Assembly (NCBI GenBank): GCA_043819135.1
Contig: JBDRFG010000106.1
Location: 67,612 to 131,611, forward strand
Length of the DNA stretch: 64,000 nt
Reading direction: 5' to 3'
Source of the DNA: Candidatus Eiseniibacteriota bacterium
GTDB taxonomy: Bacteria > Joyebacterota > Joyebacteria > Joyebacterales > Joyebacteraceae
Of this stretch, positions 1 through 64,000 are shown piece by piece. The notes below the pieces were generated by a model. The model made no database searches. It had not been told where the DNA came from and worked only from the letters and a program-made list of their open reading frames with translations. The translations under genes were made by a program, and so were the position numbers. Positions within the stretch are counted from its first letter, which is position 1; every line of letters begins with the position of its first letter.

Positions 1-2
1 TC

Positions 3-1016
3 GTGCGCGCGGCGGCTCTCAGTTCGTGCACGGCCGGGCTGCACCTCGGCATGATAGCGCTAGGCGTGGAGGAGGGGGACGAGGTCATCCTCCCCGCGCT
101 CAACTTCGTCGCGGGGCCGAACTGCGCGATCCACGTGGGCGCCACTCCGGTGCTGGTCGACGTGGACCCTGAGTCGCTCAACGTGACGCCCGAGATCCTG
201 GCCGGCGCCATCACGGAGCGCACGAAGCTCATCGTGCCGGTGCACTTCGGGGGAAGACCCGTCGACATCGACGGCATCATGGATGTCGCGCGATCGAGGG
301 GCGTCGCGGTGCTCGGCGATGCCGCCCACGCCATGGGAGCGCACTACGACGACCGAAGCGTCGGATCCGTCGCGCACGCCACGTCGTTCAGCTTCTACGT
401 GACCAAGGGCATCACAACGGGCGAGGGCGGGATCCTGACCTCGCCGAACGCCGATCTGGTCGAGCGTGTAGGGGTCCTGAGCCTTCACGGCATGAGCAGC
501 GGGGCCTGGAATCGCTACTCCGAACGCGGGTCGTGGTTCTACGAGGTGAACGAGCCCGGCCACAAGTACAACATGAACGACATGCAGGCGGCCCTCGGCA
601 TACATCAGATGGAGAAGGTCGACCACTTCCGGGTCAGGCGCGAGGAGATCGCGCGGATATACGACGACGGATTCAGCGCCGAGGAGGGGGTCAAGGCCCC
701 GTCGTGGTGCGACTCGTGCCGGCACGCGTGGCACCTGTATGCCATCCAGCTCGACCCGGAGCTGCTCAGCGTCGATCGCGACTCATTCATCAGGTCCCTC
801 GGCGACGAAGGAGTAGGGGCGAGCGTTCACTTCATCCCGATCCACTACCACAGCTATTACAGCCGCAGGCTCGACTATGGGCGCGGCAGCTTCCCGGTTA
901 CTGAATCGTTCTTCGAGCGCACCGTGTCGCTTCCCATCTACCCGTCCATGAGCGACGCCGACGCGAACGACGTCGTCGTGGCAGTGAGGAAGCTGCTCGA
1001 CTACTACAGGAAGTAG
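3..1016 (+). CDS. DegT/DnrJ/EryC1/StrS-family PLP-dependent sugar aminotransferase (5' end truncated by window edge)
   Basis: ORF runs from the window edge. Protein shows fold-type I aminotransferase features typical of nucleotide-sugar aminotransferases (GxTxxGEGG-like TKGITTGEGG, SFSFY). Genomic context with glycosyltransferases. Confidence 0.8.
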   Translation: MRAAALSSCTAGLHLGMIALGVEEGDEVILPALNFVAGPNCAIHVGATPVLVDVDPESLNVTPEILAGAITERTKLIVPVHFGGRPVDIDGIMDVARSRGVAVLGDAAHAMGAHYDDRSVGSVAHATSFSFYVTKGITTGEGGILTSPNADLVERVGVLSLHGMSSGAWNRYSERGSWFYEVNEPGHKYNMNDMQAALGIHQMEKVDHFRVRREEIARIYDDGFSAEEGVKAPSWCDSCRHAWHLYAIQLDPELLSVDRDSFIRSLGDEGVGASVHFIPIHYHSYYSRRLDYGRGSFPVTESFFERTVSLPIYPSMSDADANDVVVAVRKLLDYYRK

Positions 1017-1053
1017 CCCGGAAGCGGCGACCTGACGATATCGCACGAAAGAG

Positions 1054-2040
1054 GTGGCTCTAACGTTGGACATCGAGGCAGCAACCGACGTCATTCCAAG
1101 GGAGTGGAGCCGTCTCGTCGCCGAAGACGAGGCCGCGACGTTCTTCCACACGCTGGAATGGTCTGACGTTCTGACCTCTACGCTGCCGGGCTTCCGACGC
1201 GCGCACCTCTCCGCCAGTGAGAGCGGGGAGGTGCTCGCGCTCCTGCCCGCGCTCAGTCGTCCCAGACTCCAGGCCACCACGCTCGAATCGATGGCCTTCG
1301 GGACCTTCGGAGGCCCCGTGCTTGGCGCCGGGGCGCCGGCGAACGCCGCCAGTGCGTTGCTCGCGGAATTCGTCAGCGCAGCGGCGTCGCTTCGCGTCGG
1401 CCTCGCGCAGCTTGTGGATCGCTCCGGTCGCATCGAGGAATCCGACCTGCCGGGCTTCGAGCGTGTCAACGACCGCGTACAGATCGTGCGACTGGACGCG
1501 AGCTACGATGAGCTCAAGACGCGATTCAAGCCGTCGGCACGGAACAAGATCCGGAAGGCCATGAAGGCCGGCGTGGTCATCAGGCGCGCGGAGTCGGAAG
1601 CGGACTTCCTCGCATACCACGCGGTCCTCGAGGAGTGCAGTCGCGAGTGGCAGATCAGACCTCGCCCCGGGCCCGAGTTCTTCAGCGCTCTGTCGAGGCT
1701 TGATGCAGAAGCAGTTCAGATGTGGCTCGCGGTTCAGGACGGTGACGTACTGGCGGGAGATCTAAACTTCGCGCTCCACGGCACCGTGATGAACTGGGGC
1801 AACGTCTCGACCGACGCCGCCAAGTCACTGGCGCCGAACAACCTCCTGCACGCCAACGCCATCGAACAGGGCGTGCTCGACGGACACCACACCTACGACC
1901 TGGGATCGAGCGGCGGGATCGGGGGCGTCAGGGCGTTCAAGGCCTCGTTCGGGACGGTGGACGTTCCCGTGCGCAGATTCGTGCTGGAGAAGGGCTGGTA
2001 TCGCGCTGCCAGGAACGCGGCGCGGCGCCTGTCGAACTGA
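1054..2040 (+). CDS. FemAB-like / GNAT-superfamily aminoacyl or acyl transferase (Acetyltransf_6-like)
   Basis: 328 aa ORF immediately after DegT. Composition resembles the FemAB/BioF2-like family often found in sugar-modification clusters. GTG at 1054 with a closely spaced GA-rich RBS; TTG at 1066 is an alternative start. Confidence 0.5.
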   Translation: MALTLDIEAATDVIPREWSRLVAEDEAATFFHTLEWSDVLTSTLPGFRRAHLSASESGEVLALLPALSRPRLQATTLESMAFGTFGGPVLGAGAPANAASALLAEFVSAAASLRVGLAQLVDRSGRIEESDLPGFERVNDRVQIVRLDASYDELKTRFKPSARNKIRKAMKAGVVIRRAESEADFLAYHAVLEECSREWQIRPRPGPEFFSALSRLDAEAVQMWLAVQDGDVLAGDLNFALHGTVMNWGNVSTDAAKSLAPNNLLHANAIEQGVLDGHHTYDLGSSGGIGGVRAFKASFGTVDVPVRRFVLEKGWYRAARNAARRLSN

Positions 2041-2097
2041 GGCCGCGCGCGGAGGGAACACCCGGCGGGTTCTTCTGACAACTGGGGAGGCGACAGC

Positions 2098-3384
2098 ATG
2101 AAGTCCAGCGCCAGGATAGTCCTGCTCGTGGCCATCGCGGTCCACGTCCTGTTCCTGGCGTCGCTGGTAGACCCCGGCCACTTCCTGAACCCGCTCTTCC
2201 CCGAGGGCATGCACAACCTGGGCGAGGGGCAGGGAAGCGACTTCTACGCGTTCTACCAGGCCGGGCGCTACGTCCTCGACAACGAGAGCATCTACACGAG
2301 ACCGATGGAGGATCCCGACCGCGTCGTACCGTACGCGTACTTCTACCGCTACCTTCCCTTCGTGGCGTACTCGATCGGTGTCGCGGCCAACGCCGTGGCG
2401 CCGAAGGTCGCCTACTGGATCTGGGTCGCTCTCATCGAGCTTGTCCTCGCGCTCTGCATAGTCGGCACGAGGGGAATCACGCGGGACGCGACCCTGTTCG
2501 CGCATCTCACGGCGATGTGGCTCATGTACACTCCGTTCTACATGGAGCAGTACATGGGGCAGCTCACCTTCGCCACGGCCGCGATGTCCTTCGGCTTCGC
2601 CGTGATGCACCTCCGGGGGAGGGCGCTCGCGGCGGACGGCTGGTGGTGGGCCAGCGTTGTCATCAAGCACCTGTCGGTGCTCTACGTTCCCATCCTGCTC
2701 AGGCTGCGGAAGTACCGGACCATCGCCATCGCGGTGCTGCTGCTGCTCGTGACCACCATTCCCTACTTCCTGCTCCGCGGTCACGGAACCGGCCATTTCA
2801 CTCACGACAACTTCAGCCTGAACCTCGATCCGTATACGGGGAACATGGGCGCCGTCGCCTTCTTCATGGTCCTCAAGGAACGCTTCTTCCCGCTGGCGTC
2901 ACAGGCGTTCGGGCAGCTCGGTCCGATCAAGCTGTCCATCACGCGACTGGGCGTGGGGATGGTCATGGGCGTGCCCGTGGTCGCCAGCCTGTGGGTGACC
3001 TTCCGGCGCAGGCCGTTCGACTTCCTCGAGTCCTTCGCGCTCTGGACCATGGTGTACTTCTTCGTGTTCAGAGAGGTGTGGGAGTACCACTACGTGCTCC
3101 TGATACCCGTCTTCGTGCTGCTCTACGCCAGGACGCGAGCGCGCGTGCTCTGGTTCATCTTCGCGCTCACCGCGGCTCCTACGCTGTTCATTCTCTACGA
3201 TGTTCCCGGCGCGAACCCCTCAGAAGCGTGGGAAGCGTGGAGCGCGTTCGAGCACGTCCTCAACCACGGCTTCAAGCTGATACCCGTGGTGTGGCTCTTC
3301 GTGTGGGTGGCCGCGGGCTACCTTCGCCGCCACTCGAAACTCGTGGAATCCCGGATGGACACCGGAGTCGACCTGGTCTTCTAG
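2098..3384 (+). CDS. polytopic integral membrane protein (DUF2029 / GT87-like glycosyltransferase or polymerase candidate)
   Basis: 428 aa with about 10-12 hydrophobic helices. GGGGAGG RBS 8 nt upstream of the ATG. Sits inside the glycosyltransferase cluster. Confidence 0.5.
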   Translation: MKSSARIVLLVAIAVHVLFLASLVDPGHFLNPLFPEGMHNLGEGQGSDFYAFYQAGRYVLDNESIYTRPMEDPDRVVPYAYFYRYLPFVAYSIGVAANAVAPKVAYWIWVALIELVLALCIVGTRGITRDATLFAHLTAMWLMYTPFYMEQYMGQLTFATAAMSFGFAVMHLRGRALAADGWWWASVVIKHLSVLYVPILLRLRKYRTIAIAVLLLLVTTIPYFLLRGHGTGHFTHDNFSLNLDPYTGNMGAVAFFMVLKERFFPLASQAFGQLGPIKLSITRLGVGMVMGVPVVASLWVTFRRRPFDFLESFALWTMVYFFVFREVWEYHYVLLIPVFVLLYARTRARVLWFIFALTAAPTLFILYDVPGANPSEAWEAWSAFEHVLNHGFKLIPVVWLFVWVAAGYLRRHSKLVESRMDTGVDLVF

Positions 3385-3454
3385 CAGGCTCACGGCGAGG
3401 CTGGAAACGCGGCCCGCGGGACGCCCTCGCGACGGCCGAGGCGGAATCGACATC

Positions 3455-4573
3455 ATGCGAATCGCGTATCTCTCGATTGGCGGGCACATACACACCGAGC
3501 GGTGGCTCCGCTTTTTCGTGGAGCGCGGCCACGACGTCCATCTGATGACGGTCCAGCCCGTTCCGATAGAGGGTGTGAAGCTGTACGACATCCGCACCGG
3601 CATTGCCGCGAAGCCGATCCACTATGCGGTGGCGCTCAGGAAGGTCAAGCGGATACTGGCGGAGATCAAACCCGACCTCCTGCACACGCACTTCCTCACC
3701 GGCTACGGCTACTGGGGAGCCTTTTCGGGCTTCCACCCGAACGTGCTGACCGTCTGGGGCGACGACGTGTATCTGACGCCGCACGCGTCCTTCCTGAAGG
3801 GGAAGCTGGCGCGCGCGGCGCTCAGACGCGCAGACCTCGTGACGGGAGACTCCGAGGACATCCTGGAACAGGCCGCCGCCATGGGCGCGCCGCGGGACGC
3901 ATGTCACGTCATCCAATGGGGCGTGGACCTGACCGCTTTCAGGCCGGACGCACCCTCAGACGTAAGGGAGCGGCTGGGGATCCCCCCTGACTCGCCCGTG
4001 GTCATCAGCATCAGGAGCTTCACGCAGCCCTACTACAACATCGACGTCATCGTGCGAGCGATCCCCGGGATACTCGAGAAGCGGCCGGACACGCACTTCA
4101 TAGTCGCCGGGAACGAGGGCGACGACGCCGAGTTCAGGGCGCTGGCGGTAGAACTCGCCATAGACGAGAGAGCGCACTTCGTGGGCAAGATACCTCACGA
4201 GGATCTTCCGGGGTACCTCGTGACAACCGACGCGTTCCTGAGCGTCCCGTCCGTCGACGCGACCGCGGTGTCGCTGCTCGAGGCCATGGCGTGCGGGACT
4301 CCCGTCGTCGTGTCAAGTCTGGATTCCGCGCTCGAGTGGGTGACCGACGGCGTGAATGGGCTCGTCGTGCCCCCGCGCGACCAGGCCGCTCTCGAGGCCG
4401 CCATTCTGTCGCTGATCGACTCCCCGGAGCGCAGGAGGGAGTTCGGAGCCGTCAGCGCCGCGATAACGAGGGAGCGGGCCGACCACAACGCGCACATGGC
4501 GAGGATGGAAAAACTCTGCTTCGAGTTGGTGGAGCGCTGGAGGAAGAGCGGTGGAGCCAGGCAGCTCGGTTAG
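3455..4573 (+). CDS. glycosyltransferase family 4 (group 1)
   Basis: 372 aa; N-terminal Rossmann-like domain (MRIAYLSIGGHIHTERW) and a C-terminal EX7E-type GT-B region (LLEAMACGTPVV). Confidence 0.75.
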   Translation: MRIAYLSIGGHIHTERWLRFFVERGHDVHLMTVQPVPIEGVKLYDIRTGIAAKPIHYAVALRKVKRILAEIKPDLLHTHFLTGYGYWGAFSGFHPNVLTVWGDDVYLTPHASFLKGKLARAALRRADLVTGDSEDILEQAAAMGAPRDACHVIQWGVDLTAFRPDAPSDVRERLGIPPDSPVVISIRSFTQPYYNIDVIVRAIPGILEKRPDTHFIVAGNEGDDAEFRALAVELAIDERAHFVGKIPHEDLPGYLVTTDAFLSVPSVDATAVSLLEAMACGTPVVVSSLDSALEWVTDGVNGLVVPPRDQAALEAAILSLIDSPERRREFGAVSAAITRERADHNAHMARMEKLCFELVERWRKSGGARQLG

Positions 4574-5507
4574 CGTCATCATTCCCACGTTCAGGAAGCG
4601 GGCGTTCCTCGAGCCGACGCTGTCCTCGCTCGCGACTCAGACGTATCCCGCTGGTCTGACGGAAGTGGTCGTCGTCGACGACTGCTCAGACGACGGCAGC
4701 TTCAGGCATCTTCAGTCGCTCGTCACCCCCTACAGCCTGGTTCCGATCCGACACGAGGTCAACAAGGGGAGGGCCGCCGCGCGCAACACTGCCATCCGCG
4801 CCGCGACGGGCGACCTTGTTGTCTTCGTGGACGATGACATGCGCTGCGAGCCCGATTTCCTGGAGCAACACGTCCGCTTTCACGATGCGAATCCGGACGC
4901 CGTGGCCATCGGCAGCGCCATCACGGCGCCGGAACTCGGACACAGGACGGTGTTTTCATACCTCGACGAGATGGGAGTGCACCGGCTGTCACCGGGTTCG
5001 GTTTCTCCCGCCCGTTACTTCGTGACTAACAACGCGTCGGTCGAGCGACGGCATCTTCTCGATGTCGGGCTGTTAGACGAGACGTTCACGCGTTACGGCT
5101 TCGAGGACACGGAGCTGGCGTTCCGCCTGGAAGATGACGCGGGCCTCCGGTTCATGTACTGCGCTGCGGCCGTGGCCTACCACCTGCACGACCAGACGCT
5201 CGGCGACGTACTCGAGAAGCGCATAGACAGCGCGGGGCCGCTGCTGCGCCTTCTCGCAAAGCACCCCCATCGCGCTCACGAGCTTTCGGCGGACCTGCTC
5301 TTGCCGCCTGCGCCGGGGGACCCCGTTAACCTGCGCTTGCGCAAACTCCTGGTCGCGATGGCCACGAACAGAGTCTTCTACACACTGGTCAGGTCGCTCG
5401 CGGGCGCCATGTGGCTCCGCGGACTGTCCCGTGACGTGATGGTCTACCTTATCGCATGCCAGTACCGTCGCGGACTGCGCCTGGTCTCGAGGGAGGCCCC
5501 CGCCTGA
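4551..5507 (+). CDS. glycosyltransferase family 2
   Basis: SVIIPTFRK...VVVVDDCSDDGS and a DxD-like VDDD motif. GTG start with GGAGGAAGAG RBS. Overlaps the GT4 gene by 23 nt. Confidence 0.75.
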   Translation: MEPGSSVSVIIPTFRKRAFLEPTLSSLATQTYPAGLTEVVVVDDCSDDGSFRHLQSLVTPYSLVPIRHEVNKGRAAARNTAIRAATGDLVVFVDDDMRCEPDFLEQHVRFHDANPDAVAIGSAITAPELGHRTVFSYLDEMGVHRLSPGSVSPARYFVTNNASVERRHLLDVGLLDETFTRYGFEDTELAFRLEDDAGLRFMYCAAAVAYHLHDQTLGDVLEKRIDSAGPLLRLLAKHPHRAHELSADLLLPPAPGDPVNLRLRKLLVAMATNRVFYTLVRSLAGAMWLRGLSRDVMVYLIACQYRRGLRLVSREAPA

Positions 5508-6089
5508 CCCGGCCGACCCCGCCCGACTTGTCAGCCGCGCCTGCTCCAGCTGACGCGGCCGACCCGGACCGACCTTCCGACGCGGCAGACGATGCGAAGC
5601 GCCACAGTCTTGCAAAATGAAACAACCTGTGCGCCAGTTGCGTGCCCGCGTTCGCTGGAACCTCCGCCCCGCGACCTGCCGACCGCTCGACAATCCGCCC
5701 CATGAAGACCCTCTGGACCCCACAGAACCGCTCTGAGCCGCTCGCGTTGCCCTTTGGGTGTCTGGGCACGCTTCCTGCTCTATGTGCCCCCGACAACTAA
5801 ATAGGGACATGCGTCCCCTGCCATGCTCGTGAGCAGTCACCAGGTCGTGGGCTGATCCCCATACCCAGAGAATGAGTTCTACGCTACCTGATTGCACGGC
5901 ATGAAAGCGGGGGACGCGTTATTGTACCCCTGTCTCGTCCGGTCTCGCGTGCCGCAGGAGCCGCCGGGACCGGCAGGAGCCGACCACGGCCCGAGAGCCC
6001 GGACCGTCGCACCTCCAGGCGTCCTGCCGGCCGCACGAGCGTTTCGCTCCACCTGCCAGACCATCCCCAGATAGCCGCTTGCGTTTCCG

Positions 6090-6118
6090 TTGACAGCATT
6101 TGTGCCCGGTGCTAGACT
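6090..6118 (+). promoter_or_regulatory. sigma70-like promoter candidate for the BMC operon (TTGACA-N17-TAGACT)
   Basis: TTGACA at 6090-6095, 17-nt spacer, TAGACT at 6113-6118, about 95 nt upstream of the pduL start. Lies in an otherwise gene-free 700 bp region. Confidence 0.4.
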
Positions 6119-6213
6119 CTCGCTCATCCGGGGGCGGAAGCCGCGCTCGTCTGTGGAGTTGCGGCATCTGGTTCCCAAATTTGGTTTACCTCTGAGGTCC
6201 GTGAGGACGCCGG

Positions 6214-6951
6214 ATGGACGATGTCGAAAGGCTGGCTTCTGAGGTCCTGAGAAGGCTCAAGGGCAACGAACCCCGCGGCGGCGAGTCCGGTGTGGGCAAG
6301 CCTCAGGCGGACCAGTCGCGCGACGGCGGGTCGCCGAGCAGAGACGAGAGGGGCGGCCAGACGGGGGCCGGCGAAACTTCCTCGGGTATCCCGGTGACCG
6401 TGTCCGGGCGCCACATGCACATATCGAGGGGCGTCCTGGACCGGCTGTTCGGGGAGGGGTTCCAGCTGACCACGCTTCGCGACCTCGGTCAGCCCGGGGA
6501 ATTCGCCTCCGAGCAGACGGTGACCGTCGTTGGACGCTCGATGAAGGCCCTGGAGCGCGTGCGCGTGCTGGGGCCCGTGCGCACCTACACGCAGGTCGAG
6601 CTGTCCGGAACCGATGCCGTGCGCCTCGGGATCGAACCACCCGTAAGGAGATCCGGCGACCTCGTCGGAAGCGAGGGTGTCACGGTGGTCGGGCCGTCCG
6701 GATCGGTGCAGCTCAAAGAGGGCGCGATCATGTCGACCCGTCACGTTCACATGACCGAGCGTGACGCGAGGGAGTACGGGGTCGCCGACGGCGATCTTGT
6801 AAGAATGCGTTTCCCCGGCGACCGGGCAGTGGTTCTCGAGAAGGTACTGATCCGCGTCGGCAAGAGCGCGGCGCTTGAGCTTCACGTGGATACCGACGAT
6901 GCCAACGCCGCCGGAGTGCGGCTGCCGATGACCGTGAAGATCCTCAGCTGA
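6214..6951 (+). CDS. pduL: phosphate propanoyl/acyl-transferase PduL (BMC-associated phosphotransacylase) with N-terminal encapsulation peptide and long Gly/Ser/Arg linker
   Basis: Two PduL-type repeats with GRHMHIS and TRHVHMT metal-binding motifs and a C-terminal HVDTDDANAAG. N-terminal amphipathic helix VERLASEVLRRLKG followed by about 40 aa of low-complexity linker. GAGGA RBS. Confidence 0.85.
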   Translation: MDDVERLASEVLRRLKGNEPRGGESGVGKPQADQSRDGGSPSRDERGGQTGAGETSSGIPVTVSGRHMHISRGVLDRLFGEGFQLTTLRDLGQPGEFASEQTVTVVGRSMKALERVRVLGPVRTYTQVELSGTDAVRLGIEPPVRRSGDLVGSEGVTVVGPSGSVQLKEGAIMSTRHVHMTERDAREYGVADGDLVRMRFPGDRAVVLEKVLIRVGKSAALELHVDTDDANAAGVRLPMTVKILS

Positions 6952-6987
6952 TCTGACGGGCTCGTGCATATGGGGGAGGTGTGACAC

Positions 6988-7263
6988 TTGTCAGGCCTTG
7001 CACTGGGAATGGTCGAAACTAAGGGCGTGATAGGACTCATCGAGGCCACCGACGCCATGGTGAAGACCGCGAACGTTGTGTTGACGAAGTACGAGAAGAT
7101 AGGTGGGGGCTACGTAACGACGCTGGTCAGAGGCGACGTTGGCGCGGTCAAGGCGGCGGTGGCGGCGGGTGCGGAGGCCGCGCAGAAGATCGGCGAGTTG
7201 GTCTCCTACCACGTGATACCGGCGCCTCACGAAATGCTGGAGGATATACTGCTCAAACCGTAG
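6988..7263 (+). CDS. BMC-H shell protein (PduA/EutM-like hexamer, Pfam00936)
   Basis: [25 protein letters not shown]...[17 protein letters not shown] is a canonical BMC domain. TTG start with GGGGGAGG RBS 8 nt upstream. Confidence 0.9.
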
Positions 7264-7344
7264 GCGGTCCGACAGCGTCGTTTCACAGCTGACACTGCTG
7301 GAAGTGCTGTGACGGACAACACAATTCGGTCACAGGAGGAAGCA

Positions 7345-7641
7345 ATGGGCGAAGCCCTTGGTATGATCGAAACGCGCGGTTTCATTGGCATGGTCGAGGC
7401 ATCCGACGCCATGGTCAAGGCCGCCCAGGTCACGCTGGTGCACTACGAGAAGGTGGGCGGAGGCTATGTCACCGCTCTCGTCAGAGGCGACGTGGCGGCG
7501 GTCAGGGCTGCCGTGGACGCCGGAACCGCCGCGGCCAGCAAGGTCGGCGAGCTGATCTCCACGCACGTCATCCCGAAGCCTCATGAGAGCCTCGAGGACG
7601 TGCTGCCCATCGGCAAGACGTCCAGAGCGAAGGCCAAGTAG
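7345..7641 (+). CDS. BMC-H shell protein (PduA/EutM-like) with short basic C-terminal tail
   Basis: [29 protein letters not shown]... canonical BMC domain. AGGAGG RBS 7 nt upstream of the ATG at 7345; the track ORF starts earlier at 7309. Confidence 0.9.
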
Positions 7642-7743
7642 CGGCGACTCCGTGTGCCTTCGGGACGGCCCGGGCGCGGCGGCTCGACAGGCGCCGCTTT
7701 AGCCATCCGATGTCCGTGTGCCCCAACGGGGCGAGAGCGAGCT

Positions 7744-8031
7744 ATGAATCTCGGTAAAGTCGTAGGGACCGTGGTCTCGACCAGGAAGGACGAGAAGCTG
7801 GTCGGCACGAAGCTTCTGGTCGTCAGACAGATTGATCCTTCGGGAAGCGAGACAGGGACGTTCGTCGTGGCCGTGGATGCGGTCGGCGCCGGAACGGGGG
7901 AGGTCGTGCTGTACGCCAGCGGAAGCTCCGCGAGGCAGACGACGCTGACCCAGGACAGGCCCGCCGACGCGGTCATCATGGCGATCGTCGACGCGATCGA
8001 GATCGGGGGCGAGGTACTCTACACCAAGTAG
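7744..8031 (+). CDS. BMC-P vertex pentamer protein (EutN/CcmL/PduN family)
   Basis: [27 protein letters not shown]...[13 protein letters not shown] matches the EutN_CcmL fold. Internal ATG at 7744 of the longer track ORF. Confidence 0.85.
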
Positions 8032-8134
8032 CCTCATTGCGGCGATCCCGGATGGGGAGGAGGTCCGATCAGCCTGTGGGCGCGGAGCTTCTGTCTCTGT
8101 GGGATCGCTGCACTGTATCGGGGACGGCCAGTCC

Positions 8135-9568
8135 ATGGGCAAGGACGAAGCGGGAATCGGAGCGATAGTCGACCAGGTGGTCGGTGAGCTCAAGGCGAAG
8201 GGAGTGCAGGTCGCGGCTCCCGAGTGCCCGCTGCCGTTCGACGGCAGGGGCATCCTTGCGGACATCGACAGCGCCGTGTCGGCGGCGCAGCGCAGCCTGG
8301 CGGAATCGCGCGAAATGCCCATGGCCATCAGGGAGGCCGCGGTCGCTTCGATGAGACGCGCCATACTCTCGAACCTCGACCGCCTCTCGAGAATGGCCGT
8401 GGACGAGACCGGCCTGGGCCGTTTCGAGGACAAGGTGCGCAAGAACCGCCTGGTCGCGACCAACACGCCGGGCACGGAGGACCTCCGACCGATCGCCTAC
8501 TCGGGCGATCACGGCCTCACTCTCGTCGAGCGCGCCCCCTACGGCATCATCGGTTCGATCACCCCTTCCACGAACCCGACCGAGACCATCATCGGCAACG
8601 CCATCAGCATGGTAGCGGGCGGCAACGTCGTAGTGTTCAATCCGCACCCGAGCGCCCGAGCGGTCTCGCTGACTTGCATCGATCTGCTCAACCGCGCCAT
8701 CACCGAGGCCGGAGGACCGCGCGCGCTCCTTCTGACGGTGGGTTCACCCTCGATCGAGACCGCGCAGGCTCTGATGGCTCACGAAGGCGTTCGCCTTCTC
8801 GTGGTAACGGGCGGGCCGGGCGTGGTCAGAGCGGCCATGCAGTCGGGCAAGAAGGTGGTGGCCGCCGGACCCGGCAATCCGCCTGTTGTGGTGGACGAGA
8901 CCGCGGACATCGCACGGGCCGGACGCGACATCGTCGCGGGAGCCAGCCTGGACAACAACATCGTCTGCATCGCCGAGAAGGAGATAGTCGCCGTCCGCGG
9001 CATTGTGCCGCAGCTCAAGGATGCCATGACCGACGCCGGAGGCGTCGAGGTCAAAGGCAGGGCCGCGGAGCGCCTGACCGATCTCATCGTGGAGAAGGAC
9101 GCGGGGAAAGGCAAGCCATCGAGCCTCAACCGCCGCCTCATAGGCAAGGACGTCAGCGTCATCCTCGAGGAGGCCGGACTGCCGTGCCCGGCGGGCTCCC
9201 GCCTCGCCTTCTTCGACGCCGACAGCTCGCACCCGCTTGTGTGGTCCGAGCAGATGATGCCGGTCATTCCGCTGGTGACAGTCGAGACCGCCGACGAGGC
9301 GATCAGCTTCGCCAAAGAGGTCGAGCGCGCATTCGGTCACACCGCGGTGATGCACTCGAGGAACATCGCCAATCTCTCGAGAATGGCCAGGCTCATGGAC
9401 GTCTCCATATTCGTCAAGAACGGCCCGTCCTACGCGGGCCTCGGGTTCGGTGGAGAGGGATTCACCACCTTCACGATCGCAAGCCCGACGGGAGAGGGTC
9501 TCACGCGGGCATCAACGTTCACGCGCGAGCGCCGGTGCACGCTCGTCGACTACTTCCGCATAATCTAG
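8135..9568 (+). CDS. CoA-acylating aldehyde dehydrogenase (PduP/EutE-like) with N-terminal encapsulation peptide
   Basis: ALDH-superfamily features with a catalytic Cys region (NNIVCIAEKE) and EutE-like length. N-terminal amphipathic helix GIGAIVDQVVGELKAKG ahead of the catalytic domain. Located in the BMC operon. Confidence 0.85.
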   Translation: MGKDEAGIGAIVDQVVGELKAKGVQVAAPECPLPFDGRGILADIDSAVSAAQRSLAESREMPMAIREAAVASMRRAILSNLDRLSRMAVDETGLGRFEDKVRKNRLVATNTPGTEDLRPIAYSGDHGLTLVERAPYGIIGSITPSTNPTETIIGNAISMVAGGNVVVFNPHPSARAVSLTCIDLLNRAITEAGGPRALLLTVGSPSIETAQALMAHEGVRLLVVTGGPGVVRAAMQSGKKVVAAGPGNPPVVVDETADIARAGRDIVAGASLDNNIVCIAEKEIVAVRGIVPQLKDAMTDAGGVEVKGRAAERLTDLIVEKDAGKGKPSSLNRRLIGKDVSVILEEAGLPCPAGSRLAFFDADSSHPLVWSEQMMPVIPLVTVETADEAISFAKEVERAFGHTAVMHSRNIANLSRMARLMDVSIFVKNGPSYAGLGFGGEGFTTFTIASPTGEGLTRASTFTRERRCTLVDYFRII

Positions 9569-9599
9569 CGCGCGCGTAGCGGCCGCGACGGAGGACGAG

Positions 9600-10937
9600 G
9601 TGGCAGGAGCGACGGTCACGGCGATTCAGAAGGCAGGCGTCGTGGGCGCAGGTGGGGGCGGGTTCCCGACTCACATCAAGGCCGCCGCCGGCGCCGACAT
9701 CGTTCTGGCCAACGGCGCGGAGTGCGAACCACTTCTGAGGGCAGACACCGAGCTGATGTCGCGTGATGCCGAGCGGGTCGTCAGGGGACTCTCGATCGTC
9801 CGTGATTCCGTCGGCGCCGGGCGCGCTGTCATAGCGCTCAAGAAGAAGAACGCGCGCGCGCTCAACGCCATCGCGGGGGCGCTGTCCAGTGACAGCGGAG
9901 TAGAACTTCTGCCCCTGTCCAACGTGTACCCTGCCGGGGACGAGTTCCTTCTGGTGTTCGAGGCGACCGGACGCGTCGTGCCCGAGGGAGGCATACCGCT
10001 TGACGTGGGCGTGATCGTCAACAACGTGACGACGCTGGCCCAGGTAACAGACGCTGTCGAGGGACGTCCCGTCAGCGAAAAGATGGTCACGGTCCAGGGA
10101 GAGGTCGTCGCCCCTGGAACGTTCGTCACTCCGATAGGAACGTCCATCAATGAGCTGATCGCGAGCGCCGGCGGCGCAACGTGCGAAGACAGCGCGGTCG
10201 TGATAGGAGGCCCCATGATGGGGCACCTGATGCTCGACGGCGGTCAACCGACCACGAAGACCGTGGCCGGCGTCATCGTTCTTCCGGCCGACCATCGTCT
10301 CGTATCGTCAATGAGCTCCAGAGAGGCCCAGGTGCTCCGGCTCGCCAGAGCGGCGTGCTGTCAGTGCATGGCCTGCACCGAACTCTGTCCGCGTGCGCTC
10401 CTCGGCCACGGCCTCGAGCCTCACCGGACTGTGCGAGCCATCCAGTACGCCGAATTCCCGGAGGACCACAGGCACATAACCTCCGCATACCTCTGTTGCG
10501 AGTGCGGCATGTGCGAGCTCTTCGCGTGCCCGCTGGGAATCCAGCCCCGACGGATACTGGCTGACCTCAAGGCGGAACTGGTGCGGCGAGGCGTCCCGAA
10601 CCCGCACCGAAGAACGGACCTGTCGCCAGACGACGTGAGGGAGTACAGACAGATACCGACGGCGCGGCTCACGCGGAGACTGGGACTGGAGAGATACGAC
10701 GTTGACGCGCCGCTTCGCCCGGAACCGCTCTGTCCCTCGCGAGTGACGCTACGGATGAAACAGCACGTCGGCGAACCCGCCGTTCCGGTCGTCACGCCCG
10801 GCCAGACGGTCCTTAAGGGAGACGTCGTTGGAGAGGCCGCGGAGGACGTCGTGAGCGCAAGGGTGCACGCGAGCATCAGCGGCGTGGTCGAATCGGCAAG
10901 CGAGGACGCCGTGGTGATCGCGTCGGCGGACGCCTGA
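9600..10937 (+). CDS. PduS-like RnfC-family Fe-S flavoprotein (two 4Fe-4S ferredoxin motifs; NAD(H)/FMN-binding N-domain)
   Basis: N-terminal GVVGAGGGGFPTHIKAA (RnfC/NuoF-like nucleotide-binding domain). CxxCxxCxxxCP motif (CCQCMACTELCP) and a second Cys cluster (CCECGMCELFACP). Size and architecture match PduS. GTG start with GGAGGA RBS. Confidence 0.75.
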   Translation: MAGATVTAIQKAGVVGAGGGGFPTHIKAAAGADIVLANGAECEPLLRADTELMSRDAERVVRGLSIVRDSVGAGRAVIALKKKNARALNAIAGALSSDSGVELLPLSNVYPAGDEFLLVFEATGRVVPEGGIPLDVGVIVNNVTTLAQVTDAVEGRPVSEKMVTVQGEVVAPGTFVTPIGTSINELIASAGGATCEDSAVVIGGPMMGHLMLDGGQPTTKTVAGVIVLPADHRLVSSMSSREAQVLRLARAACCQCMACTELCPRALLGHGLEPHRTVRAIQYAEFPEDHRHITSAYLCCECGMCELFACPLGIQPRRILADLKAELVRRGVPNPHRRTDLSPDDVREYRQIPTARLTRRLGLERYDVDAPLRPEPLCPSRVTLRMKQHVGEPAVPVVTPGQTVLKGDVVGEAAEDVVSARVHASISGVVESASEDAVVIASADA

Positions 10938-10969
10938 CGAAACACGGGTGAAAGGGGAGGTACCGGTCG

Positions 10970-11518
10970 TTGAGAGAGGCAATCGGACTCATCGAGACAG
11001 TGAGCATCGCTATCGGCATCAGCGTGACCGATGAGATGGCCAAGACCGCCGATATCGAGGTGCTCGAATCGACGGCCATCTGTCCCGGCAAGTACATGGT
11101 CCTCATCGCGGGCGACGTGTCGTCCGTCGAGTCCTCGCTCAACCGCGGCATCGAGACGGGGGGGGACGTCGTGGTCGACACGCTCTTCATACCGCACGTC
11201 CACCCGCAGGTCTTCCCGGCGATCCTCGGAGCGACCGAGGTAGGGGACCTCCGTGCCCTTGGAGTCGTCGAGACGTTCACGGTCGCCTCGTCCATTCTGG
11301 CGGCAGACGCCGCCGCGAAGGCGGCGGGCGTCACACTGCTCGAGATACGACTGGCCAAGGGACTGGGTGGGAAGGCGTTCTTCACCATGATGGGAGAAGT
11401 GTTCGAGGTCGAGGCGGCCATGGAGGCCGCGCTTCGGGTGGCCAAGAGCGGCGGCAACCTCGTGAGGAGCGTCGTTATTCCCAGGCCGCACGAAAAGCTG
11501 CGTGCCAGCATACTGTAG
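10970..11518 (+). CDS. pduT: BMC-T shell protein, PduT-like tandem BMC-domain trimer with conserved Fe-S-ligating Cys
   Basis: Two tandem BMC domains (AIGLIETVSIA... and LGVVETFTVA...). The ICPGKYMVLIAGDVSSVESSL motif aligns with PduT, including the Cys that ligates the 4Fe-4S cluster. TTG start with AAAGGGGAGG RBS. Confidence 0.85.
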   Translation: MREAIGLIETVSIAIGISVTDEMAKTADIEVLESTAICPGKYMVLIAGDVSSVESSLNRGIETGGDVVVDTLFIPHVHPQVFPAILGATEVGDLRALGVVETFTVASSILAADAAAKAAGVTLLEIRLAKGLGGKAFFTMMGEVFEVEAAMEAALRVAKSGGNLVRSVVIPRPHEKLRASIL

Positions 11519-11542
11519 TCCCGCGGCGACGGAGGCAATTCG

Positions 11543-11812
11543 TTGCATCTTTGCAGAGTAATCGGCACGGTCTGGGCCACTCAGAAGGTCGACACCCTTA
11601 CGGGGTATCGCATGCTGGTCGTCCAGCCGCTCAGTCACGACCTCACGGAGAAGGGAACTCCAGTAGTCGCAGTGGACACGGTGAGCGCGGCGCCAGGGCA
11701 GCTGGTCTACATCGTTAAGTCGAGGGAGGCCGCCAAGGCCCTCGAGGAGCCTTTCAATCCGGTGGACGCGGCAATAGTGGGGATCGTCGACCACCTGCGC
11801 ACGTCGGCCTGA
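11543..11812 (+). CDS. BMC-P vertex protein (EutN/CcmL family), second paralog
   Basis: MHLCRVIGTVWATQKVDTLTGYRMLVVQP...VDTVSAAPGQLVYIV. TTG start with GGAGG RBS. Confidence 0.85.
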   Translation: MHLCRVIGTVWATQKVDTLTGYRMLVVQPLSHDLTEKGTPVVAVDTVSAAPGQLVYIVKSREAAKALEEPFNPVDAAIVGIVDHLRTSA

Positions 11813-11832
11813 TCGCGGCCCGGAGGTTATCC

Positions 11833-12105
11833 ATGTTCATTGCCAGGGTCATCGGCGAGGTCGTCTCGACGACAAAGCACCCTGCGCTACGGGGCAGAAA
11901 ACTCCTCGTGATCGAGAAGCTCACGGAGATGGGCGAGCCAACTGGAGACTCACAGCTGGCGGTCGACTCGGTCGACGCGGGGGAGGGGGACACGGTGCTC
12001 GTCATGGACGAGGGCAGTTCGGCCGCGCTGGTCACCGAGATGGACAATCCGCCCATCCGTACGGTGATCGTGGGCGTCGTCGACAGCGTGGACATCGAGG
12101 AGTAG
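11833..12105 (+). CDS. BMC-P vertex protein (EutN/CcmL family), third paralog
   Basis: MFIARVIGEVVSTTKHPALRGRKLLVIEK...VDSVDAGEGDTVLV. GGAGG RBS. Three BMC-P paralogs are typical of PVM-type loci. Confidence 0.85.
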   Translation: MFIARVIGEVVSTTKHPALRGRKLLVIEKLTEMGEPTGDSQLAVDSVDAGEGDTVLVMDEGSSAALVTEMDNPPIRTVIVGVVDSVDIEE

Positions 12106-12110
12106 CTGAT

Positions 12111-12923
12111 TTGCGTTCCGAGTTCGAGGCGAGAAGAGAGATCGTCGAGATAGGCAGGAGGCTATGGGAACGCGGCTACGTCGCGGCGAACGACGGCAAC
12201 ATCAGCGCGAGACTGGGCGACAGGATCCTAGTGACGCCGACCGGGCTGTCAAAGGGGTTCCTGAAGCCTTCCGACATGGTCGTCGTCTCTCCATCCGGCG
12301 AGAAGTTGTCGGGAGAGCTGGACCCCACGTCCGAGCTCCCGATGCACCTGGCCGTCTACAGGGCGAGGGCCAACGTCAGCGCGGTCGTTCACGCGCATCC
12401 GCCGAAGGCGACCGGCTTCGCCGTCGCGGGCGTACCACTCGCGCAATGCGTGCTTCCGGAGGTCATACTCACCCTGGGCGAGGTGCCGCTGGCCGGATAC
12501 GCGACTCCGTCGACCGAGGAGGTAGCGCGGTCGGTCAGTGAGTTCATCCCGCGCTACAACGCGATACTCCTGAGCAACCACGGCGTCCTCACGCTCGGGC
12601 GCGACCTGTCGCAGGCCTACTACCGCATGGAGACCGTTGAGCACTTCGCAGAGATAACGCTCGCTGCGAAGGCTCTGGGCGGGCCGTCGCCGCTCTCGAG
12701 CGACGACGTGCGAAAGCTCCTGAGCGTGCGGGACAAGCTCGGCCTGGAAACCGTGGCCGAGTGCACTGACTGCGGAGCATGCGCGGGCGCTTCGGCACCG
12801 GGCGGCGGTTCTACACCGGGCGGCGTCCCTCAGAAGGACGCCGAACCAGACGAAGAAGAGGTGGTCCGGGCCGTCCTGGCTCGGCTTGGCAAACTCATGG
12901 ATGAGAAAGGTGACCGGAGATGA
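12111..12923 (+). CDS. class II aldolase/adducin-family aldolase (L-fuculose-/L-rhamnulose-1-phosphate aldolase-like) with C-terminal extension (Cys motif + linker + amphipathic encapsulation helix)
   Basis: Class II aldolase features: the AVVHAHPP metal-binding His cluster and the VTPTGLSKG phosphate-binding loop. About 50 extra C-terminal residues: CTDCGAC, then a Gly/Ser/Pro linker, then EEEVVRAVLARLGKLMDE. TTG start with GAGGAG RBS. Confidence 0.8.
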   Translation: MRSEFEARREIVEIGRRLWERGYVAANDGNISARLGDRILVTPTGLSKGFLKPSDMVVVSPSGEKLSGELDPTSELPMHLAVYRARANVSAVVHAHPPKATGFAVAGVPLAQCVLPEVILTLGEVPLAGYATPSTEEVARSVSEFIPRYNAILLSNHGVLTLGRDLSQAYYRMETVEHFAEITLAAKALGGPSPLSSDDVRKLLSVRDKLGLETVAECTDCGACAGASAPGGGSTPGGVPQKDAEPDEEEVVRAVLARLGKLMDEKGDRR

Positions 12924-13813
12924 CACGTAAAGGATGCATCTGGGGATGGCTCATCGGCGTGCTCGCGCTGCTCGTCATCTTCCTCGTGACGATAGTGACC
13001 ATAGAATCGCTGCTGGGTCAGCAGCTGTCGCTCCCGTCCTACGGGGCGCGTGTCGGGCTCATCAGGGTGGAGGGGAGTATCTACGACTCCAGGCAGATCA
13101 TAGCGGACCTGGAGCAGATGGTCGGCAATCCGGGTATCAGCGCCATCGTCCTGAGGGTCGACAGCCCCGGTGGCGGAGTGGCCGCATCGCAGGAGATATT
13201 CGAGTACATCCGGGACGTCCAGGAGCAGGACGTACCGCTGGTCGTGTCGATGGGCTCCGTGGCCGCCTCCGGAGGTTACTACATAGCGTGCACGGCGGAC
13301 ACGATCGTCGCCAATCCAGGCACCCTGACGGGCAGCATCGGCGTCATCATGTCGTTCACCAATCTTGAGGAGCTGTTCGGGAAGCTCGGGATGGACTTCG
13401 AGGTCATAAAGAGCGGCAGATTCAAGGATGTGGGCTCCATGAGCAGGGAGATGACCGACGATGAACGGGAACTCCTGCAGGAGACCATCGACGACATACA
13501 CGCGCAGTTCATCGAGGCGGTTGCTGCGGGCAGGGGAATGGAGTACGACGCTGTCGCCGCGTTGGCCGACGGACGCATCTTCTCCGGCCGTCAGGCGCTC
13601 GAGGTCGGGCTCGTGGACCAGCTGGGGACTCTGGAGGACGCCGTGAGCATCGCGGCCCGCAGGGGCGGGATCGAGGGCGAACCCCGCGTGCAGGAGCCCG
13701 TCAGGCGTCAGCGGTTGACGCTCTGGGACCTTCTTTCGGGCGCCGCGTCGAGACTCCTTCCGCCCGAGGCCTCAAGCCTCGGTGCTCACTACATGTACAG
13801 GCCCTCCAAGTGA
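12920..13813 (+). CDS. sppA: signal peptide peptidase SppA (S49 family, 36K type)
   Basis: N-terminal TM helix and S49 motifs (SMGSVAASGGYYIA with the Ser nucleophile; GVIMSF). ATGA start/stop overlap with the aldolase gene. Confidence 0.8.
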   Translation: MTRKGCIWGWLIGVLALLVIFLVTIVTIESLLGQQLSLPSYGARVGLIRVEGSIYDSRQIIADLEQMVGNPGISAIVLRVDSPGGGVAASQEIFEYIRDVQEQDVPLVVSMGSVAASGGYYIACTADTIVANPGTLTGSIGVIMSFTNLEELFGKLGMDFEVIKSGRFKDVGSMSREMTDDERELLQETIDDIHAQFIEAVAAGRGMEYDAVAALADGRIFSGRQALEVGLVDQLGTLEDAVSIAARRGGIEGEPRVQEPVRRQRLTLWDLLSGAASRLLPPEASSLGAHYMYRPSK

Positions 13814-13827
13814 CCTGCACAAAAGGA

Positions 13828-13862
13828 TTTGACAGACCCGCCCCCGCTTGTTAGGATGTGCT
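13828..13862 (+). promoter_or_regulatory. sigma70-like promoter candidate (TTGACA-N17-TAGGAT) upstream of the HU/IHF gene
   Basis: Sequence match in the intergenic region. Leaves a 5' UTR of about 145 nt containing the palindrome GGGACA-C-TGTCCC (13951-13963). Confidence 0.35.
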
Positions 13863-14006
13863 TGGTGTGTCCTCAATGGGTGAGAAGTCTCGTCCATCGA
13901 GGATGACACTCCGATTACGCGGTCCACGGGGGGCCGCGTTGCGAGCAGGCGATCGGGACACTGTCCCGGCGCGAGAGGCGAGTTCCGACGACGGAGGTTC
14001 AGGGCC

Positions 14007-14360
14007 ATGACGAAAGCCGACCTTGTGGATATCGTCGCAGGCAAGACAGGCCTCACGAAACGGGATGTAGCCCAGGTCGTGGAAGCTCTGCTCGAGGCCA
14101 TAAAGGCCTCGCTTGCGACTCACAAGCACATAGAGATCAGGGAATTCGGCACCTTCAAGGTCAAGCGGCGCAAGGCCAGCATGAAGTACAACCCCCGGGA
14201 TCGCTCCCAGAAGGTGGTGGTCCCTCAGAAGATGGTACCCGTTTTCAAACCGAGTAGATTTCTGAAGGAGAGGGTCAACTGGAGCGGGCAGGAAGGGGTG
14301 TCTGACACCGTCCCCGGCCCGGGGTCCGAAACAGAAAGCTCAGAGGAGGCCAATGTCTAG
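14007..14360 (+). CDS. HU/IHF-family nucleoid-associated DNA-binding protein
   Basis: MTKADLVDIVAGKTGLTKRDVAQVVEALLEAI...REFGTFKVKRRKA...NPRD is the canonical HU/IHF fold with a C-terminal extension. ACGGAGG RBS. Confidence 0.8.
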   Translation: MTKADLVDIVAGKTGLTKRDVAQVVEALLEAIKASLATHKHIEIREFGTFKVKRRKASMKYNPRDRSQKVVVPQKMVPVFKPSRFLKERVNWSGQEGVSDTVPGPGSETESSEEANV

Positions 14361-14448
14361 TCTCAAGAAGAAGCGACGAGCCAAGATGGCGAAGCACAAG
14401 CTCAAGAAGAGGCGCAGGAAGGACCGTCACAAGAAGAAGAACCGCTAG
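14353..14448 (+). CDS. small basic protein, bS22-like (AURKAIP1/COX24-domain 30S ribosomal protein bS22 candidate), 31 aa
   Basis: Not in the ORF track (below 60 aa). ATG at 14353 preceded by AGGAGG at optimal spacing. Product MSSLKKKRRAKMAKHKLKKRRRKDRHKKKNR matches the KKRRxxMxKxKxKKxLxRxRHKKK pattern of bS22. Overlaps the HU stop by 8 nt. Confidence 0.5.
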   Translation: MSSLKKKRRAKMAKHKLKKRRRKDRHKKKNR

Positions 14449-14464
14449 GCAAGGATGTTCGCCA

Positions 14465-15016
14465 GTGCCAAAGAGGTCGCTCGACGTTAGGAAGGTGACG
14501 AGGCTCGTGAATCACGGGCCCACTGTGCTGGCCTCGAGCCGGCATGCGGAGAGAAGTAACGTCATCACATTGGCTTGGGCGATGCCTGTCAGCATCGATC
14601 CACCGATGATTGGTATAGCGGTAGCGCCGGCGCGCTTCTCCCATGACCTGATAGCGCGCTCCGGGGAATTCGTGGTGAACATCCCCGGATCCAATCTACT
14701 GCAGGCCGTCTGGTACTGCGGGACGGCCTCCGGACGGGACGGTGACAAGTTCGAGGAAGCCGGCCTGACCGAGGCTCCGGGCAGCGTTGTTGGGGCGCCC
14801 CTTGTAATGGAGTGCTTCGGGCACGCGGAATGCAGGGTTGTCTCGGCACCGATAACTGGGGACCACACGCTGTTTGTGGGAGAGGTCGTTGCTGCATCCG
14901 TGGAGAGTTCCGCCTTTGACGGGCACCTGCGGCTGCGAAGGCCCTACCACACGCTGCATCATCTGGGCGGCTCGCGCTTCGTAACGTCTGCGGGCACAAG
15001 GCTGAACGCCGCCTAG
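14465..15016 (+). CDS. flavin reductase-like domain protein (FMN-binding split barrel)
   Basis: 183 aa; the pattern VITLAWAMPVSIDPPMIGIAV...FVVNIP...HTLFVGEV is typical of the Flavin_Reduct family. GTG start. Confidence 0.7.
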   Translation: MPKRSLDVRKVTRLVNHGPTVLASSRHAERSNVITLAWAMPVSIDPPMIGIAVAPARFSHDLIARSGEFVVNIPGSNLLQAVWYCGTASGRDGDKFEEAGLTEAPGSVVGAPLVMECFGHAECRVVSAPITGDHTLFVGEVVAASVESSAFDGHLRLRRPYHTLHHLGGSRFVTSAGTRLNAA

Positions 15017-15071
15017 ACCGATTTTGACGCCGGCGGGCGACCGGCAACAGATGTCATCTCTTGGAGGCGCG

Positions 15072-15473
15072 ATGGGCGACAAGAAGAGAGACGATTGGGG
15101 TGGCAGGGAGAGAAGGCAGTCGAAGCGCGTGGACGCACAGATAGCGCTTCAACTGTCAGGAGCGGATGAGGCTTTCCCCGGCGAGTCGATCACGACCGAG
15201 AGCATCAACGTCGGTGCGGAGGGCGTCTACTGCCATGTGGGGCACTTCGTGTCGCCCCTGACCAAGCTCCAGGTTACCATGGTCCTGCCTGTGAAGAACA
15301 AGAAGGGGCAGGTGAAGAACGAGATAGTGAAGACTCAGGCCGTGGTGGTGAGGTGTCAGCCTTCGGGCGACGAGAACGGGGGTTACAGAGTCGCTTGTTT
15401 CTTCACCGGTCTGGATGCCGGAACAAAAAGTACTATCGAGGAGTATGTCAGGCAGCACGCCCTGAGGGTGTAG
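15072..15473 (+). CDS. PilZ-domain protein (c-di-GMP receptor candidate)
   Basis: RRQSKRV (RxxxR) followed by a D/NxSxGG-like motif (INVGAEGVY). GGAGG RBS before the ATG at 15072; the track ORF begins earlier at 15024. Confidence 0.6.
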   Translation: MGDKKRDDWGGRERRQSKRVDAQIALQLSGADEAFPGESITTESINVGAEGVYCHVGHFVSPLTKLQVTMVLPVKNKKGQVKNEIVKTQAVVVRCQPSGDENGGYRVACFFTGLDAGTKSTIEEYVRQHALRV

Positions 15474-15530
15474 GGCGCTGCTTCGGCCCCTCTCAAGAGC
15501 AACCTCGACGATTCGACAGCAGCAAGGCAA

Positions 15531-15567
15531 ACGGACGGCCCGGCGCTTGAGCGCCGGGCCGTTTCTC
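15531..15567. terminator. bidirectional rho-independent terminator candidate between convergent PilZ and outer-membrane protein genes
   Basis: Perfect 10-bp GC stem GGCCCGGCGC-TTGA-GCGCCGGGCC, extended by AAAC/GTTT pairing and followed by a T-rich run (TTTCTCT). Confidence 0.5.
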
Positions 15568-15585
15568 TACCTTATGAAACTCAGA

Positions 15586-16935
15586 CTAGAAGCGGTAGGT
15601 AGCCTCAAAGATGAGGTCCGTATCGTCGACACTCTCGACGTACGCGTACTCGTCGTCCGCCCTCTCGTAGGTGCCGTTCATCCACGCGACATCGATAGCC
15701 AGCACGGTGTCGATGAGTATCCCTGCGCCCAGTGTGAAGTAGGAGCGGTCAGTTGTGACTTCCAGGCCATTGTACGCGATCGGCCGGTACGCGTAGCCGC
15801 CGCGAATCCGGAGGGGCCAGGAGGGAACCGTCAGCTCTGCGCCCACTCCGTACCCGACCTTCTCGTCGTAGAGGGCCCGCCGCTGGGGGACGTCGGCGCT
15901 CTCGTCTGTCTCGGTTATCCTGCCCGCGTAGTCCATCTCAGACCAGTCGGAGTAGCTGAGATCAGCTCCGACGACAATGAAATCCGCCGGCGCGTAGGCG
16001 ACTCCCGCGCGGAACGCGAAGGGCAGCGTCACCTTGTCGGAGAAGAACTCACTCCACTCACCGACCGTCGTAGAATCCGGCATCACCTTCCTGACGTAAT
16101 CCCACCCAGTGCCATCGAACGTCACCGCCGTCGGCGTGTCGATCGCGACTCCGACGGAAAGCCCCTCCATCGCATAGAAGAGACCTCCGATCGTTCCGCG
16201 AAAGCCGGTGATGTCGGCCTCAGACCGCTCCTGTAGGTGAACCTCAGTGTACGTTTCAGAGACATAGTCGACGGTGTCATAGATGTCCCAGACGAAGCCC
16301 CTTGAGTAGTCGCCAACGAGATAGGAGAAGGCAACGCCAAGCGATACAGTGGGAGAGACCTCAAGCGCACAGGCAGCGGACAGCGCCGTGATACCACCGT
16401 CGGAGACGTAGTCCTCTTTGTTATACCATACGCCGCTGGCATCGGGACCATCGACGCCGTCGTCGGGATGCTCGTCCCACTCTATCTCGCCGTCGTAGGC
16501 AGCCAACCTGTCTCCGGCGAAGTCATAGATCCGCTCGGCGCTGAAACCGAGGACAAGGCTGCCCCTGAACGTCGGGAACGGATAGGCGAAACGTAGCGAC
16601 GCCAGGTCCGTCCCACTCAGGTCGGTCCCAAACTCGCTGCCGGACATCTCGCCGTCTACCCCGAGCGAGCCTCTTCTGAAGCCGCCGGAGAGCTCGACCC
16701 TGTTCAACCGTGCCATCGCCGCCGGATTGGACATTATCGCGGTCGCATCGTCAGCGACCGCCATCGAGACGAACCCCATGCCGACTGCCCTCGCGCCGGT
16801 GGCGAGCGTGTTGGTGAGCGGTACCTCGTCCAGCGGAGCGACGAAGCCCGAGTCGGCCCTCGAGGCCGGCGGCGAAGCGAGCATCGCCAGAACGCCGGCA
16901 AGGACCGGGACGTACGTCAGCCGCTTCCTGCTCAT
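15586..16935 (-). CDS. outer-membrane beta-barrel protein, PorV/PorQ (FadL-like) family candidate
   Basis: Signal peptide MSRKRLTYVPVLAGVLAMLASPPASRA. N-terminal motif GARAVGMGFVSMAVADDATAIMSNPAAMA is shared with the PorV-like ORF at 48171. Alternating aromatic strands; C-terminal YRF (terminal Phe typical of OMPs). Start trimmed to the ATG at 16935, which has a GAGGAG RBS. Confidence 0.6.
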   Translation of the reverse strand: MSRKRLTYVPVLAGVLAMLASPPASRADSGFVAPLDEVPLTNTLATGARAVGMGFVSMAVADDATAIMSNPAAMARLNRVELSGGFRRGSLGVDGEMSGSEFGTDLSGTDLASLRFAYPFPTFRGSLVLGFSAERIYDFAGDRLAAYDGEIEWDEHPDDGVDGPDASGVWYNKEDYVSDGGITALSAACALEVSPTVSLGVAFSYLVGDYSRGFVWDIYDTVDYVSETYTEVHLQERSEADITGFRGTIGGLFYAMEGLSVGVAIDTPTAVTFDGTGWDYVRKVMPDSTTVGEWSEFFSDKVTLPFAFRAGVAYAPADFIVVGADLSYSDWSEMDYAGRITETDESADVPQRRALYDEKVGYGVGAELTVPSWPLRIRGGYAYRPIAYNGLEVTTDRSYFTLGAGILIDTVLAIDVAWMNGTYERADDEYAYVESVDDTDLIFEATYRF

Positions 16936-16948
16936 CCTCTTCTCCTCG

Positions 16949-17479
16949 CTAGAAACCCTTCTTCGGCTTCTTCCACAGGTTCCGCTCGTCCTTCTCCTTC
17001 TCTTCGTCCTTCTCTTCGTCCTTCTTGTCGTCCTTCTTGTCGTCCTTCTTGCTCGACAGGTTCGCAGGGGGCGTCGCGCGGCTAGTGCCGGACCCCGGCT
17101 TGGCGAAACCCCAGCCGCTGGATGCCCAGCCTCCGGGACTCCAGAGGTGCCTGGTACCCGTCTCCACCTCTGGCGCATCGTAGTCGTGATCGTAGTCGTG
17201 ATCGTAGTCGTATTGGTCCCACTGCCAGTGGTCGTTGTGCCACCAGGGGGAACCGTAGTAGCTGCCCCAGCGGTTGTGCGAACGTCCGTAGCTGTAGTAC
17301 GGATGACTGTACGGGTGGTAGTAGGCAGCGTCCGCGTGGCAGTCCGCACAGCTTCTGTAGGCGCTGCCCTCATGAGCCACGCTGCTCCCCGTCGGGTGCT
17401 GAAGAACCGTGTAACACCCGGTATTCAGGAGCAGAAGGGAGACCACGAGGAGCGCGCCCGCCTGCGCTGTCCGTTTCAT
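16949..17479 (-). CDS. His/Tyr/Trp-rich lipoprotein with CXXCH motif, YDHD tandem repeats and Lys/Asp/Glu-rich C-terminal tail
   Basis: Lipoprotein signal MKRTAQAGALLVVSLLLLNTG-C. CADCH matches the c-type heme-binding pattern. HPYSHPYYSY and DYDHDYDHDYD repeats. Tail is KKDDKKDDKKDEEKDEEKEKDE...KKPKKGF. GGAGAGGGGA RBS. Upstream of, and probably co-transcribed with, the OMP gene. Confidence 0.6.
   Translation of the reverse strand: MKRTAQAGALLVVSLLLLNTGCYTVLQHPTGSSVAHEGSAYRSCADCHADAAYYHPYSHPYYSYGRSHNRWGSYYGSPWWHNDHWQWDQYDYDHDYDHDYDAPEVETGTRHLWSPGGWASSGWGFAKPGSGTSRATPPANLSSKKDDKKDDKKDEEKDEEKEKDERNLWKKPKKGF
17177..17212. repeat. 12-nt tandem repeat (TAGTCGTGATCG x about 2.7) inside the lipoprotein gene
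   Basis: Direct sequence inspection. Encodes the in-frame DYDH repeat on the minus strand. Confidence 0.5.
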
Positions 17480-17741
17480 ATTGCGTCCCCTCTCCAGCGA
17501 GTGCATCGTTCCATTCTGAAACAACTCTGAAACAGCGGAGTTACCAAGTGAGTTTGACGCCCCGCCAACTTCGTCAATTCAAATATAGCACAGCTCCAGC
17601 ACGCCCCCAAGCGGCATCATGAGGCACCCTCGGGGCCGGCACCCCCCCCGCACGGCGTGGGAGCTCCTCGGGTCCGCACAGAGCTTGAGAGGGACTCTGG
17701 CGCGTGCTAGACTGTGTTCCGTGCACAAGGAGGTTTCTCTG

Positions 17742-19082
17742 TTGGCTTTGTCTCAAGTGAAACGAATCTGCGAGATCACGGCGGTGATTGTCTGCACCGT
17801 CGTTATGCTCGGCGCCTTCAACGCACCCGCCCGGAGCGCCGGGAACACCGCTGAGATCCGTCCCAACTCTCAGGCGTACCTCCACTACAGCCTGGGGCGT
17901 CTCCTGGAGGTCAGCGGCGCGCTGAATGACGCGCTCGTGCAGTACCGCAGGGCGGACTTGTTCGATCCGGACCACTGCGAGGTCAGCGTCGCTGTCGCCC
18001 GCACGCTCCACGCGCTCGGCAGGCTCGAGGAGGCGAGCGACAGGAGTGGGGAGGCTCTTGAGCTGTGCCCGGACAACCTGGAGGCCATCGCCGTCCGCTG
18101 CGAACTCCTGCTCGTCCAGGGCGAGTCCGGGGAAGCGGAACGGATCCTCAGAGAGGTCGCGCTGGGCCAGGACGCGCCGCGGGAGTTAGCGGCGCTGTAC
18201 GGACAGGCTTTGCTGTCGCAGGGACGCACGGAGGATGGGGCCGCGTATCTGCGCTCCCGTTCCGATGTGGATTCGCTCGACCCCGATATCGCCTCCATGC
18301 ACGGCCGCGCCCTGCTGATCCTTGGAGACTCAGAGGGAGCGATCTCCGAGCTGGGGCGGTCTTTGCGACTCGACCCCGGCAACAGGGCCGTCGCCGGCAT
18401 GCTGTCCCGCCTCCTGATAGCTCTGGAGAGACCGGAGGAGGGCGTGCCGCTGCTCGAGTGGATACTCTCCAGATATCGAGCGCTCGAACCCGAGTTCATT
18501 TCTCTGGCCGCAGGCTACTCGATGCTCGACGAACCGGAACGGGCACAGGCGGTCCTCGACACGGCAAGCGCCAGGTTCGGCGATACCGCGCCCATCTTGC
18601 GGGCACGCGGCGCCGCGTACTATGGAGCGGGAGATCTCGACAGCGCCGTCGAAACGTATGAGAAGCTGCTCGAACTGGACGAGGACTCGGTGACGGCGCT
18701 CAACTTCATCGCCTACACGCTGGCCGATGAGGAGCGCGACCTCGAACGCGCTGCCGACTACGCGGTGCGTGCCGTCGCACTCGAGCCGGACAACCCCCTT
18801 CTGCGCGACACGCTGGGCTGGACCCACTTCAAGCTGGGGAGCATGGAGGAGGCGAGACGGGAACTCGACCTCGCGATCGAGCTGGGCGGCGACAACCCGG
18901 TCATACTTGAACACCTGGGCGATGTTCTGCTCGAACTCGGACTGATCGACAGGGCAGTCGCGGTCTGGACGAGGGCACTGGAGCTGTCGCCGGGGCGTGC
19001 CTCCACGATCGAGCGCATCGAATCCGCCGGCGCCACGACACCCGAGGGCTCGCGCGAGTCCCTGACCGGAGAGACACCATGA
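17742..19082 (+). CDS. secreted TPR-repeat protein
   Basis: Multiple 34-aa TPR-like units (AxxxYxxALxxxP patterns) throughout. Signal peptide ...KRICEITAVIVCTVVMLGAFNAPARSA. Start uncertain: TTG at 17742 is 8 nt after an AAGGAGG RBS; GTG at 17757 is the alternative. Confidence 0.65.
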   Translation: MALSQVKRICEITAVIVCTVVMLGAFNAPARSAGNTAEIRPNSQAYLHYSLGRLLEVSGALNDALVQYRRADLFDPDHCEVSVAVARTLHALGRLEEASDRSGEALELCPDNLEAIAVRCELLLVQGESGEAERILREVALGQDAPRELAALYGQALLSQGRTEDGAAYLRSRSDVDSLDPDIASMHGRALLILGDSEGAISELGRSLRLDPGNRAVAGMLSRLLIALERPEEGVPLLEWILSRYRALEPEFISLAAGYSMLDEPERAQAVLDTASARFGDTAPILRARGAAYYGAGDLDSAVETYEKLLELDEDSVTALNFIAYTLADEERDLERAADYAVRAVALEPDNPLLRDTLGWTHFKLGSMEEARRELDLAIELGGDNPVILEHLGDVLLELGLIDRAVAVWTRALELSPGRASTIERIESAGATTPEGSRESLTGETP

Positions 19083-19882
19083 GAGTTCTACCGGTCCTGG
19101 GCGTTGCAGTGCTGACACTGCTCGCGGGCTGTGCGCCCGCACCGCGAGTGGGGGAGCCCGTTGGGCCTTCCGAGCTCACAGCGTTGGTGGACGCGATCAA
19201 CTCGGGCCTCCCCGGGGCCGACAGCTACCGGGGAACCGGAGAGGGCGAAATAACGCTGTCCGGAAGAACGGTCGACGTGGCGTTCGCCGTCGTCTACGAG
19301 CGGCCGGGCTGGCTCAGGGCCGATATCAGACCGGCGCTCGGAACGCTCGGCGCGTCTCTGACCACCCTCGCCCTCCTGGAGGGAGAATGCGCCCGTCTCT
19401 ACCTCCCGGCGCGCCTGCTGGTAGTGACCGCGTGTCTTTCGGATTTCGCCGGTTACGGCGACTGGCTCGATCCCGCATCGCTCATTCTGGGACTGCCGGA
19501 CGCCTCCTTCATCACGAGGATGACCGGGGTCACGGCCACGCGCAGGGGCGGACTCCTGACTCTCGACGGCCTGGCGGAGGGTTCGCGCGTCCGGGTGAAG
19601 GTCGACGTGGCCCGCTCGGTCATCACGGAGATCGAACTCGGTCGCGAAGACGCGGATGAGTATCTGAGCCTGACCTACAGCGGACACGGCTGGAAGCCGG
19701 GAACGACAGCGCCGAAAACGGTTGAACTCGCGGCGCTCGAGGGTGAGAGTCGCGAGGTGGGGATCACTATCAGGTACGACTCGCTGCGCGGAGGCGAGGC
19801 GGTCGACCGCGGCGCGTACGACCTCGGGGTTCCCCCCGGCGCTCTCGAGGTCGACTGGAAAGAACTCAACATCTGGAGGTGA
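19079..19882 (+). CDS. lipoprotein of unknown function (LolB/DUF4292-like candidate)
   Basis: Lipobox LTLLAG-C. ATGA overlap with the TPR gene stop. Confidence 0.5.
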   Translation: MRVLPVLGVAVLTLLAGCAPAPRVGEPVGPSELTALVDAINSGLPGADSYRGTGEGEITLSGRTVDVAFAVVYERPGWLRADIRPALGTLGASLTTLALLEGECARLYLPARLLVVTACLSDFAGYGDWLDPASLILGLPDASFITRMTGVTATRRGGLLTLDGLAEGSRVRVKVDVARSVITEIELGREDADEYLSLTYSGHGWKPGTTAPKTVELAALEGESREVGITIRYDSLRGGEAVDRGAYDLGVPPGALEVDWKELNIWR

Positions 19883-19895
19883 AGCGGGGGTGAAG

Positions 19896-20903
19896 ATGAA
19901 GAAGCTCGAAGGCGGACTGGTCCGTCTCACGCTTTGCGTGGTGGCTCTCGCGGCGCTTCTGTCGTGCTCGGGTCCGGTGGTGACCGCGGTCGGCGACAGT
20001 GACGACCTGGTTGTCATCTACGATGAGGGTTCGTCCGAACTCGTCGAGCTCGTGGTCGCCTCCCTGGAATCCCCGAGGAGCTGGCTTCTGGACGAGCCGG
20101 CGTTCAAAACGACCCTGACAACGCTCGAGGAATCCGGGGACCTGAAGAACCTGAGGCACGTGCTTCTCGTCGGCACCTGGGAGAGCGGGGCGGTCGGAAG
20201 GATGGCGCGGGAGGTGTTCCCCGGACTTGCCGAAGGTGACCCTGCTGCCCTGCACTTCACCGACGACGTGTGGGCGAAGCGCCAGCTGGTCGGAGCGGTG
20301 ATGGGCGCGAACTCCGAGGCGGTCGCGGCGTTCATTCGTGACCGGGGAGACCAGGTTCGCGACGACCTCGAGGCTGCGGCGCTCAGGCGCCTGTCGACCT
20401 CGCTTCGCGAGACAGCCGTCGAGGCCGGCATGGCGGCCGCGTTGTCCGAACGCTTCGGATGGTCCGTGAGTCCCCCGAGCGGCTACGACTTCTACACGAC
20501 CGACGCGGAGGATGGGTTCGTGTTCTTCCGCAGAACGCGGCCCGACAGGACCGTCTTCGTCTACTGGACGAGCGGCGCCCCCGAGTTCGTGTCCGAGCAG
20601 TTCGCACTGTCCAGGCGCGACGAGCTGGCCGGGCGCTACCTCGACGGTGACGCCATCGAGTGGAACCGCCCCGTCGAGGCCGAGCGAGTCGACTTCCTGG
20701 GCCGACGTGTAGTTCGCGTGTCGGGATGGTGGGGCAACAGAACGCTCGTAGGGGGAGGGCCGTTTCGGACGTACTGCTTCTACGAGCCGTCACAGGAGCG
20801 CGTGTACCTTGTGGACGTCAGCCTGTTCGCTCCCGGCTTCGACAAGACGGCGCTCATGCGAAATCTCGACGCGATCGCGCACACCTTCACGGTGGAAGGC
20901 TGA
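19896..20903 (+). CDS. lipoprotein of unknown function
   Basis: Lipobox ALLS-C after MKKLEGGLVRLTLCVVALA. Start trimmed to the ATG at 19896; GTG at 19890 is the alternative. Confidence 0.5.
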   Translation: MKKLEGGLVRLTLCVVALAALLSCSGPVVTAVGDSDDLVVIYDEGSSELVELVVASLESPRSWLLDEPAFKTTLTTLEESGDLKNLRHVLLVGTWESGAVGRMAREVFPGLAEGDPAALHFTDDVWAKRQLVGAVMGANSEAVAAFIRDRGDQVRDDLEAAALRRLSTSLRETAVEAGMAAALSERFGWSVSPPSGYDFYTTDAEDGFVFFRRTRPDRTVFVYWTSGAPEFVSEQFALSRRDELAGRYLDGDAIEWNRPVEAERVDFLGRRVVRVSGWWGNRTLVGGGPFRTYCFYEPSQERVYLVDVSLFAPGFDKTALMRNLDAIAHTFTVEG

Positions 20904-21109
20904 TCGCCCCCGGCTCCATATCGACCTGGCGTCGCCCCGGGGAGACCGGGCTCACGACGACGCCCGGCACGCCCGCGGCGCCGGGGAGGAAGAAGTCCGG
21001 CGAGGCTTTCAACTTGACATACGGTACACGCTCTGATACCTTCACCCTGCCTTTGACTGGGTAACAGCTTCCCCTGCCGCACGGCGGCCGGGCGCGGGAG
21101 ACACCGCGA

Positions 21110-21769
21110 ATGGCCCCTCTATCTGTCGATTTCACCGACCGAATAGGCGAGCTCGAGTCCGAGCTTGCTCACGAGCCCTCTCCAGGAGTATTTGCGCCTC
21201 TCGCAGAGGCGTACAGGCTGTCAGGGCGGATTGACAGTGCGCTCGAAACGGCCCGGCGCGGCGTCGAGGCGTACCCGGATCACCTGGGGATACGCATCGT
21301 CCTCGCGAGGGCCATCGCCGTCTCCGAAGGACGTGCGGAGGCGCTACGGGCGTACGAGGATGTGCTCGCGCGTGATGCCCGCAATCTCGAGGCACGGGCC
21401 TTCGTTGAGGCCGCGGCGGAGGTGGTGGAAACACCGGTCCAGGAGGAGGCACACGTGCCTCCCAACGACGGGATGTGGTCCCCGGCTCTCGAGGGAGGCG
21501 CGGAACCCGGCTACCGGACAGGCACCAGCTCTCTCTCCGAGGAGCTCGCTCACCTCGCTGACCTGTTCGTGCCCGCTGGCACGGACTCCGATACGCCGTC
21601 GCTCGGCCCCTCGAGCATAGCGACACTCACGCTCGCGGAGATATATTCGAGACAGGGGCTGTACGGCAAAGCCGCGGAGGTCTGCGAGCGCATCCTGGAA
21701 CGCGAACCCGACAATGAAAGGGCAAGATCGGCCCTGGAGGAATACCGAAGACACCCGGCGACGGTGTAG
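21110..21769 (+). CDS. TPR-repeat protein
   Basis: About three TPR units (PLAEAYRLSGRIDSALE, GKAAEVCERILEREPDNERA). Confidence 0.6.
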   Translation: MAPLSVDFTDRIGELESELAHEPSPGVFAPLAEAYRLSGRIDSALETARRGVEAYPDHLGIRIVLARAIAVSEGRAEALRAYEDVLARDARNLEARAFVEAAAEVVETPVQEEAHVPPNDGMWSPALEGGAEPGYRTGTSSLSEELAHLADLFVPAGTDSDTPSLGPSSIATLTLAEIYSRQGLYGKAAEVCERILEREPDNERARSALEEYRRHPATV

Positions 21770-21873
21770 GATCGCACGGTCCGATGGGAAGCCGACCGGC
21801 CGGAGTGTCACCAGTGGTTGCGGAGAGCTGCCTCGTGCGAGGAAGCGTCCCTGCCTGAAGGCCCCATCGTTCT

Positions 21874-21935
21874 GCACGTCCCGGCGATCGAAAACCACGC
21901 ACGATCGCCGGGACGTGCCTGAATTCGGGCTTTTT
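21874..21935 (+). terminator. long perfect hairpin (17-bp stem, 11-nt loop) followed by GGGCTTTTT; terminator or REP-like element
   Basis: GCACGTCCCGGCGATCG-aaaaccacgca-CGATCGCCGGGACGTGC, then CTTTTT at 21930-21935. Lies about 100 nt downstream of the TPR gene stop. Confidence 0.45.
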
Positions 21936-22036
21936 CGAGCAGGAACATACGTGTTGACGGGGTGCGACGCGGGATTGTATCCTGCGTCAGTTGCGCCGGT
22001 AGCGGCAATTCTGTGGCCCACACTCATGAGAGCTAC

Positions 22037-22594
22037 ATGGCGACGAGCAATGACTTTTACAACGGCATGGTCATCCGGAAGGACGGCAAGCTCTTCACGA
22101 TAGTCGAATTTCTTCACGTCAAGCCCGGCAAGGGCGGGGCGTTCGTGAGGAGCAAGCTTAAGGAAGTGAAGTCCGGACGCGTTCTCGATGTCACATGGAG
22201 GGCCGGGGAGAAGGTGGAAAACGTGCGCCTGGAACGGCGCAAGACGCAGTACCTATACAAGGACGACCATTACAACTTCATGAAGCTGGACGACTACGAC
22301 CAGCTCTCGCTAACAGCTGAGGCCATCGGTGGGGACAAAGCCCAGTTTTTGAAGGATGGGCTGGAAGTTGAGATGCTCTTCGACGGCGACACGCCCGTGA
22401 TCGTCGAACTGCCCAACTTCGTCGAACTGAAGGTCATTGCAACGGATCCCGGAGTCAAGGGAGACACTGTCTCCGGAGGCTCCAAGCCGGCGACCCTCGA
22501 GACCGGGGCGATCGTGCAGGTTCCCTTGTTCGTTGAAGAGGGCGAGCGACTCAAGATCGACACGCGCACGGGGGCCTACGTTTCGCGCGTCTGA
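22037..22594 (+). CDS. efp: elongation factor P
   Basis: MATSNDFYNGMVIRKDGKLFTIVEFLHVKPGKGGAFVRSKLK is canonical EF-P, including the KPGKGxA loop. Start trimmed from the track ORF. Confidence 0.9.
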   Translation: MATSNDFYNGMVIRKDGKLFTIVEFLHVKPGKGGAFVRSKLKEVKSGRVLDVTWRAGEKVENVRLERRKTQYLYKDDHYNFMKLDDYDQLSLTAEAIGGDKAQFLKDGLEVEMLFDGDTPVIVELPNFVELKVIATDPGVKGDTVSGGSKPATLETGAIVQVPLFVEEGERLKIDTRTGAYVSRV

Positions 22595-22625
22595 GCGGCG
22601 CCCGAGCGCTTCATCCGGAGGTCAG

Positions 22626-23090
22626 ATGGACAGGAAGAGAATCGAGGAACTCATCAGGCTGGTTGAGGAGAGTGACATCAGCGAACTGACCGTGTCGGGT
22701 CCGTTGAGTTCCGTGAAGATAGTGAAGGAAGCTCCGAGCGCAGTGACGCCCGTCGTGGCCGCACACGCTCCGTCCGCCTCGGCGGAACCCGCCGCGCGGC
22801 CCGCGGACTCGGGTGAGGAAGCGTCCGACGACGACGATCGCGACTCCGGGCTCGTTCCGATAGAGTCGCCCATGGTCGGAACGTTCTACTCGTCGCCGTC
22901 TCCGGGGTCACCTCCGTACGTCCGGCAGGGCGATCACGTGAACAGCGGACAGGTAGTCTGCATCGTCGAAGCGATGAAGCTGATGAACGAGATCGAATCC
23001 GAGGTCAGCGGGACCATCGTGCGCGTAGCGGCGAAGGACGCCAAGGCCGTCGAGTTCGGGCAGACACTGTTCATGGTCGAGCCAGACTGA
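22626..23090 (+). CDS. accB: acetyl-CoA carboxylase biotin carboxyl carrier protein
   Basis: C-terminal biotinyl domain with EAMKLMNEI (biotinylated Lys in AMKM/L). Ala/Pro-rich linker. GGAGG RBS. Confidence 0.85.
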   Translation: MDRKRIEELIRLVEESDISELTVSGPLSSVKIVKEAPSAVTPVVAAHAPSASAEPAARPADSGEEASDDDDRDSGLVPIESPMVGTFYSSPSPGSPPYVRQGDHVNSGQVVCIVEAMKLMNEIESEVSGTIVRVAAKDAKAVEFGQTLFMVEPD

Positions 23091-23121
23091 CAGCTCGACA
23101 CATGCCTGAGAGGAAGCTGAT

Positions 23122-24489
23122 ATGTTCGGCAAGGTGCTCGTGGCCAACAGAGGTGAGATCGCGCTGCGCGTGATGCGTGCCTGCAAGGAGCTGGACATCC
23201 CCACGGTCGCCATCCACTCCGAGGCGGACGAAGACTCACTTCATGTAAAGTTCGCAGACGAGGCCGTCTGCGTGGGACCGGCGCACGGTGGCCTGAGCTA
23301 TCTCGACGTCAAGGCGATAATCTCTGCCTGCGAAGTGACGGGCGCGGACGCGCTGCACCCGGGCTACGGCTTCCTTGCTGAGAACGCCGATTTCGCCGAG
23401 ATGTGCCAGGCGCACGACGTCACCTTCATAGGACCCACCGCGGACATGATGCGGAGACTGGGAGACAAGGCCAAGGCGCGCGCCCTGATGTCGGCATGGG
23501 GTGTCCCGGTGATCCCCGGCAGTGAGGGCACCGTCGCGGACGCCGAGGAGGGGACCAGGGTCGCCGAATCACTCGGCTATCCGGTAATGATCAAAGCTTC
23601 CGCCGGTGGGGGCGGCAAGGGCATGCGAGAGGCCGCGGACCCGACCGAGTTCGCAGCGAACTTCCTGATGGCGAGAACCGAGGCCGAGGCCGCCTTCGGC
23701 AACGGCGATATCTACATCGAAAAGCTCATCCTGGAACCACGCCACATCGAATTCCAGATACTGGGCGACACCCATGGCACCATCGTGCACCTTGGAGAGA
23801 GGGACTGCTCGATCCAGCGCCGGCACCAGAAACTGATAGAGGAGTCTCCGTCACCGGCGGTCACGCCCGAACTGCGTGAGCGGATGGGGGAGGCGGCGGT
23901 ACGGGGCGCCAGAGGCGCGGGGTACGTCAGCGCCGGCACGGTGGAGTTCCTTCTCGATGCGCGCGATAACTTCTACTTCATGGAGATGAACACGCGGATT
24001 CAGGTCGAGCATCCCGTCACCGAACTCGTGACCGGCGTCGACCTGGTGAAGGAGCAGATCAGGATCGCGGCGGGCGAGCGCATCAGCGTCGACCAGGGGA
24101 AGCTGGGGCTCAGAGGTAACGCGATGGAGTGCCGCATCAATGCGGAGGACCCTGAGAGGAACTTCGCTCCCTGTCCCGGGACGGTCACGGAATTCTACGT
24201 GCCCGGCGGCCCGGGAATCAGAGTCGACACGCACGTCTTCAGCGGATACGTGATCCCTCCGCACTACGACTCGATGATCGCCAAGCTCCTTGCCCACGGA
24301 AACACCAGAGAAGAGGCCATCGCGCGCATGCGACGCGCACTGAGCGAGTTCGTTATCGAGGGCGTCGCGACCACGATACCTTTCCATACCGAGATGATGA
24401 ACGACCCCGACTTCCGAGCCGGCAGGTTCGACACCGGCACACTCGAGCGCAAAAAAAAAGCCCATGAGGAGCTGGTTGCAGCTGTCTAG
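23122..24489 (+). CDS. accC: acetyl-CoA carboxylase biotin carboxylase subunit
   Basis: [26 protein letters not shown]...; ATP-grasp and biotin carboxylase motifs throughout. 455 aa. Confidence 0.95.
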
Positions 24490-24491
24490 CC

Positions 24492-25229
24492 ATGGAACTC
24501 AGCCTCTACACGCGTCCAAGTGACTTCTCAGAGTCCGAATCGAAGGGCAAGTGCGTCGTCGTCATAGACGTTCTGCGCGCTTCCAGTACGATCATCCACG
24601 CCTGTGAGAGCGGTGTCGAGCGCATCATACCGGTGGCCTCCGTGGAGGACGCCACGAAGCTCGTGTCAACCCTCGACCGCAAGAAGACCCTCCTGGGCGG
24701 CGAGCGGGAGGGCATCAAGATCGACGGGTTCGACCTGGGCAATTCACCTCTCGAGTACTCCAGCAAAGTAGTCGAAGGGAAGACGCTCATATTCTCCACT
24801 TCGAACGGCACCATCGCCATCACGAGGAGCGCGTCGGCGAAGGAGATCGTACTCGGCTGCTTCCTGAACCTGGCCGCCGTTGCGACACACGTCATATCGG
24901 GCCGCGCCAAGAAGGTCGCGTTGCTCTGCGCAGGAGACCTCGGGCAGCTGTCGCTCGAGGATTTCGTGTGCGGCGGGCATCTGGTCGACCGAATCGTGAC
25001 AGGCACGCGGGCCAAGACCACGCTCAACGACGGCGCGGTCGCGGCCAGGGCGCTGGCCAATGCCCTTGGAGACGTCGGAGAGGTGGTCAGGAGTTCCTCC
25101 CACGGCCTCCATCTGGCGGAGCTCGGATTCGAGAGCGACCTTGAGTTCTGCTCGCAAGTGGACAAGTACGGAACCGCTCCCGTCGTCGTTGACGGGAGGA
25201 TCTCCCTGCAGAACTCCCACCGTCGCTAG
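24492..25229 (+). CDS. comB: 2-phosphosulfolactate phosphatase ComB-family protein
   Basis: VVIDVLRASSTII...GGEREG...GNSP matches the ComB family. Confidence 0.7.
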   Translation: MELSLYTRPSDFSESESKGKCVVVIDVLRASSTIIHACESGVERIIPVASVEDATKLVSTLDRKKTLLGGEREGIKIDGFDLGNSPLEYSSKVVEGKTLIFSTSNGTIAITRSASAKEIVLGCFLNLAAVATHVISGRAKKVALLCAGDLGQLSLEDFVCGGHLVDRIVTGTRAKTTLNDGAVAARALANALGDVGEVVRSSSHGLHLAELGFESDLEFCSQVDKYGTAPVVVDGRISLQNSHRR

Positions 25230-25362
25230 ACGGTTGCTCTCGGCCCGGGACGGACGGTGACCGCCGCACGCCGCGCGAGTTCGGCGTACCCGGGTCAGCC
25301 GACAGTGAGCACGGTCGAGAACGAGTGACGACGGACACATCACGAACGGGAGGACCTGATAC

Positions 25363-27843
25363 GTGGGACTCTTCGACCACATGACGGATGACAGGCGGCG
25401 GCAACTGGTCGGGGTGCTGTTGCTCTTTCTTGGCCTGCTCGTCGGAGTGAGCCTGGCCACCCACGTCTACTTCTCGCTGTCAGATGACCTAGGTCCCGAG
25501 ATCTGGACGACGCAGCTGGGGCTTCAGAACCGCCAGGTGTCCGGATGGATGTTCGACCTCCTGGGCCTGTGTGCCTGGGTGGCGCCGCTTCTCCTGGTGA
25601 TGTGGGGATGGAACCGAATAGCCGACGGAGATCCAGGCCCTCTGGCTCTCAAGAGCGTGTTCATTCTGGCGGTCTCGATGATCGTCGTCGCGCTCATCTA
25701 TACGGTCGGGGGGGGGCGCACCGCGAACGTGACCGGCGTGGCCGGCGCCCTGATCGCTGACGTCGGCATCCGCCACATCGGCAGACTGGGTACCTTCCTC
25801 GCCGGGGCCGGCGGCATAGTGATTATCACGCTTCTGACCACCGAATTCGACATCGACATGCTCACGGCGCCGTTCATCGCTATTGGCGGTTGGCTGGCAG
25901 GCGTGGGTGAGTCCGCGCGCGATCGGGTCGTGTCGCTGGCGGACCGGGAACCAGGAGAGCGTCTGCGGCCGGCGCGCAAGACACAGAGCGCGTCGAATCG
26001 TGAGAGTGCTCGACCGCGCAAGCGCGCGGGGGAAGAGGGTGTGGTCGAGGAGACGGCCAGGTCGCGCAGAGCGGCGGCGAAGGCCGAGCGGGAGCAGGAA
26101 GCGGAGAACAAGCCGCGCCGCCGCACTCCGTCGGTGCCAAGGATCATGGAGGCGAAGCGGCCGACGGTTCAGAAGCGCGCTCCTAAGCGGGTACCGGTTC
26201 CCGGCGACTTCCGCCTGCCCCCTCTGTCGCTGCTGGACGATCCTCCCAGCAGGACCCCCAATCAGGTGTCGCGGGAGGAACTGCTTGCCAGATCGAGGTT
26301 GCTTGAAGAGAAGCTCGCCGACTTCGACGTGGAAGCCGCCGTGGTTCAGGTGCATCCCGGGCCCATCATCACAAGATTCGAGATCGAGCCGGCCAGGGGT
26401 GTCAAGGTCAGCAGGATCGCGAATCTTCAGGATGACCTGGCGCTGGCCATGAAGGCGACGGCCATCAGAATCATCGCGCCGATCCCGGGCAGGGGGGCGG
26501 TGGGCATCGAGATCCCGAACGAGCATCCCGCCGTCGTGTACCTTAAGGACACGCTCGCGTCCGACGCCTTCCAGAACCTCAAGAGCGAGATACCGCTTGC
26601 GCTCGGCAAGGACACGACGGGCCGCGTCGCCTGCGCCGACCTGGCGAAGATGCCGCACCTGCTTGTGGCGGGCGCCACCGGCTCCGGCAAGAGCATCTGC
26701 CTGAACGCGCTTCTTACGGGCATCATCTTCAGATCGACGCCGGCCGAAGTGCGTTTCCTCCTGATCGATCCCAAGCGTCTCGAACTGCCGCGCTACTCGG
26801 GAATACCTCACCTGATCTCGCCCGTCGTGACGGACGCCAAGCAGGCGGCAATGGCGCTCCAGTGGCTCGTCAGCGAGATGGACCGCCGCTACGACATCCT
26901 GTCGACGCTGACGGTGCGGGACATATACGGTTTCAACAGGCGCATCGAGAACGGCAGCGATCTCGACGACCTGCCCGAGGGAGACAGGCACCGCCTTCCT
27001 CATATCGTCGTGGTAGTGGACGAGTTCGCCGACCTGATGGTAAGGGCGCCCCGCGACGTCGAGGCGCCGGTCCAGCGGCTGGCGCAGATGGCGCGTGCCG
27101 TCGGCATCCACCTGGTCTTCGCGACACAGCGCCCGTCAGTCGACGTGATCACCGGCGTCATCAAAGCGAACTTCGCGTCGCGCGTGTCCTTCCGCGTCAT
27201 CTCAATGACCGACTCACGCACGGTTCTCGACAGGAACGGTGCGGAGACGCTTCTGGGCAACGGCGACATGCTCTTCCTGCCGACGGGCAAGCCGGACCCC
27301 ATTCGACTGCACGGGGCCTTCATCTCCAACGAAGAGACCGCTCGACTCGTTGCGTTCATGCGGAAGCAGGGCCCGCCCGACTACATGTTCGACCTCGAGG
27401 AGAAGGGCGGCATGGCCAGCAAGCTGGCCGCCAGCCAGAAGGACGACTTCTACGAGAAGGCGCTCGAGGTCGTCGTCGGCACGCAGATGGGTTCCACCTC
27501 GCTGCTTCAGCGTCGGCTGTCCGTCGGATACGCCCGCGCCGGGCGCCTGATGGACCTCCTGGAGTCCAACGGGATCGTAGGACCTTTCAAGGGCAGCAAG
27601 GCTCGCGACGTACTGGTCGGTCCCGAGTACCTCGAGGAGATGGCGGCGGCCGGCGTCGCCACGGCGACCGCCGTCGCCGACCCGTTTGAAGATGACGGGA
27701 CTCCTGACGACCCATATGCCGAGGGGGAGTGGGAAGAGCCCGAGGCGGAGGGGACAGAGACCGACGAGGAGGAAGAAGCGGAAGAAGAAGCGGAAGAAGA
27801 AGAGGAAGAAGAGGAAGAAGAGGATGAGGAAGAAGAAGACTGA
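25363..27843 (+). CDS. ftsK: DNA translocase FtsK/SpoIIIE with unusual poly-Glu C-terminal tail
   Basis: N-terminal TM helices; Pro/Arg/Lys-rich linker; motor domain with Walker A GATGSGKS and Walker B VVVDEFADLM; gamma-like winged helix (LYEKALEVVV...QRRLSVGYARAGRLMDLLE); then a roughly 70 aa acidic tail ending EEEAEEEAEEEEEEEEEEDEEEED. Confidence 0.9.
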   Translation: MGLFDHMTDDRRRQLVGVLLLFLGLLVGVSLATHVYFSLSDDLGPEIWTTQLGLQNRQVSGWMFDLLGLCAWVAPLLLVMWGWNRIADGDPGPLALKSVFILAVSMIVVALIYTVGGGRTANVTGVAGALIADVGIRHIGRLGTFLAGAGGIVIITLLTTEFDIDMLTAPFIAIGGWLAGVGESARDRVVSLADREPGERLRPARKTQSASNRESARPRKRAGEEGVVEETARSRRAAAKAEREQEAENKPRRRTPSVPRIMEAKRPTVQKRAPKRVPVPGDFRLPPLSLLDDPPSRTPNQVSREELLARSRLLEEKLADFDVEAAVVQVHPGPIITRFEIEPARGVKVSRIANLQDDLALAMKATAIRIIAPIPGRGAVGIEIPNEHPAVVYLKDTLASDAFQNLKSEIPLALGKDTTGRVACADLAKMPHLLVAGATGSGKSICLNALLTGIIFRSTPAEVRFLLIDPKRLELPRYSGIPHLISPVVTDAKQAAMALQWLVSEMDRRYDILSTLTVRDIYGFNRRIENGSDLDDLPEGDRHRLPHIVVVVDEFADLMVRAPRDVEAPVQRLAQMARAVGIHLVFATQRPSVDVITGVIKANFASRVSFRVISMTDSRTVLDRNGAETLLGNGDMLFLPTGKPDPIRLHGAFISNEETARLVAFMRKQGPPDYMFDLEEKGGMASKLAASQKDDFYEKALEVVVGTQMGSTSLLQRRLSVGYARAGRLMDLLESNGIVGPFKGSKARDVLVGPEYLEEMAAAGVATATAVADPFEDDGTPDDPYAEGEWEEPEAEGTETDEEEEAEEEAEEEEEEEEEEDEEEED
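27766..27840. repeat. GAR (GAA/GAG) trinucleotide repeat tract encoding the FtsK poly-Glu tail
   Basis: About 75 nt of uninterrupted purine triplets (gaagaagaagcggaagaagaag...). The same tract reads as poly-Lys in the +1 frame. Confidence 0.6.
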
Positions 27844-28582
27844 TCCCGGCCTTCGCAGGACGTTGGTTCGCGCGGCGGCATGTGCCCTGGCGACGTGGAT
27901 CGTCGTCGCGCTCCTTCCGCTTCCGTGCGCCGCGGAGGATGGGCAGCGCCCCGAGCCGACTGAGCGCAAAGTGGCCTTCGCCAAGGAGCTTATTGCGAGC
28001 GTCATCGAGCGGTACGAGTCCGAGCGCTCGTACAGGATATCCTTCAGCCAGGAGAGCTACTGGGCTCTCGCGGACACGACGATATCCTCCACCGGCGTCC
28101 TCCTCCTGGAGCGACCCTCGATGCTCTCCGTTCGCTACGGCGACGGCAGCACGATCGCCTCGAACGGCGACACGCTCCGCGTCTACATGTCGCAGACCAA
28201 CCAGTACTTCGTCACGCACGTCGGCCCGGACGACACGGTCATCGATCCTCCTAGAGTGCTCAGGGCATTCATTCCCGACCCGAACGGTCCCTTCCTGGGG
28301 CCAACCGCGGTTGAGGTCGACGCCCCCGCGGGGGGCGGGGAGCCGGTCGAGCGCATAGTGAAGGCGACCCTCTCTCTGATACCCGCCGACGGAACCGGTG
28401 AACCGGCGAGGCTCGAGGTTACCGTCGATCCCAGCAGGAGCATCGTCACGGGAATGGTCGCGCACACGAGATCGGGTGACTTCACTCGATACCGGATTTC
28501 CGAGACTCAGTTCGGGGTCGACACGACACCCGCCGATTTCGTCATCGACATACCGCCCGAAGCAGAGCGTATCGGTGGGTAG
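27824..28582 (+). CDS. LolA-like outer-membrane lipoprotein carrier / periplasmic chaperone candidate
   Basis: Signal peptide MRKKKTDPGLRRTLVRAAACALATWIVVALLPLPCAA. Conserved ftsK-lolA synteny. Start set at the ATG at 27824 (overlaps the ftsK end by 20 nt). The poly-Lys N-terminus in the track ORF is a frame shadow of the GAA repeat. Confidence 0.55.
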   Translation: MRKKKTDPGLRRTLVRAAACALATWIVVALLPLPCAAEDGQRPEPTERKVAFAKELIASVIERYESERSYRISFSQESYWALADTTISSTGVLLLERPSMLSVRYGDGSTIASNGDTLRVYMSQTNQYFVTHVGPDDTVIDPPRVLRAFIPDPNGPFLGPTAVEVDAPAGGGEPVERIVKATLSLIPADGTGEPARLEVTVDPSRSIVTGMVAHTRSGDFTRYRISETQFGVDTTPADFVIDIPPEAERIGG

Positions 28583-28672
28583 CGGAACGAACGCGGCCCA
28601 TCGCGAGCCCGGGCGGCACCGGCGCAGCGACTCACCATTGATCGCCACCAGCACCACAACCGGTAATACCCG

Positions 28673-30001
28673 ATGAAGATAGCTTTCATCACGCTGGGCT
28701 GCCCCAAGAACCTGGTCGATACCGAGGTTATGCTGGGACTCCTGGCGGATGAGGGGCACGAGTTCACTCCGGAAGCCGGGGAGGCCGACACGATAATAGT
28801 GAGCACTTGCTCATTCATATCGGCGGCCGTCCAGGAATCACGTGGCGTCGTGGACCAGTGTCTCGCCCTCAAGGCCGATGGAGCGGTCCGCCATGTAGTA
28901 GTCGCCGGTTGTCTGCCGCAACGTTACGGAGCCGCGACCTGGGGCATGTTTCCCGGTGTGGACGCCGTTGTCGGATGCTCGGACTTCGAGAAGATCGTAG
29001 AGGTCGTTCGACAGGTCGAATCGGACGCCAGCGTCTTCAGCGTTGGCGTTCCTGAGGCGCTCTACGACGATTCGTCTCCGCGAGTCCTCGGCACTCCCGG
29101 ACACATCGCGTACGTGAAGATTGCGGACGGATGCGACAACCGCTGCGCGTACTGCGTCATTCCTTCCATCCGCGGCGCCCTGAGAAGCCGGACACCCGAG
29201 TCGGTGATCCGCGAGGTCGCGAACCTCGCCGAGAGCGGTGTCAGGGAGGTCAACCTCATAGCGCAGGATACAACCGCATACGGCACGGACATTGCACCGG
29301 ATGTTACGTTGCCCGCGCTTCTGTCCGCGCTCGCAGACACCGGTGTACCGTGGATCCGTGTTCTGTACACACACCCGGCGCACGTGACCGACGAGCTTCT
29401 GTCGGTCATGTCCGGCCTGGAGCCCGTGGTGCCGTACCTGGACATGCCCATCCAGCATATATCCGACAGAGTTCTTGCGGCAATGGGCCGCGGGACGGAC
29501 GGTGAGCACATTCGCTCACTGATCAGTCGCGTTCGTGAGGCGGTGCCCGGCGTCTCCATCAGGAGTTCGGTCATGGTCGGCTTCCCTGACGAAACCGACG
29601 CGGAGTTCCAGGAGCTTCTTGCGTTCGTCCGTCAGGGGAACGTAGATCACCTGGGCGTCTTCGAGTACTCGCCCGAACCCGGAACGCCCGCCTTTTCGCT
29701 GCCGGGACGCATCGAGGCCGAGACCGCCTCCGTGCGCGCGCGCGCTATCATCGAAACCATGGAGGGGCTGACCGAGGCGCGGGGACAAAACATGATCGGT
29801 CGTGAGGTCACGATCCTGATTGACAGCTCGGGCTCCGCCGAGGAAGGGCGACCCGCGGTCGGGCGGACCTCCGGTCAGGCGTGGGAAATGGACGGCGAGG
29901 TGCTCGTCGAGCCCGACGACCAGAGCCCCGCGGAAGGCGACTTCGCGCGTGTTAAGGTGACAGGTGTGGCCGGGTTCGACCTTACAGCCAGGATTGCCTA
30001 G
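28673..30001 (+). CDS. rimO: ribosomal protein S12 methylthiotransferase RimO (radical SAM MTTase with TRAM domain)
   Basis: MKIAFITLGCPKNLVDTE (UPF0004 N-domain); radical-SAM CxxxCxxC (CDNRCAYC); C-terminal TRAM domain. Confidence 0.85.
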   Translation: MKIAFITLGCPKNLVDTEVMLGLLADEGHEFTPEAGEADTIIVSTCSFISAAVQESRGVVDQCLALKADGAVRHVVVAGCLPQRYGAATWGMFPGVDAVVGCSDFEKIVEVVRQVESDASVFSVGVPEALYDDSSPRVLGTPGHIAYVKIADGCDNRCAYCVIPSIRGALRSRTPESVIREVANLAESGVREVNLIAQDTTAYGTDIAPDVTLPALLSALADTGVPWIRVLYTHPAHVTDELLSVMSGLEPVVPYLDMPIQHISDRVLAAMGRGTDGEHIRSLISRVREAVPGVSIRSSVMVGFPDETDAEFQELLAFVRQGNVDHLGVFEYSPEPGTPAFSLPGRIEAETASVRARAIIETMEGLTEARGQNMIGREVTILIDSSGSAEEGRPAVGRTSGQAWEMDGEVLVEPDDQSPAEGDFARVKVTGVAGFDLTARIA

Positions 30002-30095
30002 CGCACCGCAGCGGGAAAACCCGGTGGGGAGAAACCGCTTGATAGGTTCGAGCGCCCTGTGCTAGCTTTGCCGGTGTCTTGGGCGGGGGGGTGAT

Positions 30096-30773
30096 GTGGG
30101 GAACAGAAGAGACACGGCGCGGACCTGGTCCTCTGAGGCGAGCAGCGGGCTGCCGCCGGTGGGTCGTTCCGATCTGGACATACTGTGCGCGCTCCTCGCG
30201 GGTGGAACAGGGAGCGAGCCCGTGCACTCGGTCGGCAAGGAACTTCTCGAGCGATTCGGGTCCCTCTCGGAAGTGCTCACGGAGCCCCCATCGAGCCTGA
30301 CAAGGGTGAGAGGCGTGGGCAGCCGGTTGGCGTCTCGACTGGCCGCAACCAGAGAGCTTGCCGGTCGGCTTCGAGTTCACGAGAAGCGAGCGCCCAGGCT
30401 CTATCTCACCGGACCCGAGGACGTTGCAGACATGTTCATGAGGGAGATGGCCACCCTCGACAGAGAGCACTTCAGAGCCGTCCTCCTGAACACGAAGAAC
30501 AGGATACTGGGTGTCAGGACCATCTCCATCGGGTCCCTGAATGCATCGATAGTCCACGCGCGGGAGGTGTTCAAGGCGGCCGTCGCCGAGAGCGCCCAGG
30601 CGATCGTACTGGTTCACAATCACCCGTCGGGACTGCCCGAGCCCAGCAGCGAAGACATTGTCGTGACCGAACGTCTGGCTGAGGCGGGCAGAATACTGGG
30701 GATAGAGATACTCGACCACATAGTGCTGGGCAGCCAGGGGTTCGTCAGTCTCAAGGAAATGGGACACCTCTGA
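30096..30773 (+). CDS. radC: RadC-family JAB/MPN-domain protein (UPF0758)
   Basis: [18 protein letters not shown] motif. N-terminal helix-hairpin-helix-like [23 protein letters not shown] start. Confidence 0.75.
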
Positions 30774-30819
30774 CGCCTCTTCGCGAGTTCAGGCACACGC
30801 CGGAAACGGAAGCACAACC

Positions 30820-31854
30820 ATGCTGTTCGACTCCTTACTTGGACTGGTCAACGATGTTGCCATCGACCTCGGCACGGCCAATACACTCATCTACGTGAGG
30901 GGCCGTGGCGTCGTCCTGAACGAGCCGTCCGTCATTGCCATTGATAGGCAGAGCGGCAAGGTCGTGGCCGTCGGCAGCAAGGCCAAGGAGATGCTCGGCC
31001 GGACACCCGACGGCATCAAGGCCCTTCGCCCGATGAAGGACGGCGTCATTGCCGACTTCGAGGGAACCGAGGACCTCCTGCGGGAGTTCATACTCCAGGT
31101 TCAGAGACGCCGGCTGCTCGTCAGGCCCAGAATGGTCATATGCGTGCCCTCCGGCATCACCGAGGTGGAGCGCCGTGCGGTGCAGGATTCGGCGGAGCAC
31201 GCGGGGGCGAGGGAGGTCTTCCTCGTGGCTGAGCCCATAGCCGCCGCGATAGGCGTCGGGCTCCCGGTCGACAAGCCAGCCGGCAACATGGTCGTCGACA
31301 TTGGCGGAGGAACGACCGAGATCGCCGTCATCGCGCTCTCCGGGATCGTCAACCACACGTCCATCCGCGTCGGTGGCGACGAGATGGACGAGGCCATCAT
31401 GAACCACCTCCGACGGAGCTACAACCTGCTCATCGGCGAGCAGACCGCCGAGAAGACGAAGATCCAGATCGGCTCCGCCTATCCTCTCGAGGAGGAAATG
31501 GAGGCGGACGTCAAGGGACGCGACCTCGTCGGGGGCGTTCCGCGCACTCTCAAGATCACGTCCGAGGAGATAAGAGAGGCTCTTCAGGAACCCATCTCCG
31601 CCATCGTCGAAGCGCTGAAGCTCTCTCTCGAGGAGACTCCTCCCGAGCTGGCGGCGGACCTTGTCGACCGCGGTATTGTCATGACGGGCGGCGGCTCCCT
31701 GCTGCGCGGCCTCGACGTGCTGCTGCGGGAAGAAACCAAGTTGCCGATAAACGTCGTCGAGAATCCGCTGACCTGTGTCGTTCTCGGCACGGGCAAGATA
31801 CTCGAGAACCTCGCCCACTACGAACCCGTCCTGATGAGATCAGCCAAGAGGTAG
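30820..31854 (+). CDS. mreB: rod shape-determining protein MreB
   Basis: [11 protein letters not shown]...SVIAI...MKDGVIADF is the canonical actin-like MreB. Confidence 0.95.
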
Positions 31855-31863
31855 GAGGACGGG

Positions 31864-32760
31864 ATGCTCGCCCAGCTCTCCCGGGTCCTGCGTGGGAATC
31901 GTGAACTTTCCACGTTTCTCTTCTGCGCAGTTCTCTCCTTCGTGTTCTTGGCGCTTCCACCCGGCGCGAAGGGATTCATTTCGACCGTTCTGTCCGGGGC
32001 CGTTCTCGGACCGGTCGAACGAATCTCGTCCGCCGTTGTTCAGCGCGGACGCGTCAGCGAAGAGAACGCGGCCCTGCGCCGCATCGCCATCGACCTCATG
32101 ACCGAACGCTCGGCTCTCGTCGACTACAGACTCGAGAACGAACGACTGCGGGAGCTCGTGGGTTTCCTGGTGGCGTTCCCGGAGGAGGAGCTCGCCGAGA
32201 TGATCCCGGCCAGAGTCATCGGGATGCCGGGCGGGCGGGTGGTCGAGAGCATGAAGATCGACAAGGGTCTGCGTGACAGCCTCGAGGTGGACATGCCAAT
32301 TGTCGTTCCGGGCGGGCTCGCGGGCAAGATCTCCAGCGTGTCTCACAATCACTCCATGGTCGAGCCCCTGACGAGCGCGTCCTCCGGCGTCAGCGTCATG
32401 ACGGAGCGCGGGCGCGTCAGGGGAGTGGTCAAGCCGCGATTCGGCGGCGCGTCCCGTCGAGTCAGCTGGGAGATCGACTACGTCCAGGCACGTTCCGACG
32501 TCCGTGAGGGCGACCTCGTCGTCACGTCCGGGCTCGGCGGGATCTACCCGGCGGGCATTACGGTGGGTCGAGTACTTCAGGCCGTCGAGGGACCGCTGAC
32601 CATGTCGATCGAGGTCGAACTCGCTATCGACTTCTCAACCGTGGAGCAAGTGTTCGTTCTCACCGGCAAAACCGGTGTTCCCACCGAGCTGGATGAACTC
32701 CGCGAACGCCTGATGATGGAACTGGAAAGCGAACGAGCGGCGCTGGAGGGACGGCCGTGA
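31864..32760 (+). CDS. mreC: rod shape-determining protein MreC
   Basis: Position after mreB; N-terminal TM helix; coiled coil plus beta-rich C-domain. AGGAGG RBS. Confidence 0.8.
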   Translation: MLAQLSRVLRGNRELSTFLFCAVLSFVFLALPPGAKGFISTVLSGAVLGPVERISSAVVQRGRVSEENAALRRIAIDLMTERSALVDYRLENERLRELVGFLVAFPEEELAEMIPARVIGMPGGRVVESMKIDKGLRDSLEVDMPIVVPGGLAGKISSVSHNHSMVEPLTSASSGVSVMTERGRVRGVVKPRFGGASRRVSWEIDYVQARSDVREGDLVVTSGLGGIYPAGITVGRVLQAVEGPLTMSIEVELAIDFSTVEQVFVLTGKTGVPTELDELRERLMMELESERAALEGRP

Positions 32761-33254
32761 GAACTGTGTGGTTCGTCGGCCTGGCCGTTACAGCCGTCAT
32801 CCTGGACTCCGCGGTGGCTCCCGAGATCGAGTTTCTCGGTGCCCGGCCGGACTTCCTCGTTCTCGTCGTGGCCTACGCCGGCCTGGCGCTCGGCGCCAGG
32901 CCGGCAACGATCGTCGGCTTCATCCTTGGTCTCGTCGTGGACGCGGAGCAGCCAGAGTACCTCGGGCTTCACGCTCTGGCTCTTTCGGTGATCGGCTACG
33001 CCAGCGCCGCGGCGTGGGAGCACCTCGTCCGCGGAAGCCTCCTCGTGCAGATATCGGTCCTGTTCTGCGCGGCGCTCGCGCACGATGTCATCTACTACGT
33101 CGTTTACTTCCGCAACCACCTTGACATGTTCGCGAGGTTCTTCGTGCGCTTCGGACTCGCGGGGGCCGCCTACACCGCTGCGTTCGCGGTGCTGATATGC
33201 GCCCTGGCCCAGGCCAGGTCATGGAGGCCGATAATAGGTGGCACGCGTGTCTAA
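32757..33254 (+). CDS. mreD: rod shape-determining protein MreD
   Basis: Small polytopic membrane protein after mreC. GTGA overlap. Confidence 0.7.
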   Translation: MRTVWFVGLAVTAVILDSAVAPEIEFLGARPDFLVLVVAYAGLALGARPATIVGFILGLVVDAEQPEYLGLHALALSVIGYASAAAWEHLVRGSLLVQISVLFCAALAHDVIYYVVYFRNHLDMFARFFVRFGLAGAAYTAAFAVLICALAQARSWRPIIGGTRV

Positions 33255-35133
33255 CGGTCTGGCCGAACTGGACGTCCTGCGCCAGAGATCGAGACTGGTG
33301 AGGCTCGTCGCATTCGTCATCTTCTCCGTCATAGTTCTGAGACTTGGCTGGCTCCAGCTGGCCCGCGGCGGGTTCTACCGCGAGCTATCCGAGGACAACT
33401 ACGTTCAGGGCTTCGAGGTGCGTGCGCCCAGGGGCCTCCTCATTGACCGCAACGGCGTGATCCTCGCCGACAACAGGGTCTCCCTGTCCATCACGCTCTC
33501 CAGAATCCGAAACCGCGACGACGACGCGCTCGCCGACCTTCTATCGGAGGTCCTTGCCATGGACCGCGAGTTCGTCGCGGAGAAGCTCCTCGAGACGCGC
33601 ATGCGCTACTACGGCGCCGTAACTCTGATCGAGGACGCGGACCTTGAGCAGATATCGCGCGTCGAGGAGAGACGGTCGGAACTGCCCGGGGTCAAGGTCG
33701 AGACCACGGCGAGGCGGAGGTATCTGACCGGCTCGATGTGCAGTCACGCTCTGGGCTATGTCGGCGAGGTGTCGGACCGCGAACTCGAGGTAATGGCACC
33801 GCTGGGGTACGCGCCCAGAGACGTCGTCGGGAAGACCGCCGTGGAGCAGCGATACGAACTCCTGCTCAGGGGGCGCGACGGCGCCGAGTACTGGGTGTGC
33901 GATTCGGCCGGCCGCGAACTCTATCCGTTCGAGGGGGGACCATCGAGAGACATCAGGCCGGGGCACAACTTGATCCTGACCATCGATGCCGAGGCCCAGC
34001 GCGTGGCCGAGGAGGTCCTCAAACAGCATGCCGCCGGCGCAATCGTGGCCATCGAGCCACGAACCGGCGAGGTGCTGGTGATGGCGTCGCACCCGGCGCC
34101 CGACCCGAACGCCCTCGCCGGAGGCATCTCGACGGAAGCGTGGCGCGAGCTTACGGAGTCGACGACGCACCCGCTCCTCAACAGAGCCATCCAGGCGCTC
34201 TATCCACCCGGTAGCCCGTTCAAGCTGATCACGGCAGGCGCGGGTCTTGAGACCGGCGCCATCGGACGGGGAACGCAGGTCACGTGCAAGGGCGCCTACA
34301 AGTATGGGATCAGAACCTTCAGATGCTGGAAAGCCGAAGGTCACGGCGTTACTGATGTGCTGGACGGCATCGTGGAGTCTTGCGACGTGTTCATGTATCA
34401 GATCGGCGCCGGACTAGGCGTTGCTACGCTGATGGACTGGGCAGAGCGAAGCGGCCTCGGAAGAAGGACGGGCATCGACATCGCCGGCGAGTCGGCGGGG
34501 AACGTGCCGACGCCGGCGTGGTACGACCGGCGCTACGGCAAGAAGAAATGGAGCCGGGGAGTGGTGATCAACCTCGCCATCGGCCAGGGTGAGCTGCTCA
34601 TGACGCCGCTGCAGGCCGCATGCCTCGCAGCCGGGATCGCGAACTCGGGTGTCGTGTACACGCCCCATCTGTTCAAGCGGGTCGAGACCTACTCGGGGCG
34701 AACGATAGGGACGGCACGAAACACGGTGGCCTACGAGCTGCCATTCCGACCGGACACCATGCGGCTCCTTAGGCAGGCGATGGTGGGCGTGGTGGAGGGG
34801 CAGAACGGGACCGGGAAGCTCGCACGGATAGAGGGCATCGAGGTAGCGGGGAAGACGGGGACCGCACAGAATCCGCACGGCGAGGACCACTCGTGCTTCA
34901 TAGCATACGCTCCAGCCGACGATCCGACCATCGCCGTAGCCGTCATTGCCGAGAACGCCGGCGGCGGTGGGGCCATAGCGGCACCGATGGCCAGAGAGGT
35001 CATGAAGGCGTACCTCAGGATCAAGGATCCACGGCAGGCACCGCGCGCTGCCCCGGTAGAACCGGAGACCGTGGCGGACGGTGACACTGAGCCTGCCGAC
35101 GGGACGCACGGGGGCGCCGATGCTGGACCGTAG
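33238..35133 (+). CDS. mrdA: penicillin-binding protein 2 (elongasome transpeptidase)
   Basis: N-terminal TM helix and dimerisation domain; transpeptidase motifs SPFK (STYK-like), SCD and KTGTA. Synteny with mreBCD-rodA. Confidence 0.9.
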   Translation: MARVSNGLAELDVLRQRSRLVRLVAFVIFSVIVLRLGWLQLARGGFYRELSEDNYVQGFEVRAPRGLLIDRNGVILADNRVSLSITLSRIRNRDDDALADLLSEVLAMDREFVAEKLLETRMRYYGAVTLIEDADLEQISRVEERRSELPGVKVETTARRRYLTGSMCSHALGYVGEVSDRELEVMAPLGYAPRDVVGKTAVEQRYELLLRGRDGAEYWVCDSAGRELYPFEGGPSRDIRPGHNLILTIDAEAQRVAEEVLKQHAAGAIVAIEPRTGEVLVMASHPAPDPNALAGGISTEAWRELTESTTHPLLNRAIQALYPPGSPFKLITAGAGLETGAIGRGTQVTCKGAYKYGIRTFRCWKAEGHGVTDVLDGIVESCDVFMYQIGAGLGVATLMDWAERSGLGRRTGIDIAGESAGNVPTPAWYDRRYGKKKWSRGVVINLAIGQGELLMTPLQAACLAAGIANSGVVYTPHLFKRVETYSGRTIGTARNTVAYELPFRPDTMRLLRQAMVGVVEGQNGTGKLARIEGIEVAGKTGTAQNPHGEDHSCFIAYAPADDPTIAVAVIAENAGGGGAIAAPMAREVMKAYLRIKDPRQAPRAAPVEPETVADGDTEPADGTHGGADAGP

Positions 35134-36346
35134 ACAGCTGAGAGACTTCGACACGGGGCTCGTGGTCGCGACCTTGATCATCGTGGCCATCGGCATCGCC
35201 ATGATACACAGCGCCACGTACGCGCCGGACGCGCAATCGTTCTCTCCGCAGGTGCAGAGGCAGATCCTGGTCGCCGGCCTGGGCCTCCTCTTGATGGTGG
35301 GCGCCGCATTGATCAGTCAGGACACGCTCGAGGGACTCGCCCCGATACTCTACGGACTGGCGATGGTTCTTCTGGTGGCGGTGCTTTTTGTCGGTGTGGG
35401 CAAGTCGGGCGAACGCCGCTGGTTCGACCTCGGTTTTCTGAGGTTCCAGCCTTCCGAGCTGGCCAAGTACGCGGTGATATTCGCGCTCGCCCGATACCTC
35501 GCGCGCCGGAAGACCAAGCTCGACCGGCCGGTGCACCTCCTGCTTCCGCTGGCCATCGTGCTCTTGCCGACGGCGCTCGTGCTGCGCGAGCCGGACCTCG
35601 GCACGTCACTCCTGTTCGTTCTGCTTCTGCTCCCGATGCTCTACTGGGCGGGCACCAGGCCGATACTGCTTCTGCTTCTGCTGATGCCGGTCGTCTCCAT
35701 GGTGCTCGCGTTCAACTGGATCGCGTGGGTGCTGTTCCTACTGCTTCTGGGTACGCTTCTGTACGTGTCCCGCATCTTCATGGTCGACAAGTCCATCGTC
35801 TTCGTCACGAGCGTCGTCACGGGCCAGTTGAGCCCGTTCCTCTGGTCGCATCTGGAGGACTACCAGAGACACAGGATCCTTGCGTTCCTCAATCCGGAGA
35901 AATACCGTTTCAGCACCGGCTATCAGCTGATACAATCGAAGATAGCGATCGGGTCGGGCTCGGTGATGGGGAAGGGCTTCCTGCAGGGCACGCAGAAGAA
36001 CTTCGCGTTCCTGCCGGAGCAGCACACAGACTTCATCTTCTCCGTCCTTGCCGAGGAGTTCGGATTCCTCGGCTGTCTCGTGGTGCTGACACTGTATCTC
36101 TTCCTGGTCGTGCGGATGTTCCGTCTGGCGGGGACCGTGAGAAACAGGTTCGCCGGGCTTGTGATCGTGGGTATAGCGAGCGCCCTGTTCCTGCAGTCGA
36201 CCATCAACATCGGAGTGACTCTGGGATTGTCTCCCGTCACGGGGATGACACTGCCGCTCCTGAGCTACGGGGGATCGTCGCTTCTGGTCACGCTCGCTTC
36301 CGTCGGTGTGGTCCTCGGTATGGGCCTGAGACGCATGGAGTACTGA
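35120..36346 (+). CDS. rodA: peptidoglycan glycosyltransferase RodA (SEDS family)
   Basis: FtsW/RodA/SpoVE-family polytopic protein. Start trimmed to the ATG at 35120, overlapping the mrdA end. Confidence 0.9.
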   Translation: MLDRRQLRDFDTGLVVATLIIVAIGIAMIHSATYAPDAQSFSPQVQRQILVAGLGLLLMVGAALISQDTLEGLAPILYGLAMVLLVAVLFVGVGKSGERRWFDLGFLRFQPSELAKYAVIFALARYLARRKTKLDRPVHLLLPLAIVLLPTALVLREPDLGTSLLFVLLLLPMLYWAGTRPILLLLLLMPVVSMVLAFNWIAWVLFLLLLGTLLYVSRIFMVDKSIVFVTSVVTGQLSPFLWSHLEDYQRHRILAFLNPEKYRFSTGYQLIQSKIAIGSGSVMGKGFLQGTQKNFAFLPEQHTDFIFSVLAEEFGFLGCLVVLTLYLFLVVRMFRLAGTVRNRFAGLVIVGIASALFLQSTINIGVTLGLSPVTGMTLPLLSYGGSSLLVTLASVGVVLGMGLRRMEY

Positions 36347-36350
36347 CCTC

Positions 36351-37148
36351 TTGAGACCAATCCTGCTACAGCTGGGCGCGCTTCCCATAAGAAGCTACGG
36401 GCTCCTCATCGCCGTGGCGTTCATGGTGGGCATCTGGATCGCGCGCAGGCGAGCCGTGAGAATAGGATACGATCCGGACATCGTCATCGACCTGTCCGTG
36501 ATCGTCATCCTCGTGTCCATTCTCGGCGCACGGCTGGCGTACGTGTTCGTTCGATGGGACTACTACCAGCACGACCTCGCCGGGATCTTCCAGATATGGG
36601 AGGGAGGACTCGCGCTCTACGGCGGCATGATAGCCGGGGCCCTGGCCGGATTGTGGTTCTTCAGGCGCAGGGGATTCGACATGTGGGCGGGCGCGGACCT
36701 CATGATGCCGTCGCTCGCCATGGGCGTCGCGATAGGGCGCCTTGGCTGCTTTCTGAACGGCTGCTGCTTCGGCAACGCGTGCGAGTATCCCTGGGGCGTC
36801 GTCTTCGATGAAGGCTCCATCGCGGGTATGCAGTTTCCCGGCGTGCACCTCCATCCCACGCAGATCTACGAGGCGCTTCTGGCGCTCGTAGTGTTCTTCG
36901 TGCTCCTGGCCGTCGAGCGCAGGAAGCCGTTCGAGGGATTCCTGCTGTGGCTGTTCGTCATACTCCTGTCGGTCTACAGGTTCCTGATCGACCCCATCAG
37001 ACACTGCGACACCGAGTCCATCGCCTTCCGGAGCGGCGCCATCGCTCTGACGAACAACCAGGTCGTCGGCGTGCTACTCACACTTCTCTCCATCGGCTTC
37101 ATGATCTACCTCTCGCGCCGCAGGTCCCCCACCACGCGAACCCCCTGA
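36351..37148 (+). CDS. lgt: prolipoprotein diacylglyceryl transferase
   Basis: LGP (IRSYGLLIAVAF) and Lgt signature (GRLGCFLNGCCFG). TTG start. Confidence 0.85.
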   Translation: MRPILLQLGALPIRSYGLLIAVAFMVGIWIARRRAVRIGYDPDIVIDLSVIVILVSILGARLAYVFVRWDYYQHDLAGIFQIWEGGLALYGGMIAGALAGLWFFRRRGFDMWAGADLMMPSLAMGVAIGRLGCFLNGCCFGNACEYPWGVVFDEGSIAGMQFPGVHLHPTQIYEALLALVVFFVLLAVERRKPFEGFLLWLFVILLSVYRFLIDPIRHCDTESIAFRSGAIALTNNQVVGVLLTLLSIGFMIYLSRRRSPTTRTP

Positions 37149-37159
37149 GAGCGAACTCG

Positions 37160-37942
37160 GTGCTCCCGCTACGGTCCCGGTCGCATTCAGTCGGACACAC
37201 CTGGCAGGTCCTGAGCGCGGCGAGGGACGCAGTCCTTTCGTTCCTGTTCCCGGACAGGTGTGTGGCCTGCGAAACGGCCCTCGGAGCCTCACGACGGCAC
37301 CTCTGTTCCGTGTGCGAGTCCGGACTGAGTGCTCGAAACGGCTCGCTGGCACTGCCCGGGCTCGGTGACGGGCCCGGGTGGCCGCGGGCGAGCACGCGGG
37401 CTTTCTACGCCCTGGAGTTCGAGGGGGTGACGCGCGCGATGGTTCACGCGCTCAAGTACGAGGGCAGAACCTCGCTGGCCGGCGACCTCGCCGCCATCGC
37501 CCTTCCCGCAGCACTCGGTGCGTGCGACGCGCCGCCGGACTTCGTGACGCCGGTTCCGCTTCATCCGCTCCGCCTCAGAGAGAGGGGCTTCAATCAGAGT
37601 GAGCTTCTGGCCGCCCGGCTGGCGGCCGCGATGAGCGTGCCCGTTCGAACGACGCTCAAGAGAGTCCTGCACACGCCGGCTCAGGCGCGCCTGCCCAGGC
37701 GTCAGAGGCTCGCGATGCCGTCCTCGGCCTTCCGCGAGACCGGGGACGCCGCGGGCCTCGGCCGCGTTCTGCTCGTGGACGACGTCGTGACCACCGGTGC
37801 GACCCTCGCCGCTGCCTCGCTGGCCCTTCTCCGCGCCGGAGCGGGGGAGGTCATCTGCTTCGCGCTGGCAGGAACTCCATCGAGAGAGCCAGCGGGGCGC
37901 GCCTCGCCGAAAGCGGTTGACTGTGCTCGGAGCGAGCACTAG
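37160..37942 (+). CDS. comFC: ComF-family phosphoribosyltransferase-domain protein
   Basis: N-terminal Cys4 zinc ribbon (CVACE...CSVCE); C-terminal PRTase motif LLVDDVVTTGATL. GTG at 37160 chosen as start; start uncertain. Confidence 0.65.
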   Translation: MLPLRSRSHSVGHTWQVLSAARDAVLSFLFPDRCVACETALGASRRHLCSVCESGLSARNGSLALPGLGDGPGWPRASTRAFYALEFEGVTRAMVHALKYEGRTSLAGDLAAIALPAALGACDAPPDFVTPVPLHPLRLRERGFNQSELLAARLAAAMSVPVRTTLKRVLHTPAQARLPRRQRLAMPSSAFRETGDAAGLGRVLLVDDVVTTGATLAAASLALLRAGAGEVICFALAGTPSREPAGRASPKAVDCARSEH

Positions 37943-38006
37943 AATCCGGAGTTCGGGCGCAGGAACCAGGGCGCGCACTAAGCGAACAGCGAGGCGGGAG
38001 GTCAAG

Positions 38007-39062
38007 ATGAAGGTCGCGGTTCTCACCGGTGGCGGAGACTGCCCCGGGCTGAATGCCGTCATCAGGGCGATCGTACGGCGTACCATAGGGAAGTACGGGG
38101 GGGAGGTCGTCGGGTTCCGGTACGGTTGGGCCGGTGTCATCGAGAACAACCAGATGCCGCTCGGACTCGAGCAGGTCTCTGGTATCCTCCCGAGAGGCGG
38201 GACCATCCTCGGAACGTCGCGGACGAATCCATACAGGGTCGAGGGAGGATTCGAGGCGATCAAGAGGACCGTCGAACAGGAGAAGCTCGACGGTTTGATC
38301 GCGATCGGCGGTGAGGACACGCTGGGTGTTGCGCACAAGCTCTACCGAGAAGGCCTGCCGATCGTCGGCGTGCCCAAGACCATCGACAACGACATCAACG
38401 GTACGGACTTCACGTTCGGCTTTGACACCGCCGTTCACATCGCGACCGAGGCCATCGACCGACTGCACACCACGGCCGAGTCGCACAACCGCGTCGTCGT
38501 GGTAGAGGTGATGGGACGCCACACCGGGTGGATCGCCGTGAAGGCGGGCATAGCCGGAGGAGCGGACCTGATCCTCATCCCCGAGATCCCGTTCCGGATG
38601 CAGGACGTGTTCGAGACTATCAAGAAGCGTCACGCCCGCGGGAAGAACTTCAGTATCGTCGTGGTGGCGGAGGGCGCGAAGCTGCCCGGCGGTGCGCACG
38701 AGAAGGACGAGGAGGAGGGCGAGCTCGTTCTCCAGCAGGGGAGCGCCGACGCCTTCGGCCACGTGCGGCTGGGGGGCATAGGCAATGCACTCGCCACGGC
38801 CATCGAGCAGGAGACCGGGTTCGAAACGAGGGTCACGGTGCTCGGCTACACGCAGCGCGGCGGGACCCCGACGGCGTTCGACCGCGTGCTCGGCACGAGA
38901 TTCGGCGTGGTCGCAGCGGATCTCGTCCATGCGAAGGAGTTCGGCAAAATGGTCAGCCTTCACGGTGACAAGGTGATACCGATCGAGATGTCTCATGCCA
39001 TCGAACGCCTGAAGGTCGTCGATACGGAGCTCTACGAGGTGGCGAGGACTTTCTTCGGGTAG
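38007..39062 (+). CDS. pfk: 6-phosphofructokinase, probably pyrophosphate-dependent (PfkA family, Asp/Lys at the ATP-vs-PPi specificity positions)
   Basis: MKVAVLTGGGDCPGLNAVIRA. IGGEDT (Asp where ATP-PFKs have Gly104) and PKTIDNDI (Lys where ATP-PFKs have Gly124). Confidence 0.85.
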   Translation: MKVAVLTGGGDCPGLNAVIRAIVRRTIGKYGGEVVGFRYGWAGVIENNQMPLGLEQVSGILPRGGTILGTSRTNPYRVEGGFEAIKRTVEQEKLDGLIAIGGEDTLGVAHKLYREGLPIVGVPKTIDNDINGTDFTFGFDTAVHIATEAIDRLHTTAESHNRVVVVEVMGRHTGWIAVKAGIAGGADLILIPEIPFRMQDVFETIKKRHARGKNFSIVVVAEGAKLPGGAHEKDEEEGELVLQQGSADAFGHVRLGGIGNALATAIEQETGFETRVTVLGYTQRGGTPTAFDRVLGTRFGVVAADLVHAKEFGKMVSLHGDKVIPIEMSHAIERLKVVDTELYEVARTFFG

Positions 39063-39161
39063 TCCGTAAACGGGACGTGCGCTGGCGGAGAACGCACAAC
39101 TCACGACCGAGTCGAAGCGGGCCGGGGCCTCGGTGGACCGGCGCGCGGGAACGGAGACACA

Positions 39162-40085
39162 ATGGGGCTTTTGACCAACAACGACCTGATGGTGCCGGCC
39201 AGAGTCGGCGGTTATGCCGTAGGCGCGTTCAACACGAGCAATCTGGAGACGACGAGGGCCATATTCGAGGCCGCCCAGGAGCTCGGGTCTCCCGTTATCG
39301 TTGCGACGTCGCAGTCGGCGATCACATACGCGGGCTACGACAACATTCGCTGCATGGTCGAGAACATGGCCAGAGCCACCGGTGTGCGGGCGTCGCTTCA
39401 CCTTGATCACGGGACCGACCCCGCCGTCATAGAGCAGTGCCTCGAGCACGGGTGGACCTCCATAATGATCGACGGATCGCACCTGCCTTTTGAGGAGAAC
39501 ATCGCGGCGACGAAGAAGGTCGTCGAGATGTGTCGCCCACGCGGAGTATCCGTCGAGGGAGAGCTGGGACGGCTGATGGGCGTAGAGGACGAGATCTCCG
39601 TGTCAGCCGACCAGGCCATCTACACCGACCCGGACCAGGCGGTGGAATTCGTCCAGCGCTCAGGTTGCGATTCTCTCGCCATCGCAATAGGGACCTCGCA
39701 CGGCGCCTACAAGTTCAAGGCGCAGCCGAAGCTCGCGATCGAGCGGCTGCAGAAGATCGCGGCGACGGTCGCCGTGCCGCTCGTGCTGCACGGGGCGTCC
39801 GCCGTGCCGCCGGACGTGCTCGAGCTGGCCACTCGCTACGGAGCCCAGCTGCCGGGCGCGAAGGGTGTCCCACCCGAGAGCATCCGGGAGGCCATCGGAG
39901 GCGGGATATCCAAGGTCAACATCGACACTGATCTCAGACTCGCGTTCACGGGCCGTGTGCGGCAATTCCTGGCGGAGAGCCCGGAAGCGTTCGATCCGCG
40001 GAAGATACTGTCCGCAGCGATCGACGGAATGAAGGACGTCATCAGATCGAAGATCGAGCTGTTCGGCTCGGGCGGGAAGGCCTAG
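39162..40085 (+). CDS. fba: class II fructose-1,6-bisphosphate aldolase
   Basis: Zn-dependent FBA/TBP aldolase pattern (HLDHG, GxxHG). 307 aa. Located in the glycolytic operon. Confidence 0.85.
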   Translation: MGLLTNNDLMVPARVGGYAVGAFNTSNLETTRAIFEAAQELGSPVIVATSQSAITYAGYDNIRCMVENMARATGVRASLHLDHGTDPAVIEQCLEHGWTSIMIDGSHLPFEENIAATKKVVEMCRPRGVSVEGELGRLMGVEDEISVSADQAIYTDPDQAVEFVQRSGCDSLAIAIGTSHGAYKFKAQPKLAIERLQKIAATVAVPLVLHGASAVPPDVLELATRYGAQLPGAKGVPPESIREAIGGGISKVNIDTDLRLAFTGRVRQFLAESPEAFDPRKILSAAIDGMKDVIRSKIELFGSGGKA

Positions 40086-40093
40086 GAGGACAC

Positions 40094-41098
40094 ATGGGGT
40101 TCAAGTTCGCGATCAACGGTTTCGGGAGGATCGGCAGGCTCGTTCTGCGCGTGGCGTCGGAGATGGACGGGTTCGATTGCGTGGCGGTGAATGACCTCAC
40201 GGACGCGGGAACAATGGCACACCTCCTCAAGTACGACTCGGTGCACGGGAAGTTCGGCGCGGAGATCTCGCACGACGACAGCTCAATAACGGTGAACGGC
40301 GACAGGTTCGCGTTCCACTCCGAGCGCGACCCCGCGAATCTGCCGTGGGGAGACCTCGGCGTCGACGTAGTCATCGAGTCGACGGGACACTTCAGGGACA
40401 GACCCGGGGCAGGCAAGCACCTGAGCGCCGGCGCGCGCAAGGTGATGATCTCGGCCCCCGCCAAGGACCCTGACGTGATGATAGTGATGGGCGTGAACGA
40501 TCAGGACTACGATCCTGCCAAGCATCACATCATCTCGACTGCGTCCTGCACGACCAACTGCGCAGCTCCGATGATCAAGGTCCTTCATGAGAGCTTCGGC
40601 GTCGTCAAGGGCATCATGACGACAGTGCACGCCTATACGAACGACCAGAAGATACTCGACTCCCCTCACAAGGACCTCCGACGCGCGAGAGCGGCGGCCG
40701 TCTCGATGATCCCGACGACCACCGGTGCGGCCAAGGCCATCACGACCGTGATGCCTGAGCTCGCCGGGAAGCTCGATGGGCTCGCCGTGCGCGTGCCCAC
40801 GCCCGACGGGTCGCTCGTCGACTTCGTCGTGCAGGTTGAGAAGAAGACCTCGGCCGCGGAGGTCAACGACGCGTTCCGAGCCGCGGCCCAGAGTCCGCCC
40901 CTCACGGGCTTTCTCAAGTACAGTGAGGAGCCGCTCGTGTCGATCGACATCGTCGGAGACCGCCACTCCTGCATCTTCGACAGCCCGTTGACGATCGTCA
41001 TGGACGGTGACATGGTCAAGATCTTTGGCTGGTACGACAACGAGGCCGGCTACGCGTCGCGCATGGTCGACATGATGAAGCTTGTCGCCAGCAGGTGA
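40094..41098 (+). CDS. gap: glyceraldehyde-3-phosphate dehydrogenase
   Basis: INGFGRIGR, ASCTTNC, catalytic Cys. AGGAGG RBS. Confidence 0.95.
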   Translation: MGFKFAINGFGRIGRLVLRVASEMDGFDCVAVNDLTDAGTMAHLLKYDSVHGKFGAEISHDDSSITVNGDRFAFHSERDPANLPWGDLGVDVVIESTGHFRDRPGAGKHLSAGARKVMISAPAKDPDVMIVMGVNDQDYDPAKHHIISTASCTTNCAAPMIKVLHESFGVVKGIMTTVHAYTNDQKILDSPHKDLRRARAAAVSMIPTTTGAAKAITTVMPELAGKLDGLAVRVPTPDGSLVDFVVQVEKKTSAAEVNDAFRAAAQSPPLTGFLKYSEEPLVSIDIVGDRHSCIFDSPLTIVMDGDMVKIFGWYDNEAGYASRMVDMMKLVASR

Positions 41099-41108
41099 GG
41101 TTGTTCCC

Positions 41109-42308
41109 ATGCACAGAAAGCTGCACATCACGGATCTGGACCTTGCGGGGAAGCGCGTTCTGACCCGCGTTGACTTCAACGTGCCCCTGGCTCCTGACGG
41201 CTCCATCACCGACGACACGCGCATCAGGAGAGCCCTCCCGACGATACGATACATCATCGAGTCGGGAGGCAGAGTGGTCCTCGCATCGCACCTGGGCAGG
41301 CCCAAGGGCGAGGTGCTGCGAACGATGAGCCTGAAACCCGCCGCCGCCCGTCTGGCCAAGCTGCTCGAGCGCAAGGTCGTTATGGGACCCGACTGCGTCG
41401 GCGACACGACCGAAGGCCTGGCGGCGCGAATGAGCGACGGCGAGGTGCTGCTGCTCGAGAATCTGCGCTTCCACGCGGGCGAGACGAGCAACGAGAGCGA
41501 CTTCGCGCGGCGTCTGGCCCGTATGGGCGACGTCTACGTCAACGACGCGTTCGGCACCGCGCACAGAGCTCACGCCTCCACCGTCGGGGTCACGGAGTTC
41601 TTCGAACACAGAGCGATGGGCTTCCTGATCGAAACGGAGCTTCTCAATCTCTCGAAGGCCACGGACGACCCCAGGAAGCCGTACGTCGCCATCCTCGGAG
41701 GAGCCAAGGTCTCAGACAAGATAGGTGTCATTGACAACCTGCTTCCCAAGGTCGATGAGCTTCTGATCGGCGGAGGGATGGCCTTCACGTTCCTCGCCGC
41801 GCAAGGGAGGGGAGTGGGCAACTCACTCCTTGAGGAAGACCGGATCGAGACGGCCACCGCGCTTCTGGCAAAGGCTGAGAGATTAGGGAAGACACTGGTG
41901 CTTCCGACCGACATCGTGGTCGCCGACTCGGTCGCCGATGGCGCCGCGTCGAAGACCGTCGACGTCGACAGTATTGAGCCCGGATGGCACGGCGTCGACA
42001 TAGGCCCCCAGACGGTGGACGAGTTCGGGCGGAAGATAGCGCGCGCGCAGACCATCGTGTGGAACGGGCCCCTCGGGGTGTTTGAGATCCCGGCGTTCGC
42101 GGCAGGAACACTGGGCGTCGCACAGGCCGTCGCCGCGAGAACCGACTCGGGCGCGACGAGCATCGTCGGGGGCGGGGATTCCGCCTCGGCGGTCGTGGCG
42201 GCGGGACTCGGGGGACGCATGACGCACATCTCCACCGGAGGCGGCGCTTCCCTGATGTTCCTGGAAGGCAGACCGCTGCCCGCCATAGAGGCACTGTCCG
42301 ACGCGTAG
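41109..42308 (+). CDS. pgk: phosphoglycerate kinase
   Basis: VDFNVP, ASHLGRPKG and GGGASLE motifs. Start trimmed to the ATG at 41109. Confidence 0.95.
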   Translation: MHRKLHITDLDLAGKRVLTRVDFNVPLAPDGSITDDTRIRRALPTIRYIIESGGRVVLASHLGRPKGEVLRTMSLKPAAARLAKLLERKVVMGPDCVGDTTEGLAARMSDGEVLLLENLRFHAGETSNESDFARRLARMGDVYVNDAFGTAHRAHASTVGVTEFFEHRAMGFLIETELLNLSKATDDPRKPYVAILGGAKVSDKIGVIDNLLPKVDELLIGGGMAFTFLAAQGRGVGNSLLEEDRIETATALLAKAERLGKTLVLPTDIVVADSVADGAASKTVDVDSIEPGWHGVDIGPQTVDEFGRKIARAQTIVWNGPLGVFEIPAFAAGTLGVAQAVAARTDSGATSIVGGGDSASAVVAAGLGGRMTHISTGGGASLMFLEGRPLPAIEALSDA

Positions 42309-42392
42309 GAACCGGGACGTGCGCGGAAAGGACTCACCGGGGAAACTCGTATCGATGCCCGTCCGCAAGGACGGCCGAGGAGCGAAAGACCC

Positions 42393-43157
42393 GTGGCGAA
42401 TCGAACGGTTATTGTCGCCGGCAACTGGAAGCTCAACAAGACCGCGGCGGAGACACGCAGCACCATCCTGTCGCTCAGAAACAAGCTGGCGGGAGTATCG
42501 ACGCGGGCCACAGTGGTCGTGTTCCCACCGTTCGTGTCGCTCGAGACCGCCGTGGATGCAGCGCGCGATACGACTGTAAAGGTGGGCGCGCAGAACGTCT
42601 TCTGGGAGACCGGCGGCGCCTTCACTGGCGAGGTTTCCACAGCGATGCTCGAGGCGCTCGGACTCGAGTTCGTCCTTCTGGGGCACTCGGAACGACGCGC
42701 CATGTTCGGCGAGACGGACGAGACCGTCTCCAGGAGACTCACGGCCGTCCTGGACGGCCGCCTCACGCCGATCGTCTGCGTGGGAGAGGTTCTGGAGGAG
42801 AGGGAGTCGGGCGCGACGGGGGAGGTACTCAAGCGTCAGGTCGAGGGAGCCCTCAGGGACGTCGCTCCCGACCACATTGGCAGGGTCGTCGTCGCTTACG
42901 AGCCTGTCTGGGCCATAGGCACGGGAAGGACGGCCTCTCCTGCGATAACGAACGATGCTCATACCTTGATTCGCAACACGATTGCTGCTATGTTTGGTAG
43001 GTCTGCCGCCGATGAGACGAGCATTCTCTACGGCGGCAGTGTCAAGCCTGAGAACACCGCCAGCCTGATGAGCGAGAGCGAGGTGGATGGTGTCCTGGTA
43101 GGCGGAGCAAGCCTCGACGCGGCCGGCTTCGCGGAGATAGTGAGAGCAGCCGGCTGA
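42393..43157 (+). CDS. tpiA: triosephosphate isomerase
   Basis: VAGNWKLNKT, AYEPVWAIGTG, GGSV. GTG start. Confidence 0.9.
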   Translation: MANRTVIVAGNWKLNKTAAETRSTILSLRNKLAGVSTRATVVVFPPFVSLETAVDAARDTTVKVGAQNVFWETGGAFTGEVSTAMLEALGLEFVLLGHSERRAMFGETDETVSRRLTAVLDGRLTPIVCVGEVLEERESGATGEVLKRQVEGALRDVAPDHIGRVVVAYEPVWAIGTGRTASPAITNDAHTLIRNTIAAMFGRSAADETSILYGGSVKPENTASLMSESEVDGVLVGGASLDAAGFAEIVRAAG

Positions 43158-43205
43158 CACGCGGCCTGCGCCGATATCCGAGAACGAGTTCTACTGGAGG
43201 AACAG

Positions 43206-43646
43206 ATGTTTGGAGCGATCCTGGGGATTCACATCGTGGTCTGTGCGGGGCTGATAGTGGCGGTGCTCCTGCAGTCAGGCAAGGGCGGCGGACTGGCCGG
43301 GGCGTTCGGCGGAGCCGGTGGTGTCGGAGCGGTGTTCGGTGGCCAGGCTGCCGCGACGTTTCTCACGAAGGCCACGCGGTATCTCGCCATCGCCTTCATG
43401 GTGACGTCGCTGAGCCTCGCGGTCACTCTGCGAGGGACCCTGAGGCGCGGGACGGTCACTCAGGGCCTGGAGGGAAGTCGGCCCGCGGCGGCCACGACGG
43501 CCGGAGAGATCGTGCCTCAGGAGGGAGCCCCGACGGAGCTCCCGGGGGCTGAGACGCCGACCGATGGCGCAGTCGAAACGACCGGAGACGAGGCTCAGAG
43601 CGGAGCCCCGGGCGAAGAGATTCCGGTTGCCCCCGAGACGGAGTAG
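43206..43646 (+). CDS. secG: preprotein translocase subunit SecG with extended C-terminal region
   Basis: N-terminal helix with LLQSGKGGGL and a Gly-rich loop. Conserved tpiA-secG-tRNA-Leu synteny. GGAGGA RBS. Confidence 0.8.
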   Translation: MFGAILGIHIVVCAGLIVAVLLQSGKGGGLAGAFGGAGGVGAVFGGQAAATFLTKATRYLAIAFMVTSLSLAVTLRGTLRRGTVTQGLEGSRPAAATTAGEIVPQEGAPTELPGAETPTDGAVETTGDEAQSGAPGEEIPVAPETE

Positions 43647-43713
43647 AACTAGGATACCCGGTGGCGTCGCCGGTCGCGAAAGCGGTACGCGGCGGCCACA
43701 GATGATCTCATGT

Positions 43714-43800
43714 GCCCGGATGGTGGAACTGGTAGACACGCCATCTTGAGGGGGTGGTGGGCGAATGCCTGTGCGAGTTCGAGTCTCGCTCCGGGCACCA
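43714..43800 (+). tRNA. tRNA-Leu (anticodon GAG), class II tRNA with long variable arm, encoded CCA
   Basis: Acceptor stem GCCCGGA/TCCGGGC. Anticodon stem-loop CCATC-TTGAGGG-GGTGG with U33 and G37. T-arm GTTCGAGTC. 3' terminal ACCA. Confidence 0.85.
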
Positions 43801-43830
43801 TTAATGTGAGGCAGAACGCCTCGCGACGGC

Positions 43831-43866
43831 GGCAGAACGGGGGAACGTTCTGCCGCTTCTTCTTTG
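43831..43866 (+). terminator. rho-independent terminator after tRNA-Leu
   Basis: GGCAGAACG-ggggaa-CGTTCTGCC, a 9-bp stem, followed by GCTTCTTCTTTG. Confidence 0.6.
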
Positions 43867-44171
43867 TGGCGAGCTTTGTGGGCGAGCACGGCCCGTTCCC
43901 GCCATCGCGTGGGCCCCGTTTGTGACGAATGTCCCCTCAGGAACGACCTCCCAGACCCTGAATTGCGTTCATCAGCGACCCTGGCGGGCGCGTGAGCGCT
44001 TGACATGAGTCGGGGGAAGTATCATCGTTTAACTAGCGTACTGCTGAATGACTGGACTATGAACCCCGCCGACGACCGGAGAGCGCAGGCGATAGGCGCT
44101 TGCAGGGCCGGTCGAGCGGCGCGCTGAATTGTACCCAGAGCCCCCGCTGAACGTCGGCATGGAGCCACGCC

Positions 44172-47100
44172 ATGATTCGTCGAACGATAAGGCCTGTGGT
44201 CACCATCGTGCTGGTGCTTGGACTTGCCGCTCCGGTGGCGTGGTCCGCGCATCTCGACCACACGGTCAGCTTCGACGAAAGTGACCTCGTGGTTACCGAG
44301 CGGGATGGCTATGACGTCATCACGCTACGCGGCTGCGACCTGACGCGGGACATCGGCCTCCCTCAGCTTCCTGTGCTCCCGCTGACGCTTGCGCTCCCGA
44401 CGGGAGCCCGCGTCGTCGGAATCGAGATACTCGAGGCCGAGAGCAGCGAGCGTGTGGTCAAGCTACGCCCGATGCCTGGACAACATCCCCGCATCCTGCC
44501 CGTACCAGGATTGGACATCCCGTTCCATCCGTTCGTCGAGGCGGACCCGTCGGTCTACGGCGGAAAGAGACCCTATCCGGCCTCCATCGCCGAGCTCCGC
44601 TCGGCCGGGCATCTCGGCGACGCCCGGCTGGTCGGCGTTGCGGTCCACCCGGTTCAGTTCCTCCCGAGCGTGGGCAAGCTGCGTTTCTTCGGCAGCATCT
44701 CGATTCGACTCCACCTCGATCTGGCGGAGCAGGACACCCCGAGGACCCACCTTCCGGACCAGAGCAAGGTCGTCCGGATCCTGTCCGGCAACAATGACGC
44801 GGGCCGGCTGACGGCGGACCGGCGGCGGCTGTCGGACACCAGGCTCCAGGCCGGAGACTTCGAGCATGTCGTCATACTGGGCAACACCGCATTCGAGGAG
44901 GCGTTCACGCCGCTCGCCGCCTGGAAGACCGCCAAGGGCGTGCCATCCACGATGGTGTCCGTCACCTGGATCACGGCGAACTACCCCGGCGACGACGACC
45001 CGGAACGCATAAGAAACTTCGTGGCGGACGCGCACAACACGTGGGGAAGCGTGTGGTTCCTGCTCGCCGGAGACACGAACTGGGTTCCGACGAGGCACGC
45101 ATACGCGATGACCTGCGAGGCCGGCGGCCACGCGGAAGAGGACAACATCGGCTGCGACATGTACTTCGCCGACCTCGACGGCACCTGGAACGCGGACGGC
45201 GACGAAATCTACGGTGAACTGGCCGACGACGTCGATCTCTACCCGGAGGTCTTCGTCGGCAGGGCGCCCATCAGGACGATCGACGATGCCTCGGCTTTCG
45301 TAGAGAAGGTCGTGAATTACGAGCACGCGCAGTTCGACGATTTCCAGCTGGACATGCTGATGGCCGCCGAGGTGTTGTGGACCGACCCCTTCACCGATTC
45401 GGGGATCGCGCTCGATCGGATAGACCGGGAGCACGTCCCGCCGCGCTACGACCCCATAACGAAGCTGTACGAGACGCTCGGTAACGAGACGGGGGAGAGC
45501 GTCAAGCAGGCACTCAACAGCGGCCCCGGCCACTTCCTTCACAGCGGACACGCGTGGTACACGGTCATGGGCTGTGGAGGCGGCGACCTGTACCGCTGGG
45601 ACGTCGTCGAGCTGGCCAACGGCCACAGGCAGCCGCTCGTCTATTCCATAGGCTGCTGGCCGGCCGCTTTCGACCTGCCGGAGGACTGCATAGCGGAGCG
45701 CTTCCTTCAGAACCCAGGCGGCGGAGCCGTGGCGTTCATAGGGAACAGCAGGTACGGGTGGGCCTCTCCGGGCAACCCGGGCTACGGCTACTCGGAGAGA
45801 TTCATGCAGGAATTCTACCGCGTGCTTTTCGTCGAGCGGATCACGTCGGCCGGGGCGGCGCTCGCCGCTGCCAAGGCCGCCTTCGTTCCGTTCTCTCAGG
45901 CCGAGAACGTCTACCGCTGGCATCAGTATCAGCTCAATCTGCTCGGAGACCCGGAGATGCCGGTGTGGACGGCCGCGCCGACCCCGCTCGCGGTGGTGCA
46001 CCCCGACTCCGTGACCCCCGGACCGTCCGTCCTCGGCGTCTCCGTCAGGACCTCGGGGGGACCGCTCGAGGGGGCGCTGGTCTGCGCGAGCAACGGAAGT
46101 GACGTCTACGAGAGAGGCATCACATCGTCCGACGGCTCGGTGTCCCTGTCGGTCGACACCGTTCTGCCCGACAGCCTCACCATTACGGTCACAGCCGATG
46201 AACGCCTCCCGTACCAGAGCCGTATCCCGGTGGTGTTCTCGGGAGCGTTCATGCGGGCCGTCGGGGTCGAGGTGAACGACGCGGGAGCGAGCAACCGGGA
46301 CGGCGTCGCGGGCCCGGGCGAAACGGTCGACGTCTCCGTCGAGCTCCGGAACTTCGGCACCGACGAGGCGCCCGCGGTCGAAGCCACTCTCTACGCTACC
46401 GACGCCATGGTCGGCGTCCTCGCGGACCAGTCCTACTACGGAGACGTGCCCGGCGGAGCGGTCGCAGCGGGAACGTCTTCCTACGTGGTCACGATATCAC
46501 CGGACTGTCCGAACGGCCACGTGGCGGTTCTCGATGTCATCATCACATCGGGTGGCACGGGGGCGACCTGGACCGGCAGCGTCGCCTTCACCGTCGGAGC
46601 ACCCGTGCTTCAGACGGTGTCCTACTCCTTCGACGACACGTGGGGCGGAGACGGCGACGGCACCGCCGAACCCGGCGAGAGTGTGAGGCTCCTGGTCGAG
46701 GTCAGGAACTCGGGGCTTGCCGACGCGCTGTCCCCGTCGTTCACGCTGTCGACGGACGACACGCCCGTAGATGTCACATCGCCGATCGCGGCTCTCCCTG
46801 AGATCCCGTCCGACGACTCGGGCAGCCTCGTCTTCGAACTGCTCGTCTCTTCGGAGTGTCCCGTGCCCGCGTTCCCCCTTCTCGTGCTTGATGCGGTCAC
46901 CTCCGACGGCCTCTGTTTGTCGGACACGCTCCGCGTGACGGTGGGAAGCTCCGGATCCTACTACGATTTCGAATCGGGGCCCTCGGAGTGGACGCAAGGT
47001 GGCCCTTCCAACATCTGGGCACTCACGGACCACCGGACACACTCGGGAACCGCCAGCTGGTACGCCGGGACTCAGGGCGTGTGGCAGTACCCGGACAACG

Positions 47101-47750
47101 CGGACGCCTGGCTCGACTCGCCCGAGTTCGTGAGGGGAGCGGGCGCCGAGCTGTCGTTCTGGTGCTGGTACGAGTTTCCCATCTACCACGAAGACGGGTT
47201 CTACGTGGAGGTCCTGTCGTCCGGAGTCGCCATCGACACGCTCGACTTCATAGGCAGCGGCGGAGCTCTCGACATGCTGGGCTCGGTGGGCAACGACTGG
47301 CTCGAATACCGCTACCGGCTCCCTGGGACCGTCGGCGACACGCTCCATATCAGGTTCAGACTCACGACCGATGACGCGGAGGTGGCCGAGGGAGTGTACG
47401 TCGACGACGTCTCCGTCGTCATGGCCGACGCGCCGGCGGGAACGGGCGTCGAGGGCGCGCAGGACGAGGGGCCCATGCTCTTCCTCCACCAGAACCACCC
47501 GAATCCGTTTAGCCCCTCCACGCTGATCAGCTTCTCGTTGCTGACGGCGGGGAACGTGGAACTCACGCTGTACAACATCCAGGGCCGACTGATCCGAACC
47601 CTGGCGGAGGAGACACGCCAGGCAGGAGAATACGAGGTTGCGTGGGACGGCACCGACGAGTTCGGCGTCGACGTCGCGGCAGGCATGTACCTGTACAGAC
47701 TTCGCCTGGGCGAGCAGGAAGAAACACGCAAGATGATCCTCGTGCGCTAG
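44172..47750 (+). CDS. secreted peptidase C25 (gingipain-like) family protein with T9SS C-terminal sorting domain
   Basis: Signal peptide. C25-like core with candidate catalytic His (LHSGHAWYTV) and Cys (YSIGCWPAAFD) and a caspase-like fold signature. Ig/CARDB-like middle repeats. C-terminal HQNHPNPFSPSTLISFSL...LTLYNIQGRLIRTL...MYLYRLRL is typical of the type A T9SS CTD (Por_Secre_tail). Confidence 0.75.
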   Translation: MIRRTIRPVVTIVLVLGLAAPVAWSAHLDHTVSFDESDLVVTERDGYDVITLRGCDLTRDIGLPQLPVLPLTLALPTGARVVGIEILEAESSERVVKLRPMPGQHPRILPVPGLDIPFHPFVEADPSVYGGKRPYPASIAELRSAGHLGDARLVGVAVHPVQFLPSVGKLRFFGSISIRLHLDLAEQDTPRTHLPDQSKVVRILSGNNDAGRLTADRRRLSDTRLQAGDFEHVVILGNTAFEEAFTPLAAWKTAKGVPSTMVSVTWITANYPGDDDPERIRNFVADAHNTWGSVWFLLAGDTNWVPTRHAYAMTCEAGGHAEEDNIGCDMYFADLDGTWNADGDEIYGELADDVDLYPEVFVGRAPIRTIDDASAFVEKVVNYEHAQFDDFQLDMLMAAEVLWTDPFTDSGIALDRIDREHVPPRYDPITKLYETLGNETGESVKQALNSGPGHFLHSGHAWYTVMGCGGGDLYRWDVVELANGHRQPLVYSIGCWPAAFDLPEDCIAERFLQNPGGGAVAFIGNSRYGWASPGNPGYGYSERFMQEFYRVLFVERITSAGAALAAAKAAFVPFSQAENVYRWHQYQLNLLGDPEMPVWTAAPTPLAVVHPDSVTPGPSVLGVSVRTSGGPLEGALVCASNGSDVYERGITSSDGSVSLSVDTVLPDSLTITVTADERLPYQSRIPVVFSGAFMRAVGVEVNDAGASNRDGVAGPGETVDVSVELRNFGTDEAPAVEATLYATDAMVGVLADQSYYGDVPGGAVAAGTSSYVVTISPDCPNGHVAVLDVIITSGGTGATWTGSVAFTVGAPVLQTVSYSFDDTWGGDGDGTAEPGESVRLLVEVRNSGLADALSPSFTLSTDDTPVDVTSPIAALPEIPSDDSGSLVFELLVSSECPVPAFPLLVLDAVTSDGLCLSDTLRVTVGSSGSYYDFESGPSEWTQGGPSNIWALTDHRTHSGTASWYAGTQGVWQYPDNADAWLDSPEFVRGAGAELSFWCWYEFPIYHEDGFYVEVLSSGVAIDTLDFIGSGGALDMLGSVGNDWLEYRYRLPGTVGDTLHIRFRLTTDDAEVAEGVYVDDVSVVMADAPAGTGVEGAQDEGPMLFLHQNHPNPFSPSTLISFSLLTAGNVELTLYNIQGRLIRTLAEETRQAGEYEVAWDGTDEFGVDVAAGMYLYRLRLGEQEETRKMILVR

Positions 47751-47825
47751 CTCAAGCGGCGGTGCTGGACCCACGGCGGATGTCCCTGTCACCGGACGCG
47801 CCGGGAACCAGGGTCGGGAGAACGC

Positions 47826-48110
47826 GTGAACGTCCTTCAGGAAGCCCGGCCGGTTGAGATCAGGATGGACGAGGAAAGCCGTCGACTTGCAAGTGTGTCT
47901 GTCTCTACACTTCTCTACATGATCGACTACGGACTGGCGAAGGAGAGAGATCTGGGACGCCACGAGATCAACCTCGGTTATCTCGCGGACGATGAGTGTG
48001 ACCTGCTTGAAGCCCTGAGGCTGTCGGAGCGTCTAAGGAGAGTAGCAACGAACATTCGGCGGACCGGCAGAACCAACGAGAGGATCCGCGCCGAACTAGT
48101 CCGAAGATGA
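47826..48110 (+). CDS. hypothetical small protein (94 aa), weakly supported
   Basis: Only plausible ORF in the 420-bp gap. GTG start with GGGAGA upstream. No recognisable motif. Confidence 0.25.
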   Translation: MNVLQEARPVEIRMDEESRRLASVSVSTLLYMIDYGLAKERDLGRHEINLGYLADDECDLLEALRLSERLRRVATNIRRTGRTNERIRAELVRR

Positions 48111-48170
48111 TCCGGACGCCAGAACGGACGGATGCGCTGATCTATTCTCTCTTTACAACGGACGAGAAGA

Positions 48171-49196
48171 ATGCTAAGAGTGGCTCTGATGAAGGGCGAC
48201 GTGACAAGAACGACAGCGCGGGAAACCCGCCGCCGCTCGGTCGGGTGTATCCTGGCCGTGTCTCTCGTGCTGACCGTAGCCAATGGCGGCAGTGCCCACG
48301 CGGCGAACAAGTACGCCGGAGAGTTCCTGACTCATGGGGTCGGGGCCCGAGCGCTTGGCATGGGCAGCGCTTTTGTCGCGGTTGCTGATGATGTCACGGC
48401 AGGATACTGGAACCCCGCCGGCGTCGCGGACGCCCAAGCGCGCTCGGTGCAGCTGATGCACTCGGAGACGTTCGGAGACGTGGTCAACTACGACACCGGC
48501 GCGTACGTTCACCCTCTGTCGAGCGACGCGGCACTCGCGGTGACGTTCGTCAGGCTGGCCGTGGATGACATCCCGTTCACGGACTTCGAGTCGGACGAGG
48601 AGAGGATCTACTACGACGCGTCCCGTATCACCTGGGAGAGCGACTCGGAGGAGGCCGCACTCGTCACCTACGCGCGCAGGACTTCTGAGCGGCTGCGCCT
48701 GGGCGGGAACCTCAAGCTGATCAGGAAGATCATCGGCAACTACTCCTGCTACGGATTAGGGTTCGATCTTGGAGCCAAGTACGACGTGACGCCGAGTACT
48801 ACGCTCGGCGTGAACGTCCAGGATGCGACCACGACCTACCTGGTCTGGGACACCCGGGAGCGAGAGCGCATCATGCCCACCGTGAAGGTGGGAGTGGCCT
48901 ATTCTCGACCCGTGTTGTCGATGGACGGCGTCGTGACCGCGGCGGCGGATGTCGACGTGAGGTTCGAGAACAGGCTTCTGGCAGATGAGTATCACGTGGG
49001 TTCTATCTCGGCGGACACTCACTACGGCGTCGAGTTCGTCTACAGGAAGATGGTAGGCGTCAGGGCGGGGCTGGCGATGGGTCAGCTGACCGCCGGTGCG
49101 GGGCTCAGCCTCGCAGGATTCACGGTCGATTACGCGTTTGGAAAGCATCAGTATCTGGACTCGAGTCACCGGGTGTCGGCTTCCTACGGATTCTGA
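48171..49196 (+). CDS. PorV/PorQ-family outer-membrane beta-barrel protein (T9SS-associated, FadL-like)
   Basis: Signal peptide ...ILAVSLVLTVANGGSAHA. The family-typical N-terminal motif GVGARALGMGSAFVAVADDVTAGYWNPAGVA. C-terminal aromatic SASYGF. Confidence 0.65.
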   Translation: MLRVALMKGDVTRTTARETRRRSVGCILAVSLVLTVANGGSAHAANKYAGEFLTHGVGARALGMGSAFVAVADDVTAGYWNPAGVADAQARSVQLMHSETFGDVVNYDTGAYVHPLSSDAALAVTFVRLAVDDIPFTDFESDEERIYYDASRITWESDSEEAALVTYARRTSERLRLGGNLKLIRKIIGNYSCYGLGFDLGAKYDVTPSTTLGVNVQDATTTYLVWDTRERERIMPTVKVGVAYSRPVLSMDGVVTAAADVDVRFENRLLADEYHVGSISADTHYGVEFVYRKMVGVRAGLAMGQLTAGAGLSLAGFTVDYAFGKHQYLDSSHRVSASYGF

Positions 49197-49296
49197 CACC
49201 CCCCCGGAGTCTCTGGCCAGCCGAATGTGAGCAGGGAAAGGGAGCACGACCGGATCCCGTTCAGTCAATGCCCTCCCGCGAAAGGAGACGCTACAG

Positions 49297-50679
49297 ATGA
49301 GGAAAGCCCATGTGAGGCGGTACATGATGATTCCGGCCGCCGTTCTAGCAGCGCTCGGGCTCGTGTTGTGGACCGGGTGCGGCAAGGACCTGATGTCACC
49401 GGACGACCAGCCACCATCGGGATCCACGATCACTAACCCTGTCGACGCGACGAGCCTGAACAAGAGCGTGATCAACGTCCGGGGACGGGCCGAGGTCGGT
49501 GCGACGATCGACGTGTTCGTCAACGATGACCTCAAGGGCACCGGCGGCGCCTCGCCGGCGGTGCCGAACGACGGACTCGGCGGCCGATACACCGTGGAGA
49601 GCGTCGACCTGGGCCTCGAGGGCGTGAAGGTCCTTCGGGCCAGGATCACGGACCTCTACGGCAATGTGGCTACCTCCCTGGAGACGCCGGTCATAACGAT
49701 TACTCTCGACCAGACCGCTCCGCCGGTCGCGCTCGAGGGCGTCGAGGGCGCCACGTGGGTGGACACTCTGGGTTTCTGGGGTGTCGGCTTCTGGGAGACC
49801 GGCCTGCCCGTGATAATCGTCTCGGGAAGCACGGATTCGACCGCCGCGGGCGCGAGGCTCCGCGTCGGCCTCAACGAGCACGCCGCCAGCGAACTCGTGG
49901 CGGACCCCGGAAGCAGCGCGGTCAACTTCACGATCGATGTCCCGTCCCCGCCGCTGGCGGGAGGGCACGCGGACACTCTCATAACGTACTTTCTCGAGGC
50001 ATTCGACGCAGCGGGCAACGTCACCGCAGAGCCGCTCCTCGTACACTGGGAGGTCGAGGGCAGGGAGCTGGAACTCTCTCACGACGACGGGATCTACAAC
50101 AGCTTTGACCACACCGTCAGCGGCACCGCCGGCGACGAGATAGCCGTGCGATTCCAGGCGCCAACCTGGGCGAACTACGTCACCAAGTTCATCTTCTACT
50201 CCGCGAACGACCAGCAGGATAATCCGATAGACCCGCAGTTGCCCACAACGTGGCCGTTCACCGCGTGGGTCTGGCACTGCAACTTGAGTGACATGCCAGG
50301 CAACAAAGGGAACGACGGCTACATGCCCTTCACGGAGCCTTACTCTTATCCGGAGGACGCGTGGGTCGAGATCACATTCCCGACCGCGGAAGATATCTCC
50401 GACAACGCGCACTACCCGGACAAGAAATTCTTCGTCGGTCTCGAGTGGGAGCACAGGCTGAGTCCTCACATCTACGAGGATCACTCGGACCCCCTCGACT
50501 ACTGTAGCTTCCTCAAGATCTATTTCGCCAACGTCTGGGATCTTCGTACCCAGGCCGACACGATGATCCGTGCGGTCGTCTCGGACGTGCCCACACTCGG
50601 CGAGGGCAGAGAGGCGGTCCTCATCCCCGTGCGCGTCAAGCGCCAGGGTCCGCGCGCGTTGAGCGCTGGAGACAGATAG
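49297..50679 (+). CDS. lipoprotein with Ig-like/Big-type beta domains, function unknown
   Basis: Lipobox LVLWTG-C. AAAGGAGA RBS. Beta-rich repeats. Confidence 0.55.
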   Translation: MRKAHVRRYMMIPAAVLAALGLVLWTGCGKDLMSPDDQPPSGSTITNPVDATSLNKSVINVRGRAEVGATIDVFVNDDLKGTGGASPAVPNDGLGGRYTVESVDLGLEGVKVLRARITDLYGNVATSLETPVITITLDQTAPPVALEGVEGATWVDTLGFWGVGFWETGLPVIIVSGSTDSTAAGARLRVGLNEHAASELVADPGSSAVNFTIDVPSPPLAGGHADTLITYFLEAFDAAGNVTAEPLLVHWEVEGRELELSHDDGIYNSFDHTVSGTAGDEIAVRFQAPTWANYVTKFIFYSANDQQDNPIDPQLPTTWPFTAWVWHCNLSDMPGNKGNDGYMPFTEPYSYPEDAWVEITFPTAEDISDNAHYPDKKFFVGLEWEHRLSPHIYEDHSDPLDYCSFLKIYFANVWDLRTQADTMIRAVVSDVPTLGEGREAVLIPVRVKRQGPRALSAGDR

Positions 50680-50868
50680 CACGCTCTCAGGAACGCGAAG
50701 AGAAGAAGCCCCGGCTCGGTTCGAGCCGGGGCTTCCCTTCGTGTGTGTTCGTGCGCGCGTTCACGTTCGCGTCTGTGCTTGTGGGTGTGTTCGTTCGTGC
50801 GCTCGCGCACCCCGGCGTGCGCCCCGCACGCGCTCTCGCGGGATCGCCGCAGCTGCTATCGAGACGTC

Positions 50869-52422
50869 CTACATGTTGCGTATGGTGATGACGTCGCCCG
50901 GGTAGATCCTGGAGTGCCAGGCCAACCCATTCCAGCGCAGCACGTCCCTCGTGCTCTTGCTGTGCCTCCGCGCTATCGACGAGACGGTATCTCCGCGGCG
51001 AACGCGGTAGTTGACAGTCGGGGAGAGGTCGGCGTGCTCCGACAGGTTGTCGGCTCCGGGGCCTATCGGAATCACGATGTAGCTCCCGGAACGGATGCTG
51101 TGTGGGTTTCCTATTTCGTTGACCGACGTTATCGCTGAAATGCTCGTGCCGTAGGCCTTCGCGATACCGGAGAGGGTCTCCCCCCGCGAAACGCGATGCC
51201 TCTGCCAGGTGACCCGGTCCTCCGGCGGGATCGCCTCGATCGCGGAGAGGCACTGCCTCCCGCTGCCGGTCGGGACCCTCACCGTAGCGCAGGATCTGCT
51301 CGGCGGCGTGCACCAGCGACGCAGCGCTGGATTGAGTCTCTTGATGTCATCGTAGCTCGTCCCGGTGGCGTCGGCGATGACCTGCAGATCGACAGCATCG
51401 GTGATCTCGATCGTGTCGTAGGAAAGCGCCTCGCCGCTCGTCGGGATGGCAAACCCGTACTCGGATGGATTCGCTCCAATCATGACCACGGCCATGAATT
51501 TCGGCACGAAATTCTCCGTCTCCCTCGGAAGATCCAGACACCAGTAGTCAGGGCACGAGGGGCTTTTCCTCCGTGCGCGCTCGACGCGCCCTTCCCCAGA
51601 GTTGTATCCGGCCAGTGACAACTCCCACGTGCCGAACCTCTCATACAACTCTTTGAGATAGGTGCACGCGGCACGCGTCGCCTTCTCCGGATCGCGTCGT
51701 TCGTCGATCCACCAGTCGACCCTGAGTCCATACATCCTGGCGCGGCTCGAGATGAACTGCCACATGCCGGCGGCGTGCGCCTTCGAGTAGGCGTTGGGAT
51801 TCAGGCCGCTCTCTATGACCGCAAGATAGAATAGCTCCGGGGGAAGACCCTCTTCTTCGAGGATCCGGTCTATCATCGGACGGTACCGAGGGAAGCGCGT
51901 CAACCAGCGCTCCATGTCCTTGCGTCCCCTGCCCTGGAAGTAGTCCAGCCACTTCTGAACGCGGTCGTTCGTCACCGTGACGACCGGAGCGCCGCAGCCC
52001 GACCTCGGCTCCGTCGGTTCCAGGACCGCGAGTGGTATGGTATCGATTCGCGCCGTCTCCGTCAGCATCGTCGGCGCGGAGTCGCCCCCTCGGCCGTCGA
52101 CCGCCGCCAGGAAGTACTCCACGCGCGACTTAAGCGAGGATTTCTCTGACCGGAGTTCCGCGTTTTCGGGGTGGGCGTCACCGAGTTCGGCCAGGGCCTG
52201 CCTGAGGAGCGGCCGTGCCTCGTCAAGGGCGTCCGTCACGTAGTGGGCGAGGGCCTCTCTGTAGAGAAGGTCAGCCGCCGCGATCGACTCGGCGGCTGAG
52301 GCGCCGTCCTGAGCGAGCGTCCTCACCTCGTCGCCGGACGAGGGCGACAGCCGCGAGGTCGCGGAGCAACCCGCCACCAGAACAACGGCGAACGACGCTA
52401 GGGCAACTCGAAAGAGCTTCAT
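50869..52422 (-). CDS. mltD: membrane-bound lytic murein transglycosylase D-like (SLT domain + LysM repeats) lipoprotein
   Basis: SLT catalytic motif ...ESGLNPNAYSKAHAAGMWQF.... Two or three C-terminal LysM repeats (YRVRRGDTVSSIARRH..., HRVSRGETLSGIAKAYG...). Lipobox VLVAG-C. Start set at the internal ATG at 52422 so that the promoter at 52494 is not overlapped. Confidence 0.8.
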   Translation of the reverse strand: MKLFRVALASFAVVLVAGCSATSRLSPSSGDEVRTLAQDGASAAESIAAADLLYREALAHYVTDALDEARPLLRQALAELGDAHPENAELRSEKSSLKSRVEYFLAAVDGRGGDSAPTMLTETARIDTIPLAVLEPTEPRSGCGAPVVTVTNDRVQKWLDYFQGRGRKDMERWLTRFPRYRPMIDRILEEEGLPPELFYLAVIESGLNPNAYSKAHAAGMWQFISSRARMYGLRVDWWIDERRDPEKATRAACTYLKELYERFGTWELSLAGYNSGEGRVERARRKSPSCPDYWCLDLPRETENFVPKFMAVVMIGANPSEYGFAIPTSGEALSYDTIEITDAVDLQVIADATGTSYDDIKRLNPALRRWCTPPSRSCATVRVPTGSGRQCLSAIEAIPPEDRVTWQRHRVSRGETLSGIAKAYGTSISAITSVNEIGNPHSIRSGSYIVIPIGPGADNLSEHADLSPTVNYRVRRGDTVSSIARRHSKSTRDVLRWNGLAWHSRIYPGDVITIRNM

Positions 52423-52493
52423 GAGCGGCGAGACTAGCGTCTGGACACGAGCCGTTGCAAGCAAAAACGCGCCGGCGCCGCGCGGGGCCCTCA

Positions 52494-52522
52494 TTGACTG
52501 TACCTTGACCATTGTGTATAAT
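52494..52522 (+). promoter_or_regulatory. near-consensus sigma70 promoter (TTGACT-N17-TATAAT) for the GGDEF gene
   Basis: TTGACT 52494-52499, exact 17-nt spacer, TATAAT 52517-52522. Implies a transcription start near 52529, i.e. downstream of the first ATG of the track ORF. Confidence 0.55.
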
Positions 52523-52587
52523 GGGTGAAAGAATCGTGCCGGTCAAGATGTGTGACGTCATCAGAAATAGTGCAGTCCTCAACAACT

Positions 52588-53967
52588 ATGAGAGAGCACA
52601 CTCCTTCCTCCACGGAGCTGCTGACAAGGCTCCTGCCTATCGACCGCCTTGACGAGGACGGCATGGCTCTGTACAGGAGCGTCGTCTCCGCGTCGGACGA
52701 GCGGGCGTTTCGCGCCGGCGCTGTTCGCCTCATGGACAGACTCTGCGAGTTGGGCTACATGCGGAGGCTCTCCCGGGCGGAGTCCGACGGCACCGTTCAG
52801 CTAAGGTACCGGAACCTCCTGACGCTCGACACCGTTTCGATCTCACTCGACCGGCCCGAACCGCAGCAGGCGTCGCAGCCGGTATCGGTGGCAGACCAGT
52901 CCCTGGCGGAGGCCGGCGCGACGCCGACGGAGCGCAACGAGCCGTCGGGCGCACGGGTGGAGCGGCCCCGGGCGGCGATGTCCCTGTCGTTCCTGCGCGC
53001 CGTGGCGGCGGCGAGCCGCCGCACGGATCTCGCCGGAGCTCTGGGCTACCTGTACGACATCTTGAAGGACGCGGTGGGAGCGGACCGCGTGGCGCTGGCG
53101 ATGTCCAAGGGGCTGGTGAACTCCCAGGCGGCGAACCTGACTGAGTTCGGGGACGTCTGCGAACACGACGAGGAGGACCAGGTCGCGCCCCCGCATGTCA
53201 GAGATAAGGTCGAGGCCACAGGCGACGTGATCTCGATCGACGACATCCGGAGGGACTCCCGGCGCTTTCCCGGTCAAACGACCGGCTCGGTCGCGGTGGC
53301 GCCGCTCAAGGCGGAGGCCTATGTCTACGGCACAATGGCGATCTCGAGCGCCAGGAGCCACGCGTTCGACGCCAACTCGGTGGCCGTTCTGCAGTTCATC
53401 GCCGAGTTCGCCGCGGGACTCATCAAGAGGCGACTCGAGGTCGAGGAACTCATATTCGTCGACCAGACCTGCCAGATCCACAACCGCCGCTACTTCGACG
53501 AGCAGATCGCGCGAGAGATCGAGCGCTCCAAGCGAACTGGGAACGCCGTGGCTCTTCTCATAGGTGACCTGGACGACTTCAAGCGCGTGAACGACACGCT
53601 CGGGCACGCCGCCGGCGACAGCGTACTGAGACAGGTGGGGAAGATACTGTCGGAGAACGCCAGGCAGGTGGACATCGTGGCAAGATACGGGGGAGAGGAG
53701 TTCGGCGTGATACTGCCGGACATCTCACGCGAGAGCGCCCTTGCCGTCGCCGAGCGTATCCGGAGCACGATCGCGATGCACGGATTCATCACGGGTTCTG
53801 AGCAGCAGCCAACCTGGGACCTGACCATAAGCATCGGCGGGGCACTGTACCCGCTCGATGCCTCTTCGAAGATCGACCTCATGGACAAGGCAGACCGCAT
53901 CGCCCTCTATCAGGCAAAACGCCTCGGAAAGAACAGGGTCATCATGTACCGGGACACGCAGAGTTGA
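52588..53967 (+). CDS. GAF-domain diguanylate cyclase (GGDEF; active-site GGEEF, I-site RxxD present)
   Basis: Central GAF-like region. C-terminal RYFDEQ...LLIGDLDDFKRVND...RYGGEEFGVILP. Start uncertain: 52588 is the first ATG after the predicted TSS; 52660 is an alternative with a GAGGA RBS. Confidence 0.75.
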   Translation: MREHTPSSTELLTRLLPIDRLDEDGMALYRSVVSASDERAFRAGAVRLMDRLCELGYMRRLSRAESDGTVQLRYRNLLTLDTVSISLDRPEPQQASQPVSVADQSLAEAGATPTERNEPSGARVERPRAAMSLSFLRAVAAASRRTDLAGALGYLYDILKDAVGADRVALAMSKGLVNSQAANLTEFGDVCEHDEEDQVAPPHVRDKVEATGDVISIDDIRRDSRRFPGQTTGSVAVAPLKAEAYVYGTMAISSARSHAFDANSVAVLQFIAEFAAGLIKRRLEVEELIFVDQTCQIHNRRYFDEQIAREIERSKRTGNAVALLIGDLDDFKRVNDTLGHAAGDSVLRQVGKILSENARQVDIVARYGGEEFGVILPDISRESALAVAERIRSTIAMHGFITGSEQQPTWDLTISIGGALYPLDASSKIDLMDKADRIALYQAKRLGKNRVIMYRDTQS

Positions 53968-54734
53968 CTCGCGACTTCGCTCTTCTTTCCGACGCGCTGG
54001 ATATCCGGAAGGGGCAGCTCGTTGCTCTCGTCGGCGGAGGCGGGAAGACGGGAGCGATGCTCACCATCTCGCGAGAGCTGGCGGACAGGGGATGGCGCGT
54101 GCTCGCGTCGACAACGACGAGAGTCGGGTCCAGCGTAGCGACCTCGATGCCCGTGCTCATGATGATAGGGGAAGAGCCTCCCAATGAACTCTCGCAGGCG
54201 ATGTCCGAGTCCGGGCGCGTCTTCCTCTCGGCCGGCCGGGGAGGGGATGGGAAGCTGCTCGGAGTCGACCCGTGGACCCTGACAGACATAAAGGAGAGGC
54301 GCCTGGCGGACGTCGTGCTCGTCGAGGCCGACGGGGCGCGCCAGATGTCCCTCAAGGCTCCCGGAGAGCACGAGCCACTAATACCCCAGAGCGCCGATCT
54401 CGTGTCGCCCGTGGCCGGGCTGGACGCCCTGGGACTTCCGATCCAGGAGGGCAGCGTCCACCGGCCGGAGTTCCTGCGCAAGCTAACCAGCTCGAGCACG
54501 GTCACACCTCAGGTCATCGCGGACGTCCTCGCGGCCGATGCGGGCGGGATGAAGGGTGTCCCGGCGAGCGCGGAGGTCTGTCCAATACTGAACAAGCTGG
54601 ACACCGTCACGCCAGATGCCGCGCATGAGGTGGCCTCGGCGATTCTTGCCAGGCGTCCCGACCGCATCCGGCGGGTTCTCCTGACAAACCTCCACACGCG
54701 TGAGTACCGTCTCGTGCTGCCTCGACGAGGTTGA
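53964..54734 (+). CDS. yqeC: YqeC-family protein (putative selenium-dependent hydroxylase accessory protein)
   Basis: LVALVGGGGKTGAMLTISRELADRGWRVLASTTTRV matches the YqeC family. TTGA overlap with the GGDEF gene. Confidence 0.65.
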   Translation: MTRDFALLSDALDIRKGQLVALVGGGGKTGAMLTISRELADRGWRVLASTTTRVGSSVATSMPVLMMIGEEPPNELSQAMSESGRVFLSAGRGGDGKLLGVDPWTLTDIKERRLADVVLVEADGARQMSLKAPGEHEPLIPQSADLVSPVAGLDALGLPIQEGSVHRPEFLRKLTSSSTVTPQVIADVLAADAGGMKGVPASAEVCPILNKLDTVTPDAAHEVASAILARRPDRIRRVLLTNLHTREYRLVLPRRG

Positions 54735-54860
54735 CACGGGCCCGGCCATCGTTCATTCTCTTCGCGCGTCTCCGGATCGTACGGGCACGCGCGTGGTAAC
54801 CGGACACGGACGTTCCGGCAGGCTCGCCTGAGAGCATGCGTGCAGTGCAAGGAGGTGGAC

Positions 54861-55106
54861 GTGGCAAGAGCCTATGTGAAGATCAGCGTCGCCGCGGGAA
54901 AAGAGCGCGAGGTCAGAGACACGCTGCGCAAGAGGCCCGAGGTGGCGTCGGCCGACCTGACGAGCGGCGACCAGGACATCATCGCGCTGGTGCAGGCGGA
55001 GAGCTTCGATGAACTGCTCGACCTGACGCTGAACCAGCTCAGGACCATTGAGGGAGTAACGGGGACGGTGACCAACCTGGTTGTCGACAAGGACGACGAC
55101 CGCTAG
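54861..55106 (+). CDS. stand-alone Lrp/AsnC C-terminal (RAM) ligand-binding domain protein
   Basis: ARAYVKISVAAGKEREVRDTLRKRPEVASADLTSGDQDIIALV...IEGVTGTVT is a RAM-domain fold with no HTH. AAGGAGG RBS before the GTG at 54861. Confidence 0.55.
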   Translation: MARAYVKISVAAGKEREVRDTLRKRPEVASADLTSGDQDIIALVQAESFDELLDLTLNQLRTIEGVTGTVTNLVVDKDDDR

Positions 55107-55149
55107 GCCCGTGATCCGCGTTTCTCAGATGCTCATGCTGGGAGAGGAA

Positions 55150-55347
55150 CTACTCCAGTTCCGGAAGGTCCTCGGTGGGAATGCCGACCGGGGCCCTGCG
55201 TTGCGCCACGAACGCCACCACGGCTCCCCCGAGTATGGCTATGTCGGCGATGATCAGAATGAACGGAACGCTGAGGCAGAACGTCGTTGCCACGAGAACG
55301 GGGACGGCGATCCCAAGTGTCTTGGCAGTCGTGGTCATGGCTTCCAC
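55150..55347 (-). CDS. small two-helix membrane protein (65 aa), hypothetical
   Basis: Two strongly hydrophobic segments. GAGGAG RBS 8 nt upstream of the ATG. Sits in the gap between convergent/divergent genes. Confidence 0.35.
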   Translation of the reverse strand: MEAMTTTAKTLGIAVPVLVATTFCLSVPFILIIADIAILGGAVVAFVAQRRAPVGIPTEDLPELE

Positions 55348-55627
55348 GCTCCTCAGTGACGGCCGCCGCGCGGCGACCCCTTGCCCCGGTCGTCGAGGCC
55401 GTTCCTTAACCTAGTTTCAGCGTAACACATACACCACAGCCTGTCAAGCATTACACCTACCCGCGGTCCGCTCCGCGCCCAGCCGTCGCACGCGCCAGTG
55501 AGAGCCACTCACAGCCTATCACAAGCCGCTACCCCCGTCCAGAGCTACCTGGACAGGAACGAAACGTGCTGCTTGAGAACGCTTGCGCGCAACCGCCCCT
55601 TAGCTTCGCCCCGCTCCAGGTACCAGG

Positions 55628-58210
55628 ATGCTCGGTCTCAAGGACAGGATTCCGGCTCTTCTGGCGGCCCTGGCCGCCTGCATCGGGGTCGGCCTGGCCG
55701 GATTCTTGTCGCGCGGCGACGGAATGCCGGGTGTTCCGGCGCACGGGCCTACGGTTGCGGGGCTTCTCCTGTGTGTCCTTTCGGCTGTCAACGCGGTTGG
55801 CGGAGCGGGCGAGCGACGGGGTCGTGCCCTGCTTGCAGACGTCGCCCTTCTGGCGGCGCTGGCGCTCGCCGCGTGGGCGCACTACGACGCGGTCCATCTT
55901 GCACTCCCGCCCGAGCACATCGCAGTCCACGGGGGCGCCGGTCACGTCGCCGTGCGCTCGCGCCTGGTGGAGGTCCGCCGCTCATCAGCGGGCCACTCGA
56001 ACGTCGTGCTCGACGCCCTCGAACTCGTGGACCCGTCGGCGCCGGGGTTGCCGGGCAGGCCGGCCTCGGGGCTCGCGTGGGCTCGGTGGCCGGACGGTGA
56101 GGCGACACCCGCGAAGGGCGATGTCGCCGTGCTCGCCGGCGAGTTCCGCTGTCCGGGCCGCCCCAGAAACCCGGCCGCGTTCGACTTCGCGTTCTACCTC
56201 CGAAACAGACGCATCCACCGCACACTGGCCGGCGGCAGACTGCTCTCGCGCGAGCGCGCGACGGGGCACGCCGACGTGGCAGCGTGGATCTACCGGACAC
56301 TTCCCCGCAGGGTACCGGGCGTCCCCGGCGAGGTGCTCCGCGGGCTTCTTCTCGGCACCGGTCGAGAGCTGCCCGAGGAGCTCACGCAGGCCTTCCGAAG
56401 ATCGGGGACGGTCCACGTGCTGGCGGTATCGGGTCTGCACGTCGGCTTCATCGTCCTGATCGTCCACGGTGTGCTGAGGTCCCTTAGGGTACCGCGAAGA
56501 GCCGCGCGCCTCCTCGTGCTCCCAGCGCTCGTGGCTTTCGTTCTCATCGTCGGGGCGAGACCATCCGTCGTCAGGGCGAGCGCAATGGCAGCGTTCTTGA
56601 TGGCTGCCCCTCTGCTCGAACGGAGGCCGAACCCGCTGAACGCCCTCGGCGCGGCGGCCCTGGCGCTGCTCATCGTCCGCCCCGGATCTCTCTTCGATCT
56701 CGGGTTCCAGCTTTCCTTCTCGGCGGTCGGTGGGATCCTCCTGCTGCACCGGCCGTTTGAGAAGACGCTGTCGGCCGCGTTCGGCGCACGCGGGAGGTGG
56801 GTCGGCAGGTTCGCCGCGCCTCTCGCGCTGTCGCTGTCCGCGCAGGTCGGCGTCGCTCCTATCCTGATCGGGGTCTTCGGAGAGGTCTCGGTGGTTTCGC
56901 CGATCGCCAACCTCGCCGTCGTTCCGCTCGCCGGCATCTCGGTGGCCTCGGGCATCGCCCTGCTGGTGTTCGACCCACTGGGAAGCTGGCCGGCGTCGGC
57001 GTTCGCGGCCTGCGCGTGGTGCGCGATCCGACTGCTGGTACTGGTCACGGAATTCCTGGGTAATTTCCCGTGGGCGACGGTCCGGGTCGCGTCGCGCTTC
57101 TGGCCGGCCGTCCTCTGCGCGACGGCGGGACTCTGTCTCCGAGTGAGAGCGGAGTCCGTCTGCGGAAGGCGCGCGGGTCTGGCCGTTCTCGTCGGCTCGG
57201 CGGCCCTCACCGCGGCGCTGGGCCTCGCGGGGCCGGGGAGGAGCTTCCCGCGGGTGGTCTTCTTCGACGTGGGGCAGGGGGATTCCATCCTGTTCGAGCT
57301 GCCGCGGCGACGCTACATGCTCGTCGACGCGGGGCCGGGACCCACGTCGGCGGACGAGGCCGAGGGGCACCGGGTCCGCGACACGGGCAGAGACGTTGTT
57401 CTGCCACACCTCAGACACGAGGGCGTAACGCGGCTCGACGGTCTCGTGATCACTCACGCTCACGCCGACCACTTCGGCGGAGCCGCGTCCGTACTGAGCG
57501 CCGTCACGGTCGACACTCTGTTCCTGCCAGCGGGGAGAAGCGCGGATGCCCGACTGGTCGAGCTGGTGCGCCTGGCGGAAAGCAGAGGAACGACCGTTCG
57601 CGAGGTGCGCTCGGGCGACACGCTTTCGATCGGGGGGTTCCGTTTCTCGGTGCTCTGGCCCGACGCCCATGCCGCGGCGGCGTGGTCGGAGAACGAAGCC
57701 TCGCTGGTTCTCAGGGGCCTCGTGTCCGAATGCGGCGTCCTCTTGACCGGAGACATCGAGAGACGCGCTGAGGGGCGCATTACCGCCGCGCGCGAAGACA
57801 TCTCGGCCTGGATCCTCAAGGTACCGCACCACGGCTCAGGAACGTCCTCGACCGAGGCGTTCGTGCGACGGGTGTCCCCCGGACTGGCGGTGGTCCAGGT
57901 CGGCGAGCGCAACCGCCACGGGCACCCCGATGTCGAGACGGTGCAGCGTCTCGACGCCGCGCGAGCGACCGTCCTCAGGACCGACCTCGACGGGGCGGTC
58001 GTTGTGACGATACGGGGAGGGCGCCCCGTCGCCCGGGGCGTGGTCAGCGGAAGGAAATGCGTGTTGGGGGAACGTCAGGAGTCGAGCAACGAGACGTCGG
58101 AGGGGGTCACGGGGCCCACCGTCACGAACGAGCAGTTCTCCGGGTCGATGACGCGCCGGGCCGCGTCGAGCACGCCGTCGCGCGTCACGGACTGGATGAT
58201 GGACGGGTAG
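55628..58210 (+). CDS. comEC: DNA internalisation competence protein ComEC/Rec2 (DUF4131 + competence domain + metallo-beta-lactamase domain)
   Basis: TVHVLAVSGLHVGFIV (competence domain), polytopic membrane core, C-terminal MBL motif VITHAHADHFGG. The last ~45 codons overlap the convergent M16 gene. Confidence 0.85.
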   Translation: MLGLKDRIPALLAALAACIGVGLAGFLSRGDGMPGVPAHGPTVAGLLLCVLSAVNAVGGAGERRGRALLADVALLAALALAAWAHYDAVHLALPPEHIAVHGGAGHVAVRSRLVEVRRSSAGHSNVVLDALELVDPSAPGLPGRPASGLAWARWPDGEATPAKGDVAVLAGEFRCPGRPRNPAAFDFAFYLRNRRIHRTLAGGRLLSRERATGHADVAAWIYRTLPRRVPGVPGEVLRGLLLGTGRELPEELTQAFRRSGTVHVLAVSGLHVGFIVLIVHGVLRSLRVPRRAARLLVLPALVAFVLIVGARPSVVRASAMAAFLMAAPLLERRPNPLNALGAAALALLIVRPGSLFDLGFQLSFSAVGGILLLHRPFEKTLSAAFGARGRWVGRFAAPLALSLSAQVGVAPILIGVFGEVSVVSPIANLAVVPLAGISVASGIALLVFDPLGSWPASAFAACAWCAIRLLVLVTEFLGNFPWATVRVASRFWPAVLCATAGLCLRVRAESVCGRRAGLAVLVGSAALTAALGLAGPGRSFPRVVFFDVGQGDSILFELPRRRYMLVDAGPGPTSADEAEGHRVRDTGRDVVLPHLRHEGVTRLDGLVITHAHADHFGGAASVLSAVTVDTLFLPAGRSADARLVELVRLAESRGTTVREVRSGDTLSIGGFRFSVLWPDAHAAAAWSENEASLVLRGLVSECGVLLTGDIERRAEGRITAAREDISAWILKVPHHGSGTSSTEAFVRRVSPGLAVVQVGERNRHGHPDVETVQRLDAARATVLRTDLDGAVVVTIRGGRPVARGVVSGRKCVLGERQESSNETSEGVTGPTVTNEQFSGSMTRRAASSTPSRVTDWMMDG

Positions 58211-59364
58211 CGCTCGTCGAAGTCGTCACCGAGCGCGTGGCGCTCCGCGTGCACCAGCCCGCCGGCCACGGCGTCGCTGGTCTCGCGGTCGAGCAGGTCT
58301 CTGCCGATCAGGTAGCCAATCGCGGATTCCAGTTCGTCTTCGGACGGCGGCTCCGTCCGGACAAGCCTCAGTTCGTCCATGACGCCTCGGACCAGTTGTT
58401 CGAGGTGCCCCGGGGACGTGGCCGTGTACGCCCAGAAGACACCGGGCTCCAGTCCGGCCGATCCCGACGCATCGCTCTCGATAACGTAGGCGAGCCCCTG
58501 CTCCTCGCGCAGCTTCGTGGCCAGTCTGGAGCCGAACCCGGCGCTGTCGCCCAGGATCACGTCCATGACCGATGCCGCGTAGAACGATGGGTCGGATCGC
58601 GCGATGGCGAGGTTCCCGATGCTCACGTGGACCTGCTTGGTGTCCATCGAGACCGACTCGACTCTCCTCCCACGCTGACGAGTCGGAGGTGGAGGAGGGG
58701 CGGGCCGCCGACCGTCGCCCCGCCAGGTAGCGAAACTCGCCTCCGCCGTGTCGAGGAGTTCGCCTGCGTCCATCTCTCCCGCGACCGCCAGAACCGCGTT
58801 GCCGGGCTGGTAATGGCTCTCGTGGAACGCGGCGACGTCCTCCCGCGTCACTCGCGAGACGGTCTCGGGGAGCCCGCCCACCGGGTTCCCGCGCGAATGC
58901 CCGCGGAACACGGTCTTCATGAAATCCCTGCGGCACACGTCGTATGCCTGCCCCTCATCGTCGGCCAGCTCCGCGAGCTGCCTTCGCACGCATTCGTTGA
59001 CCGCCGTCTGCTCGAACGCCGGTGACGTCACCGCGTCGGACAGGAGATCGAGCGACTCGGAGAAGTGCTCGACGAGGCCGCTCGCCACGACCGCCGTGGT
59101 CTCGTATCCCGTCATCGAGTCCAGGGACGAACCCATCGAATCGACCGCGCGTGCCATCGATGAGGCGGACCGCGAGGTAGAACCCTCGAGCAGGAGTCCG
59201 CCGCCCAGCGCCGCGAGTCCGGCGCGGCCATCGGGGTCGTACCGCGACCCCGCCTCAACGACCAGCATGGCCGTGAACACCGGCGCCGCGCGCACGGACG
59301 CCACGAGGATCGTCAGACCATTGGGAAGAACGAGCCTGTTTCGGGAGTTCACGGGACCAGCCAA
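58075..59364 (-). CDS. M16-family zinc peptidase, non-catalytic (HxxEH-lacking) partner subunit
   Basis: RLVLPNGLTILV...AGSRYDPDGRAGLAALGGGLLLEGS M16 fold with no HxxEH motif. Start set at the TTG at 59364, which has a GAGGAG RBS at 6-nt spacing. Operon with the upstream M16 gene. Confidence 0.7.
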   Translation of the reverse strand: MAGPVNSRNRLVLPNGLTILVASVRAAPVFTAMLVVEAGSRYDPDGRAGLAALGGGLLLEGSTSRSASSMARAVDSMGSSLDSMTGYETTAVVASGLVEHFSESLDLLSDAVTSPAFEQTAVNECVRRQLAELADDEGQAYDVCRRDFMKTVFRGHSRGNPVGGLPETVSRVTREDVAAFHESHYQPGNAVLAVAGEMDAGELLDTAEASFATWRGDGRRPAPPPPPTRQRGRRVESVSMDTKQVHVSIGNLAIARSDPSFYAASVMDVILGDSAGFGSRLATKLREEQGLAYVIESDASGSAGLEPGVFWAYTATSPGHLEQLVRGVMDELRLVRTEPPSEDELESAIGYLIGRDLLDRETSDAVAGGLVHAERHALGDDFDERYPSIIQSVTRDGVLDAARRVIDPENCSFVTVGPVTPSDVSLLDS

Positions 59365-60623
59365 GCGCTGCTCCTCGTTGATGGGTCGAGGTATCTCTCG
59401 GCGACGCGGCGGACGTCCGCGGCGGTCGCTTGCTCGATGCGCTTCTCGTGTTCCTCTCCGAGGCGCCAGTCCCCGAGGCACTCCCAGAACGCCAGAGCGC
59501 CCGCCTGTCCCAGCGAGGTCTCGCGACCCAGCATCAGGTCCACTCGCGTCAGGTTCTTCGCCCTGGACAACCCGTCCTCGGAAACACCGGACCGCACAAG
59601 TCCCGAGACGATGTCGAGGATCTCATTCTCGCACGCCTCCGGAGACACGCCGGAGTGCAGCGAGGCAGAGAGGTAGAGGAGACCCGAATCCGTCTGGGGG
59701 ATCTTGGAGGTCGAGACCTCGGTAGCCACGCCGAGGTCGTCGACGAGCCTCGTATACATGAGCGAACTGCGACCCGATGAAAGCAGCGCGGACAGAAGTT
59801 CGAGCGCCGGAGTGTCTTCGTGCGTGGCCGCGGGCGTGCGGAAGGAAAGCACTACCTCGGAGGACGGAGACAGGCCCGACAGCACGCTCCTGCGAGGTTC
59901 GGTGACCGGCGGGTCCGCGAAACGCGGATCCGCACGCTTGCCGCCCGCCCGCGGCGTGGGGTCCACTACGAGGGGCGGGGCCGTGGCGCCGAAGAGCGTG
60001 CTCACTTCAGAGAGGACCTCGTCGTGCGTGGCTCCACCCACCACGGCCAGCACCGCTTCCTCGGGACGGTACCTCTCCGCGTAGAAGGCGCGGAGGTTCT
60101 CAAGGGTGATCCCCTCCAGGTCGTCCATCAGGCCGATGACGGGATATCGGTACGGGTGCGTGTCGAACGCCAGGGCGTCGACGGCCTCGTAGAGCAACGT
60201 CTCCGGGTCGTCGTCCAACATCATCCGCTCCTCGATAGCGACGCGCCTCTCCGTCTCGAACGCCTCCCTGCCGAACTCGCAGTGGAACATCCGGTCCGCC
60301 TCTATCGACAGGGGAGTCACCCAGTGCTCCGACGGGAGCACGAAGTAATAGAGCGTGTGGTCGCAGGTCGTCATCGCGTTGTTCGTACCGCCCAGTCGTC
60401 CCGTCAGCTGATCGATGTCCCCCTGAGGCCTCGACGGAGTGCCTCGGAACATCATGTGTTCCGTCAAATGGGCGAGACCCGTCTTCCCCGGTGGTTCGTA
60501 GAGCGATCCGGCCTTGTACATGAGCAACACCGCCACGATGGGCGAATCTTCCCTCGTGACGGTCAGAAGAACGAGACCATTCGGCAGAACGGCCTTCCTC
60601 GGACGCAAGTCGCTCAACGGCAC
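59349..60623 (-). CDS. M16-family zinc metallopeptidase (insulinase/pitrilysin-like, HxxEH active site)
   Basis: AVLPNGLVLLTV...GLAHLTEHMMFRGT contains the inverted zinc-binding motif HLTEH. GTG start. Confidence 0.8.
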   Translation of the reverse strand: MPLSDLRPRKAVLPNGLVLLTVTREDSPIVAVLLMYKAGSLYEPPGKTGLAHLTEHMMFRGTPSRPQGDIDQLTGRLGGTNNAMTTCDHTLYYFVLPSEHWVTPLSIEADRMFHCEFGREAFETERRVAIEERMMLDDDPETLLYEAVDALAFDTHPYRYPVIGLMDDLEGITLENLRAFYAERYRPEEAVLAVVGGATHDEVLSEVSTLFGATAPPLVVDPTPRAGGKRADPRFADPPVTEPRRSVLSGLSPSSEVVLSFRTPAATHEDTPALELLSALLSSGRSSLMYTRLVDDLGVATEVSTSKIPQTDSGLLYLSASLHSGVSPEACENEILDIVSGLVRSGVSEDGLSRAKNLTRVDLMLGRETSLGQAGALAFWECLGDWRLGEEHEKRIEQATAADVRRVAERYLDPSTRSSAWLVP

Positions 60624-60764
60624 CTCGTGACGCGGGCTCCGCGTGCCAGCCAGTATCGTGCGGGACCCGCTCGGTCTTGACTCGTAGACTGTATCGAGCT
60701 TATGCTTCCTCAGGACGGTCAGTCAAGCTTGGATTCTGTGGCTTTCCTCAGTACGGAGCGACCG

Positions 60765-61778
60765 ATGCTCGCATCCGATCTCCACATCCACCTCGATGGC
60801 TCGTTGCGGGACGCGACGCTCATCGCGCTATCGCGAGAGGCCGGTCTCATTCCCTCCACCGTCGATGACGACGGGTTCACACGCGAGCTGCGCTTCCGGA
60901 CGGGCATGTCGCTGGCCTCGTGCCTCGGCAGATTCGACGTGACCGTCGGGCTGCTTCAGACGCGCCGCGCACTCGAGCGTGTCGCCCGCGAACTCGTCTG
61001 TGACTGCTATCTCGACGGCGTTCGCCACACCGAGATCCGCTTCTGCCCGACTCTCCACACGCGCGAAGGACTCTCTCCCAGCGACGCCGTGATGGCGGTG
61101 GTGTCCGGGACCGAACAGGGGGTCGGCGAGGCGCTCTCGGGAGCGCCCGGAGACCGGATGTCGGCGCGCGTGATACTCTCCGTCCTGGAGGGTATGAGCG
61201 AGGAGGAGACCGGGGAGCTGGTGGACCTGGCCATCGGGTTCGCGGACTCTCTTGTCGCGGGAGTGGATCTGGCGGGCGACGAAGCTCTCTTCGACGCGGC
61301 GCGCCACGCGCGGCCGTTCGCGCGGGCCGCGGACTCCGGTCTAGGAGTGACCGTCCACGCGGGTGAAGAAGGCGATGCCGGGAACGTGACCGCGGCCGTC
61401 GAGATCCTCCGGGCAAACCGAATAGGGCACGGGGTCAGTGCGGCTTCCGACGCCGGCGTCATGTCGCTGCTCGCGGACAGAAACGTCGCCGTGGAAGTGT
61501 GTCTGTCCAGCAACCTTCACACTGGCGCGGTGGAGTCGCTCAACGCACATCCGCTCTGCAGGCTCGTCGACGCCGGCGTGCCCGTCGCGCTCGCGACGGA
61601 CAACCGGTTCTTCTCTCACACGACCTTGAGCCAGGAATACGAGCTGGCCGCCGCCGAGGCGGGCGCCGGCCAGGAGACTCTCGCCCGGTCGGTCCTCACG
61701 AGCGCCGATGCGGCGTTCCTGCCCAGCGACGACCGCACGGGGCTGCGTGAGCTGTACGCGTCCAGCCTGAAACTGTGA
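60765..61778 (+). CDS. add: adenosine deaminase
   Basis: DLHIHLDGSL at the N-terminus; SLSSD/HAGE-type metal ligands (VHAGEEG); C-terminal LATDNRFF... Asp motif. GGAG RBS before the ATG at 60765. Confidence 0.85.
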   Translation: MLASDLHIHLDGSLRDATLIALSREAGLIPSTVDDDGFTRELRFRTGMSLASCLGRFDVTVGLLQTRRALERVARELVCDCYLDGVRHTEIRFCPTLHTREGLSPSDAVMAVVSGTEQGVGEALSGAPGDRMSARVILSVLEGMSEEETGELVDLAIGFADSLVAGVDLAGDEALFDAARHARPFARAADSGLGVTVHAGEEGDAGNVTAAVEILRANRIGHGVSAASDAGVMSLLADRNVAVEVCLSSNLHTGAVESLNAHPLCRLVDAGVPVALATDNRFFSHTTLSQEYELAAAEAGAGQETLARSVLTSADAAFLPSDDRTGLRELYASSLKL

Positions 61779-61810
61779 GGCAACCCGGCAGGGGAGAACG
61801 GAGGACGAGC

Positions 61811-62440
61811 GTGGGAAGACTCAAGGTGGGCGTCCTGGCCTCGGGAAGAGGATCGAACCTGCAGGCGATAATCGACCGCTCCCTCGCAGGTGAGATCGAT
61901 GTCGAGGTCGCGCTGGTCCTGAGCGACGTCCCGGACGCTCACGCGCTCACGCGCGCCCGCGCCGCCGGGATCCCGGCTCTCCACGTCCCCCCGGGACGGT
62001 TCCGGACGAAACTGACGCCGGAGGCGGAGGCGCGTTACCTTGAAGTTCTGGAGGAACACGGCGTCGAAGTCGTTGCCCTCGCCGGCTTCATGAGGATCCT
62101 GCACGACGATTTCCTGCTGCGCTACGCCGGCCGCGTGGTGAACGTGCACCCGGCTCTACTGCCTTCTTTCCCAGGTCTGCACGGGCCAGGCCAGGCCCTC
62201 AACTACGGCGTGAAGTGGTCCGGCGCCACGGTTCACTTCGTCGATGCCGGAGTGGACACGGGACCGATAATCCTGCAGGCGGCCGTGCCTGTGATGGACG
62301 ACGATACCGAGGAGACTCTCGCGGCGCGAATCCTCGAACAGGAACACCGCATCTACCCCGAGGCGCTCCAGCTGATCGCGAAGGGGAGGCTCGCGGTCGA
62401 GGGACGCGCCGTCAGGACGACGGGAGGCAAGAACTCGTGA
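61811..62440 (+). CDS. purN: phosphoribosylglycinamide formyltransferase
   Basis: KVGVLASGRGSNLQAII...NVHPALLPSFPGLHG. GGAGGA RBS before the GTG at 61811. Confidence 0.85.
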   Translation: MGRLKVGVLASGRGSNLQAIIDRSLAGEIDVEVALVLSDVPDAHALTRARAAGIPALHVPPGRFRTKLTPEAEARYLEVLEEHGVEVVALAGFMRILHDDFLLRYAGRVVNVHPALLPSFPGLHGPGQALNYGVKWSGATVHFVDAGVDTGPIILQAAVPVMDDDTEETLAARILEQEHRIYPEALQLIAKGRLAVEGRAVRTTGGKNS

Positions 62441-63825
62441 CGGAGGCGCACCCGACAAGGCTCTGCATCGCTGTCGCGCTCGCCGTGCTTCTTCTCGTCG
62501 GCGGGTCGGGCGCGGCGGGGGACGACGCCGGGACCACTCTGGTCTACCCGCCCTTCGGCCATTGTCTGGGTATCCACAGGGCCACCGCGTTCCACCTCTT
62601 CCTCTACCTTGGCACGAGAACCCGCTTCAATGAACCGGCCGGACTGGCGGCCGTGAAGCTCGACGCGCTGGACGACCCCTCGACGACCTCCGACGACGAC
62701 GAACTGACGGTGTTCGGCCTCAACTCGGGCCAGTGTGAGATCATCTTCAACACGTCCCTCGTCAGCGTGGATACGTACGGAAACTGCGGAAGCGGCCGCG
62801 GCCAGTTCAGGAACCCTATGGGCATCGCCGCCGACTCGCGCGGCAACGTCTTCGTTGCGGACACGGGCAATCATCGCGTTGTGCGCCTGCTCTACAGCGA
62901 CGGCCGGCTGGAGTTCGTAAAGAGCTTCGGCTCCGAGGGAAGCGGCGAGCTGGGATTCTCCGGGCCGTCCCAGGTGGCCCTGGGCGAGTCGGGGACCCTC
63001 TACGTCGCCGATACCGGAAACGACCGCGTCGTCACAATGACATCAGAGGGGAGCCGGCTCTCGGAGGTCACGGGCGACGAAGGCAGCGGGGTCGCGCTCG
63101 ACCGCCCGGTCGGACTCGCCGTCGTCGAGGCAGATGACCCCTGGATAAGCAGGCGCAAGGACTTCATGGTCGTCTCGGACCGCGGGGGAGAACGGCTGGT
63201 CAAGCTCTCTCTCGACGGCAGGGTTCTAGCCGTGACCACGACTGCCGACCTGAACTTCCCGTCCGCGCGCTTCAATAGCCTGGCCATCGACTACTACGGA
63301 GGCGTCTACGCGACCGACCGGACGAACGGCCGCATCCACAAGTTCGACGGCGATCTGCGCCACGTGACGTCGATCGGAAGTTCAGGCACGGGAAACATGG
63401 AGCTGGACGAGCCGCGAGGCATCACTCTCTATCGACGCTTCGGTCAGATCTTCATAACCGAGCGAACGGGGGCGCAGTACTTCTGGATAGGCACGGACAT
63501 ACTCGACCTCGAGGTCTCACCGGACCGGATCCAACCGGGAGAAGGCGAACTGAGGCTTCGCTACTTCCTCACGGAGGTCGCCCGCGTCACGGTCGAGCTC
63601 GTGGATACCGACGGAGCCGTCGTCCACACCCTCGTATCCAACCGCCGCCGGGCCACTGGAGAGAACCTCGAGCGCTGGGACGGCATGCTCGGGCGCCTCG
63701 GAGGTCCGGCTCCCCCCGGAAGCTACACGCTACGCGTCACCGCGACGCCGACCTACTCGTCGGGGGAGTACTTCCACGATACCGCAAGTACGCCACTCCT
63801 GGTCGGGCAGGCGGCGTCCCGCTGA
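62437..63825 (+). CDS. secreted NHL-repeat beta-propeller protein
   Basis: Signal peptide. Repeated NHL units (GQFRNPMGIAADSRGNVFVADTGNHRVVRL; LYVADTGNDRVV; VYATDRTNGRIHKF). GTGA overlap with the purN stop. Confidence 0.7.
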   Translation: MTEAHPTRLCIAVALAVLLLVGGSGAAGDDAGTTLVYPPFGHCLGIHRATAFHLFLYLGTRTRFNEPAGLAAVKLDALDDPSTTSDDDELTVFGLNSGQCEIIFNTSLVSVDTYGNCGSGRGQFRNPMGIAADSRGNVFVADTGNHRVVRLLYSDGRLEFVKSFGSEGSGELGFSGPSQVALGESGTLYVADTGNDRVVTMTSEGSRLSEVTGDEGSGVALDRPVGLAVVEADDPWISRRKDFMVVSDRGGERLVKLSLDGRVLAVTTTADLNFPSARFNSLAIDYYGGVYATDRTNGRIHKFDGDLRHVTSIGSSGTGNMELDEPRGITLYRRFGQIFITERTGAQYFWIGTDILDLEVSPDRIQPGEGELRLRYFLTEVARVTVELVDTDGAVVHTLVSNRRRATGENLERWDGMLGRLGGPAPPGSYTLRVTATPTYSSGEYFHDTASTPLLVGQAASR

Positions 63826-64000
63826 GGAAGGCGCCCCGCGCACGCTTCTCCGCACAGCCCTCGGAACACTGCGCTTGCACGCCCTCTGAGTCTCTGTTAG
63901 TTTGTCAGGCTGGCTTGCCACTAGACGCCGGTCGCCCGGAAACGCCGGGCTGCGACCCCGGGGGTCCACTTGTTCCATAAGTTCCTGAAGAACATCATCG

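Follow-up and report, generated by a model that had tools for sequence, protein, structure and literature searches.

In the 2021 BMC catalogue that was used as the reference (PMC8217296, Suppl. Data 2), the PVM microcompartments are described with only two BMC-H and three BMC-P, without BMC-T or PduS, and they occur only in Planctomycetes and Verrucomicrobia. The 'PVMlike' loci are a Firmicutes type related to GRM5 (PMC8217296). BMC-P triplets are listed for SPU1-7, HO, ACI, FRAG, MIC3, MIC4, MIC7 and MUF2, and PF00596 aldolases for ACI, HO, MIC3, MIC4, MUF2, MUF3, SPU5 and GRM5 (PMC8217296). The MIC7 loci of Eisenbacteria and Latescibacteria have two BMC-H, a P triplet and an N-terminal-EP AldDh which is nearest to SPU3; some of them also carry PduS and a Cys-pore trimer (PMC8217296).

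In the 64-kb stretch of DNA that was analysed (the window), ten adjoining genes of the + strand at 6214-12923 encode PduL, two BMC-H, three BMC-P, an aldehyde dehydrogenase (AldDH), a PduS-like protein, a PduT-type trimer and a class II aldolase. A metabolosome operon with this gene complement had been proposed in the preliminary description and was recovered exactly. All ten genes gave Pfam matches, the shell-protein ORFs matching the BMC and EutN/CcmL models with 94-142 bits. Domains were called with Pfam and subfamilies with NCBIfam; the interface, RH.H, active-site, glycine-loop and Cys-cluster motifs given below were read from the sequence. Homologue lengths and the RBS context placed the true starts of three genes later, at 7345 (BMC-H 2), 7744 (P1) and 8135 (AldDH), and with these starts the intergenic gaps were 36, 81, 102, 103, 31, 32, 24, 20 and 5 nt. 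The locus likely encodes a catabolic aldolase-type metabolosome, an Eisenbacteria member of the MIC7/MIC4/SPU5 group with an SPU3/HO-related shell and AldDH, and not a PVM organelle.

The first hexamer protein, BMC-H 1 (6988-7263, + strand, 91 aa, PF00936 99 bits), has the non-standard interface motifs KTAN and PAPH and is 79-95% identical among the Eisenbacteria-type loci. BMC-H 2 (7345-7641, + strand, PF00936 103 bits) starts at an ATG (7345) behind a ggagga RBS and comprises 98 aa; its longest ORF is 7309-7641 and its homologues have 96-98 aa. The pentamer protein P1 (7744-8031, + strand, PF03319 106 bits) starts at an ATG (7744) and has 95 aa. The PF03319 domain begins at residue 31 of the longest ORF, 7654-8031, and the homologues have 96 aa. 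The closest solved relatives of both proteins belong to the HO (Haliangium) shell: the closest natural structure for BMC-H 2 was the H. ochraceum HO-5815 BMC-H (5djb, 129 bits), and for P1 the H. ochraceum BMC-P in 5v74 (117 bits versus 76 for the runner-up). The remaining pentamer proteins, P2 (11543-11812, + strand, 89 aa, PF03319 100 bits) and P3 (11833-12105, + strand, 90 aa, PF03319 94 bits, assigned also by synteny), adjoin each other in nearly all related loci.

The PduL-type phosphotransacylase (6214-6951, + strand) matched PF06130 (PTAC) with 226 bits and NF011652 with 235 bits, and contains two RH.H motifs. Its N-terminal encapsulation peptide, residues 1-16, DDVERLASEVLRRLKG, is followed by a low-complexity linker of about 40 residues. 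The helix was conserved in 7 homologues, the linker was variable, and the hydrophobic moment of residues 1-15 was the highest in the protein. The CoA-acylating AldDH (8135-9568, + strand, longest ORF from 8099) matched PF00171 with 118 bits and NCBIfam NF011927 (PRK15398, subfamily 'aldehyde dehydrogenase') with 623 bits; its active-site context is NNIVCIAEKE, and its N-terminal helix was conserved in 10 homologues. The closest PDB entries were 5jfl (441 bits), deposited as 'Aldehyde dehydrogenase' and presumably from R. palustris, and then 4c3s, with 425-441 bits for both versus 161 for 3k9d. Encapsulation peptides have been published for class II aldolases, AldDH and PTAC (PMC4594438), and the conserved helices beside variable linkers in the cassette enzymes fit that pattern.

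The predicted signature enzyme is a class II (Zn-dependent) aldolase (12111-12923, + strand, PF00596 170 bits) with the Aldolase_II domain at residues 9-184 of 270. The C-terminal extension claimed earlier is present; it consists of a conserved helix, the CxxCGxC motif at residues 218-224 and a disordered linker, and its terminal part is an amphipathic encapsulation helix (248-266). In the AlphaFold2 model, the core had pLDDT >90, residues 222-243 were disordered and 248-266 formed a helix. The CxxCGxC motif was found in 105 of 120 homologues. The aldolase reached no NCBIfam equivalog cut-off: the scores with the 3-oxo-tetronate-4-P decarboxylase (134 bits, cut-off 250), haloarchaeal ribulose-1-P aldolase (131 bits, cut-off 300) and FucA (120 bits, cut-off 264) models were all far under the cut-offs, mutually close and non-discriminating. 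The enzyme is 30% identical to what we take to be the E. coli FucA sequence, with the catalytic Glu and all three Zn-binding His in matching positions. FucA Tyr113 and Phe131, which we assume to line the aldehyde pocket, are replaced by Glu117 and Pro133, both clade-invariant. PDB 6btd, deposited as 'Fuculose phosphate aldolase' and taken here to be a 5-deoxyribulose-1-P aldolase, outscored E. coli FucA. The substrate would be a ketose-1-phosphate that is cleaved to DHAP and a short aldehyde. By analogy, L-fuculose- or L-rhamnulose-1-phosphate is the tentative best guess, and lactaldehyde is a plausible aldehyde product.

The same gene set could instead belong to a 'sugar-phosphate utilisation' organelle of the SPU-like kind, with the class II aldolase standing in for RpiB-DeoC and cleaving a nucleoside- or detritus-derived (deoxy)pentulose-1-phosphate. 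Ribulose-1-P, 5-deoxyribulose-1-P or xylulose-1-P would then yield DHAP and glycolaldehyde or acetaldehyde, not lactaldehyde. This reading is rather unlikely, although the neighbours of the AldDH and shell speak for it. The best 80 AldDH loci among 185,579 species genomes were from Eisenbacteria, followed by SPU3-like ones. The next 71 AldDH loci in rank, all from beyond the cassette lineages, had the common order H-P1-AldDH-T-P2-P3, and 43 of them carried RpiB-DeoC, fused in both loci checked by Pfam. In AldDH and shell, SPU3-like loci with RpiB-DeoC come closest. In L037 (SPU3-like, Calditrichia), a 45%-identical class II aldolase directly precedes a pyrimidine-nucleoside phosphorylase gene, and an RpiR/SIS sugar-phosphate-type regulator lies upstream of L008, a Nitrospinota variant. 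The FucA pocket residues that were not kept, the rank of 6btd and the slightly higher score of the haloarchaeal model over FucA point in the same direction; the family scores, however, do not discriminate. Moreover, ribose-1-P isomerase, nucleoside phosphorylase and kinase were found neither in the cassette nor in the window, and the only class II aldolase BMC pathways characterised by experiment (PVM, GRM5) use fucose and rhamnose.

When the gene order was compared with the curated catalogue, the best fit was MIC7 (PMC8217296); MIC4 and SPU5 have a similar enzyme set. The earlier label 'PVM-like' stood as far as the enzyme logic is concerned, the class II aldolase with C-terminal EP, AldDH, PduL, two BMC-H and three BMC-P being shared with PVM. 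It did not stand for the AldDH and shell, which were nearest to SPU3/HO, nor for BMC-T and PduS, which are both present here and absent from PVM as described in the catalogue. A BMC-P triplet with an EP-tagged class II aldolase had been regarded as the PVM hallmark, but both features are spread over many catalogued types. A PVM-type organelle or a close subtype of it, cleaving fuculose-/rhamnulose-1-phosphate and converting lactaldehyde to lactyl-CoA and lactyl-phosphate, would agree with the common enzyme logic, with the chemistry described for PVM (PMC4207490) and with the JGI label 'L-fuculose-phosphate aldolase' on many aldolase homologues. It is nevertheless improbable, since the catalogued PVM loci lack BMC-T/PduS and are confined to two phyla, and neither Planctomycetes nor Verrucomicrobia appeared in the titles of the best 80 AldDH loci among the 185,579 species genomes. 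The HO shell was the nearest for the shell proteins, PVM itself being compared through its published descriptions. In addition, the acetate kinase, lactate/malate-dehydrogenase-like gene and DeoR regulator of PVM loci are all missing from the locus and the window. That kinase, alcohol dehydrogenase and DeoR regulator are absent from the locus had been pointed out before, and the same was true for the rest of the 64-kb window, where fucose/rhamnose isomerase, kinase and transporter and acetate kinase were not found either.

The PduS-like flavo-iron-sulfur protein (9600-10937, + strand) matched PF01512, PF10531, PF13534 and PF13375, corresponding to Complex1_51K, SLBB, Fer4_17 and RnfC_N, with PF13375 at its C-terminal end. 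The same domain set, with the FMN domain first and PF13375 at the C terminus, is published for PduS/MNdh (PMC11626177). The score with the rnfC subfamily model of NCBIfam was 242 bits, and the protein contains a GAGGGGFPTH glycine loop together with two Cys clusters, CCQCMACTELCP and CCECGMCELFACP. The PduT-type tandem-domain trimer, BMC-T^SE (10970-11518, + strand, two PF00936 domains, 142 bits), has its pore cysteine, Cys38, within ICPGK; the closest PDB entries were 3nwg and PduT 3pac/3n79, with CPGK aligned. All 15 loci in which PduS is adjacent had Cys at residue 38, and the 60 loci lacking PduS all had Q, H, S or T there. In a 2024 study, PduS was argued and shown in vitro to be an NADH oxidiser exporting electrons (PMC11626177). 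By analogy with that work, the 9600-10937 protein would be the metabolosome NADH dehydrogenase (MNdh), and the published NAD+-recycling module MNdh/BMC-T^SE (PduS/PduT) would account for the lack of an alcohol dehydrogenase. Since PduS of the Salmonella/Citrobacter Pdu system was first described biochemically as a corrin reductase, the protein might also be a cobalamin reductase for a B12-dependent enzyme, with NAD+ recycled otherwise. This is highly improbable in view of the strict tie of PduS to the Cys-pore trimer and the in vitro NADH oxidation and electron export; also, no cassette of the fetched loci contained a B12-dependent enzyme or B12-related gene.

The closest relatives were Candidatus Eisenbacteria MAGs, which share both the cassette and its flanks. 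Among 14 other fetched loci counted, the gene order was kept in L002-L006, L009, L081 (a frameshifted assembly), L082, L083 and L085, which are of the Eisenbacteria type, and in L007 and L086, which form lineage B; L001 ends after PduS and L008 had no PduL match. This recurrence is far beyond chance. The cassette is followed by an S49 peptidase gene in the Eisenbacteria-type loci and by prolyl-tRNA synthetase in L007 and L086. As the ten-gene order is kept in two lineages with differing flanks, the ten genes form a functional unit. That the locus is decaying or fragmentary and no longer forms an organelle, as the lack of kinase, alcohol dehydrogenase and regulator and the fragments proposed by Axen et al. 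among aldolase loci might suggest, can practically be dismissed, because none of the ten ORFs is disrupted and their GC3 is high, the cassette is kept in two lineages down to ~50% protein identity, and the catalytic and cofactor motifs are retained.

The S49 (SppA-like) peptidase gene (12920-13813, + strand, PF01343 179 bits) shares 4 nt (ATGA) with the end of the aldolase gene. Transcription therefore probably continues beyond the reported operon end, and the peptidase is probably co-transcribed; it is a lineage-specific neighbour outside the organelle gene set. Glycolytic genes form a cluster 25 kb downstream of the operon. In the 706-nt gap 5' of the operon, a consensus scan gave a candidate sigma-70-type promoter, TTGACA-17-TAGACT with TG before the -10 (6090-6118, + strand), a consensus match only and not proof of function as operon promoter; the block 6075-6175 is 83-88% conserved among related loci. 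Further upstream, a conserved structured RNA resembling a mini-6S (5811-5917, + strand) was detected with Rfam, RNAalifold and a covariance model. Its sole Rfam match was 6S/SsrS, with 32.6 bits, below the gathering score of 46.4, and the central 88 positions of that model are replaced by 7 nt. The RNA had 80-93% nucleotide identity across cassette loci, compared with 55-65% for their proteins; RNAalifold predicted 34 pairs, 9 of them with compensatory changes, and the single-sequence fold had z = -4.7. Of 87 sources, the covariance model R1 matched only the 13 with the PduL-type cassette, namely the window plus 12 of the fetched loci. It is uncertain whether this RNA is a functional part of the cassette.

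In the aldolase-type metabolosome favoured here, two kinds of BMC-H hexamer and three of BMC-P pentamer would make up the shell together with the PduT-type trimer. Inside, cleavage of a ketose-1-phosphate to DHAP and a short aldehyde would fall to the Zn-dependent class II aldolase, the CoA-acylating AldDH would convert the aldehyde to acyl-CoA and NADH, and PduL would form acyl-phosphate with recycling of CoA. NAD+ would be regenerated by the PduS-like MNdh in place of alcohol dehydrogenase, the electrons passing from its two [4Fe-4S] clusters via a [4Fe-4S] cluster that Cys38 holds at the PduT-type trimer's pore to the outside of the shell. There, cytosolic enzymes would use DHAP and acyl-phosphate, and the kinase would have to be encoded elsewhere. 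A distinct new BMC subtype outside the PVM phyla had been suggested. Since the organism is an Eisenbacteria relative and the loci of this phylum are already catalogued as MIC7, the locus is not a newly found distinct subtype but a member of an already catalogued BMC family.

A simple gene call from GC3 gave an uninterrupted series of + strand genes over 6214-12923, in a window with a G+C content of about 65%. By Pfam, the ten genes were assigned in order as a PduL phosphotransacylase (PTAC, 6214-6951), two BMC-H proteins matching PF00936, H1 (6988-7263) and H2 (7309-7641, revised start 7345), the BMC-P protein P1 (7654-8031, revised start 7744; PF03319), an aldehyde dehydrogenase (AldDH, 8099-9568, revised start 8135), a PduS-like protein with Complex1_51K, SLBB, Fer4_17 and RnfC_N domains (9600-10937), a PduT-type BMC-T trimer with tandem BMC domains (10970-11518), two further PF03319 BMC-P proteins, P2 (11543-11812) and P3 (11833-12105), and a class II aldolase (12111-12923; PF00596), the catalytic domain of which extends to about residue 184 of 270. 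PduL also matched the NCBIfam phosphate propanoyltransferase family (NF011652, 235 bits) and AldDH the NCBIfam subfamily NF011927 (PRK15398, 'aldehyde dehydrogenase', 623 bits). The starts of H2, P1 and AldDH were all moved downstream, based on the lengths of the homologues and on ribosome-binding sites, and the intergenic gaps were 5-103 nt with the revised starts. A candidate sigma-70-like site (6090-6118) lies within the 706-nt gap upstream of the operon.

Six shell genes are clustered within 6 kb, three for PF00936 proteins (including the tandem one) and three for PF03319 proteins, and the core metabolosome enzymes, a CoA-acylating AldDH (NF011927) and a PduL-type phosphotransacylase (NF011652), are present with encapsulation peptides (EPs). 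The ten-gene inventory of the preliminary description was thus upheld by Pfam in every assignment, with only small corrections of coordinates; the HMM check of the shell ORFs gave PF00936 and PF03319 matches, and the PduL, AldDH and aldolase families were matched as well. Judged by its genes alone, the operon is a genuine and intact bacterial microcompartment (metabolosome) locus.

The N termini of PduL (DDVERLASEVLRRLKG) and AldDH (IGAIVDQVVGELKAKG) both form a conserved helix, and a variable low-complexity linker separates the targeting helix from the enzyme domain. The aldolase carries an extension of 85 residues beyond the PF00596 domain. In the AlphaFold2 model of the aldolase, a confident core was followed by disorder at residues 222-243 and by a terminal helix at 248-266. 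The C-terminal extension attributed to this enzyme earlier was therefore confirmed, and by conservation and the AlphaFold2 model it ends in a conserved EP helix. In a ranking by hydrophobic moment the EP of PduL stood out clearly and those of AldDH and the aldolase were not ranked first; the latter two calls are based on conservation and the AlphaFold2 helix. The pattern agrees with the EPs described for class II aldolases, AldDH and PTAC (PMC4594438), and all three enzymes would be brought into the shell by their EP helices.

The PduS-like and PduT-type genes are adjacent, with a gap of 32 nt. The trimer contains an ICPGK motif at residues 37-41, including the pore cysteine Cys38, which aligns with the PduT structures. 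When the window and the fetched loci were compared, the trimer had Cys at residue 38 in each of the 15 with an adjacent PduS, and Gln, His, Ser or Thr in each of the 60 without. Pairs of PduS and PduT, renamed MNdh and BMC-T^SE, were shown in 2024 to carry electrons from NADH over FMN and three [4Fe-4S] clusters in the direction of the shell exterior, and 361 loci with the pair and without an alcohol dehydrogenase were counted (PMC11626177). The locus shares with this module a PduS beside a CP(G/S)K trimer, the presence of AldDh, the absence of an alcohol dehydrogenase and a matching domain order including the C-terminal PF13375; no difference was detected. By analogy, NADH would be oxidised by the PduS-like protein and its electrons exported via a cluster held by Cys38 of the trimer. 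The lack of an alcohol dehydrogenase is expected, not a gap, because the electron-export module is present, and the cofactor logic of the locus is, on this comparison, explained by recent literature. The earlier statement that the locus contains no kinase, alcohol dehydrogenase or DeoR regulator was correct and can be extended: the 64-kb window as a whole had no acetate kinase, alcohol dehydrogenase, fucose/rhamnose genes, NAD+ recycler of the lactate/malate-dehydrogenase type or DeoR regulator.

To place the locus among relatives, AldDH was scanned against bacterial and archaeal genomes, with each species represented by a single genome. The best matches, with 83-85% identity, were from Candidatus Eisenbacteria MAGs. 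By tblastn with all window proteins, these MAGs have the ten genes in the same order as the window and keep its neighbours, i.e. glycosyltransferases upstream and an S49 peptidase and HU downstream. The synteny was still present at 58% aldolase identity in contigs retrieved via aldolase homologues. The identical ten-gene cassette was also found in a second lineage of about 49% G+C (lineage B, two loci: L007 and L086) among quite different neighbours, with a molybdopterin oxidoreductase and a RACo-like protein upstream, prolyl-tRNA synthetase downstream and UvrC also in the flanks. Since the same cassette occurs in two lineages with different neighbours, the ten genes form a conserved self-contained unit. 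A variant cassette with an RpiR/SIS regulator was present in a Nitrospinota contig (L008). The named sources of aldolase relatives were Eisenbacteria (61-70% identity), followed by Vicinamibacterales, Bacteroidota and Firmicutes (54-56%). No public contig matched the exact sequence of the window's aldolase.

In the window, the cassette is followed by an S49 (SppA-like) peptidase gene (12920-13813, +) with a 4-nt overlap with the aldolase stop codon. This gene comes after the cassette in all Eisenbacteria-type loci and is a lineage-specific neighbour. The aldolase stop in lineage B has the same kind of overlap, there with prolyl-tRNA synthetase, and read-through of the operon into housekeeping genes is apparently tolerated. 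The flanks of the Eisenbacteria-type loci were considered as a clue to the substrate and rejected: the glycosyltransferases of polysaccharide synthesis upstream and SppA, HU, flavin reductase, PilZ and FadL downstream represent conserved synteny, not pathway genes. A literature search on the sugar metabolism of Eisenbacteria yielded nothing useful, and the sole paper found to join Eisenbacteria with microcompartments deals with a neighbouring phylum.

Compared with the 2021 catalogue of BMC locus types, the closest description was that of MIC7, which comprises Eisenbacteria and Latescibacteria loci with an N-terminal-EP AldDh nearest to that of SPU3, two BMC-H, a P triplet and BMC-Ts (PMC8217296, Supplementary Data 2); pore-Cys BMC-Ts occur beside PduS in two of the six catalogued loci (PMC8217296). 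The window shares with MIC7 the phyla (Candidatus Eisenbacteria/Latescibacteria), the N-terminal EP of AldDh, next-nearest AldDH loci that are SPU3-like by gene content, two kinds of BMC-H, the BMC-P triplet and BMC-Ts with a pore Cys beside PduS. Unlike MIC7 as known from the catalogue text, it includes in addition PduL and a class II aldolase with an EP, both of them conserved. The satellite BMC-Tdp mentioned for MIC7 was not found in the window. The enzyme set is similar to that of MIC4, which combines AldDh, PTAC, a PF00596 aldolase, a PF00871 acetate kinase, PduS/PduT(Cys) and a green/grey/orange P triplet (PMC8217296): of the components of the MIC4 main locus, only acetate kinase was not found in the window. 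The AldDh of MIC4 is reported to be nearest to MUF2/MUF3, and MIC4 was found in other phyla (PMC8217296). For SPU5, AldDh, a C-terminal-EP aldolase and PduS/PduT are listed and PTAC is not mentioned (PMC8217296). 'SPU-like' loci of Latescibacteria were described earlier with AldDH, PduL, PduS, class II aldolase, acetate kinase and an RpiB-like gene (Axen et al. 2014, PMC4207490), of which the last two are both absent at the locus of the window. The gene content fits an already catalogued MIC7/MIC4/SPU5 group, as MIC7 with MIC4/SPU5-like enzymes, and the earlier proposal of a distinct BMC locus subtype outside the PVM phyla (Planctomycetes and Verrucomicrobia) was not sustained.

Outside the two cassette lineages, the AldDH of the remaining 71 loci from the genome scan was 51-60% identical to that of the window; these loci are from Chloroflexota, Marinimicrobia, Calditrichia, Myxococcales, Sericytochromatia and others. 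By tblastn, these have in common with the cassette only the core order H-P1-AldDH-T-P2-P3. Two of them checked by Pfam (L028 and L037) contained a SorC-type regulator and a fused RpiB-DeoC, and tblastn with the fused protein detected it in 43 of the 71. This gene content corresponds to the SPU3 pattern of the catalogue (PMC8217296); the SPU3 labels used here were assigned from gene content, not with the catalogue HMMs. RpiB-DeoC (the SPU signature PF01791 DeoC and PF02502 RpiB) was absent from the window and all cassette loci by tblastn; a satellite copy may lie elsewhere in the genome. The SPU3-like loci also differ from the window in having a trimer without the pore Cys, no PduS and no PduL match, and they usually include a gene for a protein of about 206 aa without a Pfam match, possibly the BMC-Tdp listed for SPU3 in the catalogue; the window lacks that gene and adds PduL, PduS and the aldolase.

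Among solved structures, the closest to H2 (BMC-H 5djb) and P1 (BMC-P 5v74) were from the HO (Haliangium ochraceum) shell; P1 scored 117 bits with 5v74 and 76 bits with the next structure. The closest structures to AldDH were 5jfl, 6gvs and 4c3s, which are microcompartment-associated AldDHs.

The preliminary description had named the operon PVM-like, after the fucose/rhamnose microcompartment of Planctomycetes and Verrucomicrobia. Its itemised gene list stands, whereas the label does not, considering the Eisenbacteria relatives, the presence of BMC-T and PduS and the absence of the ancillary genes. PVM, described by Erbilgin et al. 2014 and summarised in PMC4207490 and PMC8217296, occurs in Planctomycetes and Verrucomicrobia only and has two BMC-H, three BMC-P and no trimer, with a first BMC-P of the 'purple' clade, not the 'green' one, in the catalogue (PMC8217296); its ancillary genes code for acetate kinase, a lactate/malate-dehydrogenase-like NAD+ recycler and a DeoR regulator (PMC4207490). 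In common with PVM the locus has the C-terminal-EP class II aldolase as the signature enzyme, AldDH, a PduL-type PTAC, two BMC-H and three BMC-P, and the reaction logic from aldolase to aldehyde, acyl-CoA and acyl-phosphate is probably common to both. By the descriptions, it is set apart by BMC-T (10970-11518) and PduS, and the gene order and nearest relatives differ as well. The BMC-P triplet and the EP-tagged aldolase, previously regarded as the PVM hallmark, both occur across many types of the catalogue and are therefore no such hallmark. None of the best 80 AldDH loci was titled Planctomycetes, Verrucomicrobia or Firmicutes, and PVM was rejected on three defining features, namely phylum, shell composition and ancillary genes. 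PVMlike in the sense of the catalogue, a Firmicutes type related to GRM5 (PMC8217296), was dismissed: the nearest relatives are loci of the Eisenbacteria type and SPU3-like ones, with no Firmicutes title among the 80.

The aldolase was 30% identical to E. coli FucA and kept the three Zn-binding His and the catalytic Glu, therefore general class II aldolase chemistry is plausible. Tyr113 and Phe131 of the aldehyde pocket of E. coli FucA align with Glu117 and Pro133, which are invariant in the clade of the window's aldolase; the replacement hints at a substrate or proton relay unlike that of FucA. AldDH has the NNxxC context of the active site and PduL both RHxH motifs. In the proposed pathway, a ketose-1-phosphate would be cleaved by the class II aldolase to DHAP and an aldehyde, the aldehyde would be converted by AldDH to acyl-CoA with formation of NADH, and PduL would produce acyl-phosphate and CoA.

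For the substrate, lactaldehyde formed from fuculose- or rhamnulose-1-phosphate is a candidate route by analogy, with PVM and GRM5 as precedent. A serious rival is a pentulose- or deoxypentulose-1-phosphate, from which glycolaldehyde or acetaldehyde would be formed; in its favour are the SPU3 origin of both shell and AldDH, a related aldolase beside pyrimidine-nucleoside phosphorylase in the SPU3-like locus L037 and the RpiR/SIS regulator in L008. The aldolase scored below every NCBIfam equivalog threshold; the partial scores of 3-oxo-tetronate-4-P decarboxylase, ribulose-1-P aldolase and FucA were almost tied, and the PDB similarities were equally flat, so NCBIfam and PDB similarity cannot tell apart FucA, 5-deoxyribulose-1-P aldolase, ribulose-1-P aldolase and OtnC-like functions. 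An assignment as a FucA equivalog was rejected by the scores of TIGR01086 (89 bits with a cut-off of 400) and NF005302 (120 with a cut-off of 264) and by the replaced pocket residues.

Two related aldolases were observed in other surroundings. In L037, a Calditrichia locus, positions 12547-14530 contain a short EP-less class II aldolase, 45% identical to that of the window, immediately after the BMC-P pair and directly before the pyrimidine-nucleoside phosphorylase gene; this neighbourhood may point to the substrates used by the clade. A Bacteroidota aldolase (L084, 10001-10786), 56% identical to that of the window, has an EP-like C-terminal helix. It is preceded by two Gfo/Idh/MocA oxidoreductase genes, had no shell genes within 10 kb and may represent a satellite locus.

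A CxxCGxC motif was detected in the extension of the aldolase, about 35 residues past the aldolase domain (residues 218-224, CTDCGAC; 12762-12782 of the window). It was present in 105 of the 120 closest aldolase homologues. The motif goes with the EP extension and was not found in the short EP-less aldolases of L016, L037 and L074. The possibility that it tracks PduS was rejected, as EP-bearing aldolases of loci without PduS (L010, L033) have it and that of L007, with PduS, does not. The same linker of the extension was called unconserved in the literature (PMC4594438), and the AlphaFold2 monomer model had low confidence at the motif. CxxCGxC could bind a metal or Fe-S cluster, organising the cargo core or linking the cargo to the PduS/PduT electron path.

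Upstream of the operon, between a GT2 gene and PduL, a structured RNA, conserved and about 107 nt long, was detected at 5811-5917 (+) and is referred to as mini-6S-like. The surrounding block (5792-5923) had 80-93% nucleotide identity in all Eisenbacteria-type loci, and its core was about 80% identical even in lineage B. The predicted fold is a long irregular hairpin (z = -4.7) with 34 predicted pairs, 9 of which had compensatory changes. The stretch CCAGGTCGTGGGCTGATC showed no variation, GACAACTGAATAG is conserved upstream and a U-rich tail comes after the closing stem. The covariance model R1, built for this RNA, had one match each in the window and in the 12 cassette loci including the region and none elsewhere in 1.5 Mb; among 87 sources, the RNA was found only in these 13, all with the PduL-type cassette. 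Rfam at gathering thresholds gave no match anywhere in the window, therefore no known riboswitch controls the operon. The sole Rfam similarity was to 6S RNA, limited to its 5' and 3' conserved parts, and 6S (RF00013) was rejected with 32.6 bits compared to the gathering score of 46.4 and with the central 88 model positions replaced by 7 nt.

The RNA travels with the cassette in two lineages of otherwise different flanks and could be a dedicated microcompartment regulator and not a housekeeping 6S. More generally, it may be either the divergent 6S RNA of the organism, kept beside the operon by ancestry, or a cassette-linked RNA. In two Eisenbacteria MAGs, a 1.6-kb insertion is located between the RNA and the PduL promoter block (L001, 6450-8050; L004, 6430-8050), therefore the RNA and the operon are separable. 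Within the insertion lies an ORF of 345 aa, hydrophobic at the N terminus and with repeats of the GGG(M/L)YC type; the insertion looks unrelated.

The remainder of the window is of housekeeping character, with EF-P, AccC, FtsK, MiaB, MreBCD-PBP2-RodA, a glycolytic cluster and tRNA-Leu among its genes. The glycolytic cluster (PFK, class II FBA, GAPDH, PGK, TPI and SecG; 37797-43646, +), with tRNA-Leu(GAG) next, to 43800, would use DHAP released by the microcompartment, yet it is 25 kb distant and ordinary. Three sizeable ORFs with coding-like GC3 had no Pfam match (2098-3384, 48171-49196 and 49297-50679, all +); the homologue of the first in the related contigs L082 and L085 has a GT87 match.

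Taken jointly, the RNA regulator, a metal or Fe-S site at CxxCGxC and a pocket unlike that of FucA would imply that the organelle has a substrate not yet recognised and is controlled at a new, additional level; we regard this combination as improbable. The current view of microcompartments is unchanged by the locus, and the upstream RNA and the Cys motif of the aldolase, both inexpensive leads, are the only elements possibly leading to something new. For Eisenbacteria, a candidate phylum about which little is known, the locus adds a well-preserved compact metabolosome of the aldolase type in one self-contained operon, and it is a clean natural example of a metabolosome without alcohol dehydrogenase which uses, as proposed, PduS/PduT electron export. 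The functions of the MIC7/MIC4/SPU5 group are listed as unknown in the catalogue itself (PMC8217296), and the operon offers a compact candidate system for heterologous reconstitution and for identifying this group's substrate.

Follow-up and report, generated by a model that had tools for sequence, protein, structure and literature searches.

A predicted MNdh/BMC-T^SE module for electron export in an aldolase-type microcompartment locus of Candidatus Eisenbacteria

Background

The shuttling of electrons by PduS and PduT, with PduS in place of a missing alcohol dehydrogenase (AlcDH), was already raised by Axen et al. 2014 (PMC4207490). PduS was renamed MNdh (metabolosome NADH dehydrogenase), and its partner BMC-T^SE, by Sutter et al. 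2024 in PNAS (PMC11626177), who counted 361 AlcDH-less loci and established MNdh/BMC-T^SE as a general mechanism. The complex characterised in that work comes from the GRM1 (choline) locus of Clostridium botulinum; NADH-driven reduction of the shell cluster was shown, with EPR, voltammetry and NADH-oxidation data. The Fe-S potentials are -349, -217 and -147 mV and give electrons a downhill path from NADH to the shell cluster. O2 is an acceptor of the complex in vitro, the site of O2 reduction being left unresolved there, and the removal of O2 is discussed. Several types of bacterial microcompartment (BMC) are described in the same paper as having no known recycling system.

Among the locus types of the 2021 BMC catalogue (PMC8217296, Supplementary Data 2), those matching the locus analysed here are MIC4, MUF3 and MIC7; the PVM and SPU loci are also related to it. 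The locus lies in a 64-kb window, by which we mean the whole stretch of DNA analysed, part of a 144,625-bp MAG contig. An earlier note had read two of its genes as a possible electron conduit, which would be a distinct strategy of cofactor recycling. We compared the locus with the described systems, with related contigs and with a cross-phylum sample of genomes.

Results and discussion

Judged from its genes, the surrounding locus is an aldolase/AldDH microcompartment. A cassette of ten genes, all on the forward strand, runs in the order PduL, two BMC-H, BMC-P, CoA-acylating AldDH, MNdh, BMC-T^SE, two BMC-P and class II aldolase. The candidate operon promoter is a promoter-like site on the same strand (6090..6118; TTGACA-17 nt-TAGACT, with TG before the -10; consensus scan only), about 95 nt 5' of pduL and inside a 700-nt intergenic gap that follows polysaccharide genes. 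The PduL-type phosphotransacylase (6214..6951; Pfam PTAC E 4.1e-67; NCBIfam NF011652 234.9 bits, cut-off 209) has at its N-terminus the encapsulation peptide DDVERLASEVLRRLK, then a low-complexity linker, and the amphipathic helix is kept in relatives. Two shell hexamer proteins follow, BMC-H 1 (91 aa, 6988..7263; Pfam BMC E 1.9e-28) and BMC-H 2 (98 aa, 7345..7641; Pfam BMC E 6.1e-30); the ORF of the latter opens at 7309, its likely start is the ATG at 7345 after AGGAGG, and its relatives also have 98 aa. The first pentamer protein, BMC-P 1 (95 aa, 7744..8031; Pfam EutN_CcmL E 1.9e-30), has an ORF that opens at 7654 with the domain from residue 31; its likely start is the ATG at 7744, and relatives measure 89-96 aa.

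The AldDH (PduP/EutE type, 8135..9568; Pfam Aldedh; NCBIfam NF011927 622.8 bits, cut-off 403) bears the N-terminal encapsulation peptide GIGAIVDQVVGELKAKG. Its ORF opens at 8099, and the N-terminal helix and the start at 8135 align with relatives of 474-477 aa. This enzyme is the predicted source of lumenal NADH and, as far as gene content indicates, the sole NADH producer of the cassette. Downstream of the MNdh and BMC-T^SE genes, BMC-P 2 (89 aa, 11543..11812; Pfam EutN_CcmL E 1.2e-28) and BMC-P 3 (90 aa, 11833..12105; Pfam EutN_CcmL E 8.6e-27) make the BMC-P triplet complete, and the last gene encodes the presumed signature enzyme, a class II (FucA-like) aldolase (12111..12923; Pfam Aldolase_II E 8.9e-50). 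Comparison with relatives shows that the encapsulation peptides on PduL, AldDH and aldolase are conserved.

Five related Eisenbacteria-type contigs retain the cassette, and an unrelated genome, L008, has the identical gene order. The E-values together with this conserved synteny place the features of the locus far beyond chance. Two neighbouring genes were considered as further components and rejected. The S49 peptidase that overlaps the aldolase stop codon, a candidate compartment protease, matches signal peptide peptidase SppA (TIGR00706, 240 bits, cut-off 155), carries a transmembrane helix at its N-terminus and is missing from L008. A flavin reductase (14465-15016), considered as the external electron acceptor, was rejected as a member of the module: it stands behind SppA, HU and a 31-aa basic ORF, has its own promoter-like site and is lacking in the L004 and L008 loci.

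The MNdh gene (9600..10937, 445 aa) and the BMC-T^SE gene (10970..11518, 182 aa) are separated by 32 nt, and an ORF check reproduced exactly both ends, 9600 and 11518, given in the earlier note. MNdh was assigned by Pfam, by alignments to RnfC and to homologues, and by an AF2 model. Its domains are Complex1_51K (PF01512, residues 9-150, E 1.5e-40), SLBB (PF10531, residues 162-208, E 3.7e-09), the 4Fe-4S dicluster Fer4_17 (residues 252-314, E 2.6e-12) and a C-terminal RnfC_N (PF13375, residues 378-437, E 2.9e-15), which is the order expected of MNdh. Residues 14-25, VVGAGGGGFPTH, form a glycine-rich stretch (GAGGGGFPT), and there are two ferredoxin-type motifs, C253-x2-C256-x2-C259-x3-C263-P and C299-x2-C302-x2-C305-x4-C310-P. 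RnfC (7zc6) aligns in two pieces of swapped order (query 375-433 to RnfC 26-83, query 6-312 to RnfC 124-416); by this alignment RnfC_N is circularly permuted relative to RnfC and NuoF, and the same permutation is reported for MNdh in PMC11626177.

In the same alignment GVVGAGGGGFPTHIK, NGAECEPLL and YPAGDE line up with RnfC motifs, marking the predicted FMN/NADH site. Across 62 MNdh homologues, down to 44% identity, GAGG-FP, NG-EC-P and P-GDE are invariant or nearly so, and none of the eight Fe-S Cys varies in either of two alignments. The AF2 model (pLDDT 94.3, pTM 0.92) has an RnfC-like predicted fold: the top five Foldseek matches in the PDB are all RnfC chains (E 1e-24 to 2e-21, TM 0.63-0.65), and one RnfC chain among the best matches is NADH-bound (rmsd about 2.6-3.0 A; best match E 1e-24, TM 0.64). 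No encapsulation peptide was found on MNdh in the comparison with relatives, which is consistent with direct docking of the predicted protein onto a shell protein.

BMC-T^SE, a PduT-type tandem-BMC trimer protein assigned by Pfam and by PDB alignments, contains two BMC domains (PF00936, Pfam E 5.6e-42), and its size and single-layer two-PF00936 layout fit the PduT type (about 180-190 aa). Its best PDB matches, aligned over the full length, are 3nwg and the PduT structures 3pac and 3n79 (E 5e-48 to 5e-41). Within the sequence STAICPGKY the Cys is residue 38, which aligns column for column with the ICPGK Cys38 of Citrobacter PduT (3pac) and stands opposite the Ser engineered into mutant chain 4nwn (ISPGK); the ICPGK-type motif is kept in the BMC-T of relatives. 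Cys38 is therefore a predicted ligand of a trimer-pore [4Fe-4S] cluster. What the earlier note had seen in the two ORFs was confirmed: the RnfC/NuoF-type nucleotide-binding domain and two Cys clusters of the 445-aa protein by Pfam, motifs and RnfC alignment, and the PduT cluster-ligating Cys (ICPGK) of the 182-aa tandem-BMC protein by its alignment to 3pac. The further checks that it proposed found the FMN/NADH and Fe-S ligand motifs intact (7zc6 alignment, 62 homologues) and the PduT Fe-S ligand present in the alignment to PduT structures.

The note had also described the locus as lacking both an alcohol dehydrogenase (ADH) and a B12 enzyme, and this is borne out in the window and within ±10 kb of five syntenic relatives. 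A Pfam scan of about 60 ORFs, which cover practically every credible ORF of the 64 kb, detected no Fe- or Zn-alcohol dehydrogenase or Ldh/Mdh, no B12-dependent enzyme (diol dehydratase, ethanolamine ammonia-lyase), reactivase or adenosyltransferase, and no acetate kinase, rnfABDEG or DeoR regulator, and the window has no unassigned gap big enough for an ADH of about 380 aa. All loci of the comparison were also searched by tblastn with E. coli FucO, EutG, AdhP, Mdh, AckA, PflB, EutB and EutC; neither the window nor the Eisenbacteria-type loci gave a match. Within ±10 kb, no ADH, Mdh, B12 or rnf gene occurs in the five Eisenbacteria-type relatives or in L008. Neither of the findings that the note had named as contrary to its reading, an ADH or B12 enzyme flanking the locus or the 445-aa protein beside rnf genes, was encountered in the window and relatives.

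The association of the two genes extends well beyond this clade. A census covered a cross-phylum sample of 80 other genomes (best identity to MNdh 49%, with no Eisenbacteria genome among them), in which, among the matches listed, 74 MNdh genes share their locus with a BMC-T. Together with the window and six relatives this makes 81 MNdh-associated BMC-T genes. In 81/81 of these pairs, among the matches listed plus the window and relatives, BMC-T lies downstream of MNdh on the same strand and keeps the pore Cys (C-P/S/A-G-K/R/H); the two genes are immediate neighbours in all pairs except six. The neighbours of MNdh in every context examined are an AldDH upstream and a Cys-bearing BMC-T downstream. 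The co-occurrence of PduS and PduT with aldolase loci, which the earlier note had suggested checking, was found in eight loci with MNdh and class II aldolase among the matches listed for the 80 genomes, and an ADH in none of them (0/8).

We therefore regard the two genes, at a probability of about 0.8, as an MNdh/BMC-T^SE module of a catabolic microcompartment that would export electrons to recycle NAD+. In the pathway suggested by family membership, the encapsulated class II aldolase would split a ketose-phosphate into DHAP and an aldehyde; by analogy, L-fuculose 1-phosphate or L-rhamnulose 1-phosphate is a possible substrate, with lactaldehyde as the aldehyde formed. The encapsulated CoA-acylating AldDH would convert the aldehyde to acyl-CoA, reducing NAD+ to NADH, and PduL would regenerate CoA and release acyl-phosphate. 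Because NAD(H) would be confined to the lumen and the window encodes no alcohol dehydrogenase, MNdh would dock on the BMC-T^SE trimer, probably on its lumenal face, and oxidise NADH at FMN. Electrons would then pass through the two [4Fe-4S] clusters of MNdh to the trimer-pore [4Fe-4S] cluster held by three Cys38, and on to a final acceptor that is presumably cytosolic (ferredoxin, flavodoxin or O2); no candidate cytosolic acceptor protein for the module is identifiable near the locus. By analogy, this particular pair may act likewise in vivo. The conduit re-oxidising AldDH-made NADH that the earlier note proposed is thus supported by the predicted flavin and Fe-S sites, which are intact, by the adjacent pore Cys, by an AldDH predicted as the sole NADH producer and by the lack of ADH, B12 and rnf genes in the regions searched.

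This pair resembles the characterised MNdh/BMC-T^SE (PMC11626177) in its four domains with permuted C-terminal RnfC_N, in its FMN/NADH and 2x[4Fe-4S] motifs, in a BMC-T directly downstream with a CP(G/S)K pore Cys, in the co-occurrence of an AldDH and in the lack of an AlcDh in the locus. The characterised pair belongs to C. botulinum GRM1, whereas the present one belongs to an uncultured, aldolase-type Eisenbacteria locus and is known from sequence.

Compared by gene content, and not by the shell-protein HMM 'colour' clades or AldDh tree of the catalogue (PMC8217296), the locus shares with MIC4 and MUF3 an AldDh with N-terminal encapsulation peptide, PTAC (PduL), a pfam00596 aldolase, a PduS homologue beside a PduT-type BMC-T with pore cysteine, and no AlcDh; with MIC4 it also shares the BMC-P triplet. 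Both types have a pfam00871 acetate kinase in their loci, whereas none is present in the 64-kb window or in the flanks of the relatives. Moreover, the catalogue places MIC4 in Actinobacteria, Bacteroidetes, Calditrichaeota, KSB1, Firmicutes and Ignavibacteria, and MUF3, which has a single BMC-P, in Clostridia. MIC7 (Candidatus Latescibacteria, Candidatus Eisenbacteria) agrees in phylum, the DNA analysed here coming from a Candidatus Eisenbacteria MAG (MFH1690136.1), in a standard and a second BMC-H, in the BMC-P triplet and in an AldDh with N-terminal encapsulation peptide, described as closest to the SPU AldDh; in two of its six loci a Cys-bearing BMC-T stands beside a PduS homologue. However, AldDh is the only enzyme of MIC7 besides its shell proteins, whereas PduL, MNdh and a class II aldolase are also found here, and the satellite BMC-T^dp of MIC7 was not found in the window.

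The PVM of Planctomycetes and Verrucomicrobia (fucose/rhamnose; Erbilgin et al. [quoted passage not shown] According to the same reports, PVM loci encode acetate kinase, a DeoR regulator and, for the recycling of NAD+, an Ldh/Mdh-family protein, and Pfam detects none of these three in the window; in addition MNdh/BMC-T^SE is rare in PVM and lies in satellite loci in 18/20 occurrences, whereas here it stands in the middle of the main cassette, and the phylum is another one. The earlier note had counted PVM among canonical loci that use an ADH, which does not hold, the predicted NAD+ recycler of PVM being a lactate/malate-dehydrogenase-family protein and not an iron ADH (PMC4207490). Outside Eisenbacteria, the MNdh proteins closest to this one (47-49% identity), like several of the closest AldDHs, belong to DERA/RpiB loci of the SPU type (PMC11585597), the nearest non-Eisenbacteria AldDHs including ones from DERA-type loci. 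Such loci share the core order PduL, BMC-H, ..., AldDH, MNdh, BMC-T, but their DERA (pfam01791) and RPI (pfam02502) are absent here, with a class II aldolase instead.

The aldolase, 30% identical to E. coli FucA, has E75, H94, H96 and H157 aligned with FucA E73, H92, H94 and H155, all invariant in 65 homologues. No NCBIfam equivalog cut-off is passed, and the best NCBIfam and PDB matches are split among 3-oxo-tetronate-4-P decarboxylase, ribulose-1-P aldolase and FucA. The catalytic domain is followed by a CxxCGxC motif (nt 12762-12782), a disordered linker and the C-terminal encapsulation peptide (nt ~12846-12908). CxxCGxC is nearly invariant in most encapsulation-peptide-bearing homologues, across several phyla. 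No description of it was found in the searchable literature, and it is possibly undescribed, the only such item of the locus. The L006 aldolase is without the motif, yet L006 keeps MNdh and BMC-T, and a tie between the motif and the presence of MNdh was rejected on this ground. In the AF2 model of the aldolase pLDDT falls below 60 around the motif, so that the model is uninformative on a metal site. It is rather unlikely, although conceivable, that CxxCGxC binds a metal or Fe-S centre, linking the aldolase to the MNdh/BMC-T^SE path or making its activity or packaging redox-dependent; if it did, the compartment would have a second, cargo-borne redox site.

This motif also bears on the alternative that survives best, an electron conduit whose main role is not NAD+ regeneration and which carries reducing power into the lumen, scavenges O2 inside the shell or services a redox site on the cargo. 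Besides the conserved CxxCGxC, the reduction of O2 by the characterised complex in vitro and the discussed removal of O2 (PMC11626177) speak for such a role, and electron transfer along an Fe-S chain is reversible in principle. We nevertheless consider it unlikely, because the AldDH is the only NAD-dependent enzyme of the cassette and makes NADH in the catabolic direction, the published potentials are downhill from NADH to the shell cluster, and L006 keeps the pair with an aldolase devoid of the Cys motif.

Another alternative is that the pair is an inactive evolutionary remnant, with BMC-T only a structural tile and NAD(H) exchanged through shell pores. Some SPU2 loci do have a Cys-bearing BMC-T without PduS (PMC8217296, Supplementary Data 2), and the BMC types without known recycling system (PMC11626177) fit the same idea. 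It is very improbable given cofactor ligands invariant in the 62 homologues, 60-84% identity among the MNdh proteins of the Eisenbacteria clade, a gene-like GC3 (0.78 for MNdh and 0.84 for BMC-T, similar to neighbour genes), and the pore Cys and adjacency recorded above for the 81 pairs.

We hold it to be just as improbable that MNdh works as the cobalamin reductase for which PduS was named at first, which would reduce cob(III)alamin or cob(II)alamin and so supply a B12-dependent cargo enzyme with regenerated adenosylcobalamin. This was the role in which PduS was initially described in Salmonella and Citrobacter (work cited in PMC4207490 and PMC11626177), and MNdh is a PduS homologue with the same domain set. 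However, the class II aldolase that serves here as signature enzyme is metal-dependent, the window has no diol dehydratase, ethanolamine ammonia-lyase, reactivase or adenosyltransferase, the syntenic relatives give no EutB/EutC match, and PMC11626177 reports NADH turnover without cobalamin and argues for an at most indirect role of B12.

That MNdh belongs as RnfC to a membrane-bound Rnf complex (ferredoxin:NAD+ oxidoreductase) and is no more than a neighbour of the shell genes is hardly credible: homologues are named 'RnfC' in source databases, RnfC chains are the best structural matches, and fold, predicted FMN/NADH site and two [4Fe-4S] motifs are RnfC-like, but the best NCBIfam model, TIGR01945 rnfC, scores 241.6 bits under a cut-off of 245.95, RnfC_N (the barrel-sandwich domain) is permuted to the C-terminus instead of being N-terminal, rnfA, B, D, E and G are all missing from the 64 kb, and the partner is a shell protein, with AldDH and Cys-bearing BMC-T as constant neighbours in the contexts examined.

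Conclusions

The distinct cofactor-recycling strategy that the earlier note had seen in this locus turns out to be a published one (PMC4207490, PMC11626177). Recycling of NAD+ by electron export had been proposed before and was put to a biochemical test in 2024, so that the present locus is one more ordinary instance of it, and current understanding is unchanged because concept, distribution and biochemistry are already in print. With four enzymes only and no competing ADH, the cassette could be a compact ten-gene test case for the MNdh model. It adds one more phylum-level example, from Candidatus Eisenbacteria, of a metabolosome that apparently recycles NAD+ by electron export through the shell alone. 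With electron export as the sole recycling route, the whole of the aldehyde would go to acyl-CoA, without an alcohol by-product.

The MNdh/BMC-T pair and its cassette

The PduS-like protein (MNdh) and the PduT-like shell protein (BMC-T) are encoded within a cassette of 10 genes, all on the same strand, with a promoter-like site at 6090-6118. The genes encode, in order, PduL (6214-6951), two BMC-H proteins (6988-7263 and 7345-7641), a first BMC-P (7744-8031), a CoA-acylating aldehyde dehydrogenase (AldDH, 8135-9568), MNdh (9600-10937), BMC-T (10970-11518), a second and a third BMC-P (11543-11812 and 11833-12105) and a class II aldolase (12111-12923). The mechanical ORF starts of the second BMC-H (7309), the first BMC-P (7654) and AldDH (8099) are too early; they were replaced by the ATG codons at 7345, 7744 and 8135 because of the alignment with relatives and the RBS-like sequences upstream. 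AldDH and PduL score above the NCBIfam cut-offs for PduP/EutE-type dehydrogenase and phosphate propanoyltransferase, respectively. [quoted passage not shown]

The 445-aa MNdh, whose position agrees exactly with that in the earlier note, is indeed a PduS-like Fe-S flavoprotein. It carries the glycine-rich motif VVGAGGGGFPTH (residues 14-25) and two ferredoxin-type motifs, C253xxC256xxC259xxxC263P and C299xxC302xxC305xxxxC310P, and Pfam recognizes Complex1_51K (E 1.5e-40), SLBB (E 3.7e-09), a 4Fe-4S dicluster domain (E 2.6e-12) and, towards the C-terminus, an RnfC_N barrel-sandwich domain (residues 378-437, E 2.9e-15). The FMN/NADH glycine-rich motifs and 8/8 cysteines are invariant among 62 homologues. 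The AlphaFold2 model (pLDDT 94.3, pTM 0.92) is matched best by RnfC chains, one of them NADH-bound (E 1e-24, TM ~0.64), and next by NuoF-type subunits. The alignment with RnfC (7zc6) falls into two pieces in swapped order, which demonstrates that MNdh is circularly permuted. An identical sequence is known from a Candidatus Eisenbacteria MAG (MFH1690136.1), and about 80 clusters of 60-92% identity are present in metagenomes.

BMC-T, likewise at the position given in the earlier note, is a 182-aa tandem BMC-domain protein (two stretches, E 5.6e-42, Pfam) with Cys38 in the sequence ICPGK. In the PDB it is closest to 3nwg and to the PduT structures 3pac and 3n79; Cys38 falls in the column of ICPGK in 3pac and of the serine in the ISPGK mutant chain 4nwn, so that it aligns with the cluster-ligating cysteine of PduT.

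Absent genes and flanking regions

The credible ORFs of the entire 64-kb window, which is part of a 144,625-bp contig, were scanned with Pfam. Within these limits no alcohol dehydrogenase (ADH) of any family, Ldh/Mdh, B12-dependent enzyme, adenosyltransferase, acetate kinase or rnfABDEG gene was detected. In the window, therefore, neither of the situations that the earlier note had named as contrary to its reading was found, namely an ADH or B12 enzyme beside the locus, or an RnfC accompanied by other rnf genes.

The cassette is flanked on the 5' side by polysaccharide-synthesis genes and on the 3' side by genes for SppA, HU, a 31-aa basic ORF, a flavin reductase and PilZ, followed by housekeeping genes. 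The S49 peptidase gene (12920-13813) has a 4-nt overlap with the aldolase stop codon; the product matches SppA (signal peptide peptidase) and has an N-terminal transmembrane helix. The gene is syntenic in all Eisenbacteria-type loci and missing beside the corresponding cassette of L008, an unrelated genome, and is probably an unrelated, co-transcribed housekeeping gene. The PF01613 flavin reductase (14465-15016), encoded 1.5 kb past the 3' end of the cassette, would be an attractive electron partner outside the shell and was rejected: among the relatives, L001, L003 and L006 have the gene and L004 and L008 do not, and a promoter-like site of its own (13829-13857) precedes it.

The very basic 31-aa ORF (14353-14448; MSSLKKKRRAKMAKHKLKKRRRKDRHKKKNR) overlaps the end of the HU gene, and a gene of 31 aa is called at the matching place in L001, L002, L003, L004 and L006; it may resemble the small ribosomal protein bS22. 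About 25 kb downstream, phosphofructokinase, class II fructose-bisphosphate aldolase, GAPDH, phosphoglycerate kinase and triosephosphate isomerase are contiguous (37797-43157); this glycolytic cluster could be a sink for DHAP from the compartment, but looks like housekeeping. Two further genes, unrelated to the MNdh/BMC-T finding, encode a 1192-aa C25 (gingipain-family) peptidase (44172-47750) and an NHL-repeat protein (62215-63825), both ending in a FlgD_ig-like domain, which suggests secreted or surface proteins.

Relatives of the locus and census

Five Eisenbacteria-type contigs (MNdh 62-75% identical) have the same cassette and the same flanking genes, and all five lack an ADH. In L008 (GCA_964604955.1) the 10 genes follow one another in identical order between other flanks, with an aldolase 53% and an MNdh ~41% identical to those of the window. 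Among the matches listed, the nearest non-Eisenbacteria MNdhs (47-49% identity) belong to DERA/RpiB (SPU-type) loci, which share the PduL...AldDH-MNdh-BMC-T core; the closest outside relatives of AldDH come from DERA-type and aldolase-type loci mixed.

A census was made of 80 species genomes among the matches listed, a sample and not a full count. BMC-T is present in the locus in 74 of the 80, AldDH occurs within ±10 kb in 55 and any ADH or Mdh match in only 9. A class II aldolase is found too in 8/80 (Nitrospinaceae, Anaerolineae, Planctomycetota, Actinomycetota, Bacillota and others), with an ADH in none of these eight. With the window and 6 relatives added to the 74 census genomes, BMC-T is downstream of MNdh on the same strand in 81/81 cases, directly adjoining in all but six, and the pore cysteine is always kept (CPGK 51, CSGK 15, CAGK 6, CPGR/H 9).

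A cysteine motif in the aldolase

The aldolase is below every NCBIfam equivalog cut-off and keeps the metal and catalytic residues of FucA (E75, H94, H96 and H157, equivalent to FucA E73, H92, H94 and H155). Between its class II aldolase domain and the C-terminal encapsulation peptide lies a CxxCGxC motif (CTDCGAC, residues 218-224, 12762-12782), which 105 of the 120 best homologues share and which hardly varies in an alignment of 65 sequences; C113 in the catalytic domain is a fourth nearly invariant cysteine. Other loci with the motif include L008, L015, L017 and L066, and it occurs in Planctomycetota, Nitrospinaceae and Anaerolineae. The AF2 model is of low confidence around it, and no description was found in the accessible parts of the BMC catalogue, the SPU paper and the full-text searchable literature. 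In one Eisenbacteria-type locus the aldolase has no such motif although MNdh and BMC-T are retained, and therefore motif and module are not strictly coupled.

Proposed electron export and published systems

Axen et al. (2014, PMC4207490) had already drawn attention to PduS where a locus has no B12 enzyme and to the conserved cysteine of PduT, and had suggested electron shuttling and substitution for the missing AlcDH; a locus from Latescibacteria that combines AldDH, PduL, PduS and a class II aldolase was described by them as well. According to Supplementary Data 2 of Sutter et al. (2021, PMC8217296), locus type MIC4 contains AldDh, PTAC, a pfam00596 aldolase, acetate kinase, a BMC-P triplet and PduS/PduT with the pore cysteine, and differs from our cassette in its acetate kinase; MUF3 has the same enzymes as MIC4; MIC7, from Latescibacteria and Eisenbacteria, has PduS and a Cys-bearing BMC-T in two loci and resembles the cassette in phylum and shell, while its set of enzymes differs. 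The cassette is not a member of PVM, since it has no Ldh/Mdh-type dehydrogenase, acetate kinase or DeoR regulator and belongs to another phylum. The pair was renamed MNdh/BMC-T^SE by Sutter et al. (2024, PMC11626177), who found it in 2,172 of >7,000 loci and counted 361 loci lacking AlcDh; their C. botulinum complex binds FMN and Fe-S and oxidizes NADH with a kcat of 20 s-1, EPR showed that NADH reduces its BMC-T^SE cluster, and redox potentials were measured.

Our evidence fits this model. NADH produced in the lumen by AldDH would be oxidized at the FMN of MNdh, which would sit on the lumenal face of the BMC-T trimer, and the electrons would travel via two [4Fe-4S] clusters to the one at the pore and on to an acceptor outside. 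Our analysis shows the sequence and fold features, the adjacency of the genes, the encapsulation signals and the absence of the genes named above, whereas activity, orientation, substrate and acceptor are inferred; an electron conduit re-oxidizing the NADH of AldDH is well supported. The earlier note described a real feature and interpreted it correctly; the "distinct cofactor-recycling strategy" proposed there is, in the light of Sutter et al. 2024 and the earlier papers, the current published model.

When L005, L008, L010 and L011 are compared with the window, the degree of similarity between the MNdhs does not track the type of locus, in line with the published opinion that the module is passed from one compartment type to another. 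The pair described here belongs to this known, recently characterized MNdh/BMC-T^SE module.

Follow-up and report, generated by a model that had tools for sequence, protein, structure and literature searches.

The window analysed here, a stretch of 64,000 nucleotides from a Candidatus Eiseniibacteriota bacterium, poses the question of what a short lipoprotein rich in histidine and aromatic residues does beside the outer-membrane barrel protein encoded directly after it, and whether its single CXXCH pattern marks a bound heme. The two genes form a minus-strand pair, as the first-pass annotation had proposed, and are arranged with their surroundings as follows:

17619..19082, plus strand: TPR protein gene, divergent from the pair (matches to TPR families)
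16949..17479, minus strand: lipoprotein gene (ATG 17479 to TAG 16949, 176 aa, stop codon included in the coordinates)
16936..16948, minus strand: intergenic spacer of 13 nt, sequence CGAGGAGAAGAGG, with the ribosome binding site (RBS) GAGGAG inside it
15586..16935, minus strand: gene for a FadL/BamG-type outer-membrane barrel (ATG 16935, 449 aa, stop codon included in the coordinates)
15533..15560, no strand assigned: GC-rich hairpin between the convergent barrel and PilZ genes (RNA fold and terminator scan)

The sequence GGAGAGGGGA lies just before the lipoprotein ATG at 17479. The lipoprotein stop had been placed 14 nt from the RBS of the barrel gene; in fact 13 nt separate that stop from the ATG at 16935, and the RBS lies within those 13 nt. 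A 61-nt stretch containing the hairpin at 15533-15560 folds with −36.4 kcal/mol, and the terminator scan flags the plus-strand arm of this hairpin, which is likely a bidirectional terminator. Scans for Rfam families (positions 14000-19000) and sigma-70 promoters (at the locus) gave no match. The neighbours of the pair in the window are TPR, PilZ and flavin reductase genes, and the neighbourhood as a whole is one of housekeeping and envelope genes; envelope/housekeeping neighbours are the TPR gene, a lipoprotein gene without assignment and DUF4837.

The suggestion that the lipoprotein is coupled to an outer-membrane partner is supported by its relatives. Of 63 species-level genome loci, 58 have a homologous barrel gene directly after the lipoprotein gene; the contig of a 59th stops after a barrel fragment (22.9 bits), three more contigs end too early, and locus L054 has no barrel. 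The same order is seen in 5/5 metagenome or MAG loci, and the gap between the two genes is 2–25 nt in relatives (13 nt in the window). Lipoprotein and barrel are a conserved operon-like pair across phylum-level lineages: the pair is found in genomes labelled Eisenbacteria and seven other, mostly candidate, phyla, and the titles of paired records name Eisenbacteria, Krumholzibacteriales, Ignavibacteria, Gemmatimonadota, Zixibacteria, "Cloacimonetes" and one Terriglobales. We give slightly less than an even chance to the reading that their products are a dedicated pair of the outer membrane. A small outer-membrane protein gene lies near the pair in Zixibacteria, KSB1 and Ignavibacteria only, TamB is nearby in locus L070, and no third component conserved across phyla was found among the loci compared.

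Conservation of the lipoprotein reading frame in relatives had been singled out as a point on which the proposal could fail. The frame is conserved, with 95 close homologues and 335 clusters at 50% identity matching the family profile, and all 150 of these clusters that were listed are short proteins (84–237 aa) with no fusion. The earlier statement that the lipoprotein belongs to no characterised family also stands: at E≤1, Pfam and NCBIfam return nothing for it except a noise-level ribosomal stalk protein hit in its Lys/Asp/Glu tail, and a PDB search with lipoprotein profile A1 gave no match. Searches of these three collections therefore gave no above-threshold family match, and they support the view that the family, as judged from its sequences, is covered by neither Pfam nor NCBIfam. 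Below threshold, the PDB matches of the family profile (A3) are c-type cytochromes only; NrfA is within the top four, with LxHPE...x15...CxDCH aligned onto IRHPEY...CTDCH, and Cytochrome_C7 and Paired_CXXCH match a few family members.

The lipobox, CADCH, HPYSHPYY, DYDHDYDHDYD and the charged tail KKDDKKDDKKDEEKDEEKEKDE, all named in the first-pass annotation, are present in the protein, whose parts are encoded as follows:

17414..17479, minus strand: signal peptide and lipobox, residues 1-22 (MKRTAQAGALLVVSLLLLNTG-C), lipobox LLLLNTG-C22
17393..17416, minus strand: lipidated N-terminus C-Y-T-V-L-Q-H-P, residues 22-29, recognised by conservation; putative barrel-docking peptide
17336..17350, minus strand: C-A-D-C-H, residues 44-48, the single candidate heme c attachment motif
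17240..17269, minus strand: aromatic motif W-G-S-Y-Y-G-S-P-W-W, residues 71-80, recognised by conservation
17177..17211, minus strand: DYDH units, coded by a 12-nt tandem repeat (2.9 copies with 100% matches by Tandem Repeats Finder)
17141..17155, minus strand: T-R-H-L-W, residues 109-113, first copy of a short motif recognised by conservation
16985..17053, minus strand: Lys/Asp/Glu tail, coded largely by a second 12-nt tandem repeat (16995-17051)
16952..16984, minus strand: C-terminal motif R-N-L-W-K-K-P-K-K-G-F, with the second R-x-L-W copy and the terminal GF

Histidine, tyrosine and tryptophan together account for 19% of residues in the precursor, 22% in the mature protein and 31% in its core (residues 22-127), rather than the roughly 25% first estimated, against an average of 5.7% in nine other proteins of the window. 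The tandem DYDH repeat reported earlier was recovered by Tandem Repeats Finder, as was the second repeat at 16995-17051 (4.8 copies, 95% matches), which codes for the Lys/Asp/Glu tail. It had been suggested that repeat number could vary, and repeat-encoded stretches do differ in length between relatives; the DYDH spacer changes in both length and composition even between relatives of 60–77% identity, and the tail has no column conservation in the alignment of relatives. By this comparison of sequences the DYDH repeats and the tail are variable, disposable spacers and not the functional core.

What is conserved is short: C-Y-T-(V/L/M)-L-x-H-P, a C-x-x-C-H about 22 residues past the lipid cysteine (19–34 residues across relatives), W-x-x-Y-Y-x-x-P-W-W, and an R-H-L-W-type motif present in two copies per lipoprotein, with spacers between the conserved motifs. 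We counted residues in 278 distinct relatives picked on the first five residues of the N-terminal motif, so that within this motif the counts for Cys22 (278/278), Y23 (276) and T24 (278) are partly built in by the selection and only those for H28 (273) and P29 (276) are unbiased. Further along, C44 is kept in 272, C47 in 271 and H48 in 272 of these sequences, and the aromatic box is kept nearly as well (W71 262, Y74 262, Y75 267, P78 264, W79 276, W80 276); the T-R-H-L-W motif is looser (R110 219, H111 146, W113 176). Many relatives have another copy of the R-H-L-W-type motif close to the C-terminus (LWKxxKKGF is the C-terminal consensus within Eisenbacteria), and distant members have analogous duplicated motifs. 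The full N-terminal motif is matched by 223 of 243 sequences, exactly one CxxCH is present in 237/243 with both x positions varying freely, and 203/243 have only three cysteines per protein. The clear invariant residues of the family are C22, H28, C44, C47, H48, W79 and W80. An AF2 model of the lipoprotein alone (39 sequences) has a pLDDT of 49.5, and downstream of the signal peptide values of 50 or more are confined to a few scattered residues; as modelled, the protein has no autonomous fold and is mostly disordered.

The lipoprotein had been proposed to bind metal or heme, and the two halves of that proposal fare differently. Heme binding is a reasonable reading because the CXXCH is conserved; there is no support for a metal-binding role of the DYDH/His-Tyr repeats and the Lys/Asp/Glu tail, because these are the least conserved parts. 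Another kind of metal site can be drawn from the conserved residues themselves, since no potential metal ligands other than H28, C44, C47 and H48 are nearly invariant; a Cys2His2-type Zn or Cu site would then sit in a low-complexity lipoprotein to which the His/Tyr/Asp repeats add metal capacity, and the window protein is indeed rich in His and Asp. We consider this very improbable, since adjacent Cys and His residues such as C47 and H48 are an unusual geometry for joint ligands of one metal ion, the DYDH/His-rich stretch is not conserved, and the weak profile matches are to cytochromes only and to none of the metal-binding families.

For a c-type cytochrome, the CXXCH (CADCH, residues 44-48) and an export signal (signal peptide plus lipobox) are present, and His28, kept in 273/278 relatives and replaced by Asp in L070, is a candidate distal ligand; no known cytochrome family or fold was matched above threshold in Pfam, NCBIfam or PDB profile searches, or indicated by the AF2 model (pLDDT 49.5). 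Only one real gene of the 64-kb window carries a CxxCH. The reading that we favour, with confidence just below the halfway mark, is a barrel-docked lipoprotein that carries one c-type heme at the membrane surface. We infer heme attachment, His28 ligation, barrel docking and a redox role, as follows. Sec export and lipidation would be followed by covalent attachment of one heme c at C44/C47; H48 would be its proximal ligand and H28 probably its distal one, and the heme would then be held within a few residues of the lipid anchor at the membrane surface. The lipidated N-terminal peptide would dock on the barrel wall as the BamH N-terminus does on BamG, and the outcome would be a barrel-anchored mini-cytochrome with a role in redox chemistry or in transferring electrons at the outer membrane. 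Some Eisenbacteria MAGs are reported to encode Cyc2 homologues and cytochrome c oxidase (PMC9769843), which suggests, though it is no proof, that heme c maturation takes place in this phylum. Ccm or CcsBA maturation genes were found neither in the window nor within about 8 kb of 68 related loci, and no cytochrome c maturation gene or other cytochrome lies within about 8 kb of the pair in those 68 loci. A 9-heme T9SS cytochrome adjoins the barrel gene in L069-L071 and is not conserved in L072-L074; we treat it as incidental.

A few family members (L047, L050 and P0238) lack the CxxCH and keep the N-terminus and the PWW box, and in Ignavibacteria there are CxxCH-less paralogues that are at times the sole copy. 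The heme site is for this reason not indispensable to the role of the pair. The barrels that accompany CxxCH-less partners (L047, L050) showed no informative differences from the other barrels.

The barrel itself is a member of the FadL superfamily. It passes the Pfam gathering threshold for FadL/TodX (PF03349; 44.6 bits against 29.7) at about 14% identity to FadL, and it keeps an N-terminal hatch and NPA motif:

16720..16797, minus strand: hatch-domain motif of the barrel, GARAVGMG...AVADD...NPA, residues 47-72 (homologue alignment)

Residues G52, M53, N70, P71 and A72 (motifs GxRAxGMG and NPA) are invariant in 51 barrel homologues, and the FadL NPA mutants among the PDB matches of the barrel presumably mark NPA as functionally important. 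A 14-strand FadL/PorV-like barrel had been predicted as the result of a structural check; the FadL fold is upheld, and the strand number of 14 is taken from the fold match and not from a strand count. A conserved segment, GFVAPLxEIPLT, precedes the hatch motif, with 19 residues ahead of GARAxGMG among which P34, E37 and P39 are nearly invariant. BamG is characterised by a conserved N-terminal extension of about 10–12 residues, which threads through the lateral opening. Set against what we take to be the N-terminus of FadL, only about 6 residues of the window barrel are an extension, a figure that depends on the FadL sequence assumed here because phmmer with the N-terminal 103 residues of the barrel found no FadL or BamG chain. 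The barrel terminates with its last strand (...IFEATYRF) at residue 449 and has no C-terminal extension.

The N-terminal motif that had been noted in common with the PorV-like protein at 48171 is real (19/33 residues identical in that region), and GARAxGMG...AVADD...NPA is a hatch motif of the whole FadL/PorV superfamily, PorV and PorQ included. The proposal of a T9SS-linked module finds no support. The barrel scores 48.5 bits against PorV_fam (NF033709), below the cutoff of 90, whereas the PorV2 at 48171 scores 113.5 bits against the PorV subfamily model; no T9SS genes adjoin the pair, and the PorU2-like and PorV2 genes of the window (44172-49196) lie 27 kb away in a locus of their own. A Pfam scan found no T9SS C-terminal sorting domain (Por_Secre_tail) in the lipoprotein. 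Scores and gene context led us to reject the PorV reading.

The curated family to which the barrel comes closest is BamG. It is the best NCBIfam match (NF053685) of the window barrel (59.5 bits) and of 8/9 partner barrels from other lineages (46.8–88.3 bits), the ninth having no BamG match, and B. thetaiotaomicron BamG is the best PDB match of the barrel both by profile (3e-15) and by Foldseek. In the BamG-BamH system (PDB 9HIV, 9HJ3, 9HJM, 9N2D), too, the gene for a FadL-fold barrel adjoins a lipoprotein gene: bamG and bamH are adjacent in several non-Bacteroidota phyla of the Fibrobacterota-Chlorobiota-Bacteroidota (FCB) superphylum, as in I. album, S. ruber, F. succinogenes, G. aurantiaca and C. 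abyssi (Liu et al.), and bamG2-bamH2 form one operon in B. thetaiotaomicron (PMC12578637). In BamH the conserved N-terminal residues are wedged between strands of BamG (PMC12578637), and in our lipoprotein likewise the residues right after the lipid cysteine are highly conserved (CYTVLxHP). The pair could be one for biogenesis, its barrel a BamG-type subunit of an FCB-superphylum-like BAM complex. The lipoprotein would then take the place of BamH without being homologous to it, its lipid anchor and N-terminus would be wedged in at the barrel, and the CxxCH would be structural or accessory; wide conservation and the envelope/housekeeping setting (TPR, the lipoprotein gene, DUF4837, and TamB in L070) would agree with this. 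We think it rather doubtful. The barrels, at 47–88 bits, are all far under the 250-bit equivalog cutoff, and that of the window, ending in ...EATYRF, lacks the C-terminal extension by which BamG contacts BamD (PMC12611786, PMC12578637). BamH is large and folded, unlike the lipoprotein here, which is about 155 aa when mature, predicted to be disordered, CxxCH-bearing, without sequence similarity to BamH and without an acidic export signal after its cysteine; its profiles A1 and A3 did not match BamH chains in the PDB (9HJ3, 9HJM, 9N2D) at E≤10, and no I. album homologue, to be set beside IALB_1454/1455 (BamH/BamG of Liu et al.), was among the 120 matches listed. The invariant CxxCH and His would also be left unexplained.

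The passing of the FadL/TodX threshold and the invariant NPA of the hatch, features common to FadL, TodX and CymD channels, would also suit an uptake module, in which the barrel would admit a hydrophobic ligand (heme, porphyrin, quinone or lipid) that the lipoprotein captures or hands over through its His, Cys and aromatic residues, with no covalent heme; conserved His, Cys, Tyr and Trp are typical contacts for heme or aromatic ligands. This is unlikely. A C-x-x-C-H of exact spacing whose x positions vary freely is the hallmark of heme c bound covalently, not of a ligand bound reversibly, and among the loci compared there are no inner-membrane transporter, catabolic or uptake genes beside the pair. 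The barrels here also differ from those channels in their N-terminal GFVAPLxEIPLT extension and in having an obligate upstream lipoprotein partner, and no FadL system is known to need a lipoprotein.

The TPR gene is divergent from the pair in loci L001-L005, L049 and L051; it is a neighbour in Eisenbacteria and close relatives only, and is not kept in other phyla among the loci compared. Its product is a possible periplasmic partner of the pair. The Neisseria Slam system combines a TPR domain with a barrel of 14 strands and a neighbouring lipoprotein as substrate, and TPR protein, barrel and lipoprotein are all present here. By analogy the barrel (with the TPR protein in Eisenbacteria, where the divergent gene is conserved) might be a translocon that delivers the neighbouring lipoprotein to the surface, with the N-terminus as export signal, and an unfolded substrate would suit translocation. 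Such an export pair, which would be compatible with the other explanations and not exclusive of them, seems to us quite improbable, given a barrel fold that is FadL and not DUF560, a generic TPR_Slam hit for the TPR protein (22 bits, below the cutoff of 35.2), and the lack of TPR gene conservation beyond Eisenbacteria. With no DUF560 match for the barrel and a TPR_Slam match below threshold, Slam itself was rejected.

The barrel-docked heme lipoprotein that we favour resembles Cyc2, MtrAB, PioAB and Pcc in that a cytochrome of one or few hemes (here a putative heme) is tied to an outer-membrane barrel. It differs from them in consisting of two polypeptides with no fusion, in having a FadL barrel with a hatch rather than a 16-strand porin, and in the absence of a periplasmic cytochrome partner near the pair. 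Cyc2 has a single CXXCH near its N-terminus, with PxFAR[Q/K][T/Y] upstream and PxL downstream (preprint); both motifs are absent from the lipoprotein, where the flanks read ...HEGSAYRS-CADCH-ADAAYYHP..., and homology to Cyc2 is ruled out by motifs and architecture. A heme inside the lumen, as proposed for Cyc2, is ruled out here because the hatch plugs FadL barrels. PgcA of Geobacter reportedly has three folded monoheme domains with Pro-Thr linkers, whereas the lipoprotein here has a single heme motif, lacks a folded domain and depends on an obligate barrel partner. PgcA is a c-type cytochrome and a lipoprotein in which repetitive linkers of low complexity connect the heme sites ("hemes on a string"; PMC10570954), and the likeness lies in a lipoprotein that combines heme motif(s) with repetitive low-complexity stretches.

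Taken furthest, these comparisons would describe a new kind of outer-membrane cytochrome, a lipid-anchored single-heme peptide with no globular fold, lodged in a FadL-type barrel at its wall or its lateral opening. Peptide and barrel together would make up a heme-gated channel or a minimal device for redox reactions or electron transfer; this device would be common in Eisenbacteria, Zixibacteria, KSB1, Krumholzibacteria, Ignavibacteria and relatives, and would have evolved independently of Cyc2 and the Mtr/Pcc porin-cytochromes. In this full form we regard the proposal as doubtful. If it is true, a large protein family (335 clusters in genomes labelled as at least eight phylum-level lineages, mostly uncultured) lies outside Pfam and NCBIfam, and it would represent a new way to build an outer-membrane cytochrome, in which a lipidated, disordered heme peptide borrows a FadL-type barrel as its scaffold. 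The pair bears on the roles of BamG/FadL-like barrels of the FCB superphylum beyond Bacteroidota, and on whether those FCB lineages possess a BAM complex of the Bacteroidota style in which other lipoproteins serve as partners. It bears as well on envelope and extracellular redox capacity that may be overlooked by surveys of only multiheme cytochromes and Cyc2.

The lipoprotein-barrel pairing is the strongest result of this analysis. The features of the pair in the window are as follows:

Features of the lipoprotein-barrel pair in the window
16949-17479, minus strand: lipoprotein gene (ATG 17479, TAG 16949), 176 aa with a signal peptide and the lipobox LLLLNTG-C22
15586-16935, minus strand: barrel gene (ATG 16935, TAG 15586), 449 aa
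Intergenic spacer, minus strand: 13 nt from lipoprotein stop to barrel start, CGAGGAGAAGAGG, with the RBS inside
15533-15560: GC-rich hairpin separating the barrel gene from the convergent PilZ gene (-36.4 kcal/mol, 61-nt stretch folded)
17177-17211: 12-nt tandem repeat of the first-pass annotation, 2.9 copies, 100% matches (Tandem Repeats Finder)
16995-17051: second 12-nt tandem repeat, coding for the charged tail, 4.8 copies, 95% matches (Tandem Repeats Finder)

The first-pass annotation took the two genes for an operon coupling the lipoprotein to an outer-membrane partner, and comparison with other genomes bears this out: the barrel gene begins 2–25 nt after the lipoprotein gene in all five metagenome or MAG loci compared, and the pair is kept in the most divergent Eisenbacteria relative despite a different surrounding neighbourhood. 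Scanning GTDB with a single genome for each species yielded 63 loci, most of them titled Eisenbacteria in their records; the other titles are Krumholzibacteriales, Ignavibacteria/Ignavibacteriota, Gemmatimonadota, Zixibacteria, KSB1, Latescibacterota, "Cloacimonetes", Effluviviaceae and one Terriglobales. Of these loci, 58 have a barrel of the same family, full or substantial, directly after the lipoprotein. Three contigs break off before a barrel could appear, that of locus L026 ends after a 22.9-bit barrel fragment, and in the KSB1 locus L054 the place of the FadL-type barrel gene after the lipoprotein is taken by a penicillin amidase gene. That the barrel exports its lipoprotein neighbour, in the manner of Slam, is a very unlikely reading of the pair. 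The window belongs to a Candidatus Eisenbacteria (Eiseniibacteriota) MAG, and the two proteins are identical to ABIE42_07905 and ABIE42_07900 of a 144-kb contig. Long spurious ORFs are typical at 62–65% G+C, and two of them overlap the real genes here: one extends the barrel ORF upstream in frame to 595 aa (15586-17373, minus), and the other is a 267-aa antisense ORF (16727-17530, plus).

The lipoprotein contains all of the sequence features listed for it earlier (CADCH, HPYSHPYY, DYDHDYDHDYD and the K/D/E tail), and the combined share of His, Tyr and Trp is 19% in the precursor, 22% in the mature protein and 31% in residues 22–127, against a mean of 5.7% across nine other window proteins. A word-index homology search found 95 related proteins, all but five of them 156–193 aa long and every named one from Eisenbacteria, and a full HMMER profile search of 1.84 billion representatives (E<=0.001) matched 335 clusters at 50% identity; the 150 matches listed are 84–237 aa long and include no domain fusion. 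Against Pfam, NCBIfam and the PDB the profile gave no significant match, so the view that the lipoprotein belongs to no known family stands, and the family is absent from Pfam and NCBIfam. AF2, run with 39 sequences, predicted no fold past the signal peptide (pLDDT 49.5). Near-invariant positions are few:

Conserved lipoprotein positions (precursor numbering) among 278 distinct sequences selected on the first five residues of the N-terminal motif; counts from C22 to L26 are partly built in by this selection
C22 (lipid Cys): 278/278
Y23: 276/278
T24: 278/278
H28: 273/278
P29: 276/278
C44: 272/278
C47: 271/278
H48: 272/278
W71: 262/278
Y74: 262/278
Y75: 267/278
P78: 264/278
W79: 276/278
W80: 276/278

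A short R-H-L-W-type motif, present in a central and a C-terminal copy, recurs in distant members. The DYDH region and the K/D/E tail, to which functional weight had been given, are the least conserved parts of an alignment of 39 of the 95 homologues. Their length and composition vary even between relatives that are 60–77% identical, as had been anticipated for the repeats, and judged from the alignment these stretches behave like spacers.

The early emphasis on the CXXCH pattern proved well placed. Exactly one CxxCH is present in 237 of 243 family sequences, and 203 of the 243 have exactly three cysteines. Its first variable position accepts many residues, mostly A, S, T or Y, and its second likewise, mostly D, S, E, Q or R; the motif lies 19–34 residues (median 22) from the lipid cysteine. 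These statistics, with the conserved second histidine, fit the pattern expected for a heme c attachment site and are unlike those of a disulfide or a generic metal site; that the lipoprotein instead holds a Cys2His2 metal site is something to which we give very little credence. The sub-threshold matches of the family profile are c-type cytochromes only, including its top four PDB matches, among which the family's LxHPE...x15...CxDCH aligns with IRHPEY...CTDCH of NrfA; a few members match Cytochrome_C7 and Paired_CXXCH, also below threshold. No other real gene of the 64-kb window encodes a CxxCH, and in 68 loci no cytochrome or CcsA/CcmF-type gene lies closer than about 8 kb to the pair.

Three members (L047, L050 and the sequence P0238) have the N-terminus and the PWW box and lack CxxCH. 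Ignavibacteria also carry, upstream of the same barrel family, a CxxCH-less paralogue that begins GCYT(Q/E/R), is extremely Tyr/Trp/Pro-rich and has a long Ser/Gly/Arg tail:

Loci with the CxxCH-less paralogue
L041, 6906-7952: in tandem with the CxxCH form
L070, 3423-4355: in tandem with the CxxCH form
L072, 3877-4968: alone
L074, 3614-4765: alone

L070 also has Asp in place of His28. These variants suggest that the older core consists of the lipidated C-Y-T start, the aromatic box and the barrel partner; the heme site would be either an addition that became widespread or a feature lost in some cases.

The barrel belongs to the Toluene_X/FadL family of Pfam (44.6 bits, cutoff 29.7). Its AF2 model is confident (pLDDT 87.3, pTM 0.82) and has Bacteroides thetaiotaomicron BamG as its top Foldseek match; a profile search of PDB sequences likewise places BamG first (3e-15), followed by FadL (about 1e-7) and PorV (0.02). 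The best NCBIfam family is also BamG, at 59.5 bits, far under the 250-bit cutoff. Nine partner barrels of other lineages were also tested; BamG is the best match for eight (46.8–88.3 bits), and the ninth, that of L041, has no BamG match at E<=1e-5. Unlike BamG, for which a C-terminal extension has been described, the window barrel stops at its last strand. Assignment to PorV was rejected, given the PDB value and a PorV_fam score of 48.5 bits against a cutoff of 90. The hatch motif GxRAxGMG...NPA is invariant among the barrel homologues and is shared with the genuine PorV2 at 48171 (19 of 33 positions identical), so it marks the superfamily. Taken together, these scores, the fold match, the motif and the missing extension place the barrel in a separate clade of the FadL superfamily, about as distant from FadL as from BamG. 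That the pair is a FadL-type uptake module, whose lipoprotein would bind heme or another hydrophobic ligand reversibly, we consider improbable. The supposed PorV/type-IX link found no support; the window's PorU2-like C25 peptidase, which is 1192 aa long and has a C-terminal T9SS sorting domain, and the PorV2-type barrel that follows it (44172-49196; PorV_fam 113.5 bits, above cutoff, PorVQ2 187 bits) are a separate type-IX sorting pair, unlinked to the lipoprotein and its barrel.

The genes on both sides have housekeeping and envelope functions. One flank holds a microcompartment locus, S49 peptidase, HU, flavin reductase and PilZ; the other holds a divergent TPR protein, a 267-aa lipoprotein gene, DUF4837, EF-P, AccBC, FtsK, MreB and PBP2.

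Bacterial microcompartment locus, window 6214-12923
6214-6951: phosphate propanoyltransferase PTAC
9600-10937: RnfC/Nuo51-like flavoprotein
10970-11518: BMC shell protein
12111-12923: class II aldolase

In the related loci L001–L003 the 12-kb-proximal part of this locus (RnfC-like, BMC, EutN, aldolase) recurs upstream of the pair with its gene order unchanged. Beyond the divergent TPR gene, at 19079-20903 of the window, lie the 267-aa lipoprotein gene, which has no family match, and the DUF4837 gene; these three genes are also syntenic in L001–L003, where the no-Pfam gene encodes 265–268 aa. No neighbour beyond the pair is conserved between phyla. The TPR gene is confined to Eisenbacteria and close relatives; its product (17619-19082) matches the Pfam CcmH/CycH cytochrome c biogenesis TPR domain at 43 bits against a cutoff of 42, and that of L049 (6071-7744) does so at 82 bits. 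TPR families cross-match widely, so these matches are only a lead. The gene immediately upstream of the lipoprotein encodes a small OMP of a 250–280-aa family in Zixibacteria, KSB1 and Ignavibacteria (L052, L054, for example at 674-1522, L063, L066 and L068–L074), with none in the Eisenbacteria loci. About 440 nt downstream of the FadL-like barrel of an Ignavibacteria-like MAG (L069–L071, 6878-9004) is the gene of a 708-aa protein that carries nine CXXCH motifs and a T9SS sorting tail, and TamB lies further on; this cytochrome is not conserved in three related loci (L072–L074).

In the Bacteroidota BAM complex, the FadL-like BamG has conserved N-terminal residues of the lipoprotein BamH wedged between its strands; bamG2 and bamH2 share an operon, and several further phyla of the FCB superphylum have bamG next to bamH (PMC12578637, PMC12611786). 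The position of BamG at the head of the matches, this adjacency and the envelope context of the genes would suit a BamG/BamH-like biogenesis pair with a non-homologous lipoprotein, but the BamG scores are low, the C-terminal extension is missing and the CxxCH is left unexplained, and we regard that reading as unlikely. The BamH precedent leads us to propose that the lipoprotein docks on its barrel. The composite reading that we tentatively favour is a barrel-docked lipoprotein that would carry one c-type heme beside its lipid anchor, with H48 as the proximal ligand and H28 probably as the distal one, and that may have a redox role. A further partner, which in Eisenbacteria could be the TPR protein, may bind at the short R-H-L-W motifs. 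Some of the readings of the pair are compatible with one another.

Lipoprotein-barrel pairs and porin-cytochromes are kinds of system already known, and our search of the literature on FadL proteins with CXXCH cytochromes, heme motifs and porins found no description of such a pair. What is new here is the coupling of a lipidated, predicted disordered peptide with a single heme motif to a FadL-type barrel, and the breadth of this lipoprotein-barrel pair across phylum-level lineages.
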